Positions 1 through 32,000 of a stretch of DNA of 32,000 bases are shown piece by piece. The stretch is from Thermodesulfobacteriota bacterium (lineage in GTDB: Bacteria > Desulfobacterota > WTBG01 > JAGOGO01), in assembly GCA_026625185.1 (NCBI GenBank), contig CP113000.1:1635622-1667621 (forward strand), given 5' to 3'. The notes beneath the pieces were generated by a model that made no database searches, was not told the DNA's origin, and saw only the letters and a program-made list of their open reading frames with translations. How positions within the stretch are numbered: the first letter of the stretch is position 1; every line of letters starts with the position of its first letter. The position numbers were made by a program, and so were the translations under genes.

Positions 1-2360
1 ATAATCATCGCGTTAACCGGCATCCAGATTGGCCCTCGCCAGTTGGAATTGCCGCCGAACATGCCGGTGTTCGACTCGGCCGGCAAATAGTCCACCCGGT
101 ACTCATGTCCCTCGACATGGAAGATGAAGGGGTGCTTCTCGTGGAACTTGGAGAGTGAGCGGATACCGTAGGGGCTTAGAAACTCATTCTCGTCGAGCAT
201 TTTCGAGAGAATCCGCCGGAGTCGCTCCGGGTTGACTAGGGCAATGATCCCCCGGTCGGCCACGCCGAGATGACCCGGGCCGGTAGGGTGGATGGTCTCC
301 AAGAGTTCGGGAATGCGGCGCACACGTTTCAGGAGCAAAGCCAGCGCCCGCGGGACGCGCTCCCGCTGCCACTCTTCGACAACCGTGGTAGCACACAGGG
401 GCAGGAGTCCCACCATGGAGCGCACCTTGAGCCGCGTGGCGCTGCCGTCGGGAAGGCACAGGAGGTCGTAGTAGAAGCCGTCCTCCTCGTCCCACATGCC
501 ATCTTGGCCGGGACGGTTCATGGCATAGGCGATATAGTAGAAGTGCTCTGCGAACTTCAGGACCATGTCCTCGTAGGTGTGGTCATGAGCGGCAAGCTCA
601 ACCGCGAGCTCCAGCATGTTTTGGCTGAAAAAGGCCATCCAGGCCGTGCCGTCCGCCTGCTCAAGGTGACCGCCGGTGGGAAGCGGGGCGCTGCGATCGA
701 AGACGCCGATGTTGTCGAGGCCGAGGAAGCCCCCCTCGAACACGTTTTTGCCGAACCGGTCCTTGCGGTTCACCCACCAAGTGAAGTTCAGCAGCAGTTT
801 ATTGAACGCAGCCCTGAGGAAATCGAAATCGGTCTCGCCGCGCAGGGCCTGCTCGGTGCGGTGGAGAAAAAGTGTCGCGAAGGCGTGGACCGGGGGGTTC
901 ACGTCGCTAAAGTTCCACTCATAGGCGGGCATCTGTCCGCTGGGGTGCAGATAGACGCCCTTGAGCATCAGTTTCATCTGCTCCTTGGCGAAGTCCGGAT
1001 CAACGATCGTGATCGGCAGCGTGTGGAAAGCCAGGTCCCAGGCCGCATACCACGGATACTCCCACTTGTCGGGCATGGAGATGATGTCCTCGTTCAGCAT
1101 GTGGAACCACTCAGAGTTGCGGGCGTTTTTATAGCCGGTATGGAGGGGGTTGGAGTGGTGTTCGTCCAGCCAGTTGTCACCGTCGAAGAAGAAGAACTGT
1201 TTGGTCCAAAGCATGCCGGCGATCGCCTGGCGCATCACGTTGGCCGCGTCTTCACTCACTGATGGCGGGGTGACCGACCGGTAAAACTCATCAGCTTCAC
1301 GGAGCCGGTCAGCAAAGACTTTATCAAAATCCTTGCCAAAGGGTTTGCTTTTCTGGTCCGGAAAACTGTGGGAGAGCCGCAGGCGAATCATTTCGGCCTG
1401 ACCGGCGCCGACATTGATCCGGTAGTGCGCCGCGACCTTGGTGCCCTGCTTGCCGGGGTTTACTGCCTCCTGCCGGCCTAGCACCACGCAGTCGTTGATG
1501 CCGTCCTTGACGTAGGGGCTCTCGTTCTTTTGCCCGAAAAGCCGCTCGTGGTTGGTTTCGTTCTCGGTGAAGAGCAGCGGCACAACTCCTTCGCAGGAAA
1601 GGATGAATTCACCCAGCAGCGGATGAGCCGCCGCGGCCGCGCTCGCGCCTGCCGGTGACTTGATCTGCTTGATGCTTGGTTTCGAGGGGGATCGGTTGGA
1701 TTCGGCAATCCACAGCGACCAGTCATTCCGGAACCACAGAGTGGGCAGGAGATGCAATTCAGCCGCTTCCGGCCCTCGGTTAATTGCGATAATCTTAATC
1801 AGGATGTCCTCTGGGTCAGCCTTGGCATACTCGACGAAAACGTCGAAGTAGCGGCCGTCATTGAAGACGCCGGTATCGAGAAGCTCGTACTCCATTTCGT
1901 TCCGGGAGCGGGATTTGTTGGTTGCCACCAGATCATGATAAGGATAGGCCGACTGGGGATACTTGTAGAGGTATTTCATGTACGAGTGGGTCGGCGTGCT
2001 GTCGAGGTAGAAGTAGTACTCCTTTACATCCTCTCCGTGGTTGCCCTCGCTGTTGGTGAGGCCGAAGAGCCGCTCCTTGAGAATGGGGTCCTTGCCGTTC
2101 CAGAGGGCCAGGGCAAAGCAGAGGTGCTGCTTGTCATCGGAAATGCCGGCGATGCCGTCTTCGCCCCAGCGGTAGGCTCGCGAGCGGGCATGATCATGGG
2201 TGAAGAAGTTCCAAGCATCGCCGTTCTCGCTGTAATCTTCACGAACCGTTCCCCATTGTCTTTCACTCAGGTAGGGCCCCCATTTTTTCCAGGGGATGTT
2301 CTTCTGCCGAGCTTCCTCAAGCCTATCTTGTTCCCTTTCTTTATCAGATATATTCGTCAT
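1..2360 (-). CDS. GH63-related (MGH1-like) glucosidase; N-terminal ~786 aa present, C-terminus lies beyond the window edge
   Basis: Missing from the ORF track because it has no in-window stop. My reverse-strand translation from the ATG at 2358-2360 stays open to position 1: [134 protein letters not shown]... This resembles the conserved bacterial glucosidase / GH63-like family. The + strand ORFs 270..1262 and 1752..2381 are its antisense shadows. Confidence 0.8.
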
Positions 2361-2471
2361 TTTTCTCTCCAGTCTTTATAAACCGTTGCATTATATCTGG
2401 CTACACCATACTCGTTTTTCTTCGGGCGTCTACCTTTCCTTATTGATTTTCTTTCACAATATTTAAAAAAC

Positions 2472-2515
2472 AAATACAGTTATCACTGTATTTTGAACTC
2501 AAAAATACTGTATTT
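2472..2515. promoter_or_regulatory. Candidate operator upstream of the glucosidase gene: perfect 9-bp inverted repeat plus a third half-site
   Basis: AAATACAGT (2472-2480), tatc, ACTGTATTT (2485-2493) is a perfect inverted repeat. A third ACTGTATTT lies at 2507-2515. All sit in the 187-bp gap 5' of the minus-strand glucosidase start. Confidence 0.35.
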
Positions 2516-2547
2516 TCGAAAATTAATATTGTGCCCCCCCCATTTAT

Positions 2548-3897
2548 CTATCGACCAACAAAGTAAAACATACCCAAAACGTATAGAGCAGCTACCGCTA
2601 ACTGGCAGAGAGTAACCGGAATGCCGTAGCGCATAAAAGTTACGAAAGAAACCGGCTTGCCGTTGGCCGCGCAGATACCGGTGCTCACTACGTTGGCGGA
2701 TGCGCCGATCAGGGTGGCGTTGCCTCCCAACGTTGCAGCGAACATCATGGCCACGAACACCGGGATCGCTCGGGCGGGCCAGTCAATAAACGTGGGATCT
2801 AACGCCAGGTCAGGAACAAGCTGGGCGATCACCATGTATCCTTTCACCATGAGCAGCATTGCCGCCACTATGGGAATATTGGCGAGCAAACTCGATGAAA
2901 AACCCACTCCTCCAATTATGATCAATGAAATGAGCACCAGATTGGTGCCAAACCAGGTGTAAAGATTCTGCGATAAAGTTTCCAGGATTCCGGTCTTGGT
3001 AAATGCCTGCACCAGACAGAATAAGCAGGTGAGGAAAATAATCGTTTGCCAGTCAATGTCTTTCAGGACGTTGGTGAGCGGCTCGACTTTTGCGGCATAA
3101 ATGACGAGCAGTGCCAGAGTCGCGGCGATGATCGCCACCCCCGGCGGTACAATCTTCCACGGAACCTTATCCCCGAAAATGAAAAGAAGCACCATCACCA
3201 GAAGCACCATGAGCGAAAACGCCGCAAACCAGGGTCGCTCCAAAGGTTTTGCCCGGAGATTCACGGGCAATGGCCGTCGCACCTGCCATATGTTCTTCAT
3301 GAGCTTGGGCATAAGAGGAATAATGGAGAGGAGCGCGAGCAACCCTCCCAGACTCACCTTCTGCAGGTACCCACTGAATGTCATGCCGATTGAACTCCCC
3401 ACCAGAAACGTGGCCGGGTCTCCCACCAGGGTGAGCATGCCGGCGGAGTTGCTGATGATGGCGGTCACCAACAGGGGGCCGACAAAATCAATTTCCAGGG
3501 CGGTGGCAACCCGGATGATGATGGGAGCAAGAATGATTACGGTGGTGGCATTGGGGAGCACGGCACAGAGAGGAGCGACCAGGACAAACAGACCCAGAAG
3601 AAACCGCTTACCGCTTCCTCTGGTGGCCCGCAAAAAGGCGGTGCCAATGTACTCAAAAATACCGGTTGGGACGAGGGTGCGGGCCACCACCATGCCTCCA
3701 AAAAGCAGCGCAATCGTTCCCTCGGCTGTCTTGCTAATCGAAATCACATCCTCAGCGGTAAAGATTCCCAGCACAATTAGCGTGCTCACCCCCATCAGAG
3801 CCGCAAGCATCATGTCTATCAGGTCAAAGGCGATCAGCAGGATGACACTGGCAAAAACAATCAGGGTTATCGTTGCAGGAAAATCAAATGGTCCCAT
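2548..3897 (-). CDS. Ion-transporter-superfamily permease (ArsB/NhaD / CitMHS-like anion or organic-acid permease)
   Basis: Polytopic hydrophobic protein of ~449 aa. Start trimmed to MGPFDFPATITLIVF (ATG complement at 3895-3897), which has an AAGGAAG-type SD. The track's longer start overlaps the upstream gene. Family call is by overall resemblance. Confidence 0.65.
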   Translation of the reverse strand: MGPFDFPATITLIVFASVILLIAFDLIDMMLAALMGVSTLIVLGIFTAEDVISISKTAEGTIALLFGGMVVARTLVPTGIFEYIGTAFLRATRGSGKRFLLGLFVLVAPLCAVLPNATTVIILAPIIIRVATALEIDFVGPLLVTAIISNSAGMLTLVGDPATFLVGSSIGMTFSGYLQKVSLGGLLALLSIIPLMPKLMKNIWQVRRPLPVNLRAKPLERPWFAAFSLMVLLVMVLLFIFGDKVPWKIVPPGVAIIAATLALLVIYAAKVEPLTNVLKDIDWQTIIFLTCLFCLVQAFTKTGILETLSQNLYTWFGTNLVLISLIIIGGVGFSSSLLANIPIVAAMLLMVKGYMVIAQLVPDLALDPTFIDWPARAIPVFVAMMFAATLGGNATLIGASANVVSTGICAANGKPVSFVTFMRYGIPVTLCQLAVAALYVLGMFYFVGR

Positions 3898-3923
3898 CGG
3901 TTCTGTCTTCCTTGAGTGTTGGT

Positions 3924-4982
3924 TTATTGGAACGGTGGGGCATAAAGCAAGCCGCCGTCTTTCCATAACCGGTTTATGCCCCGCTCAATTTTTAACCCGC
4001 TGTCTTTTCCCAAATTCCGCTCATAAATTTCCCCATAGTTACCCACCGCGGCAATGATGTTTGCAACCCAATCGGGTTTTAGTCCCAGTGTTTTACCACG
4101 TTCTCCGCTGTAGTTAATTAACCACCGGACTTGGGGGTCAGTGGAGGTTCTCTGAAGGGTTCGAACATTTGTGCTGGTGACCCCGAGTTCCTCGGCTTCA
4201 ATAAGGGCAAAAAGCACCCATCTCACCAGCGTTAACCAGTCTTCGTCACCACGGCGCACTGCCGGAGCAAGAGGCTCCTTGGAAATTTCACCGGATAGGA
4301 TTTTGTAACGCTTTATACCGTCGGGAACCGCTGCCCGCAGTACTGCCAGCACTGAACGCTCGGCAGTACAGGCCTGGCAACGCTCTGTTTTCATAGCTTC
4401 ACCTAATTCTTTCTGGGAATCAACTACCACGGGAGTATATTTTATACCCCTTTTCGAAAAAATATCCGCCAAATTTGAAATAAAAGTTGTTCCCTTCTCC
4501 ACACAGATCGTCATGCCGTTTAAGTCTTCTATACGTTTTACTTTTTTTTTGCTGGCCGGCACCCCAAACGCCTGACCGTCATAGAAATAAACACCGGGGA
4601 ACTTGATCCCGATTCCTGCCTCGCGGCCGAAGGTCCACGTGGTGGTGTGGGCAAGAAGGTCAATCTTATTCGAAAGCAGGACCGGGAACCGTTGTGGTGC
4701 GCTTAAGGGAACAAACCTCACTTTTGCGGCATCACCCAATACCGCCACCGCTACTGCCCGGCAGAAATCAACATTGAATCCACGCCACTCGCCGCCTTGG
4801 TCCTGGTAAGCAAAACCCAGCAATTTTTCCGTCACCCCGCAGCGTATTACCTTGTTTTTGCGAATGCGGTTCAAGGTATCGCCGGCCAAGGCAAATGAAG
4901 TAATCAAGGATCCCAGTAACGTAATTAGGCAGGCGGTTACAATGATTTTTCTGCAGCTTGAACGATTTTTGATTTCAGCCAT
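3924..4982 (-). CDS. Periplasmic amino-acid-type ABC substrate-binding protein (AapJ/BztA-like, family 3)
   Basis: 352 aa with an N-terminal signal-like segment (IIVTACLITLLGSLITSFALA). Body resembles general L-amino-acid binding proteins (VIRCGV...GFNVDFCRAVA...DLL...TWT..RE). No ABC permease or ATPase gene is adjacent. Confidence 0.7.
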   Translation of the reverse strand: MAEIKNRSSCRKIIVTACLITLLGSLITSFALAGDTLNRIRKNKVIRCGVTEKLLGFAYQDQGGEWRGFNVDFCRAVAVAVLGDAAKVRFVPLSAPQRFPVLLSNKIDLLAHTTTWTFGREAGIGIKFPGVYFYDGQAFGVPASKKKVKRIEDLNGMTICVEKGTTFISNLADIFSKRGIKYTPVVVDSQKELGEAMKTERCQACTAERSVLAVLRAAVPDGIKRYKILSGEISKEPLAPAVRRGDEDWLTLVRWVLFALIEAEELGVTSTNVRTLQRTSTDPQVRWLINYSGERGKTLGLKPDWVANIIAAVGNYGEIYERNLGKDSGLKIERGINRLWKDGGLLYAPPFQ

Positions 4983-5225
4983 CTTTAGACTCCGAAATTA
5001 CAAATTAATTCATTAATTCAATTTTGGAAGGAAGTTTTTCTGCCACTCCAACTCCGACCTTTTCCAGCTCATTTACTGTGAATTTGAAAAAATATTCAAC
5101 CATATATTACCATCGAAAAGGTTGATTTCTAATGGTCTGTGGCCGTTAAAATCCTATCACTGATTGTGGAATCTAAATCCACATCACCTCGGCGCAGTTT
5201 CGCCGTTGCGTTCCCTTACACCACC

Positions 5226-5822
5226 TTATTTACCGGCAGCTTGTTCAAAAGTCCGGACAACACTGGCGATGTCTTCGCTCAGGCGCACCAGAGCACGGCT
5301 GTGGGCGGCAACCAGAGCAGCATAGCCGCTGGCCTGCACGGACTCACGAACGGTTGTGCGCCCGGCCCGCGATTGATTCTCTTTCCGGGCACGCACTGTC
5401 CACAGGGCATCGAGGGTTGCCGCTTCGCCGGGCACCGATTCGAAACGAAGGGTGTCAATCACGACCCGATAGGATGCGTCGGCAGCCGATGACTGGGGAA
5501 ACACGGTCACGCTTGGCGTCCCGAGCGCCGAGGCAAGGTTTTCGGCAACCACCCGTGCGATCTCGCTTTGCAGCGGCGCGGCCCAGCGGTTAAACTCGTC
5601 GAAGGTAACTTGGTTGGCCCCGGTCTGCAGCACGATCTGGGGGCGGTCGACGACAGCAGGTACGGTAACCGGGCCAACAGAGATGGAGTAGCTTGCTGTG
5701 CCAGCAGCCGGTTTTGCTCCTGAGCTTAGGGTGTAAAATTGGGACGACGGTGTGGAAGCGCAGCCCATCATCACTTCAGCAAGCGCGCAGAAGATAACAA
5801 GAGAGAGGAGTCTTTTTATCAT
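5226..5822 (-). CDS. pqiC: PqiC/YmbA-family (DUF330) lipoprotein
   Basis: 198 aa, signal peptide plus Cys (VMMGCAS). Conserved DRPQIV...FNRWA core. Its start overlaps the pqiB stop (ATGA), indicating translational coupling. Confidence 0.75.
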   Translation of the reverse strand: MIKRLLSLVIFCALAEVMMGCASTPSSQFYTLSSGAKPAAGTASYSISVGPVTVPAVVDRPQIVLQTGANQVTFDEFNRWAAPLQSEIARVVAENLASALGTPSVTVFPQSSAADASYRVVIDTLRFESVPGEAATLDALWTVRARKENQSRAGRTTVRESVQASGYAALVAAHSRALVRLSEDIASVVRTFEQAAGK

Positions 5823-7444
5823 GGTTTCTCCTTTGTCTTCCCGCGGATCAGGGCCTCGGGATGACGCTCAAGATAGTCAGTGAAAACACGGATCGCCTGC
5901 GCGGCGCGGGTCATCTCCTGCAAAGCATCACGCAGATCCTGCTGCACCGGGGTATCCTTGCCAACCAGGTTGGCATTTGTGCTTTCCAGTACGCGCTTGA
6001 GGTCTTCCAGGACGGTCTTCAGCTCAGGAGTGATTTCCGTGTCGGCGCGCTTCAGTGTCTGGTCAGTCGTCGCTATGAGCTTCTTCAGGTTAACGCCGAT
6101 GGCCTCGAGGGGCATCTTGTCGATCTTGGCCAGTATGCTGTTGATCTTATTCTGCAGATCCTGCAGTCCGCCCGGCATCACCGGGAGTTCGGGTGGGGAC
6201 TTTGTCCAGTTGATCTTAATCTTGGGAGCATCAGGGAAAAAATCAAAGGCCACATAGAGTTGTCCGGTCACGAGACTTCCGCTCCGCAGTTGCGCCCGTA
6301 AGCCCCGGTCAACTATTTTTTGCATCACAGCGCGGCGCTCTGATTCCTGCTGGGTCTTCTCATCAAAAGCCTTCGATTTCTCAGTCAACAACATCCGCAT
6401 GCGCATCGGATAGAGCGCAACATCAACGCGCGGGCGGAGATTATCCGTCGCGGGGTTGTAATCGAGACCGACCGCGGTAACCTCACCAACCGGCAATCCG
6501 AAAAAGGTAACGGGGGCGCCGACAGAGAGTCCGCGAACCGGCTCGTTGAAATATAGGACGTAGGGCTGAACAATCGTCTCGTGCTTGGCGGTTGCATCCG
6601 TGTGGTTATCGTAAAGCGTAAAAACGGAGCCTTCTGTGGCCGGCTTTTCATCTTGAGCCGAGGAAGGCGCTTCAAAGGCGATCCCTCCGATGAGCAGCGA
6701 AAGCACCGACTGAGTTTCAACAGTGATGCCGTTTGCCCCTAACGATACGTCGACGCCGCTTGCCTGCCAGAAACGCGTGGCGGGGGTGACATAGGTGTCG
6801 TAGGGTGCGTTCACGAAAACCTTAATATTGACCGATCTGCCGTCCGCGGCCAAGTCGTAACCGATGATTTGTCCCACGTTCAGGCGGCGGTAGTAAAGAG
6901 GAGAGCCGATCCCCAAAGAACCGAGGTTGTCGGCCTGCAGCACAAACCGTCGGCCCGGCTCATCGATTTTAATCGCCGGCGGCACTTCGAGGCCGATAAA
7001 ATTCCGCCTGGCCTTTTTCGATTTTCCCACATCGAACCCGATGTAGTTGCCCGACAGGAGCGTGCCGATGCCGGAGATCCCGCTGAGTGTGACGCGCGGT
7101 TTCTCGATCCAGAATTTGGCGTCCTCGACGATGAGGCCAGCGGCGCTCTTGTCGATCTTTGCCGTCACCACCACCTTTGCGAAGTCTTTCGAGAGCTTTA
7201 CTGTCTTCACCTGTCCGATGTTGACGTCCTTGTATCTGATGTAGGTCTTTCCCTCCTCGACTCCCTCGGTCGTCTTGAAGACGATGCTGATCGTCGGTCC
7301 TTCACTGAGAATCCGCTGGACCGCGATACCGAGGGCAACCAGGGCTGCCAGGATGGGGATGATCCACACGACGGAGAACCGCCGGCGTTTTTTGGGTTCG
7401 GCCAAGGCTTGTGGAATATTTTTTAGATCAACGTTTTCAGTCAT
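5819..7444 (-). CDS. pqiB: PqiB, multi-MCE-domain intermembrane transport protein
   Basis: ~541 aa from MTENVDLKN (ATG complement at 7442-7444, preceded by a GAGGAGG SD). It has an N-terminal TM helix (KKRRRFSVVWIIPILAALVALG), repeated MCE-like segments and a helical C-terminus. It lies 13 nt after pqiA. Confidence 0.85.
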   Translation of the reverse strand: MTENVDLKNIPQALAEPKKRRRFSVVWIIPILAALVALGIAVQRILSEGPTISIVFKTTEGVEEGKTYIRYKDVNIGQVKTVKLSKDFAKVVVTAKIDKSAAGLIVEDAKFWIEKPRVTLSGISGIGTLLSGNYIGFDVGKSKKARRNFIGLEVPPAIKIDEPGRRFVLQADNLGSLGIGSPLYYRRLNVGQIIGYDLAADGRSVNIKVFVNAPYDTYVTPATRFWQASGVDVSLGANGITVETQSVLSLLIGGIAFEAPSSAQDEKPATEGSVFTLYDNHTDATAKHETIVQPYVLYFNEPVRGLSVGAPVTFFGLPVGEVTAVGLDYNPATDNLRPRVDVALYPMRMRMLLTEKSKAFDEKTQQESERRAVMQKIVDRGLRAQLRSGSLVTGQLYVAFDFFPDAPKIKINWTKSPPELPVMPGGLQDLQNKINSILAKIDKMPLEAIGVNLKKLIATTDQTLKRADTEITPELKTVLEDLKRVLESTNANLVGKDTPVQQDLRDALQEMTRAAQAIRVFTDYLERHPEALIRGKTKEKP

Positions 7445-7457
7445 TTTCCTCCTCTTG

Positions 7458-8750
7458 TTAATTGCTGGAATCCCAGATCGTTCGGGGATCGAAGCATTCG
7501 GCTGCAATCATGGTTAGTATGACCACTGCCGCGAAAAAAAGTACCCCGGCTCCGGGCTTAATCGACATCAAGGGTTGTAGTTGAATGAGGGCGACGGTAA
7601 AGGTGACGACGAAAACGTCAAGCATAGACCATCGCCCCACAAATTCTACCAGCCGGTAGAGACGCAGCCGCTCCTGCCGTCCTTCGATCGAACGAAGCTG
7701 GACCGTGATGAGCAAATAGGCCAGCGCCATAATCTTGGCAAGCGGAATCATCACGCTCGCAATCAATACGATCAGCGCCAGATGCCACGATCCGGTCTTA
7801 TAGAGCAGGACGACGCCACTCAGGATGGTATCATCTTCGGAAGAACCCAGTGTGGTCGATACCATCACTGGCAGTACGTTCGCCGGGATATAACAAATCA
7901 AGGCTGCGATGATGAGCGCCCAAGTCCGTTGGATAGAATTGTTCCGTCGCAGGGCAAGTTCCTCGCCGCAACGCGGGCACTGTCCGGGCTCATTGATATC
8001 GAACGGTCTTGACAGAAGCCCGCAAGCCTCGCACGATACAAGTCCCAGTTTGATTCCCGTCAGCACGTCGGCACTTTTAGATGCGCTCTCTGCGGTAACC
8101 GTCGATGAGCCGCCGGAAACCAAATCCGGCATTTCACCGTTGGCCCACTCAACGCGCTGCCAAACTTCATGCGGATCGAAACTGACCGTCATTGCAGCAA
8201 CCAGCACCACAAGTGTGCCGGCGGCAAACATTCCGATCCCGGGAGTCACCGTCGCCAGTTCCGCGATCTTGATTAATGCCACCAAGATGCCGAGCATCAT
8301 CACCTCGACCATCGCCCAGGACTGGTGCCACTCGGACCAGCGAAGAAGTCTGCCGATCCACCATGGCGCCGGAGTCCGTCGGGCAGAAAGCAGGACGGTG
8401 AACATAATTCCGATATAAACGGCGGGGGCAACCACCGTGCAGAAAATAACGATCATGGCCGTGATCTGCTGACCTCGAAGCCACATTTCTATGGCGCCAC
8501 CGAGAATCGTCGTACTTGCCTTCCGCCCCGCCACCGAAAGTTCCATCAACGTCGGTGCGTTGGCAACGATAAGGACGATGGCTGCGGCAACCGCAAAGGC
8601 CAATGTCCGCTCCAAGGAATAGGGCTTGCTGGCGGCAATTGTGTGGCCGCAACGGGGGCAGCGAGCTCTCCCGCCGTGTGGCAGGGCGGGGATGCGCTGC
8701 AATAGGTCGCATTCCGGACAGGCTACCAGATTTTCAGCCAATCGGGTCAC
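7458..8750 (-). CDS. pqiA: PqiA, integral membrane subunit with duplicated zinc-ribbon plus TM modules
   Basis: 430 aa with a GTG start and GGAG SD. It has two CxxC...CxxC modules (CPECD...CPRCGH and CEACG...CPRCGE), each followed by TM helices. This is the typical PqiA duplication. Confidence 0.85.
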   Translation of the reverse strand: MTRLAENLVACPECDLLQRIPALPHGGRARCPRCGHTIAASKPYSLERTLAFAVAAAIVLIVANAPTLMELSVAGRKASTTILGGAIEMWLRGQQITAMIVIFCTVVAPAVYIGIMFTVLLSARRTPAPWWIGRLLRWSEWHQSWAMVEVMMLGILVALIKIAELATVTPGIGMFAAGTLVVLVAAMTVSFDPHEVWQRVEWANGEMPDLVSGGSSTVTAESASKSADVLTGIKLGLVSCEACGLLSRPFDINEPGQCPRCGEELALRRNNSIQRTWALIIAALICYIPANVLPVMVSTTLGSSEDDTILSGVVLLYKTGSWHLALIVLIASVMIPLAKIMALAYLLITVQLRSIEGRQERLRLYRLVEFVGRWSMLDVFVVTFTVALIQLQPLMSIKPGAGVLFFAAVVILTMIAAECFDPRTIWDSSN

Positions 8751-8897
8751 TGTACTTCTCCGTTTGTGCCCGGGGTAAGGCTGAAAATGCTTAAAGTGGC
8801 TTTTATTTTAATGAGTTTTTTCACTTTTCTTTAGAAAAATTTTGTGGAATAAAACTCCCGGTGCGAGTTTGTTAATCCCGGATATGCGAGTGCGTTT

Positions 8898-9569
8898 TTA
8901 CTTGGCAGCGTGAAATTCATCCAATCGCGTTTTTAGCCGTCCGGCCCAGAACTTGAACGCTTCCTCCGCGCTGCCGAACTTGGTGAAACTGTCAACCTTG
9001 GCACCGGCTCTGCGGTCAACGCCCGCAGCGATTCGCTTATTGGTCTGAGAATCCAGAAGCTCAAATTCCATGCTGATCTCTCCGACACCAGCGCTTTTTC
9101 CGGTAAGTCCTTTCTTGACAAGACCAATGGCAATCCCTGCCGGCACGACCGAGGTGACAACGTTGAGAGTCCGGATCGGCAGCTGCAGGTCGGTTATGGC
9201 CACCCTCACCCTCATGACATCCGGAGCAGGTTCGCTGACGAGCGGATAAGCGTCTCCGAGGACATCGATCACTGCCCGGTTGTATTTATCGGCCAGTTCT
9301 TTCATTTCATCAGGATCAATAGCTTGATTCTCCGCGTCTTGCTTGAAATAAAAGACCACCTGGTCCAGCATTATTTTATTGTATTGCTTAAAATTAACAC
9401 CCTCCTTCACGTATACCTGGGCAACCCCACCTTTGGGGCCTGGCTTTAACTGGGAATAATCACTCAGGAATCCTGAATATTCTTTTACTTTTAATCCGGC
9501 GTAAGGGGTGCCAAGTGACAGGCAAAGGGTGATCAGGGTTATTAAGAAAATTCTCGATACCTTTTTCAT
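8898..9569 (-). CDS. Secreted DUF3313-like protein
   Basis: 223 aa with an N-terminal signal-like segment. Sequence pattern (YSGFLSDYSQLKPG...VYV...KYNKIMLDQV) resembles DUF3313 envelope proteins. Confidence 0.6.
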   Translation of the reverse strand: MKKVSRIFLITLITLCLSLGTPYAGLKVKEYSGFLSDYSQLKPGPKGGVAQVYVKEGVNFKQYNKIMLDQVVFYFKQDAENQAIDPDEMKELADKYNRAVIDVLGDAYPLVSEPAPDVMRVRVAITDLQLPIRTLNVVTSVVPAGIAIGLVKKGLTGKSAGVGEISMEFELLDSQTNKRIAAGVDRRAGAKVDSFTKFGSAEEAFKFWAGRLKTRLDEFHAAK

Positions 9570-9677
9570 AGGTGTTCTCCTTTTTTTAAAAACAAATAAT
9601 TGATTTTATTGGTTAACCTTACAAAGTTTATTTTTGGGTTAGATGATTCCTTATGGCTGACCAGTGCTACCTGATCA

Positions 9678-10001
9678 CTAATTTTCGTCCTCATCATTTC
9701 TTGCCTCATTCGCCTCTGAGGATTCGGTTGTGTAGTAATTTATATCTGATTTTTTGCTGAGCAGATTTATTGCTCCAACCAAAACCTTATATCTGTGCGA
9801 CCGTAAATGTTTGTCGAGCGCCTCCTGATTAGCCCACTTTTCTCTCAAAATGAAACGGCTCTCATCCTCGGTATCTTGATAAAAAGAGCAGCCCTGACAC
9901 CCCGTTACATTTCGAATTTCACTCACCAAGGTTTTCAAAGTCTGCATCAGCTCATTACGCTTGGTGGGCAGTACATCAACTCTGGCGGTTCTAATGATCA
10001 T
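9678..10001 (-). CDS. ABM-fold (antibiotic-biosynthesis-monooxygenase-like) small protein
   Basis: ~107 aa. The pattern FILREKWANQEALDKHLRSHRYK is typical of the ABM/YgiN-like fold. ATG at 10001 (the TTG at 10004 is an alternative), with a GGAG SD upstream on the minus strand. Confidence 0.55.
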   Translation of the reverse strand: MIIRTARVDVLPTKRNELMQTLKTLVSEIRNVTGCQGCSFYQDTEDESRFILREKWANQEALDKHLRSHRYKVLVGAINLLSKKSDINYYTTESSEANEARNDEDEN

Positions 10002-10056
10002 CAATTATTTCTCCAAAAGAGGAGGTTAAAATGATGTTTGGGACAGCACAACATTT

Positions 10057-10244
10057 GACGGCTTAGTAAAAAGTCCCGCCTTACGGTGGGGGATAAAGAA
10101 CTGAAGCGCGCTATCTGTCCCGCTTTGGCGGAATTGCGTCCCGCCTTGCGGGATCATCTGGGGCGCACAGGTAAGTACGCCTTATTCCGTCGGATTTGCT
10201 CGCCTTGTCCCGCTCGGAGCGGGACAACTTTTTACTGTGCCGTC
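10057..10244. repeat. Composite inverted-repeat element enclosing four GTCCCGC-initiated hairpins (candidate structured RNA or miniature repeat element)
   Basis: The outer arms GACGGCTTAGTAAAAAGT (10057-10074) and ACTTTTTACTGTGCCGTC (10227-10244) are complementary at 16 of 18 positions. GTCCCGC occurs at 10073, 10117, 10138 and 10207. Each copy is followed by a short loop and a GCGG/GCGGGA complement. The last forms a perfect 9-bp stem, TTGTCCCGC-tcgga-GCGGGACAA. Confidence 0.6.
10205..10236 (+). terminator. Intrinsic-terminator-like hairpin (9-bp GC-rich stem followed by CTTTTTAC)
   Basis: TTGTCCCGC tcgga GCGGGACAA is followed by CTTTTTACT on the + strand. Because of the outer inverted repeat, the first hairpin (10075-10090) offers a mirror-image version on the - strand. 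Confidence 0.4.
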
Positions 10245-10473
10245 TGATTTTCGATTTTTTACGGCCTCATCAAATTTAGCGTTACCAATGCCATTTTTTT
10301 GAAAAAATGGTCATGGTTCTCATTGATTAGTACATTTTACGTGCCAGCTACAGAGATTTCATACTAAAAGAATAAGCCTTTAGTTTCGAAGTGTTAATAA
10401 TAAAAAAAGAAAACTGAATTTTTTCCGAGACCAGGTGTGAGTGTGGTATTTCGTAAAAGTGCGAAATATCATA

Positions 10474-10502
10474 TTGACAGGGCACGGAAGAAATATTAAA
10501 AT
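10474..10502 (+). promoter_or_regulatory. Sigma70-type promoter candidate for the sigma54 activator gene
   Basis: TTGACA (10474-10479), a 17-nt spacer, then TAAAAT (10497-10502), about 200 nt upstream of the ATG at 10709. The inverted repeat TATTTCG-N8-CGAAATA (10447-10468) abuts the -35 element. Confidence 0.5.
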
Positions 10503-10708
10503 ATTTATAATTGTATTCTTTATACCCTTTTTTATAAAAGGGGTATACTTTATCTGCTCCCTTTTTTGGTAATAAATTTTAAAAGGAATTTTTTACCAGG
10601 CATCCCTTCATCTCTACCAGAGCATTTTATGAATCCTACATCAGCGAGAGTCGGTTCTCGAAACACCTACCCCATAAACCATGTGGCTATATTCTCGGTA
10701 ACATCATC

Positions 10709-12628
10709 ATGCGACAAGAGGAGACTTGTGTGCCGGTGAAGGCCATACGGGAACTCACTTTTGACGTTGTGCCTGACCCGATCGCAATCCTGGATAAGGA
10801 ATATCGGATTGTCCAGGTGAACAAGGCCATGGCAAAACGTCTTGGGGCTACGCCGGAGAAATGCATCGGACAGTATTGTTATGCGTGTATACATGACGCA
10901 GCGGAACCGCCTGTGTTCTGTCCCCATAACCGACTGCTACAGGATGGTCAGGAACATACCGCTGAGGTATATGAACCACATTTAGGGGGTCATTTTCTCG
11001 TTACGGTCTCGCCTCTTTTTAATGACCAAAGAGAGCTTATCGGCAGTATCCATATAGCCCATGACATTACTGAACGTAAGCGAACAGAGGAAATGCTAAA
11101 AAAGGCCCATGATGCACTGGAGCTAAAAGTACAAGAACGGACTGCAGAGCTTATAAGAGCAAACAGGCAACTGGAGAAAACGGTAGGGGAACTTAAGCTG
11201 ACTGAGGAAAAGTTGCGGAAAAAGGAGATGAGTCTGACAGCCGCGCAGCGAATCGCCCAGGTCGGCAACTGGGATTGGGACATTGAGACCAACGATCTCT
11301 ACTGGTCTGACGAGGTTTATCGAATCTTCGGCCTCACGCTCCAAGAGTTTGGCGCTACCTACGATGCCTTCCTCGAATTGGTTCATCCGGATGATCGGGA
11401 GGTGGTTAAGGAGGCGGTCAACCGGTCCCTGAAGAATTCAAATGTGCCCTACAATATCGAGCACCGGGTGCTGCGGCCCGATGATATTGAGCATATTGTT
11501 CACGAACGGGGCGAAGTAATGTTTAATGAAAAGGGCAAGCCGATTCGCATGGTTGGTGTGGTGCATGATATCACCGACCTGAAGGAAACGGAAAACAAAC
11601 TCCGGCATGCGTTGGATGAAGTTCAGAATTTAAAAGAGAAGATTGAGGCAGAAAACATTTACCTTCAGAAGGAGGTCAAGGGGGAGAAGGGCTTTGACGA
11701 GATTATCGGAAAGAGCAACGTGCTGAATTATGTCTTTTTCAGGGTTAAGCAAGTGGCGGGAACTGTTTCAACCGTTTTGCTCCTTGGCGAGACCGGCACG
11801 GGAAAGGAGCGCATTGCTCACGCCATTCATAACCGGAGCCCGCGGAAAGAAAAAATATTTGTCACGGTTAATTGCGCCGCGCTTCCCTCAAACATTATCG
11901 AAAGCGAACTTTTTGGGCGTGAAAAAGGGGCTTTTACCGGATCACATGCCAAGCAGATCGGTCGGTTTGAATTGGCGCATGGAGGTACGATCTTTCTCGA
12001 TGAGGTTGGCGAACTTCCCCTGGAACTTCAATCCAAACTGCTCAAGGTGGTGCAGGATGGAGAGTTTGAGAGACTTGGCAACCCTCGCACCACCAAGGTG
12101 GATGTTCGGATTATTGCTTCCACCAACCGTAACTTGGAGGATATGGTTCAAAAAGGCCGGTTTCGGGAGGATCTTTACTATCGCCTCAATGTTTTTCCCA
12201 TCACCATACCTCCTCTCCGGCAGCGCAAAGACGATATTCCTCTGCTGGTCGAACATTTCACCAAACATTTTTCCCAAAAACACGGAATAAAAATTAAAAA
12301 AATTCCTAAGGACGTTTTAACAAACCTCAAGGATTATTCGTGGCCCGGCAACGTGCGGGAGTTGCAAAACGTGATTGAGCGAGCAGTAATTACGAGTCGA
12401 GACGGTGTCCTGCGGGTTGAAAAACCGGCATTTTCTATTTCCGGGCCAGAGGATATTAAGCCCCTCGATGACTTGGAACGGGACTACATTCACAAAGTTT
12501 TAGAAAAAACTAAAGGGAGAATTGCGGGGACCCAGGGTGCCGCAATCCTTTTGGGAATGAATCCCAGTACTCTTCGTTCACGCCTTATCAAACTGGGGAT
12601 CAAAAAGCGCGGATTTCGGTCGGCATAG
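10709..12628 (+). CDS. Sigma54-dependent transcriptional activator (PAS-PAS-AAA+-Fis HTH), no receiver domain
   Basis: 639 aa. It contains two PAS-like regions separated by coiled-coil segments. The AAA+ core has Walker A GETGTGKE, the GAFTG loop (EKGAFTGS) and the pattern RFREDLYYRLNVFPI..PPLRQR. The C-terminal Fis-type HTH reads GRIAGTQGAAILLGMNPSTLRSRLIKLGI. Confidence 0.9.
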   Translation: MRQEETCVPVKAIRELTFDVVPDPIAILDKEYRIVQVNKAMAKRLGATPEKCIGQYCYACIHDAAEPPVFCPHNRLLQDGQEHTAEVYEPHLGGHFLVTVSPLFNDQRELIGSIHIAHDITERKRTEEMLKKAHDALELKVQERTAELIRANRQLEKTVGELKLTEEKLRKKEMSLTAAQRIAQVGNWDWDIETNDLYWSDEVYRIFGLTLQEFGATYDAFLELVHPDDREVVKEAVNRSLKNSNVPYNIEHRVLRPDDIEHIVHERGEVMFNEKGKPIRMVGVVHDITDLKETENKLRHALDEVQNLKEKIEAENIYLQKEVKGEKGFDEIIGKSNVLNYVFFRVKQVAGTVSTVLLLGETGTGKERIAHAIHNRSPRKEKIFVTVNCAALPSNIIESELFGREKGAFTGSHAKQIGRFELAHGGTIFLDEVGELPLELQSKLLKVVQDGEFERLGNPRTTKVDVRIIASTNRNLEDMVQKGRFREDLYYRLNVFPITIPPLRQRKDDIPLLVEHFTKHFSQKHGIKIKKIPKDVLTNLKDYSWPGNVRELQNVIERAVITSRDGVLRVEKPAFSISGPEDIKPLDDLERDYIHKVLEKTKGRIAGTQGAAILLGMNPSTLRSRLIKLGIKKRGFRSA

Positions 12629-12710
12629 CGCATTACTCCTTACTTCATGACGGTAATGAAACCTTGATTTTTTGGACGTGCGGGATACTGTCGGAAACGA
12701 TGCGATATTT

Positions 12711-12727
12711 CATAGTGTTACACTATG
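12711..12727. promoter_or_regulatory. Candidate upstream activator site (palindrome CATAGTG-tta-CACTATG)
   Basis: A 7-bp perfect inverted repeat lies about 105-120 nt upstream of the -24 element at 12832. AT-rich DNA that could bend lies between them. Confidence 0.3.
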
Positions 12728-12830
12728 TGGGTTTTTCTCTGCTTTTTTTGAAGAGAATAAATATATTAATTTTGTGTATAACCCATGTAATATTGTAAGC
12801 TTAGCCACTGGCACCAGAAGGCTGCCAGGG

Positions 12831-12848
12831 TTGGCACGGATGTTGATA
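12831..12848 (+). promoter_or_regulatory. Sigma54 (-24/-12) promoter candidate for the MCE-ABC operon
   Basis: TTGGCACGGATGTTGATA compared with the consensus YTGGCACGrNNNTTGCW shows correct spacing. The only mismatch is the -12 C (TTGA for TTGC). It lies ~50 nt upstream of the ATG at 12899 and directly downstream of a sigma54 activator gene. Confidence 0.55.
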
Positions 12849-12898
12849 CTACTTAAAAAACTAAACAGAAAGCATTGAAAAATGAATCAGGAGAACTT

Positions 12899-14053
12899 AT
12901 GGAGAACGCACGCTTCGAAAACGCCGGCCGGGGTGAATTAGACCTGAGTCAGCCAACTCACGATGCGTTGCTCATAAGCTTTTACGGAATTTGGGAAATG
13001 GGGAATGACCTGCCTTCTGCGGAAGAGGCCCTAAACAAAATTGAAACCGCAAGCGCTATCCGCCGCGTTTCCTTCGAGGCCCAAAATCTTTCGGGTTGGG
13101 ATACAGGCCTTCTAACGTTTCTCATCAAGGTAATTGACACCTGTACGCAGAAAACTATCCTGATAGATATGACCGGACTCCCGCAGGGGGTACAGCGGTT
13201 ATTAGCTCTTGCCTCCGCAGTTCCCGAGCGGGCAGGAGCGCGCAAGGAAACCACCCAGGAACCTTTTTTGAGCCGGATAGGAACGGCAACCATTGAATTT
13301 GGGCGTTCCTTACCGGAGCTTTTGGCTTTTATCGGGGAAGCGTTTATGGCATTCCTGAAATTATTTACCGGAAAGGCAAGGTTTCAGCGACATGATCTTT
13401 GGCTCATCATCCAGCAAACCGGGGTCCAGGCGCTTCCCATTGTCTCATTGATCTGCCTCCTCGTTGGCCTGATCCTTGCTTTTGTGGGTGCGGTACAGCT
13501 GCGCATGTTCGGGGCCCAGATTTATGTTGCTGACCTGGTGGGTATCGGGATGGTTCGCGTACTGGGGGCGGTCATGACGGGGGTTATTATGGCAGGCCGA
13601 ACCGGGGCCGCTTTTGCCGCCGAATTGGGCACCATGCAGGTAAACGAAGAGATTGACGCGCTGCGAACCTTAGGCATTCCTCCGATGGAATTTTTGGTGC
13701 TGCCCCGGATGCTGGCTTTAATGCTCATGATGCCGCTCCTGTGTCTGTATGCCGACCTGATGGGATTGCTGGGTGGCTTAATTGTCGGGGTGGGCATGCT
13801 GAATTTGAATCTGATGGAGTATATTAATGAGACCCGGTCAATAGTGGACTTGACGAATCTTTGTATCGGTATATTCCACGGCGGCGTTTTTGGTGTCCTG
13901 GTGGCTTTGTCTGGTTGTCTTCGGGGCATGCAGTGCGGACGGAGCGCTTCCGCTGTTGGCCAGGCCACCACGTCGGCCGTGGTAACGAGTATTGTGTGCA
14001 TTGTGGTCGCAACCGCGGTTATTACGCTGATTTGTGATGTGCTGAAAATATGA
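12899..14053 (+). CDS. MlaE-family ABC permease with an N-terminal STAS/MlaB-like domain
   Basis: Start set at the ATG at 12899 (MENARFEN), which has a GGAG SD; the track uses the TTG at 12875. The first ~120 aa show a STAS-like pattern (VSFEAQNLSGWDTGLLTFLIKV...ILIDMTGLPQGVQRLLALA). The rest is a typical MlaE core (GRTGAAFAAELGTMQVNEEIDAL..LGI.P...LV.PR). Confidence 0.85.
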   Translation: MENARFENAGRGELDLSQPTHDALLISFYGIWEMGNDLPSAEEALNKIETASAIRRVSFEAQNLSGWDTGLLTFLIKVIDTCTQKTILIDMTGLPQGVQRLLALASAVPERAGARKETTQEPFLSRIGTATIEFGRSLPELLAFIGEAFMAFLKLFTGKARFQRHDLWLIIQQTGVQALPIVSLICLLVGLILAFVGAVQLRMFGAQIYVADLVGIGMVRVLGAVMTGVIMAGRTGAAFAAELGTMQVNEEIDALRTLGIPPMEFLVLPRMLALMLMMPLLCLYADLMGLLGGLIVGVGMLNLNLMEYINETRSIVDLTNLCIGIFHGGVFGVLVALSGCLRGMQCGRSASAVGQATTSAVVTSIVCIVVATAVITLICDVLKI

Positions 14054-14062
14054 AATAAACCA

Positions 14063-14101
14063 TTTAGATGCGGGATTCGTGATCCAGGATTCGGGATGCA
14101 A
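14063..14101. repeat. Left arm of the cassette: five tandem heptads phased on GAT
   Basis: The heptads GATGCGG, GATTCGT, GATCCAG, GATTCGG and GATGCAA have GAT at 14067, 14074, 14081, 14088 and 14095, an exact 7-nt period. Confidence 0.8.
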
Positions 14102-14116
14102 AGGGAAGGAGGGAAG

Positions 14117-14509
14117 ATGAGTTATACGAAGCTGGAAATTTGGCAATTGGCTCAGGATTTGTCAATTGAAATTCATAGAATGACGGTCGAGCTATTGCCA
14201 AAGTTCGAACGGTATGAAGAAGGGGCGCAGATTCGGCGTTCTATTAAATCAGTGCGTTCTAACATAGTGGAAGGATATGGACGACCACGATACAAACAGG
14301 AATTCATACGTTTTTTGACTTATGCCCATGCCTCCTGCGATGAGACGCTGGATCTCCTTAAAACTCTTTACCAACCAGGATCCTTGGCAGATGTTGAACT
14401 TTATCAAAAACTTTTTGAAAGGATTAATCTGTTAGGGCGGAAACTTTACTTCTTTATCAAGGGCGTTGATTTACAACACCAATCTGTCAGAGATGACAGG
14501 AAAAAATGA
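14117..14509 (+). CDS. Four-helix-bundle protein (23S rRNA intervening-sequence protein family, TIGR02436/PF05635-like)
   Basis: 130 aa from [23 protein letters not shown]..., with a GGAGGG SD. It carries family hallmarks: [39 protein letters not shown]. Confidence 0.85.
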
Positions 14510-14532
14510 GGCGCTGATGAAGAGAAGCAGAA

Positions 14533-14577
14533 TTTATCCCGTATCTCGTATCCTGTATCTTATATCGAGCATCTCCT
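14533..14577. repeat. Right arm of the cassette: six tandem heptads phased on ATC (inverted relative to the left arm)
   Basis: The heptads ATCCCGT, ATCTCGT, ATCCTGT, ATCTTAT, ATCGAGC and ATCTCCT have ATC at 14536, 14543, 14550, 14557, 14564 and 14571, an exact 7-nt period. Confidence 0.8.
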
Positions 14578-14600
14578 ATTTTAACTTAATGTAATGTATT

Positions 14601-15362
14601 ATGAATTGTTTGGTACCACACATAACCGTCAAAGACCTCACCATGGCTTACGGTGATTTTGTGCTCCAGCGGGACATGAACTTTGTCGTGAACCGGGGAG
14701 ATATATTTATTATTATGGGGGGGAGTGGATGCGGCAAGACCACCTTATTGCGTAACCTGGTGGGTTTAAAAGAACCCGCTCGCGGCCAGGTTTTTTATGG
14801 TGAGGTAAGTTTTTGGGAAAGCGATCAAGAAGAGCAGGGACGCATCATGCGGCAGTTTGGCATCCTGTACCAAAGCGGCGCGCTCTGGACTTCGATGACC
14901 CTGTCTGAAAACATAGCTCTTCCCTTGCGGGAGTATACTGATTTAAATGAGGCGGCGATTCGGGAAATCGCTTCCCTCAAACTTTCTCTGGTAGGGCTTA
15001 AAGGGTTTGAAGATTTTTATCCTTCCGAGATCAGCGGCGGCATGCGTAAACGTGCCGGCCTAGCGCGCGCCATGGCACTGGACCCGGAAATTCTTTTTTT
15101 TGATGAGCCCTCGGCCGGGCTTGATCCTATCAGCTCCCGGCTTTTGGATGACCTGATTCTCGAAATCCGGGAGAGCCTCGGGGCAACTATTGTCGTGGTT
15201 AGCCACGAACTGCCAAGTATTTTTGCCATTGGAAATAACTCTATCTATCTCGATGCAGAGGCTAAGACCATCATTGGCAGTGGGAATCCAAAAAAAATGC
15301 TTGAAGAGTCTCAGAATCCAATTGTTCGAGCGTTTCTGACGCGGGGGGAACAAAAAGTCTAA
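14601..15362 (+). CDS. MlaF-family ABC transporter ATP-binding protein
   Basis: 253 aa with Walker A GGSGCGKTT, signature ISGGMRKRAGLARA and Walker B ILFFDEPSAGLD. No clear SD precedes the ATG. Confidence 0.9.
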   Translation: MNCLVPHITVKDLTMAYGDFVLQRDMNFVVNRGDIFIIMGGSGCGKTTLLRNLVGLKEPARGQVFYGEVSFWESDQEEQGRIMRQFGILYQSGALWTSMTLSENIALPLREYTDLNEAAIREIASLKLSLVGLKGFEDFYPSEISGGMRKRAGLARAMALDPEILFFDEPSAGLDPISSRLLDDLILEIRESLGATIVVVSHELPSIFAIGNNSIYLDAEAKTIIGSGNPKKMLEESQNPIVRAFLTRGEQKV

Positions 15363-15478
15363 GAGTCGCAAAGTGAGTCGCAAGGTCGAAAGGTCTCAGA
15401 GTCCCAAAGTTGTAGAATTAGGTTTTTCCCCTTAGACCGTTAGACCCTTAAGACCATGTGACTCTTTGACCTTGACTG
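15363..15478. repeat. ORF-less imperfect palindrome built from octamer repeats (GTCnnAAG arm facing a CTTnnGAC arm)
   Basis: The left arm has GTC at 15365, 15377, 15385, 15393 and 15401 (GTCGCAAG, GTCGAAAG, GTCTCAGA, GTCCCAAA). The right arm has GAC at 15435, 15443, 15452, 15460, 15468 and 15474 (CTTAGAC, CGTTAGAC, CCTTAAGAC, CATGTGAC, TCTTTGAC, CTTGAC). A ~21-nt loop separates the arms. Confidence 0.7.
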
Positions 15479-15506
15479 AAGAAGAATAACATTAATGAGG
15501 TTAGGT

Positions 15507-16460
15507 ATGAGTAAAAAAGCGAGCAAAACCTTAATTGGGGCCTTTGTGGTTGGTGCCTTGGTGTTGGCGGTGATCGGGATTTTGCTTTTCGGGTCCGGTC
15601 AGTTTTTTTCCGAGAGTAAAACGTATGTGCTTTTTTTTAGGGGGTCGGTGAAAGGGCTCAATGTCGGCGCGCCGGTCAGTTTTCGTGGGGTCAAGGTTGG
15701 TCAGGTTACGGATATTAAAGCTCGCATTGATCCCCGTGACTATGCTCTGAGTATAGCAGTCTATATAAAAACTAACCCCGGTTGGCTTACGCCGGTCGCT
15801 GAAGAAAAAACCCTGGATATGATACTCTCAAGCTTTGAGCGGGGAAAAATTCTTCAAGATTTGGTGACTAAAAAAGGTCTCCGCGCCCAGCTTCAACTGC
15901 AAAGCCTGGTGACCGGATTGCTGGAAATCGAATTTGACTTTTATCCTGATACTCCGATTACCTTGCTGGGTACTGAACCAAATGTCTCTGAGCTTCCTAC
16001 CATTCCGTCAGATATGGAAAAGCTGCAGATGACACTCAGCAAATTTATTGCAAAGTTTGACAACCTTCCCATCGACGAATTTGTTAAGCGGCTCACGGAT
16101 ATCGCGGCAGGAGTTGATCGCCTGATAAATTCCCCTCAAACCGAAGAGAACGTCCGTTCTTTCAATGCGACCCTAAAGGGATTACAGAGGTTGGTTGGCA
16201 ATTTAAATAATCAGGTAAATCCGATGTCAACAAACATCCAGGAAAGTTTTAAGGCCGCCAAAGCGGCTCTTGAGCAAGCTCAAAAAACACTTGCCGCCGT
16301 TGAAGGTGTGACTGGAGATGCATCTTCATTGCGTTACCAAATGGGCGAAGCGCTCGAACAGATTTCTGATGCAGCACGTTCCCTTCGAGTGACGGCTGAG
16401 TATTTAGATCAACACCCTGAAGCGTTAATTCGCGGGAAAAAAGAATCAGGAGGAAAGTGA
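15507..16460 (+). CDS. Single-MCE-domain (MlaD/PqiB-like) periplasmic subunit with a long helical C-terminus
   Basis: Starts at MSKKASKTLIGAFVVGALVLAVIG (TM anchor), with a GAGG SD. It has an MCE core (GLNVGAPVSFRGVKVGQV). The C-terminus, RSLRVTAEYLDQHPEALIRGKK, is nearly identical in pattern to the PqiB C-terminus in this window. Confidence 0.85.
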   Translation: MSKKASKTLIGAFVVGALVLAVIGILLFGSGQFFSESKTYVLFFRGSVKGLNVGAPVSFRGVKVGQVTDIKARIDPRDYALSIAVYIKTNPGWLTPVAEEKTLDMILSSFERGKILQDLVTKKGLRAQLQLQSLVTGLLEIEFDFYPDTPITLLGTEPNVSELPTIPSDMEKLQMTLSKFIAKFDNLPIDEFVKRLTDIAAGVDRLINSPQTEENVRSFNATLKGLQRLVGNLNNQVNPMSTNIQESFKAAKAALEQAQKTLAAVEGVTGDASSLRYQMGEALEQISDAARSLRVTAEYLDQHPEALIRGKKESGGK

Positions 16461-16461
16461 T

Positions 16462-17088
16462 ATGGAGAAAAGATTTTGCTTTCCGGTAGGATGCATTATG
16501 TTAGGTGTTTGGGTTTTGCTCCTCAGTGGATGTGGCCACACGCAACCGTCCCGATTCTATCTTTTGCAATCCATACCGGGCATGGAGAAGGACAAGCACG
16601 CTGCTACCAACGGACAGAGCCTTACGATCTGTGTGGGTCCGGTCATGATCCCCAAATACCTTGATCGTCCTCAAATCGTAACCACGACAAAGACAAGCGA
16701 GCTTAAGCTGGCTGAGTTTGACCGGTGGGCAGAGCCATTCAAGGACAACTTTTCTCGTGTTCTGACGGAAAATCTCTCGGAGGCCTTGGAGACGGATCGG
16801 GTCGCTGTCTTTCCCCGGGAAAGCGCTGCATCTTCTGATTATCAGATAATAGTAACGGTTATCCGTTTTGATGGTGAGTCCGGGGGCAATGCGGTTTTAA
16901 GTGCCCGCTGGAGTATTTATGGAGAGGGTGGGAAGAAAGAACTTTTTTCGAAAAAATCGGATCTCAGCGAGCCAGCAGGGGTGCAAGGGTATGAAGCATT
17001 GGTGTCTGCCCAGAGCCGGATGATTGCGGGATTGAGCAAGGAAATCGCGGGAGCGATAAAAGCACTTGGGCAAGGCAAGACTCCTTAA
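16462..17088 (+). CDS. PqiC/DUF330-like ABC-transport auxiliary lipoprotein
   Basis: 208 aa with lipobox LLSGC. The conserved DRPQIV...FDRWAEP core is paralogous to the pqiC product at 5226-5822. A GGAGGAAAG SD precedes the start, which lies 1 nt after the MCE gene stop. Confidence 0.8.
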   Translation: MEKRFCFPVGCIMLGVWVLLLSGCGHTQPSRFYLLQSIPGMEKDKHAATNGQSLTICVGPVMIPKYLDRPQIVTTTKTSELKLAEFDRWAEPFKDNFSRVLTENLSEALETDRVAVFPRESAASSDYQIIVTVIRFDGESGGNAVLSARWSIYGEGGKKELFSKKSDLSEPAGVQGYEALVSAQSRMIAGLSKEIAGAIKALGQGKTP

Positions 17089-17246
17089 CGATCAAACGAA
17101 CAACCGGCCCAGGGATGATTTTACGGAAACCAAAAACAATCTGGCTCGGAAGACCGATATATCGTGATCAGGTATAAGAAGTAGCGAACGGATTGCGGAT
17201 TGAAGAGATGTTCATAAAAAAGCGAGGTTAAGAGAGAAAATAATCA

Positions 17247-17480
17247 ATGACTTTTCGAAGAGGCTTTGCTGCAATTTCATTTTGGCTTGCGTTACCTTTT
17301 GGAATAGCCGGTGGTATTTTCATGGCAATTAAGGCAAGGAACCCCTTTGTGTTTATTCTGGGCTTTATGGTTGGTCTGGTCTTTATTATGGCGGTCTATG
17401 TTTTAATTGCCCTTATCCTGGCGCCCGCGGTTAAGATCTTTTGTGAAAAATTCAAAAGAAAAAAAGAACAAAACACTTAA
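17247..17480 (+). CDS. Hypothetical small two-TM membrane protein (77 aa)
   Basis: The ORF has two hydrophobic helices and a Lys-rich tail. I recognise no family, and the RBS is weak. Confidence 0.35.
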   Translation: MTFRRGFAAISFWLALPFGIAGGIFMAIKARNPFVFILGFMVGLVFIMAVYVLIALILAPAVKIFCEKFKRKKEQNT

Positions 17481-17676
17481 GGGATTTAATACGTCTGTGA
17501 ACCTTTTCCCCCCTATCCCTGTTATTTAAAGTTTTTGCGTAATATCGCACCTGTCCTTAAAATTCTACGAAATATCAAAGGTATTTTCCTGATACAACTT
17601 CCCTTCTGCCTATTATAATCATGATAACTATTTAATATTGAGGTGTTATTTTTGCACGATTAATTATCAAGGTTCA

Positions 17677-17692
17677 CGGCACAAAATTTGTA
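17677..17692 (+). promoter_or_regulatory. Weak sigma54 -24/-12 candidate upstream of the aor-eut-ech block
   Basis: CGGCACaaaatTTGTA has GGCAC and TTG at the correct 12-nt register, with three deviations from consensus. An alternative with the same register lies at 17641-17656 (AGGTGTtatttTTGCA). Confidence 0.25.
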
Positions 17693-17864
17693 TTGTCTTA
17701 TTAAACTGCGATTAATATGAGGGTTCTCTTTCAAATGTCATTCCTACATAAGCAGAAATCCAGAACCAAACGAAGTTAAGAGACTCCCACCTTCGAGGGT
17801 GTGAGAGAATGGAAATTGATTAGAGGTACCAATGAATTAATGAATGAAAGGAAATGGTGATATT

Positions 17865-19592
17865 ATGCCCGATAAAATTTATCGTATTAATATGACCGAT
17901 TTGAAGGTTACGAATGAAGAAGTACCGGAACAATGGAAAGGGCTGGGGGGCAGGGGTTTGACTTCCACAATTGTGGCTCAGGAAGTAAAGCCCACCTGTC
18001 ATCCTTTGGGAAAGTACAATAAGCTGATAATTGCACCGGGGTTGCTAACCGGAACAGCGGCGGTCAACTCTGGGAGGCTTTCGGCTGGTGCTAAAAGTCC
18101 GCTGACCGGGACAATCAAAGAAAGTAATGCTGGTGGAACTGCTGCCCAGTTTTTTGCCCGATTGGGCATTAAGGCACTTATTATTGAAGGTCTGCCCCAG
18201 AAAGACACCTTTTACAGCCTTCATGTGGATAAGAGCGGAGTTACGATTCAGGAAGACACGGAATTCGCAGGCAAAGGGAATTATGAAGTAATGCAAATGG
18301 TTCAAAAAAAGTACGGAGAAAAGATTGGTATACTATCCATCGGACCGGCAGGGGAAATGCGGATGGCCGCAGCCAATATTTCGGTGAAGGATCCTGATGG
18401 AACTATTCGCAGCCTGGGGCGGGGAGGACTGGGGGCGGTCATGGGTTCAAAAAAGATAAAGTTCATTACCATTGATGATACGGATGGCCCCGGTGTCCAG
18501 ATTGCTGATCCGGAAAAATTCAAAACCGCTTCCCGCACGTTTGCCAAGGGGGTTATTGCCCATCCGGTGAGCGGCGAATCACTCAAGCTTTACGGCACCG
18601 ATGTGCTGGTAAACATCTTAAACGAAGCCGGCGGCCTGCCAACGGAAAATTTCCGCTATGGTCAATTCCCTGGTCATGAAAAAATAAGCGGTGAAACGGT
18701 ATATGAGACGATCCTGAGCCGGAAAGGCAACCCAAGCCATATCTGCCATCGGGGATGTGTCATCAGATGTTCTCAGGTTTACAATGATAAAAATGGCAAT
18801 TATGTTACTTCGGGCTTTGAATATGAAACGATCTGGGGCTTTGGCGCCAACTGCAATATAGATGACCTGGATATCATCGCGGAAGCTGATCATGTTATGG
18901 ACGATGTCGGGGTTGACTCAATAGAAACCGGGGTGGCGATGGGCGTTGCCATGGAAGCCGGGATCATTCCCTTTGGCGACGGGGCCGGAGTTCTGAGGTT
19001 GTTGAAAGAAATCGGCACTGGTACTCCCCTGGGCAGAATTCTCGGCTCCGGGGCTGAAGGAGTCGGGAAAACATATGGTATCACCAGAGTACCGGTGGTG
19101 AAGGGCCAGGGGCTTTCCGCCTATGACCCGCGATCAATAAAAGGTATGGGCATTACCTATGCGACGTCAACCATGGGCAGTGATCATACCGCCGGTTACT
19201 GTGTTCCGGTAAACATCCTGAACGTTGGGGGTTTTGTTGATCCTCTGAAAAAGGAAGGGCAGGTAGAGCTCTCAAGAAGGCTGCAGATAGGTACTGCATT
19301 ATTGGATAGCACTGGTCTTTGTCTCTTCGTTGCCTTTTCTGTCTTAGACAATCTGGACTTATTTCAAGCTATGATGGACATGATAAATGCCAAATATGGT
19401 CTCAGCATGACGATCGATAATGGAAGAGCACTGGGTAGAAAAATCCTTCGCACCGAGCATGAATTCAATTTGGCTGCAGGGTTCACCAACAAGGATGACC
19501 GGCTCCCGGAATTTTTCGAGGAACCGGTGCCCCCGCACAATGCGGTGTGGGATTTCACTGACGAAGAGATTGATTCATTCTGGAATTTCTGA
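17865..19592 (+). CDS. aor: Aldehyde:ferredoxin oxidoreductase family (tungsto/molybdo-pterin, [4Fe-4S]) enzyme
   Basis: ~575 aa from MPDKIYRINM. It aligns by eye along its whole length with P. furiosus AOR: GGRGL, KLIIAPGLLTG, KSPLTG, SIGPAGE, GRGGLGAVMGSKKIK, a cysteine cluster ICHRGCVIRC, EYETIWGFGANC, DSTGLCLF. Confidence 0.9.
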   Translation: MPDKIYRINMTDLKVTNEEVPEQWKGLGGRGLTSTIVAQEVKPTCHPLGKYNKLIIAPGLLTGTAAVNSGRLSAGAKSPLTGTIKESNAGGTAAQFFARLGIKALIIEGLPQKDTFYSLHVDKSGVTIQEDTEFAGKGNYEVMQMVQKKYGEKIGILSIGPAGEMRMAAANISVKDPDGTIRSLGRGGLGAVMGSKKIKFITIDDTDGPGVQIADPEKFKTASRTFAKGVIAHPVSGESLKLYGTDVLVNILNEAGGLPTENFRYGQFPGHEKISGETVYETILSRKGNPSHICHRGCVIRCSQVYNDKNGNYVTSGFEYETIWGFGANCNIDDLDIIAEADHVMDDVGVDSIETGVAMGVAMEAGIIPFGDGAGVLRLLKEIGTGTPLGRILGSGAEGVGKTYGITRVPVVKGQGLSAYDPRSIKGMGITYATSTMGSDHTAGYCVPVNILNVGGFVDPLKKEGQVELSRRLQIGTALLDSTGLCLFVAFSVLDNLDLFQAMMDMINAKYGLSMTIDNGRALGRKILRTEHEFNLAAGFTNKDDRLPEFFEEPVPPHNAVWDFTDEEIDSFWNF

Positions 19593-19632
19593 GAAACGTT
19601 TTGGCAGTTCAATTTTCGGAAACAGGTTATTC

Positions 19633-19851
19633 ATGAAGGTTAAATTATTTGCAGCATTCCGTGACGGAAGATTTAAAGAAAAAGAGTGGGGCTATTTTGA
19701 CGGTATTACCGTGGGATCTATTCTGGAAGCGCTCAATATTAATAAGAAGGAAGCGGGGGTATTATTAGTTAACTCCCGCCATGCAGAAACAAATTATAGA
19801 CTGGGAAAAGGGGATACCCTTTCTCTTTTTCCGGTCATCGGGGGTGGATAG
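19633..19851 (+). CDS. MoaD/ThiS-family beta-grasp sulfur-carrier-like protein ending in Gly-Gly
   Basis: This 72-aa ORF is hidden inside track ORF 19420..19851: MKVKLFAAFRDGRFKEKEWGYFDGITVGSILEALNINKKEAGVLLVNSRHAETNYRLGKGDTLSLFPVIGGG. Its size and the LFPVIGGG terminus are typical of the family. Confidence 0.7.
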   Translation: MKVKLFAAFRDGRFKEKEWGYFDGITVGSILEALNINKKEAGVLLVNSRHAETNYRLGKGDTLSLFPVIGGG

Positions 19852-19928
19852 AAAGAAATTAGTTATCTGAAATAATAAAGTCTTAAGAATGAAGGTTCTT
19901 TAATAACTTTCAGCTCAACGAGGAAGCG

Positions 19929-22250
19929 ATGAAAAAAGGATTGTCAAAGATACTAATGCTTAGTGTTGTGTGTTTTGGGGTCTTCTACTTGTGCGCAAAC
20001 AGCTTTGCAATTACGATTAATGAGGTAAAACCAGGAGAAGATGTCTTCGCATATATCACCAGAGTCAAAAGGGGCTTTAATCAGACCCTTTATCAGCAGG
20101 TGATCGGTGCTTCCAATGCTTTCAAAGAAGGCGATGAAACTATTGGGGTGGCGGCCGATGATGAATCGACCCGGCAACATGCCCGGACGCTTTTGGCAAA
20201 CACGAAGATCAAAGACCTCTATGAGCACCCTCTCCTTGCCGACGACCTGCAGAAGCTGATCTGGCAAACCACCGATCAGGCCCAGTACAAGAAGGTTAAA
20301 GACTGGACCATGGGACAGCTGAAAGAATTTCTTTTAACCAAACCTGAGGCAGAGATCAAGGGCATCATGCATGGCTTGACCAGTGATGCGATTGGGTGTG
20401 TCCCCAAGCTGATGAGCAATGAAGAGTTAATCGCCATTGATCAAAAGATATTCAACCCCTTGCCGGGAACCAAGATGGGGGCAAAAGGGTACTTGAGTGC
20501 CCGCATACAGCCCAATTCGCCCACTGACAACCCCGATGATATTGTCTGGGAGGTGTTTGACGCGTTTTCCTATGCCACTGGCGATATCGTTATCGGAACC
20601 AACCCGGTGGACAGTCAGGTAGAGAGTGTAGCCACCGTGGAGAAAGCGCTCAAGGATGTGGTCGATACTTTCAAGCTTCAGGAGGTCGTTCCCTGGTGTG
20701 TGCTTTCCCATATCGATGTCCAGGCAGAGGTTAGTAAGAAGTATCCGGGAACGGTTGAGACCATGTTCCAGAGCCTCGCCGGAACAGATGATTGCAACAA
20801 GACCTTTGATGTCACGGTTGAGAAGATAATGAATTATGCAAAATCCAAGAAAGGAGAGAGATACGGGCTCTACTTTGAGACCGGTCAGGGCTCTGAATTT
20901 ACCAACGGCGCGGCCAAAGGGGCTGACATGATGGTGCTGGAATCCCGGAAGTACGGCTTTAGCCGGGCGGCACAGATGGAACTGGCTAAAGTCCAGCCTC
21001 AAGGGGCGTGGCTCCACGTCAATGATGTGGCCGGATTCATCGGGCCCGAGGTCTTCAGGACCCGCGAGCAACTTGTGAGATGCTGCCTGGAAGATATCGC
21101 CATGGGTAAACTCCACGGATTAACCATTGGTCTTGATATTTGTTCAACCCTGCACATGACCGTCAGCCTCGATGATCTCAATTGGTGCCAGGACCAGATC
21201 ATGCCGGCCAACCCTGCTTACTTGATGAGCCTGCCCACCAAGAATGACCCCATGTTGAGCTATCTGACCACGTCGTTTCAGGATCATGTCCGCCTGAGGG
21301 AAAAATTCGGCCTTAAAGTGAACGATCCCATGTGGGCTTTCTATAAGCTGATCGGGATTGTGGACAAGAACAACAAGTACACGAAGAATTTTGGCGATCC
21401 AATCTGGGTGTACTACCAGTACCGGCTGGCCAAGGGGGACAAGCGTTCCAAAGAAGCAATTTATGCTGAAGGAAAGAAGAAGATCAAGGAAGTTGAGGCG
21501 AGAGGCGTTGATCTGGCAATCGGTCACGGCAAGGATTTATGGGATCTCAATCCGCAACTGGCGGCCAAGGTAAAAACCTACTACGACGATGCCAAGATAT
21601 CCCTCTGGGCCGAGCTTACTCCTGCCTTTATCAAGACAATCCCCAATGCCCTGCAGGTCAGCACCCTGTCCAAGGATCGGGAGGACTATATCCTCCATCC
21701 GGCCAGCGGCGAGAAACTGAGCCCGGAATCCGTCTCTGCCCTTGAAAAGCTCAGGGACTCATGGGCAGGAATGGAGCCGAATGCGCAGATCGTGATTTCC
21801 GATGGCCTGAACGCCAAGGCCATTATGGATGATGGGCATCTTGCACCTTACCTGGAAGAAATCCGGATGCTGCTGACCAGTGCCGAAGCTGTTGGGAGCG
21901 GAAAGACCGCTATTGTGAGCGAAAAGAACATCGTCTTCACCAGCGGCAGGGTACGGGCCGGGTATGAGATCGGCTGCATGCTCTTTGGGAAATCAGATCC
22001 GAAAAAGCTGAAGGGGATTATTCACATCATCGGGGAGCGGCCGGGGACCATGCACCATTCCTATTCGGTGTATATCACCGTTGCCAAAGGAGAGGCATGG
22101 GCTCAAAAGAAGATTGATCACGATATTACGAAACTCGTATGCAACATAGCAGATACAGCCTTACCTCCGAAAGAAGCGGCCAAGGAGACCCTCACCATAA
22201 TAAGGGAAATGGTTGCGAAGCAGGCTCCTTCCAGCCGAAGCTCCCAGTGA
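19929..22250 (+). CDS. eutBC: Fused ethanolamine ammonia-lyase, EutB (heavy) plus EutC (light) in one 773-aa polypeptide, with a Sec-like N-terminal hydrophobic segment
   Basis: Residues ~45-505 align by eye with E. coli EutB (GVAADDES..AR..LANTKIKDL; GDIVIGTNPVD; LYFETGQGSEF; VNDVAGFIGPEV; LEDIAMGKLHGLTIGLD). Residues ~545-765 align with EutC (QIVISDGLNAKAI; GRVRAGYEIG; IIGERPGT; LVCNIADTALPPKEAA). The N-terminus is MKKGLSKILMLSVVCFGVFYLCANSFA. A GAGGAA SD precedes the start. Confidence 0.9.
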   Translation: MKKGLSKILMLSVVCFGVFYLCANSFAITINEVKPGEDVFAYITRVKRGFNQTLYQQVIGASNAFKEGDETIGVAADDESTRQHARTLLANTKIKDLYEHPLLADDLQKLIWQTTDQAQYKKVKDWTMGQLKEFLLTKPEAEIKGIMHGLTSDAIGCVPKLMSNEELIAIDQKIFNPLPGTKMGAKGYLSARIQPNSPTDNPDDIVWEVFDAFSYATGDIVIGTNPVDSQVESVATVEKALKDVVDTFKLQEVVPWCVLSHIDVQAEVSKKYPGTVETMFQSLAGTDDCNKTFDVTVEKIMNYAKSKKGERYGLYFETGQGSEFTNGAAKGADMMVLESRKYGFSRAAQMELAKVQPQGAWLHVNDVAGFIGPEVFRTREQLVRCCLEDIAMGKLHGLTIGLDICSTLHMTVSLDDLNWCQDQIMPANPAYLMSLPTKNDPMLSYLTTSFQDHVRLREKFGLKVNDPMWAFYKLIGIVDKNNKYTKNFGDPIWVYYQYRLAKGDKRSKEAIYAEGKKKIKEVEARGVDLAIGHGKDLWDLNPQLAAKVKTYYDDAKISLWAELTPAFIKTIPNALQVSTLSKDREDYILHPASGEKLSPESVSALEKLRDSWAGMEPNAQIVISDGLNAKAIMDDGHLAPYLEEIRMLLTSAEAVGSGKTAIVSEKNIVFTSGRVRAGYEIGCMLFGKSDPKKLKGIIHIIGERPGTMHHSYSVYITVAKGEAWAQKKIDHDITKLVCNIADTALPPKEAAKETLTIIREMVAKQAPSSRSSQ

Positions 22251-22366
22251 GGAGAGCATGTGTTATCGGGTTAAGAAAATGATAGTGATTCTCAATTAAG
22301 CTAAATTGCTTACTATGGACACTAAAAATAGGGATCGAATTATAGGTCAGGTGAGAGGATCTTAAA

Positions 22367-24262
22367 GTGAATGTTTTAATTTTTCTGATAGTGTTTCCGC
22401 TGGTTATCTCAGTGTTGGCGTTAGCACTCCCGCGTGGTCTTCTTATCAAAAGGATTATTGGGGTGATCGCCAATGTAGTTCTGTGTGCGGTACCAATCTA
22501 TCTTCTGGTCACGTATCTTGATAAGGGTCCTGCCTATTTCCACCTTGAGAGCCATCTGATCAATAATTCCATGCTTGTGGTGGAAATTCTCATCGCAGCC
22601 TATATAATTTATATTTCCATCCGGGCAAAAAGATACCTTCCCGTGCTGCTTGTTTTTCTACAATCAGTGATTATGCTTAGTTTCGAGTTTACCTCCGGTA
22701 GGGGGATGCAGATTGAGCACAGCCTGTTCGTGGATAAGTTCTCCATCATCATGGCTTTGATCGTGGGTTGTATCGGAAGCGCCATCTGTCTTTACGCAAT
22801 CGGATATATCCCGGAATATCACGAACACTACAAGGAGGTGAAAGCAAGGCCCAGGTATTTCTTTTTCCTCATGTACCTCTTCCTGTCCGCCATGTTTGGC
22901 ATCGTTTTCTCCAATAACCTCATGTGGATCTATTTCTTCTGGGAAATTACCACGCTCTGTTCATTTTTGCTGATCGGCTATAAAAACGACCAGGCATCCC
23001 AGGAGAGCGCATTCAGAGCACTCATCATGAATCTACTGGGAGGAGTTGTTTTCGCGGTCGGCCTTGTCTACCTGTACCATTCCTCCCAAGTCATGGAATT
23101 AAATAAATTGATTCAGCTCGATAAGGGCTACGTATTAATTCCGGCCGTGTGCATTGCCTTTGCCGGCCTGGTAAAATCAGCCCAATTCCCGTTTTCCTCC
23201 TGGCTGACGGGCGCCATGGTGGCACCGACACCAGTGTCAGCGTTGCTGCATTCGAGCACGATGGTAAAAGCGGGGGTCTATATCATCCTGAGAGTGGCCC
23301 CGGTGTTAGAGAACACTGTAGCAGCAAAAATGCTCATGCTCATCGGCGGGGTCAGTTTTCTGATTACCGCTTTCATTGCCATTTCTCAGAGCAATGCCAA
23401 AAAGGTGCTCGCCTACTCGACCATTTCCAACCTTGGGTTGATCGTCGCCTGTGCAGGAATTAATACCTATTCGGCAGTATGGGCAGCGATTCTGCTGATT
23501 ATTTTTCATGCGGTAGCAAAGTCGCTCCTCTTTCTCTGTGTGGGGATTATCGAGTACAAGCTTGGCAGCCGTGATATAGAGGATATGGACTATCTGATCA
23601 TGCGAATGCCCAAGCTCACCGCAATCATGATGACCGGCATGGCCGGGATGTTTCTTGCTCCTTTTGGCATGATCATAGGCAAGCTCGCCACGCTGAAAGC
23701 ATTTGTCGATTCCAATCCGGGGATGGCAATAATTTTAGCCTATGGAAGCGGGGCCACGGTCTTTTTCTGGATTAAATGGATGGGCAAAATTATTTCCATT
23801 AAACATGGCGTCTTTAAGGTCATGGAAGACCGGGTCAGCCGCTGGGAATGGATTACCCTGGGCATATTGGCCATTTCGACGGTGGCGGCATGCATTGGGT
23901 TTCCTCTCATCGCATTCCGCCTGGTGGACCCCTTTATCCTGGAGGTCTTTGGAAAAACCGTTATCGTTGATCCATTTAGTGTCTATATGATTCTCCTCAT
24001 GATGGTTGGCCTGTTAATCCTTCTTCCCCTTGGTCTTTTTTTCTTTGGATTCGTCAATAAAGGATATAAGAGGGTCGGAACCTATCTTGGCGGCGCCAAT
24101 ATTGACGATGTCACTTTTGAAGGGGCCATGGAATCTTCCCAGACAATTGAGCTCAAGAATTACTATCTGGAAAAATTCTTTGGAGAAAACGTTTTATTCA
24201 ATGCCGGGGTTTTTATTTCGTTAATATTGTTGGTCATCATGTTTGGAGTTGCAATCATATGA
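22367..24262 (+). CDS. echA: Ech hydrogenase subunit A (antiporter-like, NuoL/M/N-related membrane subunit)
   Basis: 631 aa, polytopic, with a GTG start and AGAGGA SD. It carries the antiporter-like pattern WEITTLCSFLLIGY, SAQFPFSSWL..AMVAPTPVSALLHSSTMVKAGVY. Confidence 0.85.
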   Translation: MNVLIFLIVFPLVISVLALALPRGLLIKRIIGVIANVVLCAVPIYLLVTYLDKGPAYFHLESHLINNSMLVVEILIAAYIIYISIRAKRYLPVLLVFLQSVIMLSFEFTSGRGMQIEHSLFVDKFSIIMALIVGCIGSAICLYAIGYIPEYHEHYKEVKARPRYFFFLMYLFLSAMFGIVFSNNLMWIYFFWEITTLCSFLLIGYKNDQASQESAFRALIMNLLGGVVFAVGLVYLYHSSQVMELNKLIQLDKGYVLIPAVCIAFAGLVKSAQFPFSSWLTGAMVAPTPVSALLHSSTMVKAGVYIILRVAPVLENTVAAKMLMLIGGVSFLITAFIAISQSNAKKVLAYSTISNLGLIVACAGINTYSAVWAAILLIIFHAVAKSLLFLCVGIIEYKLGSRDIEDMDYLIMRMPKLTAIMMTGMAGMFLAPFGMIIGKLATLKAFVDSNPGMAIILAYGSGATVFFWIKWMGKIISIKHGVFKVMEDRVSRWEWITLGILAISTVAACIGFPLIAFRLVDPFILEVFGKTVIVDPFSVYMILLMMVGLLILLPLGLFFFGFVNKGYKRVGTYLGGANIDDVTFEGAMESSQTIELKNYYLEKFFGENVLFNAGVFISLILLVIMFGVAII

Positions 24263-25140
24263 ACAGTATTTCTGAGATCATCCAATCCTGGAGTATCATT
24301 GAAAGGATGCTGGCCTTTTTCCTGCTTGCGCCCATTGCGGGTGGCGTACTGGCCGGTATTGACCGGAAATTGAGCGCACGGTTGCAGGGCAGATATGGCC
24401 CCCCGGTGAGGCAGCCTTTTTTTGATGTTCTAAAACTTTTCCAAAAAGAGCGGATCCTCGTTAACAAATTTCAGAACTTTCCGATAGTGCTCTTTTTTCT
24501 GTTTACGGTTTTTTCCGGCGCTCTTTTCTTTTCCGGTGCGAGTATCCTTTTGGCAATCTTCAGTTTAGCCCTGGCCGGAACTTTTTTTATCCTGGGTGGA
24601 TTTTCGGTCAGTTCCCCGTATAGCCACCTTGGCGCTGAGCGCGAATTGATTCAGATGATGTCATACGAACCCATGGTCATTCTTGTGGCGGTCGGCATGT
24701 ACCAGGTGACGGGAAGCTTTACGGTTGCGGACATTGTCCAACACCAGGCGTCGCTGATTCTTTACCTTCCCGGGGTGTTCGCGGGCTTTGTTTATATCCT
24801 CACCATTAAGTTCCGAAAATCTCCTTTTGACCTTTCCATGTCTCATCATGCGCACCAGGAACTGGTGAGGGGGATCACTACCGAATTTTCCGGTCCTGCC
24901 CTGGGCCTCATAGAGATTACTCATTGGTATGAAAATGTGCTTCTCTTGGGCATGGTATACCTCTTTTTTGCCTTTAATCCCTGGCTGGCCATCGTTGCGT
25001 CACTGGGAACGTATTTGTTTGAAATTATTATTGATATGAATTATGCCCGATTTAAGTGGCAGCTTACGTTCTGGAGTTCATGGTTGTTTACGGCTGTGGC
25101 CGGGGTTTCAAATATTATTGTGCTTTGTTTTTTGAAATGA
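24259..25140 (+). CDS. echB: Ech hydrogenase subunit B (NuoH-like membrane subunit)
   Basis: 293 aa. The start overlaps the echA stop (ATGA). It shows the NuoH/HycD-like pattern R.L.ARLQGRYGPP..QPF.D..KL..KE. Confidence 0.85.
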   Translation: MNSISEIIQSWSIIERMLAFFLLAPIAGGVLAGIDRKLSARLQGRYGPPVRQPFFDVLKLFQKERILVNKFQNFPIVLFFLFTVFSGALFFSGASILLAIFSLALAGTFFILGGFSVSSPYSHLGAERELIQMMSYEPMVILVAVGMYQVTGSFTVADIVQHQASLILYLPGVFAGFVYILTIKFRKSPFDLSMSHHAHQELVRGITTEFSGPALGLIEITHWYENVLLLGMVYLFFAFNPWLAIVASLGTYLFEIIIDMNYARFKWQLTFWSSWLFTAVAGVSNIIVLCFLK

Positions 25141-25158
25141 CTTGGGAGAACAAAAAAC

Positions 25159-25644
25159 ATGGGTTGGTTTAAAAAATCGCCGTGGCTTCTTCATTATAAC
25201 GCGACCAGCTGTAACGGGTGCGATATTGAGATTATTGCCTGCCTGACCCCTTTGTACGATCTGGAGCGGTTTGGTATTATCAACACCGGAAACCCAAAAC
25301 ACGCTGACATCCTGGCGGTCACCGGGTCGGTCAATGAGAAGAGCAAGCAGATTCTGAAAAATCTTTATGATCAAATGCCGAATCCCAAGGTAGTCGTGGC
25401 GGTAGGCCTTTGCGCCATTTCCGGATGCGTTTTTCAGGACTGCTACAATGTGCTGGGAGGAGCCGACAAGGTGTTGCCGGTAGATGTGTATGTTCCGGGA
25501 TGTTCTGCGCGGCCGGAATCGATTATCGACGGAGTACTTCAGGCGTGTGAGATTCTTGAAGAGAAATACGCCCAGCAGAAAAAAGCAAAGCAATCATCAC
25601 CAAAATCACAAACAAATCAACGGCAAGGTTTTAACCATGAGTGA
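25159..25644 (+). CDS. echC: Ech hydrogenase small subunit (NuoB-like, proximal [4Fe-4S])
   Basis: 161 aa. Cysteine ligands are in the canonical context: SCNGCDIE, GLCAISG, PGCSARPE. Confidence 0.9.
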   Translation: MGWFKKSPWLLHYNATSCNGCDIEIIACLTPLYDLERFGIINTGNPKHADILAVTGSVNEKSKQILKNLYDQMPNPKVVVAVGLCAISGCVFQDCYNVLGGADKVLPVDVYVPGCSARPESIIDGVLQACEILEEKYAQQKKAKQSSPKSQTNQRQGFNHE

Positions 25645-26083
25645 ACCGCAGGAAATCATTCTTATCGAAAAAAATAATTTACTGGGAATTGTGTCTGACC
25701 TCTTTGCAGAGGGCTACCGACTTGTGCAGATCGGCTGCACCACACTCCAGAGCGCCTATGAACTTAACTATTCTTTTGATAAAGAGTACCATTTTAAAAA
25801 TCTGCGGTTTACCGTGGCACCGGAAGAAGAGATCCAAAGCATCAGCGTTATCTATCCAAATGCCTTTCTGTATGAAAATGAAATTCATGACCTTTTTGGC
25901 CTTACCATCAAAAACATAACCATTGACTACCAGGGGAAGCTTTACCGAACTGCCCTTAAGGTTCCTTTTAGCATTGAGAATTGTCCGGTGCCCGAGCCCC
26001 CAAAACCAAAGAAAGAAACTCCTCCAGAACCGCCGGAAAGCCAAAAACAAAATTCGGCAGACACTAAACCGCAAGAGGATTAA
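25637..26083 (+). CDS. echD: Ech hydrogenase subunit D (NuoC/30-kDa-like) with a Pro/Lys-rich C-terminal tail
   Basis: 148 aa from MSEPQEIILIEKNN. The start overlaps the echC stop by 8 nt. It has the NuoC-like motif IYPNAFLYENEIHDLFGL. The track's longer ORF (from 25484) is an out-of-frame overlap with echC. Confidence 0.75.
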   Translation: MSEPQEIILIEKNNLLGIVSDLFAEGYRLVQIGCTTLQSAYELNYSFDKEYHFKNLRFTVAPEEEIQSISVIYPNAFLYENEIHDLFGLTIKNITIDYQGKLYRTALKVPFSIENCPVPEPPKPKKETPPEPPESQKQNSADTKPQED

Positions 26084-26097
26084 AGGAGTAAACGTCT

Positions 26098-27177
26098 ATG
26101 GCGCATAAGAATATCATCCCTTTTGGTCCCCAACATCCCGTACTTCCGGAACCGATCCATTTTGATCTCGTAACTGAAGATGAAAAGATTGTTGATGCTA
26201 TCCCTTCGATAAGTTACGTCCACCGCGGGCTGGAACGACTTGTAGAAAAAAGAGATTTTATTGATTTCGTGCATATTGCCGACCGGATTTGCGGCCTGTG
26301 CAGCTTTATGCACTGTATGGGATATTGCCAGGCAGTGGAAGAGGTTATGGGTATCCAGGTGCCGGAACGTGCTCTGTACCTCAGATCCATATGGGCGGAG
26401 CTGGCGCGGATACATAGTCATATCTTCTGGCTCGGTGTTTCTGCCGACGCTTTTGGTTATGAAAGCCTTTTTATGCAATCCTTGCGTCTCCGGGAATTGG
26501 TGCTTGATATCATTGAAGAAACCACCGGCGGAAGGGTCATCTTTGGCTCCTGCAAGGTGGGTGGGGTGAGGAGAGACATCGATAGCGAAACTTTAAAGGG
26601 GCTTGTTGCTAGGTTGACAAATATGAAAGCCGATTTGGATGAACTCACTTCCGTCTTTATTAATGATTATTCCATTCAGCACCGATTGGTGGGGGTAGGA
26701 TTTTTTTCCAAAGAAGATGCCTATACTCTTGGGTGTGTTGGCCCCATGGCCCGGGCGAGCGGTTTCGCTCTTGACATGCGAACTCTTGGGTATGCTGCCT
26801 ATAAGTTCCTGGAGATAGAACCGGTCGTGGAATACGGGGGAGACTGTTATGCCCGATGCCTCGTGCGAATTCGGGAAATTTTCCAATCCATGGATTTAAT
26901 CCGTCAGGCAGCCGGAAAAATTTCCGAAGGGCCTATTGATGTCAAGGTGAAGGGCACGCCGAATGGCGAGTATTTTTCCCGGGTCGAACAGCCTCGGGGT
27001 GAAGTGATTCATTACGTCAAAGGGAATGGTTCAAAATTTCTCCAGCGGTTCCGGGTGAGAGTCCCAACATTCACCAATATCCCAGGGATGATCAAAGTAT
27101 TGAAAGGTTCTCAGGTGGCTGATGTCCCGAATATTATTTTGACCTTGGATCCGTGTATCAGCTGCACAGAAAGGTAA
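26098..27177 (+). CDS. echE: Ech [NiFe] hydrogenase large subunit (NuoD-like)
   Basis: 359 aa with an AGGAG SD. Both Ni-Fe ligand pairs are present: N-terminal RICGLCSFMH and C-terminal DPCISCTER. The protein ends right after the second motif, as in Ech/Mbh-type enzymes. Confidence 0.9.
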   Translation: MAHKNIIPFGPQHPVLPEPIHFDLVTEDEKIVDAIPSISYVHRGLERLVEKRDFIDFVHIADRICGLCSFMHCMGYCQAVEEVMGIQVPERALYLRSIWAELARIHSHIFWLGVSADAFGYESLFMQSLRLRELVLDIIEETTGGRVIFGSCKVGGVRRDIDSETLKGLVARLTNMKADLDELTSVFINDYSIQHRLVGVGFFSKEDAYTLGCVGPMARASGFALDMRTLGYAAYKFLEIEPVVEYGGDCYARCLVRIREIFQSMDLIRQAAGKISEGPIDVKVKGTPNGEYFSRVEQPRGEVIHYVKGNGSKFLQRFRVRVPTFTNIPGMIKVLKGSQVADVPNIILTLDPCISCTER

Positions 27178-27189
27178 GGCAATAAGAAC

Positions 27190-27582
27190 ATGAGATCGTT
27201 TACTATGACAAAAACGGTGGTCAAGAACCTGGTCAAGGGACCCGCAACCCTCATGTACCCGAAAAAAAAGAGGTTTTTTACTAAGATTACCAGGGGAAGC
27301 GTAGAAATTGATATCCAGAAATGCATTTTCTGCGGGATATGCAGCAAACGGTGTCCAACCTACGCCATTGTTGTCACCAAAGTCACCAAAGAATGCAAAG
27401 AATGGGAGATCGACCGCCTCAAATGCTGCGCCTGCAATCTTTGTGTTGAAGTCTGTCCGAAAAAGTGTCTCTCGATGACCAACCAGTATACCCCGCCAGC
27501 AAGAGATAGAACGGCAGGGATCCATAAACAAATTTTCACCGGCCCTGAAATCCTTACGGGAAAGGAAGAGGAGCATTCCTAA
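27190..27582 (+). CDS. echF: Ech hydrogenase subunit F (NuoI-like 2x[4Fe-4S] ferredoxin-type subunit)
   Basis: 130 aa with two cluster motifs, CIFCGICSKRCP and CCACNLCVEVCP. The start could instead be the ATG at 27205. Confidence 0.85.
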   Translation: MRSFTMTKTVVKNLVKGPATLMYPKKKRFFTKITRGSVEIDIQKCIFCGICSKRCPTYAIVVTKVTKECKEWEIDRLKCCACNLCVEVCPKKCLSMTNQYTPPARDRTAGIHKQIFTGPEILTGKEEEHS

Positions 27583-27689
27583 CAGGGCCAGAATTAAAGA
27601 AATTATTTGCAAATCAATTAAATATATTTTAAAATTGCAAAATAAAACTGTTATCAAAAACTGGCTAAGAAGAAGCAAGGGGAAAAACA

Positions 27690-27884
27690 ATGGCAAAAAC
27701 GGTGGTTATCGATACGCCCGAATGCACGGCATGCGGAACCTGTGTGGAGATATGTCCGGAAGTTTTTGCACTTGAGGATGGAGCTGAGGCTGCGACCGTA
27801 ATCCAACCCACCGGCGGGCCGGAAGACTCTATCCAGGAGGCGATTGGTAGCTGCCCTACCTCGTGTATTCACTGGCAGGATTAG
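27690..27884 (+). CDS. Small single-cluster ferredoxin (64 aa)
   Basis: CTACGTCVEICP ... CPTSCI. Its size and Cys spacing resemble monocluster ferredoxins of Pyrococcus and Desulfovibrio. A GGGGAAAAACA stretch precedes the ATG. Confidence 0.85.
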   Translation: MAKTVVIDTPECTACGTCVEICPEVFALEDGAEAATVIQPTGGPEDSIQEAIGSCPTSCIHWQD

Positions 27885-27913
27885 TTCCCGGACTGTCTTT
27901 TTTTCTTAATAAT

Positions 27914-28072
27914 CTTACCTTCAATCTTGGGCGTGTGCTGGTTGTGTTTTTGTCTATCCTTATTACCGGCCAGGTTACCGGTGACGGAGAATCAAATTGG
28001 CTCAAAGGAGTGCAGCTCCTTGCGGTCTATGTGATTTTAGGTATTGTTTTCTTTTTTAGTGTCGGAGAATGA
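27914..28072 (+). pseudogene. C-terminal remnant of a CaCA-family Ca2+/H+ antiporter (cax/chaA-like), last ~50 codons only
   Basis: The translation ...LTFNLGRVLVVFLSILITGQVTGDGESNWLKGVQLLAVYVILGIVFFF matches the highly conserved last TM region of CAX/ChaA proteins (..DGESNWLEG.QLL..Y.I....FF). The ~300 upstream codons expected for such a protein are absent, because the ferredoxin gene ends at 27884. Confidence 0.5.
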
Positions 28073-28116
28073 TTAAAACAAACAATGAGGAAACCCATTT
28101 ATTTTGGTTATGACTC

Positions 28117-28800
28117 ATGAAATGGGCAGATAATTTTTTCGGATACTTCCGAAGAATCCGTTTTATTTTTCTCTTTTTCTTCCTGCTGCTTTGCATCGGC
28201 ATAATGCCTCTTTTGACCGAGTGGGGGTTCGGCTATGTATCAGAAATTTTACAGGTGATTCTTGCCCTCACCCTCATCGCCTCCTTGATCACCATTGTTA
28301 GGGAGCGTCTCTTGTCTGGTTTATTTGTCATTGTATTTGTGATGGCGGTTCTTAAGTTGTTGTATCTTTTGCTTCATTTCAATGTTTTCCTGCCTACGAG
28401 TCAAGGGCTCCAGGTATTTTTTTGTTTGATAGCGGTCGTCCTGATTTTACGGTTTATCATGCAGGTGAAAACGGTCGATAACGATGTTGTTTTTGCTGCG
28501 TTAAGCGTTTATCTTTTATTCGGTCTCATTTTTGGTTTCATTTATTTCATGGTAGAAGGACTGTCGCCCGGTTCTCTTGTCCACAACGTGACAAGCGCTT
28601 CTCTTGAAGGAGGTATCCGCTTAAGTCAAGCCGTTTATTTCAGTTTCGTTACCCTCGCGACATTAGGGTATGGTGATATAATACCAGCGAACGACATAAT
28701 AAGGTCCCTGGCAATCATACAAACAATGTGCGGTCAGGTTTATCTGGTGGTATTGGTTGCCCGTCTGGTAACCCTTTATGGAGGGTCTTATAAACGATAA
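28117..28800 (+). CDS. Potassium-channel family protein (pore loop TLGYGD), no RCK domain
   Basis: 227 aa with multiple TM helices. The selectivity filter reads FSFVTLATLGYGDIIP. Confidence 0.8.
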   Translation: MKWADNFFGYFRRIRFIFLFFFLLLCIGIMPLLTEWGFGYVSEILQVILALTLIASLITIVRERLLSGLFVIVFVMAVLKLLYLLLHFNVFLPTSQGLQVFFCLIAVVLILRFIMQVKTVDNDVVFAALSVYLLFGLIFGFIYFMVEGLSPGSLVHNVTSASLEGGIRLSQAVYFSFVTLATLGYGDIIPANDIIRSLAIIQTMCGQVYLVVLVARLVTLYGGSYKR

Positions 28801-28876
28801 AAAAATAAAGAGACCTTTTAAGAATCGCTCGTAATGAGTGATTAGGATAATCACCTATAGTTTTGAGGTTAACAAA

Positions 28877-30091
28877 ATGAAATCATTTCCCGTCACGCGT
28901 TCTTCTTTTTTGTTTGTATTCCTAATTATTTTTTATTTGGTGGGTTCTTTTTTTGCCGGCTGCAAAAAAAGCCCTCAGACCGGGTCTCCACCGCCAGACG
29001 TTGAAGTCGTTTCGGTTCAGCAAAAGGATGTTCCTATTTATACTGAGTGGGTTGGCACAATGGATGGATTGGTGAATGCCACCATCCGGGCCCAGGTTTC
29101 GGGTTATCTCATCAAACAGAACTACCAGGAAGGCGAATTGGTCAGAAAAGGGCAGGTGCTCTTTGAAATCGATCCGCGATCGTTCCAGGCGGCGTTGGCG
29201 CAGGCTCAAGGGGAACTCGCCCGGCAGGAGGCAGCTCATGAGAATGCGAGCCTCACTTTAGCGAGAGTAAAACCCCTTGCGGAGCAGAATGCGCTGAGCA
29301 AAAGAGACCTTGACAACGCAACGAGCACCGAACTGGCGACTCAGGCATCAGTTTTCGCTGCCAAGGCAGCAGTGCAAAAGGCGGAGTTGGATCTTGAATT
29401 CACGCGGATCACCTCCCCTATTGACGGCATCGCGGGGATTGCCAAAGCCCAGCTTGGCAACCTAGTGGGACCGGGAGCAAGCGAGGAATTGACCACCGTT
29501 TCCACCGTTGATCCTATCAAGGTTTACATTCAGTTGAGCGAACAACAGTATTTGAAAAGCAGACAAGCACTGGAGGCGCGCGAGGCGCAAGCCCGAGAGG
29601 TTCCTCTTCAACTAATTCTTGCGGACGGGAGTGTATACCCTCACCAGGGGCAATTCTCCCTGGCAGACCGTCAGGTGGATGTGACCACGGGAACGCTTAA
29701 GGTCGCCACCCTCTTCCCTAATCCGGGGAATCTCCTCCGTCCAGGCCAGTTTGGTCGGGTCTGCGCACAATTGGAAGTTAAGAAAGGTGCGCTGCTCGTG
29801 CCCCAGCGGGCTGTAACGGAAATGCAAGGAAAATATCTAGTCGCGGTCATAGAGAAGGACAATAAGGTCGATGTCAGGCCGGTGCAGGTCGCGGAGAAAA
29901 TAAGTTCGGACGTCATAATTTCCCAGGGGCTGAAATTCGGCGAGAAAGTTGTGGCTGAGGGAATACAGAAGGTAAAATCGGGACAAATGGTTATTCCCAA
30001 GCCTTTCGCTCCCGAGAAACCGACTGTCGCTTCGGGAGATTCCGGTAGGACGGAGGCGAAACCTTCCCCGGCTCCAATGAAAAAGAGGTAA
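28877..30091 (+). CDS. RND efflux periplasmic adaptor (membrane fusion) lipoprotein
   Basis: Starts at MKSFPVTRSS... with lipobox FFAGC. It shows the typical AcrA/MexA pattern: ..V.GYL....Y.EG..V.KGQVLFEIDPR.FQAAL..A...L, then LEFTRITSPIDG. The track's start at 28838 adds 13 unlikely residues. Confidence 0.85.
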   Translation: MKSFPVTRSSFLFVFLIIFYLVGSFFAGCKKSPQTGSPPPDVEVVSVQQKDVPIYTEWVGTMDGLVNATIRAQVSGYLIKQNYQEGELVRKGQVLFEIDPRSFQAALAQAQGELARQEAAHENASLTLARVKPLAEQNALSKRDLDNATSTELATQASVFAAKAAVQKAELDLEFTRITSPIDGIAGIAKAQLGNLVGPGASEELTTVSTVDPIKVYIQLSEQQYLKSRQALEAREAQAREVPLQLILADGSVYPHQGQFSLADRQVDVTTGTLKVATLFPNPGNLLRPGQFGRVCAQLEVKKGALLVPQRAVTEMQGKYLVAVIEKDNKVDVRPVQVAEKISSDVIISQGLKFGEKVVAEGIQKVKSGQMVIPKPFAPEKPTVASGDSGRTEAKPSPAPMKKR

Positions 30092-30097
30092 GGCACT

Positions 30098-32000
30098 ATG
30101 TCGAAGTTCTTCATCAACAGACCAATCGTGGCCATGGTCATTTCCATACTGATGGTCATCGTCGGCCTCGTCGCTGCTACGGGGCTCCCCATCGCTCAGT
30201 TCCCGAACATTGTTCCTCCGGCGATCCAAGTAAACGCTACTTACACCGGGGCTGACGCCCTTACTGTTGAGCAGTCGGTTGCCACGCCCATCGAGCAGCA
30301 GATGTCCGGGGTCGACAACCTGGACTACATGTACTCCATCAACACCAACAACGGGATGATGACCCTTTACAACTACTTCAACCTGAAAACCGAGGCCAAC
30401 ACCGACCAGATTCTCTCCCAGATGCGGCAGAATCAGGCACAGTCGCAGCTTCCCAAGGATGTCGTTGATTATGGGGTGACGGTGCAGAAATCCACCTCGT
30501 CGCCCCTCATCATGTTCGCCCTTTACTCCCCCAACGGGACCTACGATGCCGTCTTCCTCGCAAACTATTCCTACATCAACATCAACGACCAGATGACCCG
30601 GATCAAGGGGATCGCCAGCGTCACGGTATACGGTGTCGGCCAATACGCCATGCGGCTCTGGGTCAAGCCGGACCAGCTCGCCAAGTTAAACATCACTATT
30701 CCGGAGATCATGAACGCGGTCAAGGCCCAGAATACCGTCAACCCATCAGGCATGGTGGGCGCCGAGCCGGTACCGAAAGGCCAGGAGTTTACCTACTCCG
30801 TTCGGTCCCAGGGAAGACTCCAGACCGAGGAGCAGTTCGGTGACATCGTGCTCCGTGCTAATCCCGACGGCTCCATTGTCAGGGTCAGGGACGTGGCGCG
30901 CATCGCGCTGGGGTCCCAGACTTACAACGTGCAAAGTCGCTTCAACGGCAAGCCGTGCGCCCTCATCGCCCTCTTCCAGATGCCTGGAACCAACGCTCTG
31001 GATGCCGCCAACGGCACCAAAAAGCTGATGGAGGAGCTGAAGAAGAGCTTCCCGCCCGATCTAGACTATGAGGTAACGCTGGATACCACTTTGGCAGTTA
31101 CTGAAGGAATGCAGGAGATGAAAAAGACCTTTTTCGAGGCTCTCTTCCTCGTTGTTCTGGTCGTCTTCGTCTTCCTCCAGGGGTGGCGGGCGACCCTTAT
31201 TCCGCTCCTGGCAGTACCGGTCTCGTTGGTGGGGACCTTTGCGGTCTTTCCCCTCCTCGGCTTTTCGATCAATACGCTGTCCCTCTTCGGCCTTATCCTC
31301 GCTATTGGCCTGGTAGTGGACGATGCCATCGTCGTGGTTGAGGCCGTGGAGCACCACATTGAGCACGGCCTCTCGCCCAAGGATGCGGCACTCAAGGCCA
31401 TGGAGGAGGTCTCAGGCCCGGTCATCGCCATTGCCATTATTCTCGCGGCGGTCTTTGTCCCGACCGCCTTCATCCCCGGCATCACCGGCCAGCTTTACCA
31501 GCAGTTCGCGGTGACCATCGCTGTCTCGGTAATCCTCTCCGCTTTCAACGCCCTCTCCCTCTCCCCGGCGCTCTGCGCGCTGCTGCTGAAGCCCAAGAAG
31601 AAGGGTGCCGGTCCGCTCCAGAAGTTCTACGACTGGTTCAACCGGGTCTTCGGCCGGGCCACCGACGGCTACGTGGGAATCTGCGGCGTCGCCGTTCGGA
31701 AGAGTTTAATTAGCTTCCTCTTATTAGGGGGGGTCACGGTCCTGGCTGGGGTATCGGGCAAAGCCATCCCCACCAGCTTCCTCCCGGACGAGGACCAAGG
31801 GTTCATCTTTGCCGGCGTGCAGCTGCCCGACGCCGCCTCGCTCCAGCGGACCCGCGAGGTAGCCCGGCAGGCCGAAGAAATCATCATGAAGACCCCGGGC
31901 GTCAATTACTGCTCCTCGATTATCGGTTACAACATGCTCAGCCAGGTGCAGAACACTTATAGCGCTTTCTTCTTCATTTCCCTTGAGGAATGGTCCACTC
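30098..32000 (+). CDS. RND (AcrB/MexB-type) efflux permease; N-terminal ~634 aa present, continues beyond the window
   Basis: Missing from the ORF track because it has no in-window stop. My translation from the ATG at 30098 reads MSKFFINRPIVAMVISILMVIVGLVAATGLPIAQFPNIVPPAIQVNATYTGADALTVEQSVATPIEQQMSGVDN..., a textbook RND N-terminus. It lies 6 nt after the adaptor gene. Confidence 0.9.
   Translation, partial: MSKFFINRPIVAMVISILMVIVGLVAATGLPIAQFPNIVPPAIQVNATYTGADALTVEQSVATPIEQQMSGVDNLDYMYSINTNNGMMTLYNYFNLKTEANTDQILSQMRQNQAQSQLPKDVVDYGVTVQKSTSSPLIMFALYSPNGTYDAVFLANYSYININDQMTRIKGIASVTVYGVGQYAMRLWVKPDQLAKLNITIPEIMNAVKAQNTVNPSGMVGAEPVPKGQEFTYSVRSQGRLQTEEQFGDIVLRANPDGSIVRVRDVARIALGSQTYNVQSRFNGKPCALIALFQMPGTNALDAANGTKKLMEELKKSFPPDLDYEVTLDTTLAVTEGMQEMKKTFFEALFLVVLVVFVFLQGWRATLIPLLAVPVSLVGTFAVFPLLGFSINTLSLFGLILAIGLVVDDAIVVVEAVEHHIEHGLSPKDAALKAMEEVSGPVIAIAIILAAVFVPTAFIPGITGQLYQQFAVTIAVSVILSAFNALSLSPALCALLLKPKKKGAGPLQKFYDWFNRVFGRATDGYVGICGVAVRKSLISFLLLGGVTVLAGVSGKAIPTSFLPDEDQGFIFAGVQLPDAASLQRTREVARQAEEIIMKTPGVNYCSSIIGYNMLSQVQNTYSAFFFISLEEWST

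Follow-up and report, generated by a model that had tools for sequence, protein, structure and literature searches.

A fused ethanolamine ammonia-lyase with a predicted export signal, encoded beside an aldehyde:ferredoxin oxidoreductase and an Ech hydrogenase in a Thermodesulfobacteriota bacterium

Introduction

A fused ethanolamine ammonia-lyase gene, eutBC, clustered with genes for an aldehyde:ferredoxin oxidoreductase (AOR) and a MoaD-like protein but without eutA, is already described in Pelobacter (Syntrophotalea) carbinolicus (Aklujkar et al. 2012, PMC3543383). The two copies, eutBC1 and eutBC2 (Pcar_0491 and Pcar_0467), are found with aorA-2 (Pcar_0456) and moaD-2 (Pcar_0455) in a cluster of 43 genes that includes cobalamin synthesis, and a Moco riboswitch lies 5' of aorA-2. 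Strains of P. carbinolicus, with fused eutBC and no eutA, grow on ethanolamine, and acetaldehyde is predicted to be converted to acetate, giving reduced ferredoxin (PMC3543383). The authors assumed that uptake takes place via neighbouring membrane proteins and speculated that the two eutBC copies differ in substrate (PMC3543383). The paper assigns hydrogen to [FeFe]-hydrogenases and never mentions Ech; it makes no mention of a signal peptide on EutBC either, and its description mentions no microcompartment genes (PMC3543383).

Thermacetogenium phaeum is another anaerobe whose eut cluster has an AOR gene inside it or close by, and one of its AORs is made on ethanolamine only (Keller et al. 2019, PMC6436200). 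That cluster differs in encoding separate EutB and EutC, shell proteins of a bacterial microcompartment (BMC), a transporter and an acetylating aldehyde dehydrogenase, and the microcompartments have been seen by electron microscopy (PMC6436200). In view of these two reports, the statement in a first-pass annotation of the locus studied here that no such system had been described was too strong. The export signal of EutBC and the link to Ech, however, were neither of them found in print.

Results and discussion

The analysed DNA, hereafter the window, comprises 32,000 nt of contig CP113000.1 (GCA_026625185.1). Positions 17865-27884 carry ten genes, all on the + strand, in the order AOR, a MoaD/ThiS-fold protein with a GG terminus, fused EutB and EutC, EchABCDEF and a one-cluster ferredoxin. 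Pfam and NCBIfam placed all ten in the families that the first-pass annotation had named, and the measured intergenic gaps of 40, 77 and 116 nt, then -4, 18, -8, 14 and 12 nt within the ech genes and 107 nt before the ferredoxin gene, agree with the spacing it had given. Terminator-like sites across 17000-28900 were no commoner than expected by chance (16 found, 13.8 expected). The genes may be co-transcribed. Its report that other eut parts are missing also held: a Pfam search of the remaining open reading frames of the window detected no BMC shell protein, EutA, EutE, EutD, EutG, EutH/Eat, EutR or EutVW, and EutT and eut regulators were likewise missing. BMC shell genes (EutS/M/K/L/N) and EutA, EutE, EutD and EutH are absent near eutBC among the Pfam matches of the open reading frames taken as genes of the window, and the related loci that bear AOR and Ech also lack BMC shell genes, EutA, EutE, EutD and EutH. 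The window holds no ethanolamine transporter and no tungstate transporter, and no Rfam riboswitch match was found in it even at E<=5.

The locus thus shares with P. carbinolicus a fused EutB-EutC, an AOR gene followed by a MoaD-like gene within one co-directional cluster, and the lack of eutA. It differs in that neither a Moco riboswitch nor genes for a binding protein and a TorF porin are found in the window. In P. carbinolicus, the neighbours of eutBC encode a periplasmic binding protein and a hypothetical protein of a conserved kind, which sit where a binding protein and a TorF porin sit in three related loci (L001, L002 and L018), the hypothetical protein being matched to the porin by position alone. 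The canonical eut system of Salmonella, E. coli and Enterococcus shares with the window identical substrate-binding residues and, presumably, the adenosylcobalamin-dependent EutB/EutC core chemistry, and both systems face the common problem of containing acetaldehyde. In the window, in contrast, one polypeptide with an export signal combines both subunits, the shell, EutA, EutE, EutD, EutG, EutH, EutT and the regulators are missing, and the aldehyde would be converted to acetate via a ferredoxin-dependent AOR instead of to acetyl-CoA.

The AOR (17865..19592, + strand, 575 aa) matches Pfam AFOR_N (4.5e-64) and AFOR_C (1.4e-75). Its reading frame opens at 17844, and homologues begin at the position matching 17865. 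The best PDB matches were 9mqx (1.9e-90) and P. furiosus 1aor (4.6e-83), with FOR and WOR5 ranking lower; the enzyme is closer to the broad-range AORs (9mqx, 1aor, 8c0z) than to FOR, GAPOR and WOR5. The cluster cysteines (C294, C298, C302 and C486) and the catalytic Glu and His aligned with 1aor are present, so that both domains and all these residues of the AOR family are found; the cysteine spacing is Cx3Cx3C, whereas it is Cx2Cx3C in P. furiosus AOR. Its cofactor would be a pterin, probably with tungsten, and since it has no signal peptide it is predicted to be cytoplasmic. The next gene (19633..19851, + strand) encodes a 72-aa MoaD/ThiS-fold protein ending in VIGGG (Pfam ThiS 1.5e-08; NCBIfam moaD_arch 1.4e-06), which is likely to carry sulfur to the pterin cofactor of the AOR or to help in its maturation. 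The AOR-MoaD pair recurs in four related loci (L003, L018, L056 and L073).

The fused EutB-EutC (19929..22250, + strand, 773 aa) contains EutB at about residues 39-503 (Pfam 2.1e-147; 491.9 bits, cut-off 25) and EutC at about residues 536-766 (1.7e-29; 103.3 bits, cut-off 25.8). In an AF2 model (pTM 0.79), a TIM-barrel large subunit is docked to a Rossmann-like small subunit, and Foldseek aligned the model with 3abo_A (TM 0.85) and 3abo_B/D (TM 0.68-0.73). In the alignment, the fusion matches E. coli EutB at every one of the substrate-binding residues R160, Q162, N193, E287 and D362, and the five are invariant across 49 family members. The conversion of ethanolamine to acetaldehyde, as the first-pass annotation had it, is therefore the likely chemistry. 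Another vicinal amino alcohol such as 1-amino-2-propanol might instead be the substrate of the exported clade, in which case the aldehyde reaching the AOR would not be acetaldehyde. Identity to characterised EutB is only about 30% over the aligned fold, the EutC part scores 73 bits against an NCBIfam equivalog cut-off of 230, and 11 residues are inserted close to the active-site barrel; the speculation about the two P. carbinolicus copies points the same way (PMC3543383). Nevertheless, the five ethanolamine-binding residues are unchanged and the EutB part scores above the NCBIfam EutB subfamily cut-off (649 bits, cut-off 554), and we regard a different substrate as very improbable. Moreover, E. 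coli ethanolamine ammonia-lyase also takes 2-amino-1-propanol (PDB 5ysr), so that the scheme would hold for a slightly different substrate as well.

The fusion starts with a predicted 27-residue signal peptide (MKKGLSKILMLSVVCFGVFYLCANSFA, 19929..20009, + strand), which was read by eye from the sequence and had been overlooked in the first-pass annotation. Its n-region (MKKGLSK) is positively charged and is followed by a hydrophobic core of 15 residues and a cleavage-type site between SFA and I. A Shine-Dalgarno sequence, GAGGAAG, lies 4 nt 5' of the ATG, and in the AF2 model residues 1-25 form a detached low-confidence helix outside the fold. The n-region has KK and no RR, and thus lacks the S/T-R-R-x-F-L-K motif of Tat signals, which makes the signal of the window copy Sec-type. 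Among the 120 closest homologues (cluster representatives), in contrast, 83 carry the RRxFL motif of the Tat pathway and 23 a Sec-like signal; the rest include about nine clipped gene calls and three proteins without a signal. Tat motifs are also found in isolate and MAG copies from at least four phyla, among them Bradyrhizobium, Sinorhizobium, Microvirga, Aquiflexum and Planctomycetaceae. All signals stop immediately ahead of xIxEVKPGEDVF, the conserved start of the mature protein, and the signal is absent from more distant fused relatives (30-49% identity).

Because the signal peptide is conserved in the family, the lyase is probably periplasmic and not part of a cytoplasmic pathway. The first-pass annotation amounts to an entirely cytoplasmic pathway from a dedicated ten-gene operon, in which ethanolamine would be taken up and cleaved by cytoplasmic EutBC and the electrons would pass from AOR through ferredoxin to Ech. 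Gene content, tight spacing and conserved linkage agree with this, as does the uptake assumed for P. carbinolicus (PMC3543383). However, Tat or Sec signals on about 106 of the 120 closest homologues, across several phyla, the window's lack of an ethanolamine transporter and the occurrence of the Ech lineage without EutBC make it improbable. Export of the lyase, on the other hand, would account for the lack of a shell, a transporter and a reactivase that uses ATP.

Two points weigh against export, the reading we prefer. No adenosylcobalamin radical enzyme is known to us to work in the periplasm, where there is no ATP for reactivation, and acetaldehyde formed outside the cytoplasm can escape. 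In addition, with the twin arginines lost, cofactor loading in the window copy would have to follow Sec export. Reductive dehalogenases are Tat-exported corrinoid enzymes and give a precedent for twin-arginine corrinoid export, but they use the corrinoid for redox and not for adenosylcobalamin radical chemistry, and the window lyase has a Sec-type signal.

Downstream of EutBC, six genes on the + strand encode homologues of NuoL, NuoH, NuoB, NuoC, NuoD and NuoI, that is, two membrane and four hydrophilic subunits. They are EchA (22367..24262, GTG start, 631 aa), a NuoL/Mrp-type antiporter-like membrane subunit (Pfam Proton_antipo_M 9.7e-59) that is syntenic in L002, L003, L073 and L075; EchB (24259..25140, 293 aa), a NuoH-like membrane subunit (NADHdh 9.2e-41); EchC (25159..25644, 161 aa), a NuoB-like small subunit for the proximal [4Fe-4S] cluster (Oxidored_q6 3e-31) with cysteines at 18, 21, 85 and 115; NuoC-like EchD (25637..26083, 148 aa; Complex1_30kDa 1.4e-07); EchE (26098..27177, 359 aa), the [NiFe] large subunit (Complex1_49kDa and NiFeSe_Hases); and EchF (27190..27582, 130 aa), a NuoI-like 2x[4Fe-4S] protein (Fer4 families) with two CxxCxxCxxxCP motifs. 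The frame 25641-25919 was rejected as EchD because both the Complex1_30kDa match and the JGI gene call are in the frame of 25637-26083. Both CxxC ligand pairs for nickel-iron are present in EchE (RICGLC at residue 63 and DPCISC at residue 351), whose best PDB matches were MBH 6cfw_L and FHL 7z0s_E. To our knowledge no Ech structure has been solved, and MBH and FHL are the nearest relatives in the PDB. Ech, a group 4e energy-converting [NiFe]-hydrogenase, occurs in Methanosarcina barkeri and Desulfovibrio gigas. The window enzyme resembles it in echABCDEF order, subunit sizes, families, CxxC pairs and the two EchF clusters, and its group 4e label rests on the JGI names of homologues, close homologues of EchE being named 'ech hydrogenase subunit E'. 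It differs from known Ech in adjoining AOR-family genes.

The last gene of the block encodes a single-cluster ferredoxin (27690..27884, + strand, 64 aa; Pfam Fer4_13 8.9e-16), which we propose as the electron carrier from AOR to Ech. Its gene follows EchF in L073 and L075 and lies inside the ech genes in L003; a related ferredoxin gene is found 3' of EutBC in L001, L027 and L028. In L078, a second, unrelated AOR-family gene (26% identity) lies directly 5' of the same Ech lineage, which supports an AOR-family enzyme, ferredoxin and Ech as a working combination. Neither EutBC nor AOR accompanies this Ech lineage in L076/77, and MoaD is found directly 5' of Ech without AOR in L079-81. Thus, Ech is a resident hydrogenase of the lineage and is not dedicated to ethanolamine, and the block is better described as a cassette set beside Ech than as a dedicated ten-gene machine. 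A relative with 94% DNA identity (L025) has cleanly lost AOR and the 5' part of MoaD while keeping EutBC and Ech, which also speaks against a dedicated block.

Scoring the neighbours of EutBC across related genomes, as the first-pass annotation had proposed, revealed conserved linkage. Among 38 non-redundant informative loci, AOR adjoins EutBC in 16, in four gene orders, and Ech joins AOR-EutBC, on either side, in nine; more than half of these 38 loci lack AOR and three quarters lack Ech. The orders are AOR-(MoaD)-EutBC-Ech (the window, L003, L073 and L075), Ech-SBP-AOR-EutBC (L002, L011, L017, L018 and L051), AOR-EutBC alone (L001, L026, L031, L035 and L061) and EutBC-AOR (L029 and L030). The adjacency is found in at least two phyla, in Thermodesulfobacteriota-type MAGs and a Thermodesulfovibrionales MAG. 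In loci without AOR, a cytoplasmic Zn-alcohol dehydrogenase, its family confirmed by Pfam, often lies 5' of EutBC (L010, L027, L028, L043, L044 and L048; a tblastn tally adds L016 and L019), so that an enzyme handling the aldehyde is a recurring theme. In L001, L002, L017 and L018, AOR-EutBC is found together with genes for a PotD/YdcS-like binding protein and a TorF-family porin, each of which has a signal peptide; both genes are absent from the window.

These loci also bear on a reading in which the genes lie side by side but make up no pathway: EutBC would act independently in the periplasm, for example freeing ammonium from ethanolamine that envelope lipids release, and AOR and Ech would be a general aldehyde/acid redox module of syntroph-like bacteria, all being neighbours mainly by descent within one variable region. 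In many loci EutBC does stand alone among envelope genes (OmpA, OprD, RND pumps and ion channels), AOR is deleted in L025, and RND and channel genes lie 3' of both EutBC and Ech whether AOR is present or not. Ech, too, turns up on its own, beside a different AOR-family gene or with MoaD as its one partner. As the lineage can do without both EutBC and AOR, part of the synteny reflects a shared backbone and not selection. Against this, AOR stays directly beside EutBC through four gene orders and at least two phyla, other lineages place a different acetaldehyde enzyme, the Zn-alcohol dehydrogenase, in its position, and the conserved active site makes acetaldehyde an obligatory product. We consider simple juxtaposition unlikely, though it deserves more weight than either a cytoplasmic operon or another substrate.

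We therefore lean, by a modest degree, to a pathway with an exported lyase and oxidation of the acetaldehyde in the cytoplasm, encoded by an AOR-MoaD-EutBC cassette directly 5' of the resident Ech and ferredoxin genes. The fusion, exported by Sec in the window copy and by Tat in most relatives, would act in the periplasm or tethered on the outer face of the inner membrane, where it would cleave ethanolamine to acetaldehyde and ammonium with adenosylcobalamin. Uncharged acetaldehyde would then diffuse into the cytoplasm, where the pterin (probably tungsten) AOR, its cofactor matured with the aid of the MoaD-like protein, would oxidise it to acetate and reduce the 64-aa ferredoxin. Re-oxidation of ferredoxin by Ech would yield H2 and move ions across the membrane, so that energy would be conserved chemiosmotically. 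External cleavage would do the work of the microcompartment, the transporter (EutH/Eat) and the ATP-dependent reactivase (EutA) of canonical systems.

Scans of the window gave no convincing promoter and no riboswitch that ties the genes together. A weak and uncertain sigma-54-like site, CGGCACAAAATTTGTA (17677..17692, + strand), lies 188 nt 5' of AOR with two mismatches to TGGCAC-N5-TTGCW, and such sites (14 in the window) are no more frequent than expected by chance. In L035 and L047, a much better site, TGGCACATATTTAGCA, and a sigma-54 activator precede AOR. The window encodes a PAS-PAS sigma-54 enhancer-binding protein (10709..12628, + strand; Pfam Sigma54_activat 2e-69 and PAS domains), separated from AOR by Mla genes; its homologues (46-55% identity) lie directly 5' of AOR-EutBC or EutBC in L032, L035 and L047, and it possibly regulates the block. 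On the 3' side, also on the + strand, are a K+-channel-like gene (28117-28800; Pfam and NCBIfam), an RND adaptor (28838-30091; Pfam and NCBIfam) and an RND pump (30098 to beyond the window end at 32000; tblastn). Channel and RND genes are likewise found 3' of Ech in L073, L075 and L078 and 3' of EutBC in L024, with or without AOR, and the region 28117..32000 is probably lineage backbone outside the pathway.

Gene content of the block

The block occupies window positions 17865-27884 and is made up of ten co-directional genes on the plus strand. It opens with the AOR gene (17865-19592; Pfam AFOR_N and AFOR_C), which is followed by a MoaD-like gene (19633-19851; Pfam ThiS), whose product ends in GGG, and by the fused EutB-EutC gene (19929-22250), which carries Pfam EutB plus EutC on one 773-aa product. 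Six ech genes lie between the fusion and the gene for a 64-aa ferredoxin (27690-27884; Pfam Fer4_13), and their Pfam matches are Proton_antipo_M, NADHdh, Oxidored_q6, Complex1_30kDa, Complex1_49kDa/NiFeSe_Hases and Fer4. The right frame for EchD is 25637-26083, which gives Complex1_30kDa; the frame 25641-25919 was rejected because it has no Pfam match. Both RICGLC and DPCISC were found in EchE, and the CxxCxxCxxxCP motif occurs twice in EchF. From the first gene to the last, the intergenic distances are 40, 77, 116, -4, 18, -8, 14, 12 and 107 nt. Thus, Pfam and the ORF coordinates bear out the genes, families and gaps of the first-pass annotation, which was made from the sequence alone. That annotation had also stated that the usual eut parts are missing from the window, and no BMC shell or canonical eut gene was found among the other window ORFs scanned. 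These other ORFs comprise genes for transport (lipid systems of the Pqi and Mla types, a CitMHS transporter, a K+ channel and an RND pump) and one for a sigma-54 activator.

In the PDB, the window AOR has its best matches in 9mqx, 1aor and 8c0z, with FOR, WOR5 and GAPOR ranking lower, and it retains the cluster cysteines and Glu/His. By its sequence the protein is assigned to the AOR clade proper.

Export signal of the lyase

What the first-pass annotation missed is an export signal at the N-terminus of the fusion. The protein begins with MKKGLSKILMLSVVCFGVFYLCANSFA and continues with ITINEVKPGEDVF; its charged n-region is followed by a hydrophobic core of 15 residues and then by a small-x-small site, and its start codon is preceded by a strong ribosome-binding site, GAGGAAG. 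A signal of the Tat or Sec type is conserved in most close relatives. Of the 120 cluster representatives nearest to the fusion (75-100% identity), 83 had the twin-arginine motif at the signal position, with examples such as MKRRDFLKLCAAG..., SRRKFLAMMGAAG... and CRRQFLGIMG...; among the remaining ones, 23 were Sec-like without RR, about nine were gene calls clipped within the hydrophobic core, and three had nothing. Tat motifs before the mature domain were also found in isolates or MAGs of Bradyrhizobium, Sinorhizobium, Microvirga, Geobacteraceae, Syntrophobacteraceae, Aquiflexum and Planctomycetaceae, and the copy of Aquiflexum (Bacteroidota) combines the Tat motif with a lipoprotein-like cysteine. 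No signal was found on more distant fused proteins (30-49% identity) or on canonical EutB. We therefore regard export of the lyase clade as a prediction of high probability.

In the AlphaFold model of the fusion (pTM 0.79), residues 1-25 form a low-confidence, detached helix, and the part beyond residue 25 superposes on both E. coli EAL chains (TM 0.85 for EutB and 0.68-0.73 for EutC). The five residues with which E. coli EutB binds its substrate (R160, Q162, N193, E287 and D362) are all kept. Judged from sequence, the fusion clade is a genuine ethanolamine ammonia-lyase. Five fused EutBC relatives with 33-51% identity (P0122, P0126, P0128, P0134 and P0254) have no signal peptide; they have either a long extension at the N-terminus or inserts of low complexity (up to 1144 aa), and look eukaryotic.

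Linkage of the lyase with AOR and Ech

Seventy-five genomic and metagenomic loci that encode relatives of the fusion were scored by tblastn with the window proteins (related loci are designated L001-L081). When near-identical copies were collapsed, 38 informative loci remained, that is, loci in which AOR was detected or in which at least 1.5 kb was present on both sides of EutBC. Among them are MAGs carrying the labels Syntrophorhabdus, Thermodesulfobacteriota, delta proteobacterium and Thermodesulfovibrionales. AOR with at least 70% identity to the window AOR adjoins EutBC in 16 of the 38, and AOR plus Ech was found in nine, so the neighbourhood of EutBC, aor and ech that had been noticed in the window is recurrent. 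The gene order varies: AOR-(MoaD)-EutBC-EchABCDEF-ferredoxin in the window, L003, L073 and L075; EchABCDEF-binding protein-AOR-EutBC in L002, L011, L017, L018 and L051; AOR-EutBC without Ech in L001, L026, L031, L035 and L061; and EutBC-AOR in L029 and L030. AOR is present both with Tat-type copies of the lyase (L001, L002 and L073) and with Sec-type copies (the window, L003 and L075). In the AOR-free loci L010, L027, L028, L043, L044 and L048, a cytoplasmic Zn-alcohol dehydrogenase is encoded just upstream of EutBC, and the tblastn tally adds L016 and L019. Because this dehydrogenase replaces AOR in several loci, the recurring theme is an acetaldehyde-handling enzyme beside a lyase that is predicted to be exported. 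A functional link between AOR and EutBC is likely.

AOR-linked loci often also encode a PotD/YdcS-like binding protein of the periplasm and a porin of the TorF family; each has a signal peptide, which fits a periplasmic first step. The binding protein and the putative porin lie beside AOR-EutBC in L001 (8158-10144), L002, L017, L018 and L035, and the binding protein has no adjacent ABC permease at AOR-EutBC loci. Neither gene is present in the window. In L073, whose lyase is a Tat-type relative, a 161-aa ORF (2659-3144) with no match in Pfam or NCBIfam lies between MoaD and EutBC, where the window has a 77-nt gap.

The first-pass annotation had read the ten genes as one dedicated ethanolamine module, and the wider comparison argues against such a ten-gene machine. 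In more than half of the loci, EutBC stands alone among envelope genes (OmpA, OprD, RND pumps, channels and Na+/H+ exchangers). The metagenome contig L025, with 94% DNA identity to the window, is a natural AOR-minus variant: by a clean deletion (at L025 798-841) it is without window 17467-19718, comprising all of AOR together with the sequence upstream of it and the 5' part of MoaD, and it keeps EutBC-EchA-EchB intact. From the side of Ech, loci with EchE homologues at 79-83% identity (L076-L081) were compared. L076 and L077 have the arrangement PK-Ech-MlaEFD-...-RND with neither AOR nor EutBC; in L079-L081, Ech lies 3' of CobA (cobalamin adenosyltransferase)-ThiS, again with neither. In L078, which has no EutBC, Ech lies directly 3' of another member of the AOR family, which shares 26% identity with the window AOR. 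Since Ech occurs in these contexts without the window AOR or EutBC, Ech belongs to the backbone of the lineage, as do the Mla genes and the RND pump, and AOR, MoaD and EutBC are a variable cassette just upstream of Ech. The comparison also supports the idea that AOR-family enzymes are habitual electron donors of this Ech lineage. That Ech serves as the electron sink is favoured with moderate confidence.

Expression of the block

Co-transcription of the block is plausible. Terminator-like sites within it were at chance level, and sigma-70 promoter-like matches numbered 29 against 17.3 in shuffles, none of them conserved or distinctive; internal terminators and sigma-70 promoters were thus rejected. 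Conservation of the EutBC-EchA spacer is confined to close relatives. No Rfam match was obtained over the whole window at gathering thresholds, hence no Moco or cobalamin riboswitch, and at E<=5 only three chance-level matches appeared in 17050-22450. The window AOR differs in this respect from aorA-2 of P. carbinolicus, which has a riboswitch upstream.

A PAS-containing sigma-54 activator (10709-12628) is encoded 5 kb upstream of AOR. Its homologues (46-55% identity) stand directly before AOR-EutBC in L035 and L047 and directly before EutBC in L032. In L035 (~5430) and L047 (~7770), a good sigma-54 promoter, TGGCACATATTTAGCA, together with the sigma-54 activator, lies directly 5' of a truncated binding-protein remnant, which is followed by AOR-EutBC. 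The window has 14 sigma-54-like sites, fewer than the shuffle mean. The sole candidate upstream of AOR, at 17677, was rejected; it is weak, has two mismatches and is not conserved in other loci.

A proposed periplasmic route of ethanolamine use

We infer a pathway that begins outside the cytoplasm. The lyase would be placed in the periplasm by export, through Sec for the window copy and Tat for most relatives, and there it would reach ethanolamine without a transporter; breakdown of glycerophosphoethanolamine is a possible periplasmic source. The fusion would allow a single signal peptide to export both subunits in equal amounts. Acetaldehyde and ammonium/ammonia may cross the membrane unaided or via an Amt channel, and cytoplasmic AOR would turn acetaldehyde into acetate, with the 64-aa ferredoxin as the obvious candidate for the electron carrier. 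A role in making the AOR cofactor is probable for the MoaD-like protein, as for moaD-2 beside aorA-2 in P. carbinolicus. The acetaldehyde/acetate couple is near -580 mV and H+/H2 is at -414 mV; therefore, about -32 kJ/mol would be available for H2 formation, sufficient for ion translocation by Ech. Periplasmic cleavage would account for the missing shell, EutH/Eat and ATP-dependent EutA. The whole chain, from exported lyase to cytoplasmic AOR-ferredoxin-Ech, is in our judgement slightly favoured. From the first-pass annotation, the gene identities, the recurrent linkage and the AOR-ferredoxin-Ech route in outline are retained; a dedicated machine is disfavoured, as is a cytoplasmic lyase. Put generally, the proposal concerns a large clade of fused EutB-EutC proteins that spans several phyla: its members would be exported, for the most part through Tat but through Sec in the sub-clade of the window, and would act in the periplasm as adenosylcobalamin radical enzymes, and in anaerobes cytoplasmic AOR-ferredoxin-Ech would capture the aldehyde to yield H2 and an ion gradient; we lean towards this proposal by a small degree.

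In the usual account, the use of ethanolamine requires a microcompartment, which contains acetaldehyde, and an ATP-driven reactivase, which keeps the B12 enzyme active. If the lyase clade works in the periplasm, this would be a second, much simpler solution and a topological alternative to the microcompartment, with no shell, transporter or ATP-dependent reactivase. It would also be the first periplasmic AdoCbl-dependent enzyme in the literature that we found, and the interest of the system lies chiefly in this prospect. Questions are raised about the supply or replacement of adenosylcobalamin outside the cytoplasm, the switch from Tat to Sec in some lineages, and the loss of acetaldehyde. Since the clade is present in cultured, tractable Bradyrhizobium, Sinorhizobium, Microvirga and Aquiflexum, localisation is directly testable. 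If ethanolamine is converted to acetate, NH4+ and H2 by the AOR/Ech route, membrane-lipid head groups would be a hydrogen source for syntrophic partners. Many Thermodesulfobacteriota and Thermodesulfovibrionales MAGs from sediment and wetland have eutBC with no other eut gene at the loci examined, and the AOR/Ech route would account for this.

The nearest described system is that of P. carbinolicus, which has fused eutBC1 and eutBC2 and no eutA (PMC3543383). A periplasmic binding protein and hypothetical proteins are encoded on the flanks of these genes, the co-directional cluster includes aorA-2 and moaD-2, and acetaldehyde is converted to acetate, yielding reduced ferredoxin (PMC3543383). 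In their position beside eutBC, the flanking binding protein and conserved hypothetical protein are like the binding protein and porin beside AOR-EutBC in relatives of the window. Neither Ech nor a signal peptide on EutBC is mentioned in that paper (PMC3543383). In T. phaeum, an AOR is induced only on ethanolamine, but it lies in a classical BMC cluster (PMC6436200). In outline, then, the AOR route had been described before, contrary to the first-pass annotation, which was aware of no such system, and the new elements are the export signal and the Ech coupling. A literature search, with most subscription journals outside its scope, returned nothing on an exported (periplasmic or Tat) ethanolamine ammonia-lyase, and nothing relevant to the combination of EAL, AOR and Ech beyond these two organisms; fused or exported lyases are unmentioned in a 2018 review of ethanolamine utilisation.

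Surroundings of the block

The window is contained in a JGI metagenome contig of sample 3300015266, in the annotation of which a 69-aa ORF (27863-28072) is called instead of the ferredoxin gene. This ORF is what is left, at the C-terminal end, of a gene of the Na+/Ca2+-exchanger family that is intact in L073 (11187-12242); about 0.9 kb is deleted in the window. Two MCE-type lipid-transport systems are present, at 5226-9569 (minus strand) and 12875-17088 (plus strand). One is composed of PqiA, PqiB with three MlaD domains and a PqiC-like lipoprotein, plus DUF3313, and the other of MlaE/MlaF/MlaD and an auxiliary lipoprotein, with a gene for a 23S-rRNA-intervening-sequence (four-helix bundle) protein (14096-14509) between MlaE and MlaF. 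The GC content is 40-50% (locally to ~54%) over the central 21 kb (9000-30000), which takes in the activator and Mla genes as well as the AOR-EutBC-Ech block and the channel gene. It is 55-60% in the RND pump region and over most of the initial 9 kb, where two 1-kb bins drop to 49%.

Follow-up and report, generated by a model that had tools for sequence, protein, structure and literature searches.

A single-chain ethanolamine ammonia-lyase with a predicted export signal, encoded between an aldehyde:ferredoxin oxidoreductase and an Ech-type hydrogenase

We analyzed a stretch of 32,000 nucleotides from a Thermodesulfobacteriota bacterium (hereafter, the window) and found a gene in which eutB and eutC are fused behind a putative signal peptide. 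It is probable that the fused ethanolamine ammonia-lyase (EAL) is exported by the Sec route and works in the periplasm, and that acetaldehyde passes from it to a cytoplasmic aldehyde:ferredoxin oxidoreductase (AOR), then to ferredoxin and to an Ech hydrogenase. Judged by sequence, fused EutBC proteins form a large cross-phylum family; in a sample of 239 members, an export signal immediately precedes the EutB domain in about three quarters, and most of these signals are of the classic Tat type. A minority, to which the window protein and the Pelobacter-family enzymes belong, show more hydrophobic Sec-type signals that have no RR. The EutBC fusion is already known from Pelobacter carbinolicus (Aklujkar et al., 2012, PMC3543383); the predicted export signals found throughout the family are the new result presented here.

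The fused gene and its neighbours

The preliminary description of this DNA had read eutBC as one 773-aa open reading frame with EutB-like and EutC-like regions joined by a Lys-rich linker, its start supported by a Shine-Dalgarno sequence (GAGGAA), and all these features were found again (Table 1). The EutB region was recognized both by Pfam (PF06751, aa 55-486, E = 2e-147, 491.9 bits against a cutoff of 25) and by NCBIfam (NF011649, aa 43-503, 649 bits against a cutoff of 554), and the EutC region by Pfam (PF05985, aa 536-766, E = 2e-29, 103.3 bits against a cutoff of 25.8). The EutC domain is divergent, since it scored 73 bits with the NCBIfam EutC equivalog, whose cutoff is 230. In a phmmer comparison with the PDB, the EutB part matched 2qez_A (E = 2e-68) and 3abo_A (E = 3e-62), the identity to characterised EutB being only about 30%. 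An AlphaFold2 model of the fusion protein (pTM 0.81), submitted to Foldseek, gave target TM scores of 0.86 to 3abo_A (EutB) and of 0.68-0.74 to 3abo_B/D (EutC); its active-site loops are of low confidence. The match to the PDB sequence of E. coli EutC begins only at residue ~106-117 of the latter. The joining segment (about aa 503-535, ...GDKRSKEAIYAEGKKKIKEVEARG...) is rich in Lys, and its residues 508-524 are modelled as a confident helix.

Table 1. Features of the window around eutBC
Feature	Position	Strand	Basis and remarks
AOR, no signal peptide	17844..19592	+	Pfam AFOR_N and AFOR_C; N-terminus MKGNGDIMPDKIYRINM
ThiS/MoaD-like small protein, 72 aa	19633..19851	+	Pfam ThiS; gene call in L022 at 9705-9923, corresponding to these window positions
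Shine-Dalgarno-like GAGGAA	19920..19925	+	3 nt 5' of the eutBC ATG; read from the sequence
eutBC fusion gene	19929..22250	+	773 aa including signal peptide, ATG start; ORF list, Pfam, NCBIfam
Sec-type signal peptide (predicted), aa 1-27 (MKKGLSKILMLSVVCFGVFYLCANSFA)	19929..20009	+	Predicted cleavage after SFA; inspection, hydrophobicity, pLDDT, homologues
EutB-like catalytic TIM-barrel domain, aa 43-503	20055..21437	+	NCBIfam NF011649, phmmer, Foldseek
Lys-rich helical linker, aa 504-535	21438..21533	+	Replaces the N-terminal encapsulation region of free-standing EutC
EutC-like domain, aa 536-766	21534..22226	+	Pfam PF05985, Foldseek
Six-subunit Ech-type membrane-bound [NiFe]-hydrogenase (EchA-F)	22367..27582	+	Pfam families and NiFe motifs
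Ferredoxin, 64 aa	27690..27884	+	Translation; Pfam matches to Fer4_13/Fer4_15 for this gene in L022-L024 and L028

Residues R192, Q194, N225, E317 and D403 match R160, Q162, N193, E287 and D362 of E. coli EutB, which we take, from the papers on the 3ABO structure, to be its substrate-binding residues. All five are invariant in an alignment of 60 homologues, and the cofactor-region motifs GFIGPE, ISDGL and GERPG are retained in the window protein. Sequence and model thus point to a single-chain EAL (EutB-EutC), presumably dependent on AdoCbl. Classical EAL has two separate subunits that assemble as alpha6-beta6, whereas here the fusion is one continuous frame, and all 239 relatives listed are fused as well. 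The same protein, with identical sequence and the same called start, occurs on independent metagenome contigs (three inspected).

The small ThiS/MoaD-like protein encoded between AOR and eutBC, whose gene was also found in the related loci L003 and L018, is probably a pterin-cofactor maturation factor for AOR. The Ech genes gave matches to Proton_antipo_M, NADHdh, Oxidored_q6, Complex1_30kDa, Complex1_49kDa/NiFeSe_Hases and Fer4; six homologues of NuoL/H/B/C/D/I together with the CxxC motifs identify an Ech-type group 4 [NiFe]-hydrogenase, and EchE contains the NiFe-binding motifs RICGLC (63-68) and DPCISC (351-356). The 64-aa ferredoxin is likely the electron carrier between AOR and Ech; the presence of its gene after Ech is established for the window contigs and L028 only. 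AOR, ferredoxin and the soluble Ech subunits have no signal peptide and face the cytoplasm.

AOR adjoins eutBC in seven related loci (L001, L002, L003, L011, L017, L018 and L028), and the linkage of AOR, eutBC and Ech recurs, in rearranged order, in six to seven (L002, L003, L011, L017, L018 and L028, plus L001). Outside this lineage the contexts are mixed and comprise glycolysis and acetate genes, RND efflux and glycoside hydrolases; because many relatives' gene sits in such unrelated contexts, the AOR-Ech pathway is lineage-specific and not a property of the whole fused EutBC family. No permease, EutA or BMC shell gene was found in the window or in the inspected related loci, and no BMC, EutA, EutT or EutH families were present among the window genes or the Pfam calls for this same locus, small genes included. 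The locus differs from a microcompartment-associated Eut system in having no shell genes and no EutA, and in that a linker stands where EutC would have its N-terminal region. Rfam gave nothing in the window, and in six related loci a tRNA was its sole match; no cobalamin riboswitch was seen in any of them. Searches for sigma-54 promoters and scans for sigma-70 promoters and terminators returned nothing above chance near eutBC. Lipid-transport (Mla/Pqi) genes lie near eutBC in the window.

Predicted export signals in the window protein and its relatives

The N-terminus is as the preliminary description had quoted it, with a positive n-region, a hydrophobic core, SFA and no twin-arginine motif. 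By inspection it consists of an n-region MKKGLSK (positive at K2, K3 and K7), an h-region ILMLSVVCFGVFYLCA of about 16 residues and NSFA followed by I, with S-F-A at positions -3 to -1 and no RR; the predicted cleavage junction falls between MKKGLSKILMLSVVCFGVFYLCANSFA and ITI. The maximal 12-residue Kyte-Doolittle hydrophobicity (2.79) is typical of Sec-like signals and exceeds the mean for the Tat type (2.03), and residues 1-24, with pLDDT below 50, lie outside the fold of the AlphaFold2 model. This anatomy (positive n-region, h-region, small residues at -3 and -1) is that of a Sec-type signal cleaved by signal peptidase I. The protein does not look like a Tat substrate, having KK for RR and too hydrophobic an h-region, and TIGR01409 gave no Tat match on its N-terminus. 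A lipoprotein reading of the signal was rejected, as FYLC is not a lipobox.

Since the n-region is positive and the flank C-terminal of the hydrophobic core is acidic, an N-in/C-out orientation is predicted, so that the enzyme would lie on the periplasmic side even if the segment were an anchor that is not cleaved. The earlier suggestion that the enzyme is tethered to the membrane beside Ech thus finds no support in the form in which it was meant, because the enzyme would be periplasmic, whereas the soluble Ech subunits, AOR and ferredoxin face the cytoplasm. The other option that had been considered, export, received strong support from the homologues, which carry Tat signals, Tat signals with a lipobox-like Cys, or Sec-type signals at the same place.

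The family was sampled as the 120 closest cluster representatives (set 1) and 119 more distant fused EutBCs (set 2). With signal classes assigned by our own rules and by short curated HMMs giving only marginal scores, set 1 contained 84 RR-type Tat signals, 23-24 Sec-like signals, about eight start-truncated signals and only three truly signal-less proteins, and set 2 contained 76 RR-type Tat signals, nine RK/KR/RN variants and seven Sec-like signals. A lipobox-like Cys follows the Tat signal in five members of set 1 and in 24-25 of set 2. The N-terminal feature that had been noted in the window protein is thus beyond chance: 23-24 close homologues are Sec-like and 84 more have a Tat signal at the same position. 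The signal bearers of set 2 come from Myxococcota, Planctomycetota, Aminicenantes, Bacteroidota and Syntrophotaleaceae. Examples of the Tat motif in homologues are MKRRDFLKLCAAG, SRRKFLAMMGAAG and TRRDLLLMAGATA, and different phyla share the RRxFL motif in the same frame. Tat N-termini were confirmed by genome ORFs in Thermodesulfovibrionales, Syntrophorhabdus, Geobacteraceae, Desulfobacteraceae, Bradyrhizobium, Sinorhizobium, Microvirga and Planctomycetaceae; the copy on the Sinorhizobium meliloti megaplasmid carries a Tat signal according to our reading of the ORF in a record without annotation.

Pfam TAT_signal gave only weak matches, in 12 of 60 full-length proteins, after which isolated N-termini were rescanned with NCBIfam. 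TIGR01409 then scored 17.6 and 19.8 bits (cutoff 16.7) on two of them and 14.3-14.6 on two more, and was silent on the N-terminus of the Syntrophotaleaceae protein. Mean values of the h-region maximum are 2.03 for Tat signals and 2.64 for Sec-like ones, in agreement with the known higher hydrophobicity of Sec signals. In a neighbour-joining tree, which is rough and may include some chimeric metagenomic proteins, Sec-like signals occur in at least four to five clades nested among Tat-bearing ones. The mature part of the L001 protein is 86% identical to the window protein, yet its signal is of the Tat type. The small -3/-1 site is S-F-A here and C-G-A or S-E-A in close relatives, and its place, 6-10 residues ahead of the point where the folded domain starts, is conserved. 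Canonical unfused EutB proteins, taken as a control, have no such N-terminal extension. The truly signal-less members are P0027/30/31, Myxococcota paralogues beginning MTQPQR... and the eukaryotic P0127; Hyalangium rubrum has both Tat-bearing and signal-less copies (P0311, P0352).

Homologues beginning downstream and devoid of the segment, which would have counted against the early reading, were looked for; instead the signals stand at the same position, and the shorter database homologues visibly lack part of a signal that nearly identical sequences have in full. Because the kind of signal changes from member to member while the mature enzyme is conserved and its five substrate-binding residues are invariant, the family pattern argues for an extracytoplasmic location; it speaks against a wrongly called start and against tethering beside Ech on the cytoplasmic side.

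Proposed pathway and alternative readings

In the scheme that we propose, the eutBC product would leave the cytoplasm by means of a cleavable Sec-type signal peptide and act in the periplasm, converting ethanolamine into acetaldehyde and NH4+. Acetaldehyde would diffuse back over the inner membrane and be oxidised to acetate by the cytoplasmic tungsten/molybdopterin AOR encoded just upstream, while Ech, encoded just downstream, would re-oxidise reduced ferredoxin with formation of H2 and ion pumping. With the lyase outside, an ethanolamine permease would not be needed, nor would the cell import a cation whose nitrogen exits again as NH3, a saving that would matter in a pathway with Ech as the only energy-conserving step. 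The aldehyde-forming step would be kept from the cytoplasm, the periplasm doing the job of the Eut microcompartment, and the fusion would allow one signal peptide to export both subunits in a 1:1 ratio.

The cofactor weighs against this scheme. Sec export needs an unfolded chain, so the window protein, if exported, would have to fold and be loaded with AdoCbl in the periplasm, for which we know of no precedent. To our knowledge, every AdoCbl-dependent eliminase characterised so far resides in the cytoplasm or in a microcompartment, where reactivases that consume ATP maintain its activity, and ATP is absent from the periplasm. No reactivase gene was found near eutBC, which counts against export, and periplasmic acetaldehyde might escape across the outer membrane ahead of its capture by AOR. 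Cofactor loading had been raised from the start as an objection to export: it loses its force for most of the family, since Tat exports folded and possibly loaded proteins, and keeps it for the Sec-type window protein. Our wider proposal is correspondingly tentative, and we hold it with somewhat less than even confidence. According to it, an AdoCbl radical enzyme would be periplasmic in many phyla without an ATP-dependent reactivase, the lineages in which Sec has replaced Tat signals, this one and the Pelobacter family among them, would fold the enzyme and load AdoCbl after export by a periplasmic B12 route, perhaps with imported corrinoid, and the periplasm would replace the microcompartment as the aldehyde compartment.

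Among the alternatives, an uncleaved signal anchor, which would keep the exported enzyme attached to the inner membrane on its outer face, is unlikely but fares best. For a signal peptide, the hydrophobic core is long, no helix-breaking Pro or Gly precedes the SFA site, and the predicted tethering of relatives by a lipobox-like Cys suggests that a membrane-proximal location recurs in the family. However, 16 residues are short for a stable transmembrane helix, and the spacing of the conserved small -3/-1 site from the fold is the geometry of a cleaved signal.

We regard as quite improbable that the enzyme is cytoplasmic and that its N-terminal peptide is vestigial, binds a chaperone or provides a peripheral attachment to the cytoplasmic face near Ech. 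AdoCbl supply and ATP-dependent repair are cytoplasmic, as are AOR, ferredoxin and Ech; remnant Tat leaders on cytoplasmic enzymes are established, as in the chaperone binding of NarG; and the signal-less minority suggests that the catalytic core can work without export. Nevertheless, a vestigial leader would not repeatedly give way to a complete export signal of another kind, as seen in the more hydrophobic Sec-type signals and in those with a lipobox-like Cys; AxA-type sites persist, the charges on either side of the core predict an N-in/C-out orientation, and the two kinds of copies in H. rubrum look like two compartments rather than decay.

Just as improbable is an exported enzyme that is not an ethanolamine lyase in vivo and acts on 1-amino-2-propanol or a head-group-derived amine, or under a different cofactor regime. 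The low EutC equivalog score, the distance from characterised EutB, the poorly modelled active-site loops and the nearby lipid-transport genes would fit such a role, and the authors of the P. carbinolicus study wondered whether its two paralogues differ in substrate (PMC3543383). Against it stand the invariance of the five ethanolamine-binding residues, the retention of the three cofactor-region motifs, the fact that Mla genes are not kept beside eutBC in other loci, and an aldehyde-oxidising partner that fits acetaldehyde.

A mis-called start, with an ordinary soluble fused EAL beginning for instance at GTG58, is hardly credible: the claim that no in-frame start exists before about aa 128 holds for ATG downstream of the hydrophobic core and fails for other codons (TTG5, ATG10, GTG14, TTG21, GTG58, GTG74 and TTG89), and several database homologues were called with shorter N-termini, but these starts are immaterial because residues 28-57, which align with the N-terminus of crystallised EutB, are conserved across phyla and homologues also have the upstream signal peptide, the short entries are truncated copies, a good Shine-Dalgarno sequence precedes ATG1 and RRxFL is kept in frame.

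Searching the literature for EAL or eutBC together with Tat, periplasm, signal peptide or Ech, we found no published description of an exported EAL; a review of eut from 2018 is silent on both fusion and export, and a paper on alpha-proteobacterial Tat does not mention ethanolamine. Ethanolamine catabolism is the textbook case of a microcompartment whose shell holds volatile, toxic acetaldehyde and keeps AdoCbl recycling near. If our reading of the export signals is correct, an extracytoplasmic EAL family spanning Thermodesulfobacteriota, Nitrospirota, Myxococcota, Planctomycetota and Bacteroidota, and including rhizobia, would represent a second solution to the acetaldehyde problem and would add an ATP-free compartment to those in which AdoCbl radical chemistry is known. 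Sec-type members would raise the testable question of periplasmic B12 cofactor loading, and the succession of periplasmic EAL, AOR, ferredoxin and Ech would account in a simple way for energy conservation when ethanolamine is used syntrophically or by fermentation. Genome-based predictions of ethanolamine use would also change, as carriers would have none of the usual permease, EutA and shell markers. Genetically tractable carriers such as S. meliloti make the export idea directly testable.

Comparison with known systems

The window protein resembles EutBC of E. coli, Salmonella and Listeria (3ABO, 2QEZ) in both domains, in fold and in the R/Q/N/E/D residues, and presumably shares their chemistry, the AdoCbl-dependent conversion of ethanolamine into acetaldehyde and NH3. 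It differs from the E. coli-type enzyme in being a single chain, in its predicted export signal and in the Lys-rich helix that takes the place of the EutC encapsulation region; nor are a BMC shell, EutA, EutT, an EutH/Eat permease or EutE encoded nearby, in contrast to the E. coli-type eut genes. The short eut loci of Proteobacteria and Actinobacteria (eutBC and the eat permease) also have no microcompartment and often no EutA, but they encode separate cytoplasmic subunits and an adjacent permease, whereas the window combines an export signal with the absence of a permease.

That EAL consists of two separate subunits in the cytoplasm or the BMC lumen, as the preliminary description had stated, is true of the characterised enzymes and not of P. 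carbinolicus (Syntrophotalea carbinolica), whose eutBC1 and eutBC2 (Pcar_0491 and Pcar_0467) are fusions that were called unusual (Aklujkar et al., 2012, PMC3543383). This organism ferments ethanolamine, has no eutA in its genome and has an AOR gene in the eut cluster; uptake was assumed to occur via neighbouring binding and membrane proteins, and a signal peptide was not mentioned (PMC3543383). Its cluster contains cobalamin synthesis and transport genes and no Ech, unlike the window. The Syntrophotaleaceae homologue P0340 has the layout described for P. carbinolicus and a Sec-like signal (MRKRSRILIVAVAGLAGIFLAGIAGA, followed by VTV), the link between Pelobacter and a Sec signal being made through this family-level MAG homologue. 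A periplasmic CbiK beside the Syntrophotaleaceae gene was considered and rejected, as CbiK has no signal peptide.

The nearest mechanistic parallel lies outside the EAL family. Reductive dehalogenases (RdhA/PceA) are loaded with corrinoid in the cytoplasm, exported in folded form by Tat and work on the outer face of the membrane. They have no homology to fused EutBC and use Co(I) and Fe-S clusters, not an adenosyl radical, and we know of no Sec-type variants among them. Their precedent makes the Tat-type members of the fused EutBC family mechanistically plausible.

Identity of the fused EutBC chain

Sequence, Pfam and NCBIfam analyses confirmed the preliminary description of a single 773-aa reading frame, preceded by the sequence GAGGAA, in which EutB and EutC are joined by a Lys-rich linker. 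The Pfam EutB domain covers aa 55-486 (E = 2e-147) and the EutC domain aa 536-766 (E = 2e-29). The NCBIfam EutB model matched aa 43-503 with 649 bits (cutoff 554); the EutC equivalog scored 73 bits, below its cutoff of 230 bits, and therefore the small-subunit part of the protein is divergent. A sequence search of the PDB retrieved the EutB of Listeria and of E. coli (E = 2e-68 and 3e-62) and the EutC of E. coli (E of about 5e-5). It was also held that no alternative start precedes aa 128. This is correct for ATG codons located past the hydrophobic core, but other starts exist, with in-frame TTG, ATG and GTG codons at codons 5, 10, 14, 21, 58, 74 and 89; the question is moot because the N-termini of the homologues are conserved.

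The AlphaFold2 model, calculated with 60 homologues as input, had a pTM of 0.81 and matched chain A of 3ABO with a target TM of 0.86 and the EutC chains with values of 0.68-0.74. The Lys-rich segment joining the two domains (about aa 503-535) is a confident helix, and residues 1-24 lie outside the fold with pLDDT below 50. R192, Q194, N225, E317 and D403 align with E. coli R160, Q162, N193, E287 and D362, which we take, from the papers on 3ABO, to be the substrate-binding residues of EutB; the five positions are invariant in the 60-sequence alignment. As modelled, the chain corresponds to a single alpha-beta protomer of ethanolamine ammonia-lyase (EAL) carrying an extra, detached N-terminal peptide.

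Location of eutBC, of its neighbours and of other features in the window and in related eutBC loci (L numbers)
Feature	Position	Strand	Remarks
eutBC fusion ORF	19929-22250	+	773 aa, ATG start
Shine-Dalgarno-like GAGGAA	19920-19925	+	3 bases ahead of ATG
sigma-54 activator, PAS/sigma-54 type	window		before Mla-type ABC system
Mla-type ABC system	window		between sigma-54 activator and AOR
AOR	17844-19592		ahead of ThiS/MoaD-like gene
ThiS/MoaD-like gene, 72 aa	19633-19851		between AOR and eutBC
EchABCDEF	22367-27582		after eutBC; NiFe motifs RICGLC, DPCISC
ferredoxin, 64 aa	27690-27884		after Ech
Mla/Pqi-type cluster	5226-8750	-	PqiA, triple-MlaD, auxiliary lipoprotein
Mla/Pqi-type cluster	12875-17088	+	MlaE, ABC, MlaD, auxiliary lipoprotein
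sigma-54 site TGGCACGGATGTTGA	12832-12846		near-consensus, immediately 5' of MlaE
PF05635 gene	14096-14509		between permease and ATPase genes
SBP_bac_3 and/or CitMHS/ArsB-type genes	window 2548-4982	-	
SBP_bac_3 and/or CitMHS/ArsB-type genes	L021 21138-22355; L027 14658-17007; L020 2862-3761; L030 10595-12400		
Gcw_chp-family gene	L026 10623-11459; L029 7950-8702		adjoins eutBC

Export signals in the fused family

The N-terminus of the window protein is exactly as first quoted, with its SFA site and without a twin-arginine motif. It contains K2, K3 and K7, a hydrophobic core of about 16 residues, S-F-A at positions -3 to -1 and an acidic flank after the site; no RR pair was seen on inspection of this region. 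With a positive n-region and an acidic flank, an N-in/C-out insertion is predicted, and the catalytic domain would be on the periplasmic side whether the signal is cleaved or uncleaved. The earlier idea of a tether beside the Ech-type [NiFe]-hydrogenase (Ech) consequently fails in its intended sense, since the aldehyde:ferredoxin oxidoreductase (AOR), the ferredoxin and the soluble Ech subunits, whose sequences carry no signals, face the cytoplasm. A fair rival is that the segment is an uncleaved anchor, in which case the enzyme would be exported but held at the membrane. Cleavage is favoured by the length of the core (16 residues) and by the conservation of a small -3/-1 site placed 6-10 residues ahead of the fold.

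The closest cluster representatives (75-100% identity) are all fused (120/120), and in the alignment of homologues that had been proposed as a check their N-termini are not shorter and the export signals fall at the same place. When signals were classified by our own rules as RR-Tat, Sec-like, truncated or none, a twin-arginine signal followed by an A-x-A-type site was found in 84/120 (for example MKRRDFLKLCAAGVIIPSVVP...AQ and ...SRRKFLAMMGAAGVTLAAY...ASA) and a Sec-like signal, as in the window protein, in 23-24; about 8 are start-truncated copies of signals present in near-identical proteins, and the signal is truly absent in only 3. A second set of 119 much more distant fused proteins, drawn from Myxococcota, Planctomycetota, Aminicenantes, Bacteroidota and Syntrophotaleaceae, agreed with the first; it contained 76 RR-Tat signals (24 with a lipobox-like Cys), 9 RK/KR/RN variants and 7 Sec-like signals, with roughly 15 proteins truly devoid of a signal. 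Tat leaders are encoded in genomic ORFs of Thermodesulfovibrionales, Syntrophorhabdus, Geobacteraceae, Desulfobacteraceae, Bradyrhizobium, Sinorhizobium, Microvirga and Planctomycetaceae; the leader of Sinorhizobium meliloti is of the Tat type (MSKRLF...TRRDLLLMAGATATLASYSHAAKSA), the megaplasmid copy starting MSKRLFSRQRDGLTRRDLLLMAGATATLASYSHAAKSA, and an SRK variant that closes with a lipobox-like Cys occurs in Aquiflexum (Bacteroidota). On isolated N-termini, the TIGR01409 Tat model was above cutoff in two cases and near cutoff in two more, and gave no match on the window protein or the Syntrophotaleaceae protein. The N-terminal extension is absent from the canonical unfused EutB proteins that we compared.

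The maximal 12-residue hydrophobicity averages 2.03 in Tat-type and 2.64 in Sec-like signals (2.79 in the window protein), a difference between the classes that runs in the expected direction. In a rough neighbour-joining tree of the mature domains, Sec-like signals occur in at least 4-5 clades nested among Tat-bearing sequences. In fact, the Thermodesulfovibrionales locus L001 encodes a protein whose mature part shares 86% identity with the window protein and which has the same AOR neighbour, but its signal is MDRRDFLKLCAAG... The signal type has thus been swapped repeatedly and recently with the enzyme unchanged, as would be expected were selection acting on location outside the cytoplasm. 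Such repeated exchange on a conserved enzyme would scarcely be expected if the leader were vestigial, the start mis-called or the enzyme tethered on the cytoplasmic side. The signals of the homologues support the export option of the preliminary description, extend it to a cross-phylum family and argue strongly, by comparison, for export of the window protein. That this protein acts outside the cytoplasm and feeds AOR and Ech seems to us fairly probable.

Some members of the family depart from this pattern. P0027, P0030 and P0031, which share about 84% identity with the window protein, start with MSDQRLKRETMSIEEATISIEVKL and have no hydrophobic stretch, which looks like recent signal loss within a signal-bearing clade. 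Hyalangium rubrum has two fused EutBC paralogues (P0311 and P0352), of which one combines a Tat signal with a lipobox-like Cys and the other is signal-less, with a Pro/Ser-rich N-terminus (MTQPQR...); other Myxococcota are in the same sample set. This pair suggests separate periplasmic and cytoplasmic isoenzymes. The fusion was found in eukaryotes too (Andalucia godoyi ANDGO_00096, 774 aa, no signal) and in long multi-domain proteins of 1110-1246 aa, all among P0127, P0122, P0147 and P0254; the nearest bacterial kin of the eukaryotic protein are signal-bearing fused enzymes.

Gene context, proposed pathway and cofactor loading

No genes for EutA, EutT, EutH/Eat, EutE or shell proteins were found in the window. 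The linkage of AOR, eutBC and Ech recurs in rearranged order, with Tat or Sec signals, at L001, L002, L003, L011, L017, L018 and L028; confirmation of the ferredoxin gene was limited to the window contigs and L028, and in other lineages eutBC stands alone, in unrelated contexts. A 143-aa ORF at 19420-19851 was discarded as an artefact, being a long upstream extension of the ThiS/MoaD-like gene that overlaps the end of AOR. On the long-read MAG contigs L011, L017 and L018, eutBC, AOR and Ech are frameshifted (frames end early and tblastn matches are split), more likely through sequencing errors than as pseudogenes.

Judging from the gene context, ethanolamine would be converted to acetaldehyde and NH4+ in the periplasm, and acetaldehyde would diffuse inward to the cytoplasm. 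There AOR would oxidise it to acetate with reduction of ferredoxin, which Ech would re-oxidise, producing H2 and pumping ions. Since the AOR route is without substrate-level phosphorylation, Ech would be the sole coupling site, and therefore skipping the electrogenic uptake of protonated ethanolamine would be a real saving, as we infer from established thermodynamics. The release of ethanolamine by glycerophosphodiester phosphodiesterase in the periplasm itself (2018 review, PMC5821096) fits a periplasmic EAL.

Other genes were observed near eutBC. At two unrelated loci (L026 and L029) it adjoins a gene for a Gcw_chp-family protein (PF09694, weak match) with its own signal peptide, probably an outer-membrane beta-barrel and perhaps a porin admitting small amines or ammonium; in P. 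carbinolicus a paralogue of its counterpart adjoins an ammonium transporter (PMC3543383). An SBP_bac_3 binding protein and a CitMHS/ArsB-type transporter are encoded less than about 15 kb from eutBC in the window and in two Syntrophobacteraceae-like loci, and the transporter occurs without its SBP_bac_3 partner in two further loci. The 32-kb window holds two Mla/Pqi-type lipid-transport clusters with the PAS/sigma-54 activator between them, and a PF05635 gene ('23S rRNA intervening sequence protein') lies within the MlaE-ABC-MlaD-lipoprotein operon.

Cofactor loading had been regarded as an obstacle to export. For Tat-type members the problem is largely gone, because proteins pass through Tat already folded, and the reductive dehalogenases are corrinoid enzymes exported by this route. 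The objection holds for the Sec-type window protein, which would cross the membrane unfolded and so would have to bind AdoCbl in the periplasm. This is conceivable, and is the main weakness of the export reading; EAL holds AdoCbl without a covalent bond, and in Gram-negative bacteria corrinoids reach the periplasm ahead of inner-membrane transport.

Comparison with Pelobacter carbinolicus

The EutB-EutC fusion is not new: eutBC1/2 of P. carbinolicus were termed 'an unusual fusion' in a study that noted the lack of eutA and an AOR gene within the cluster, assumed uptake and made no mention of a signal peptide (Aklujkar et al., 2012; PMC3543383). Neither the window locus nor P. carbinolicus has an ATP-dependent reactivase, and the latter ferments ethanolamine all the same (PMC3543383). 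No literature on exported, periplasmic or Tat-dependent EAL was found in a targeted search of a collection that covers few subscription journals. At the Syntrophotaleaceae locus (P0340), eutBC lies between genes for an outer-membrane-type protein and a binding lipoprotein on one side and those for CbiK, a corrinoid-type ABC transporter and MoxR/VWA proteins on the other. This layout matches the published description of the P. carbinolicus cluster (PMC3543383), and the fused EutBC of the Syntrophotaleaceae locus has a Sec-like signal. What the family presents is a previously undescribed pairing of a known enzyme with known export routes.
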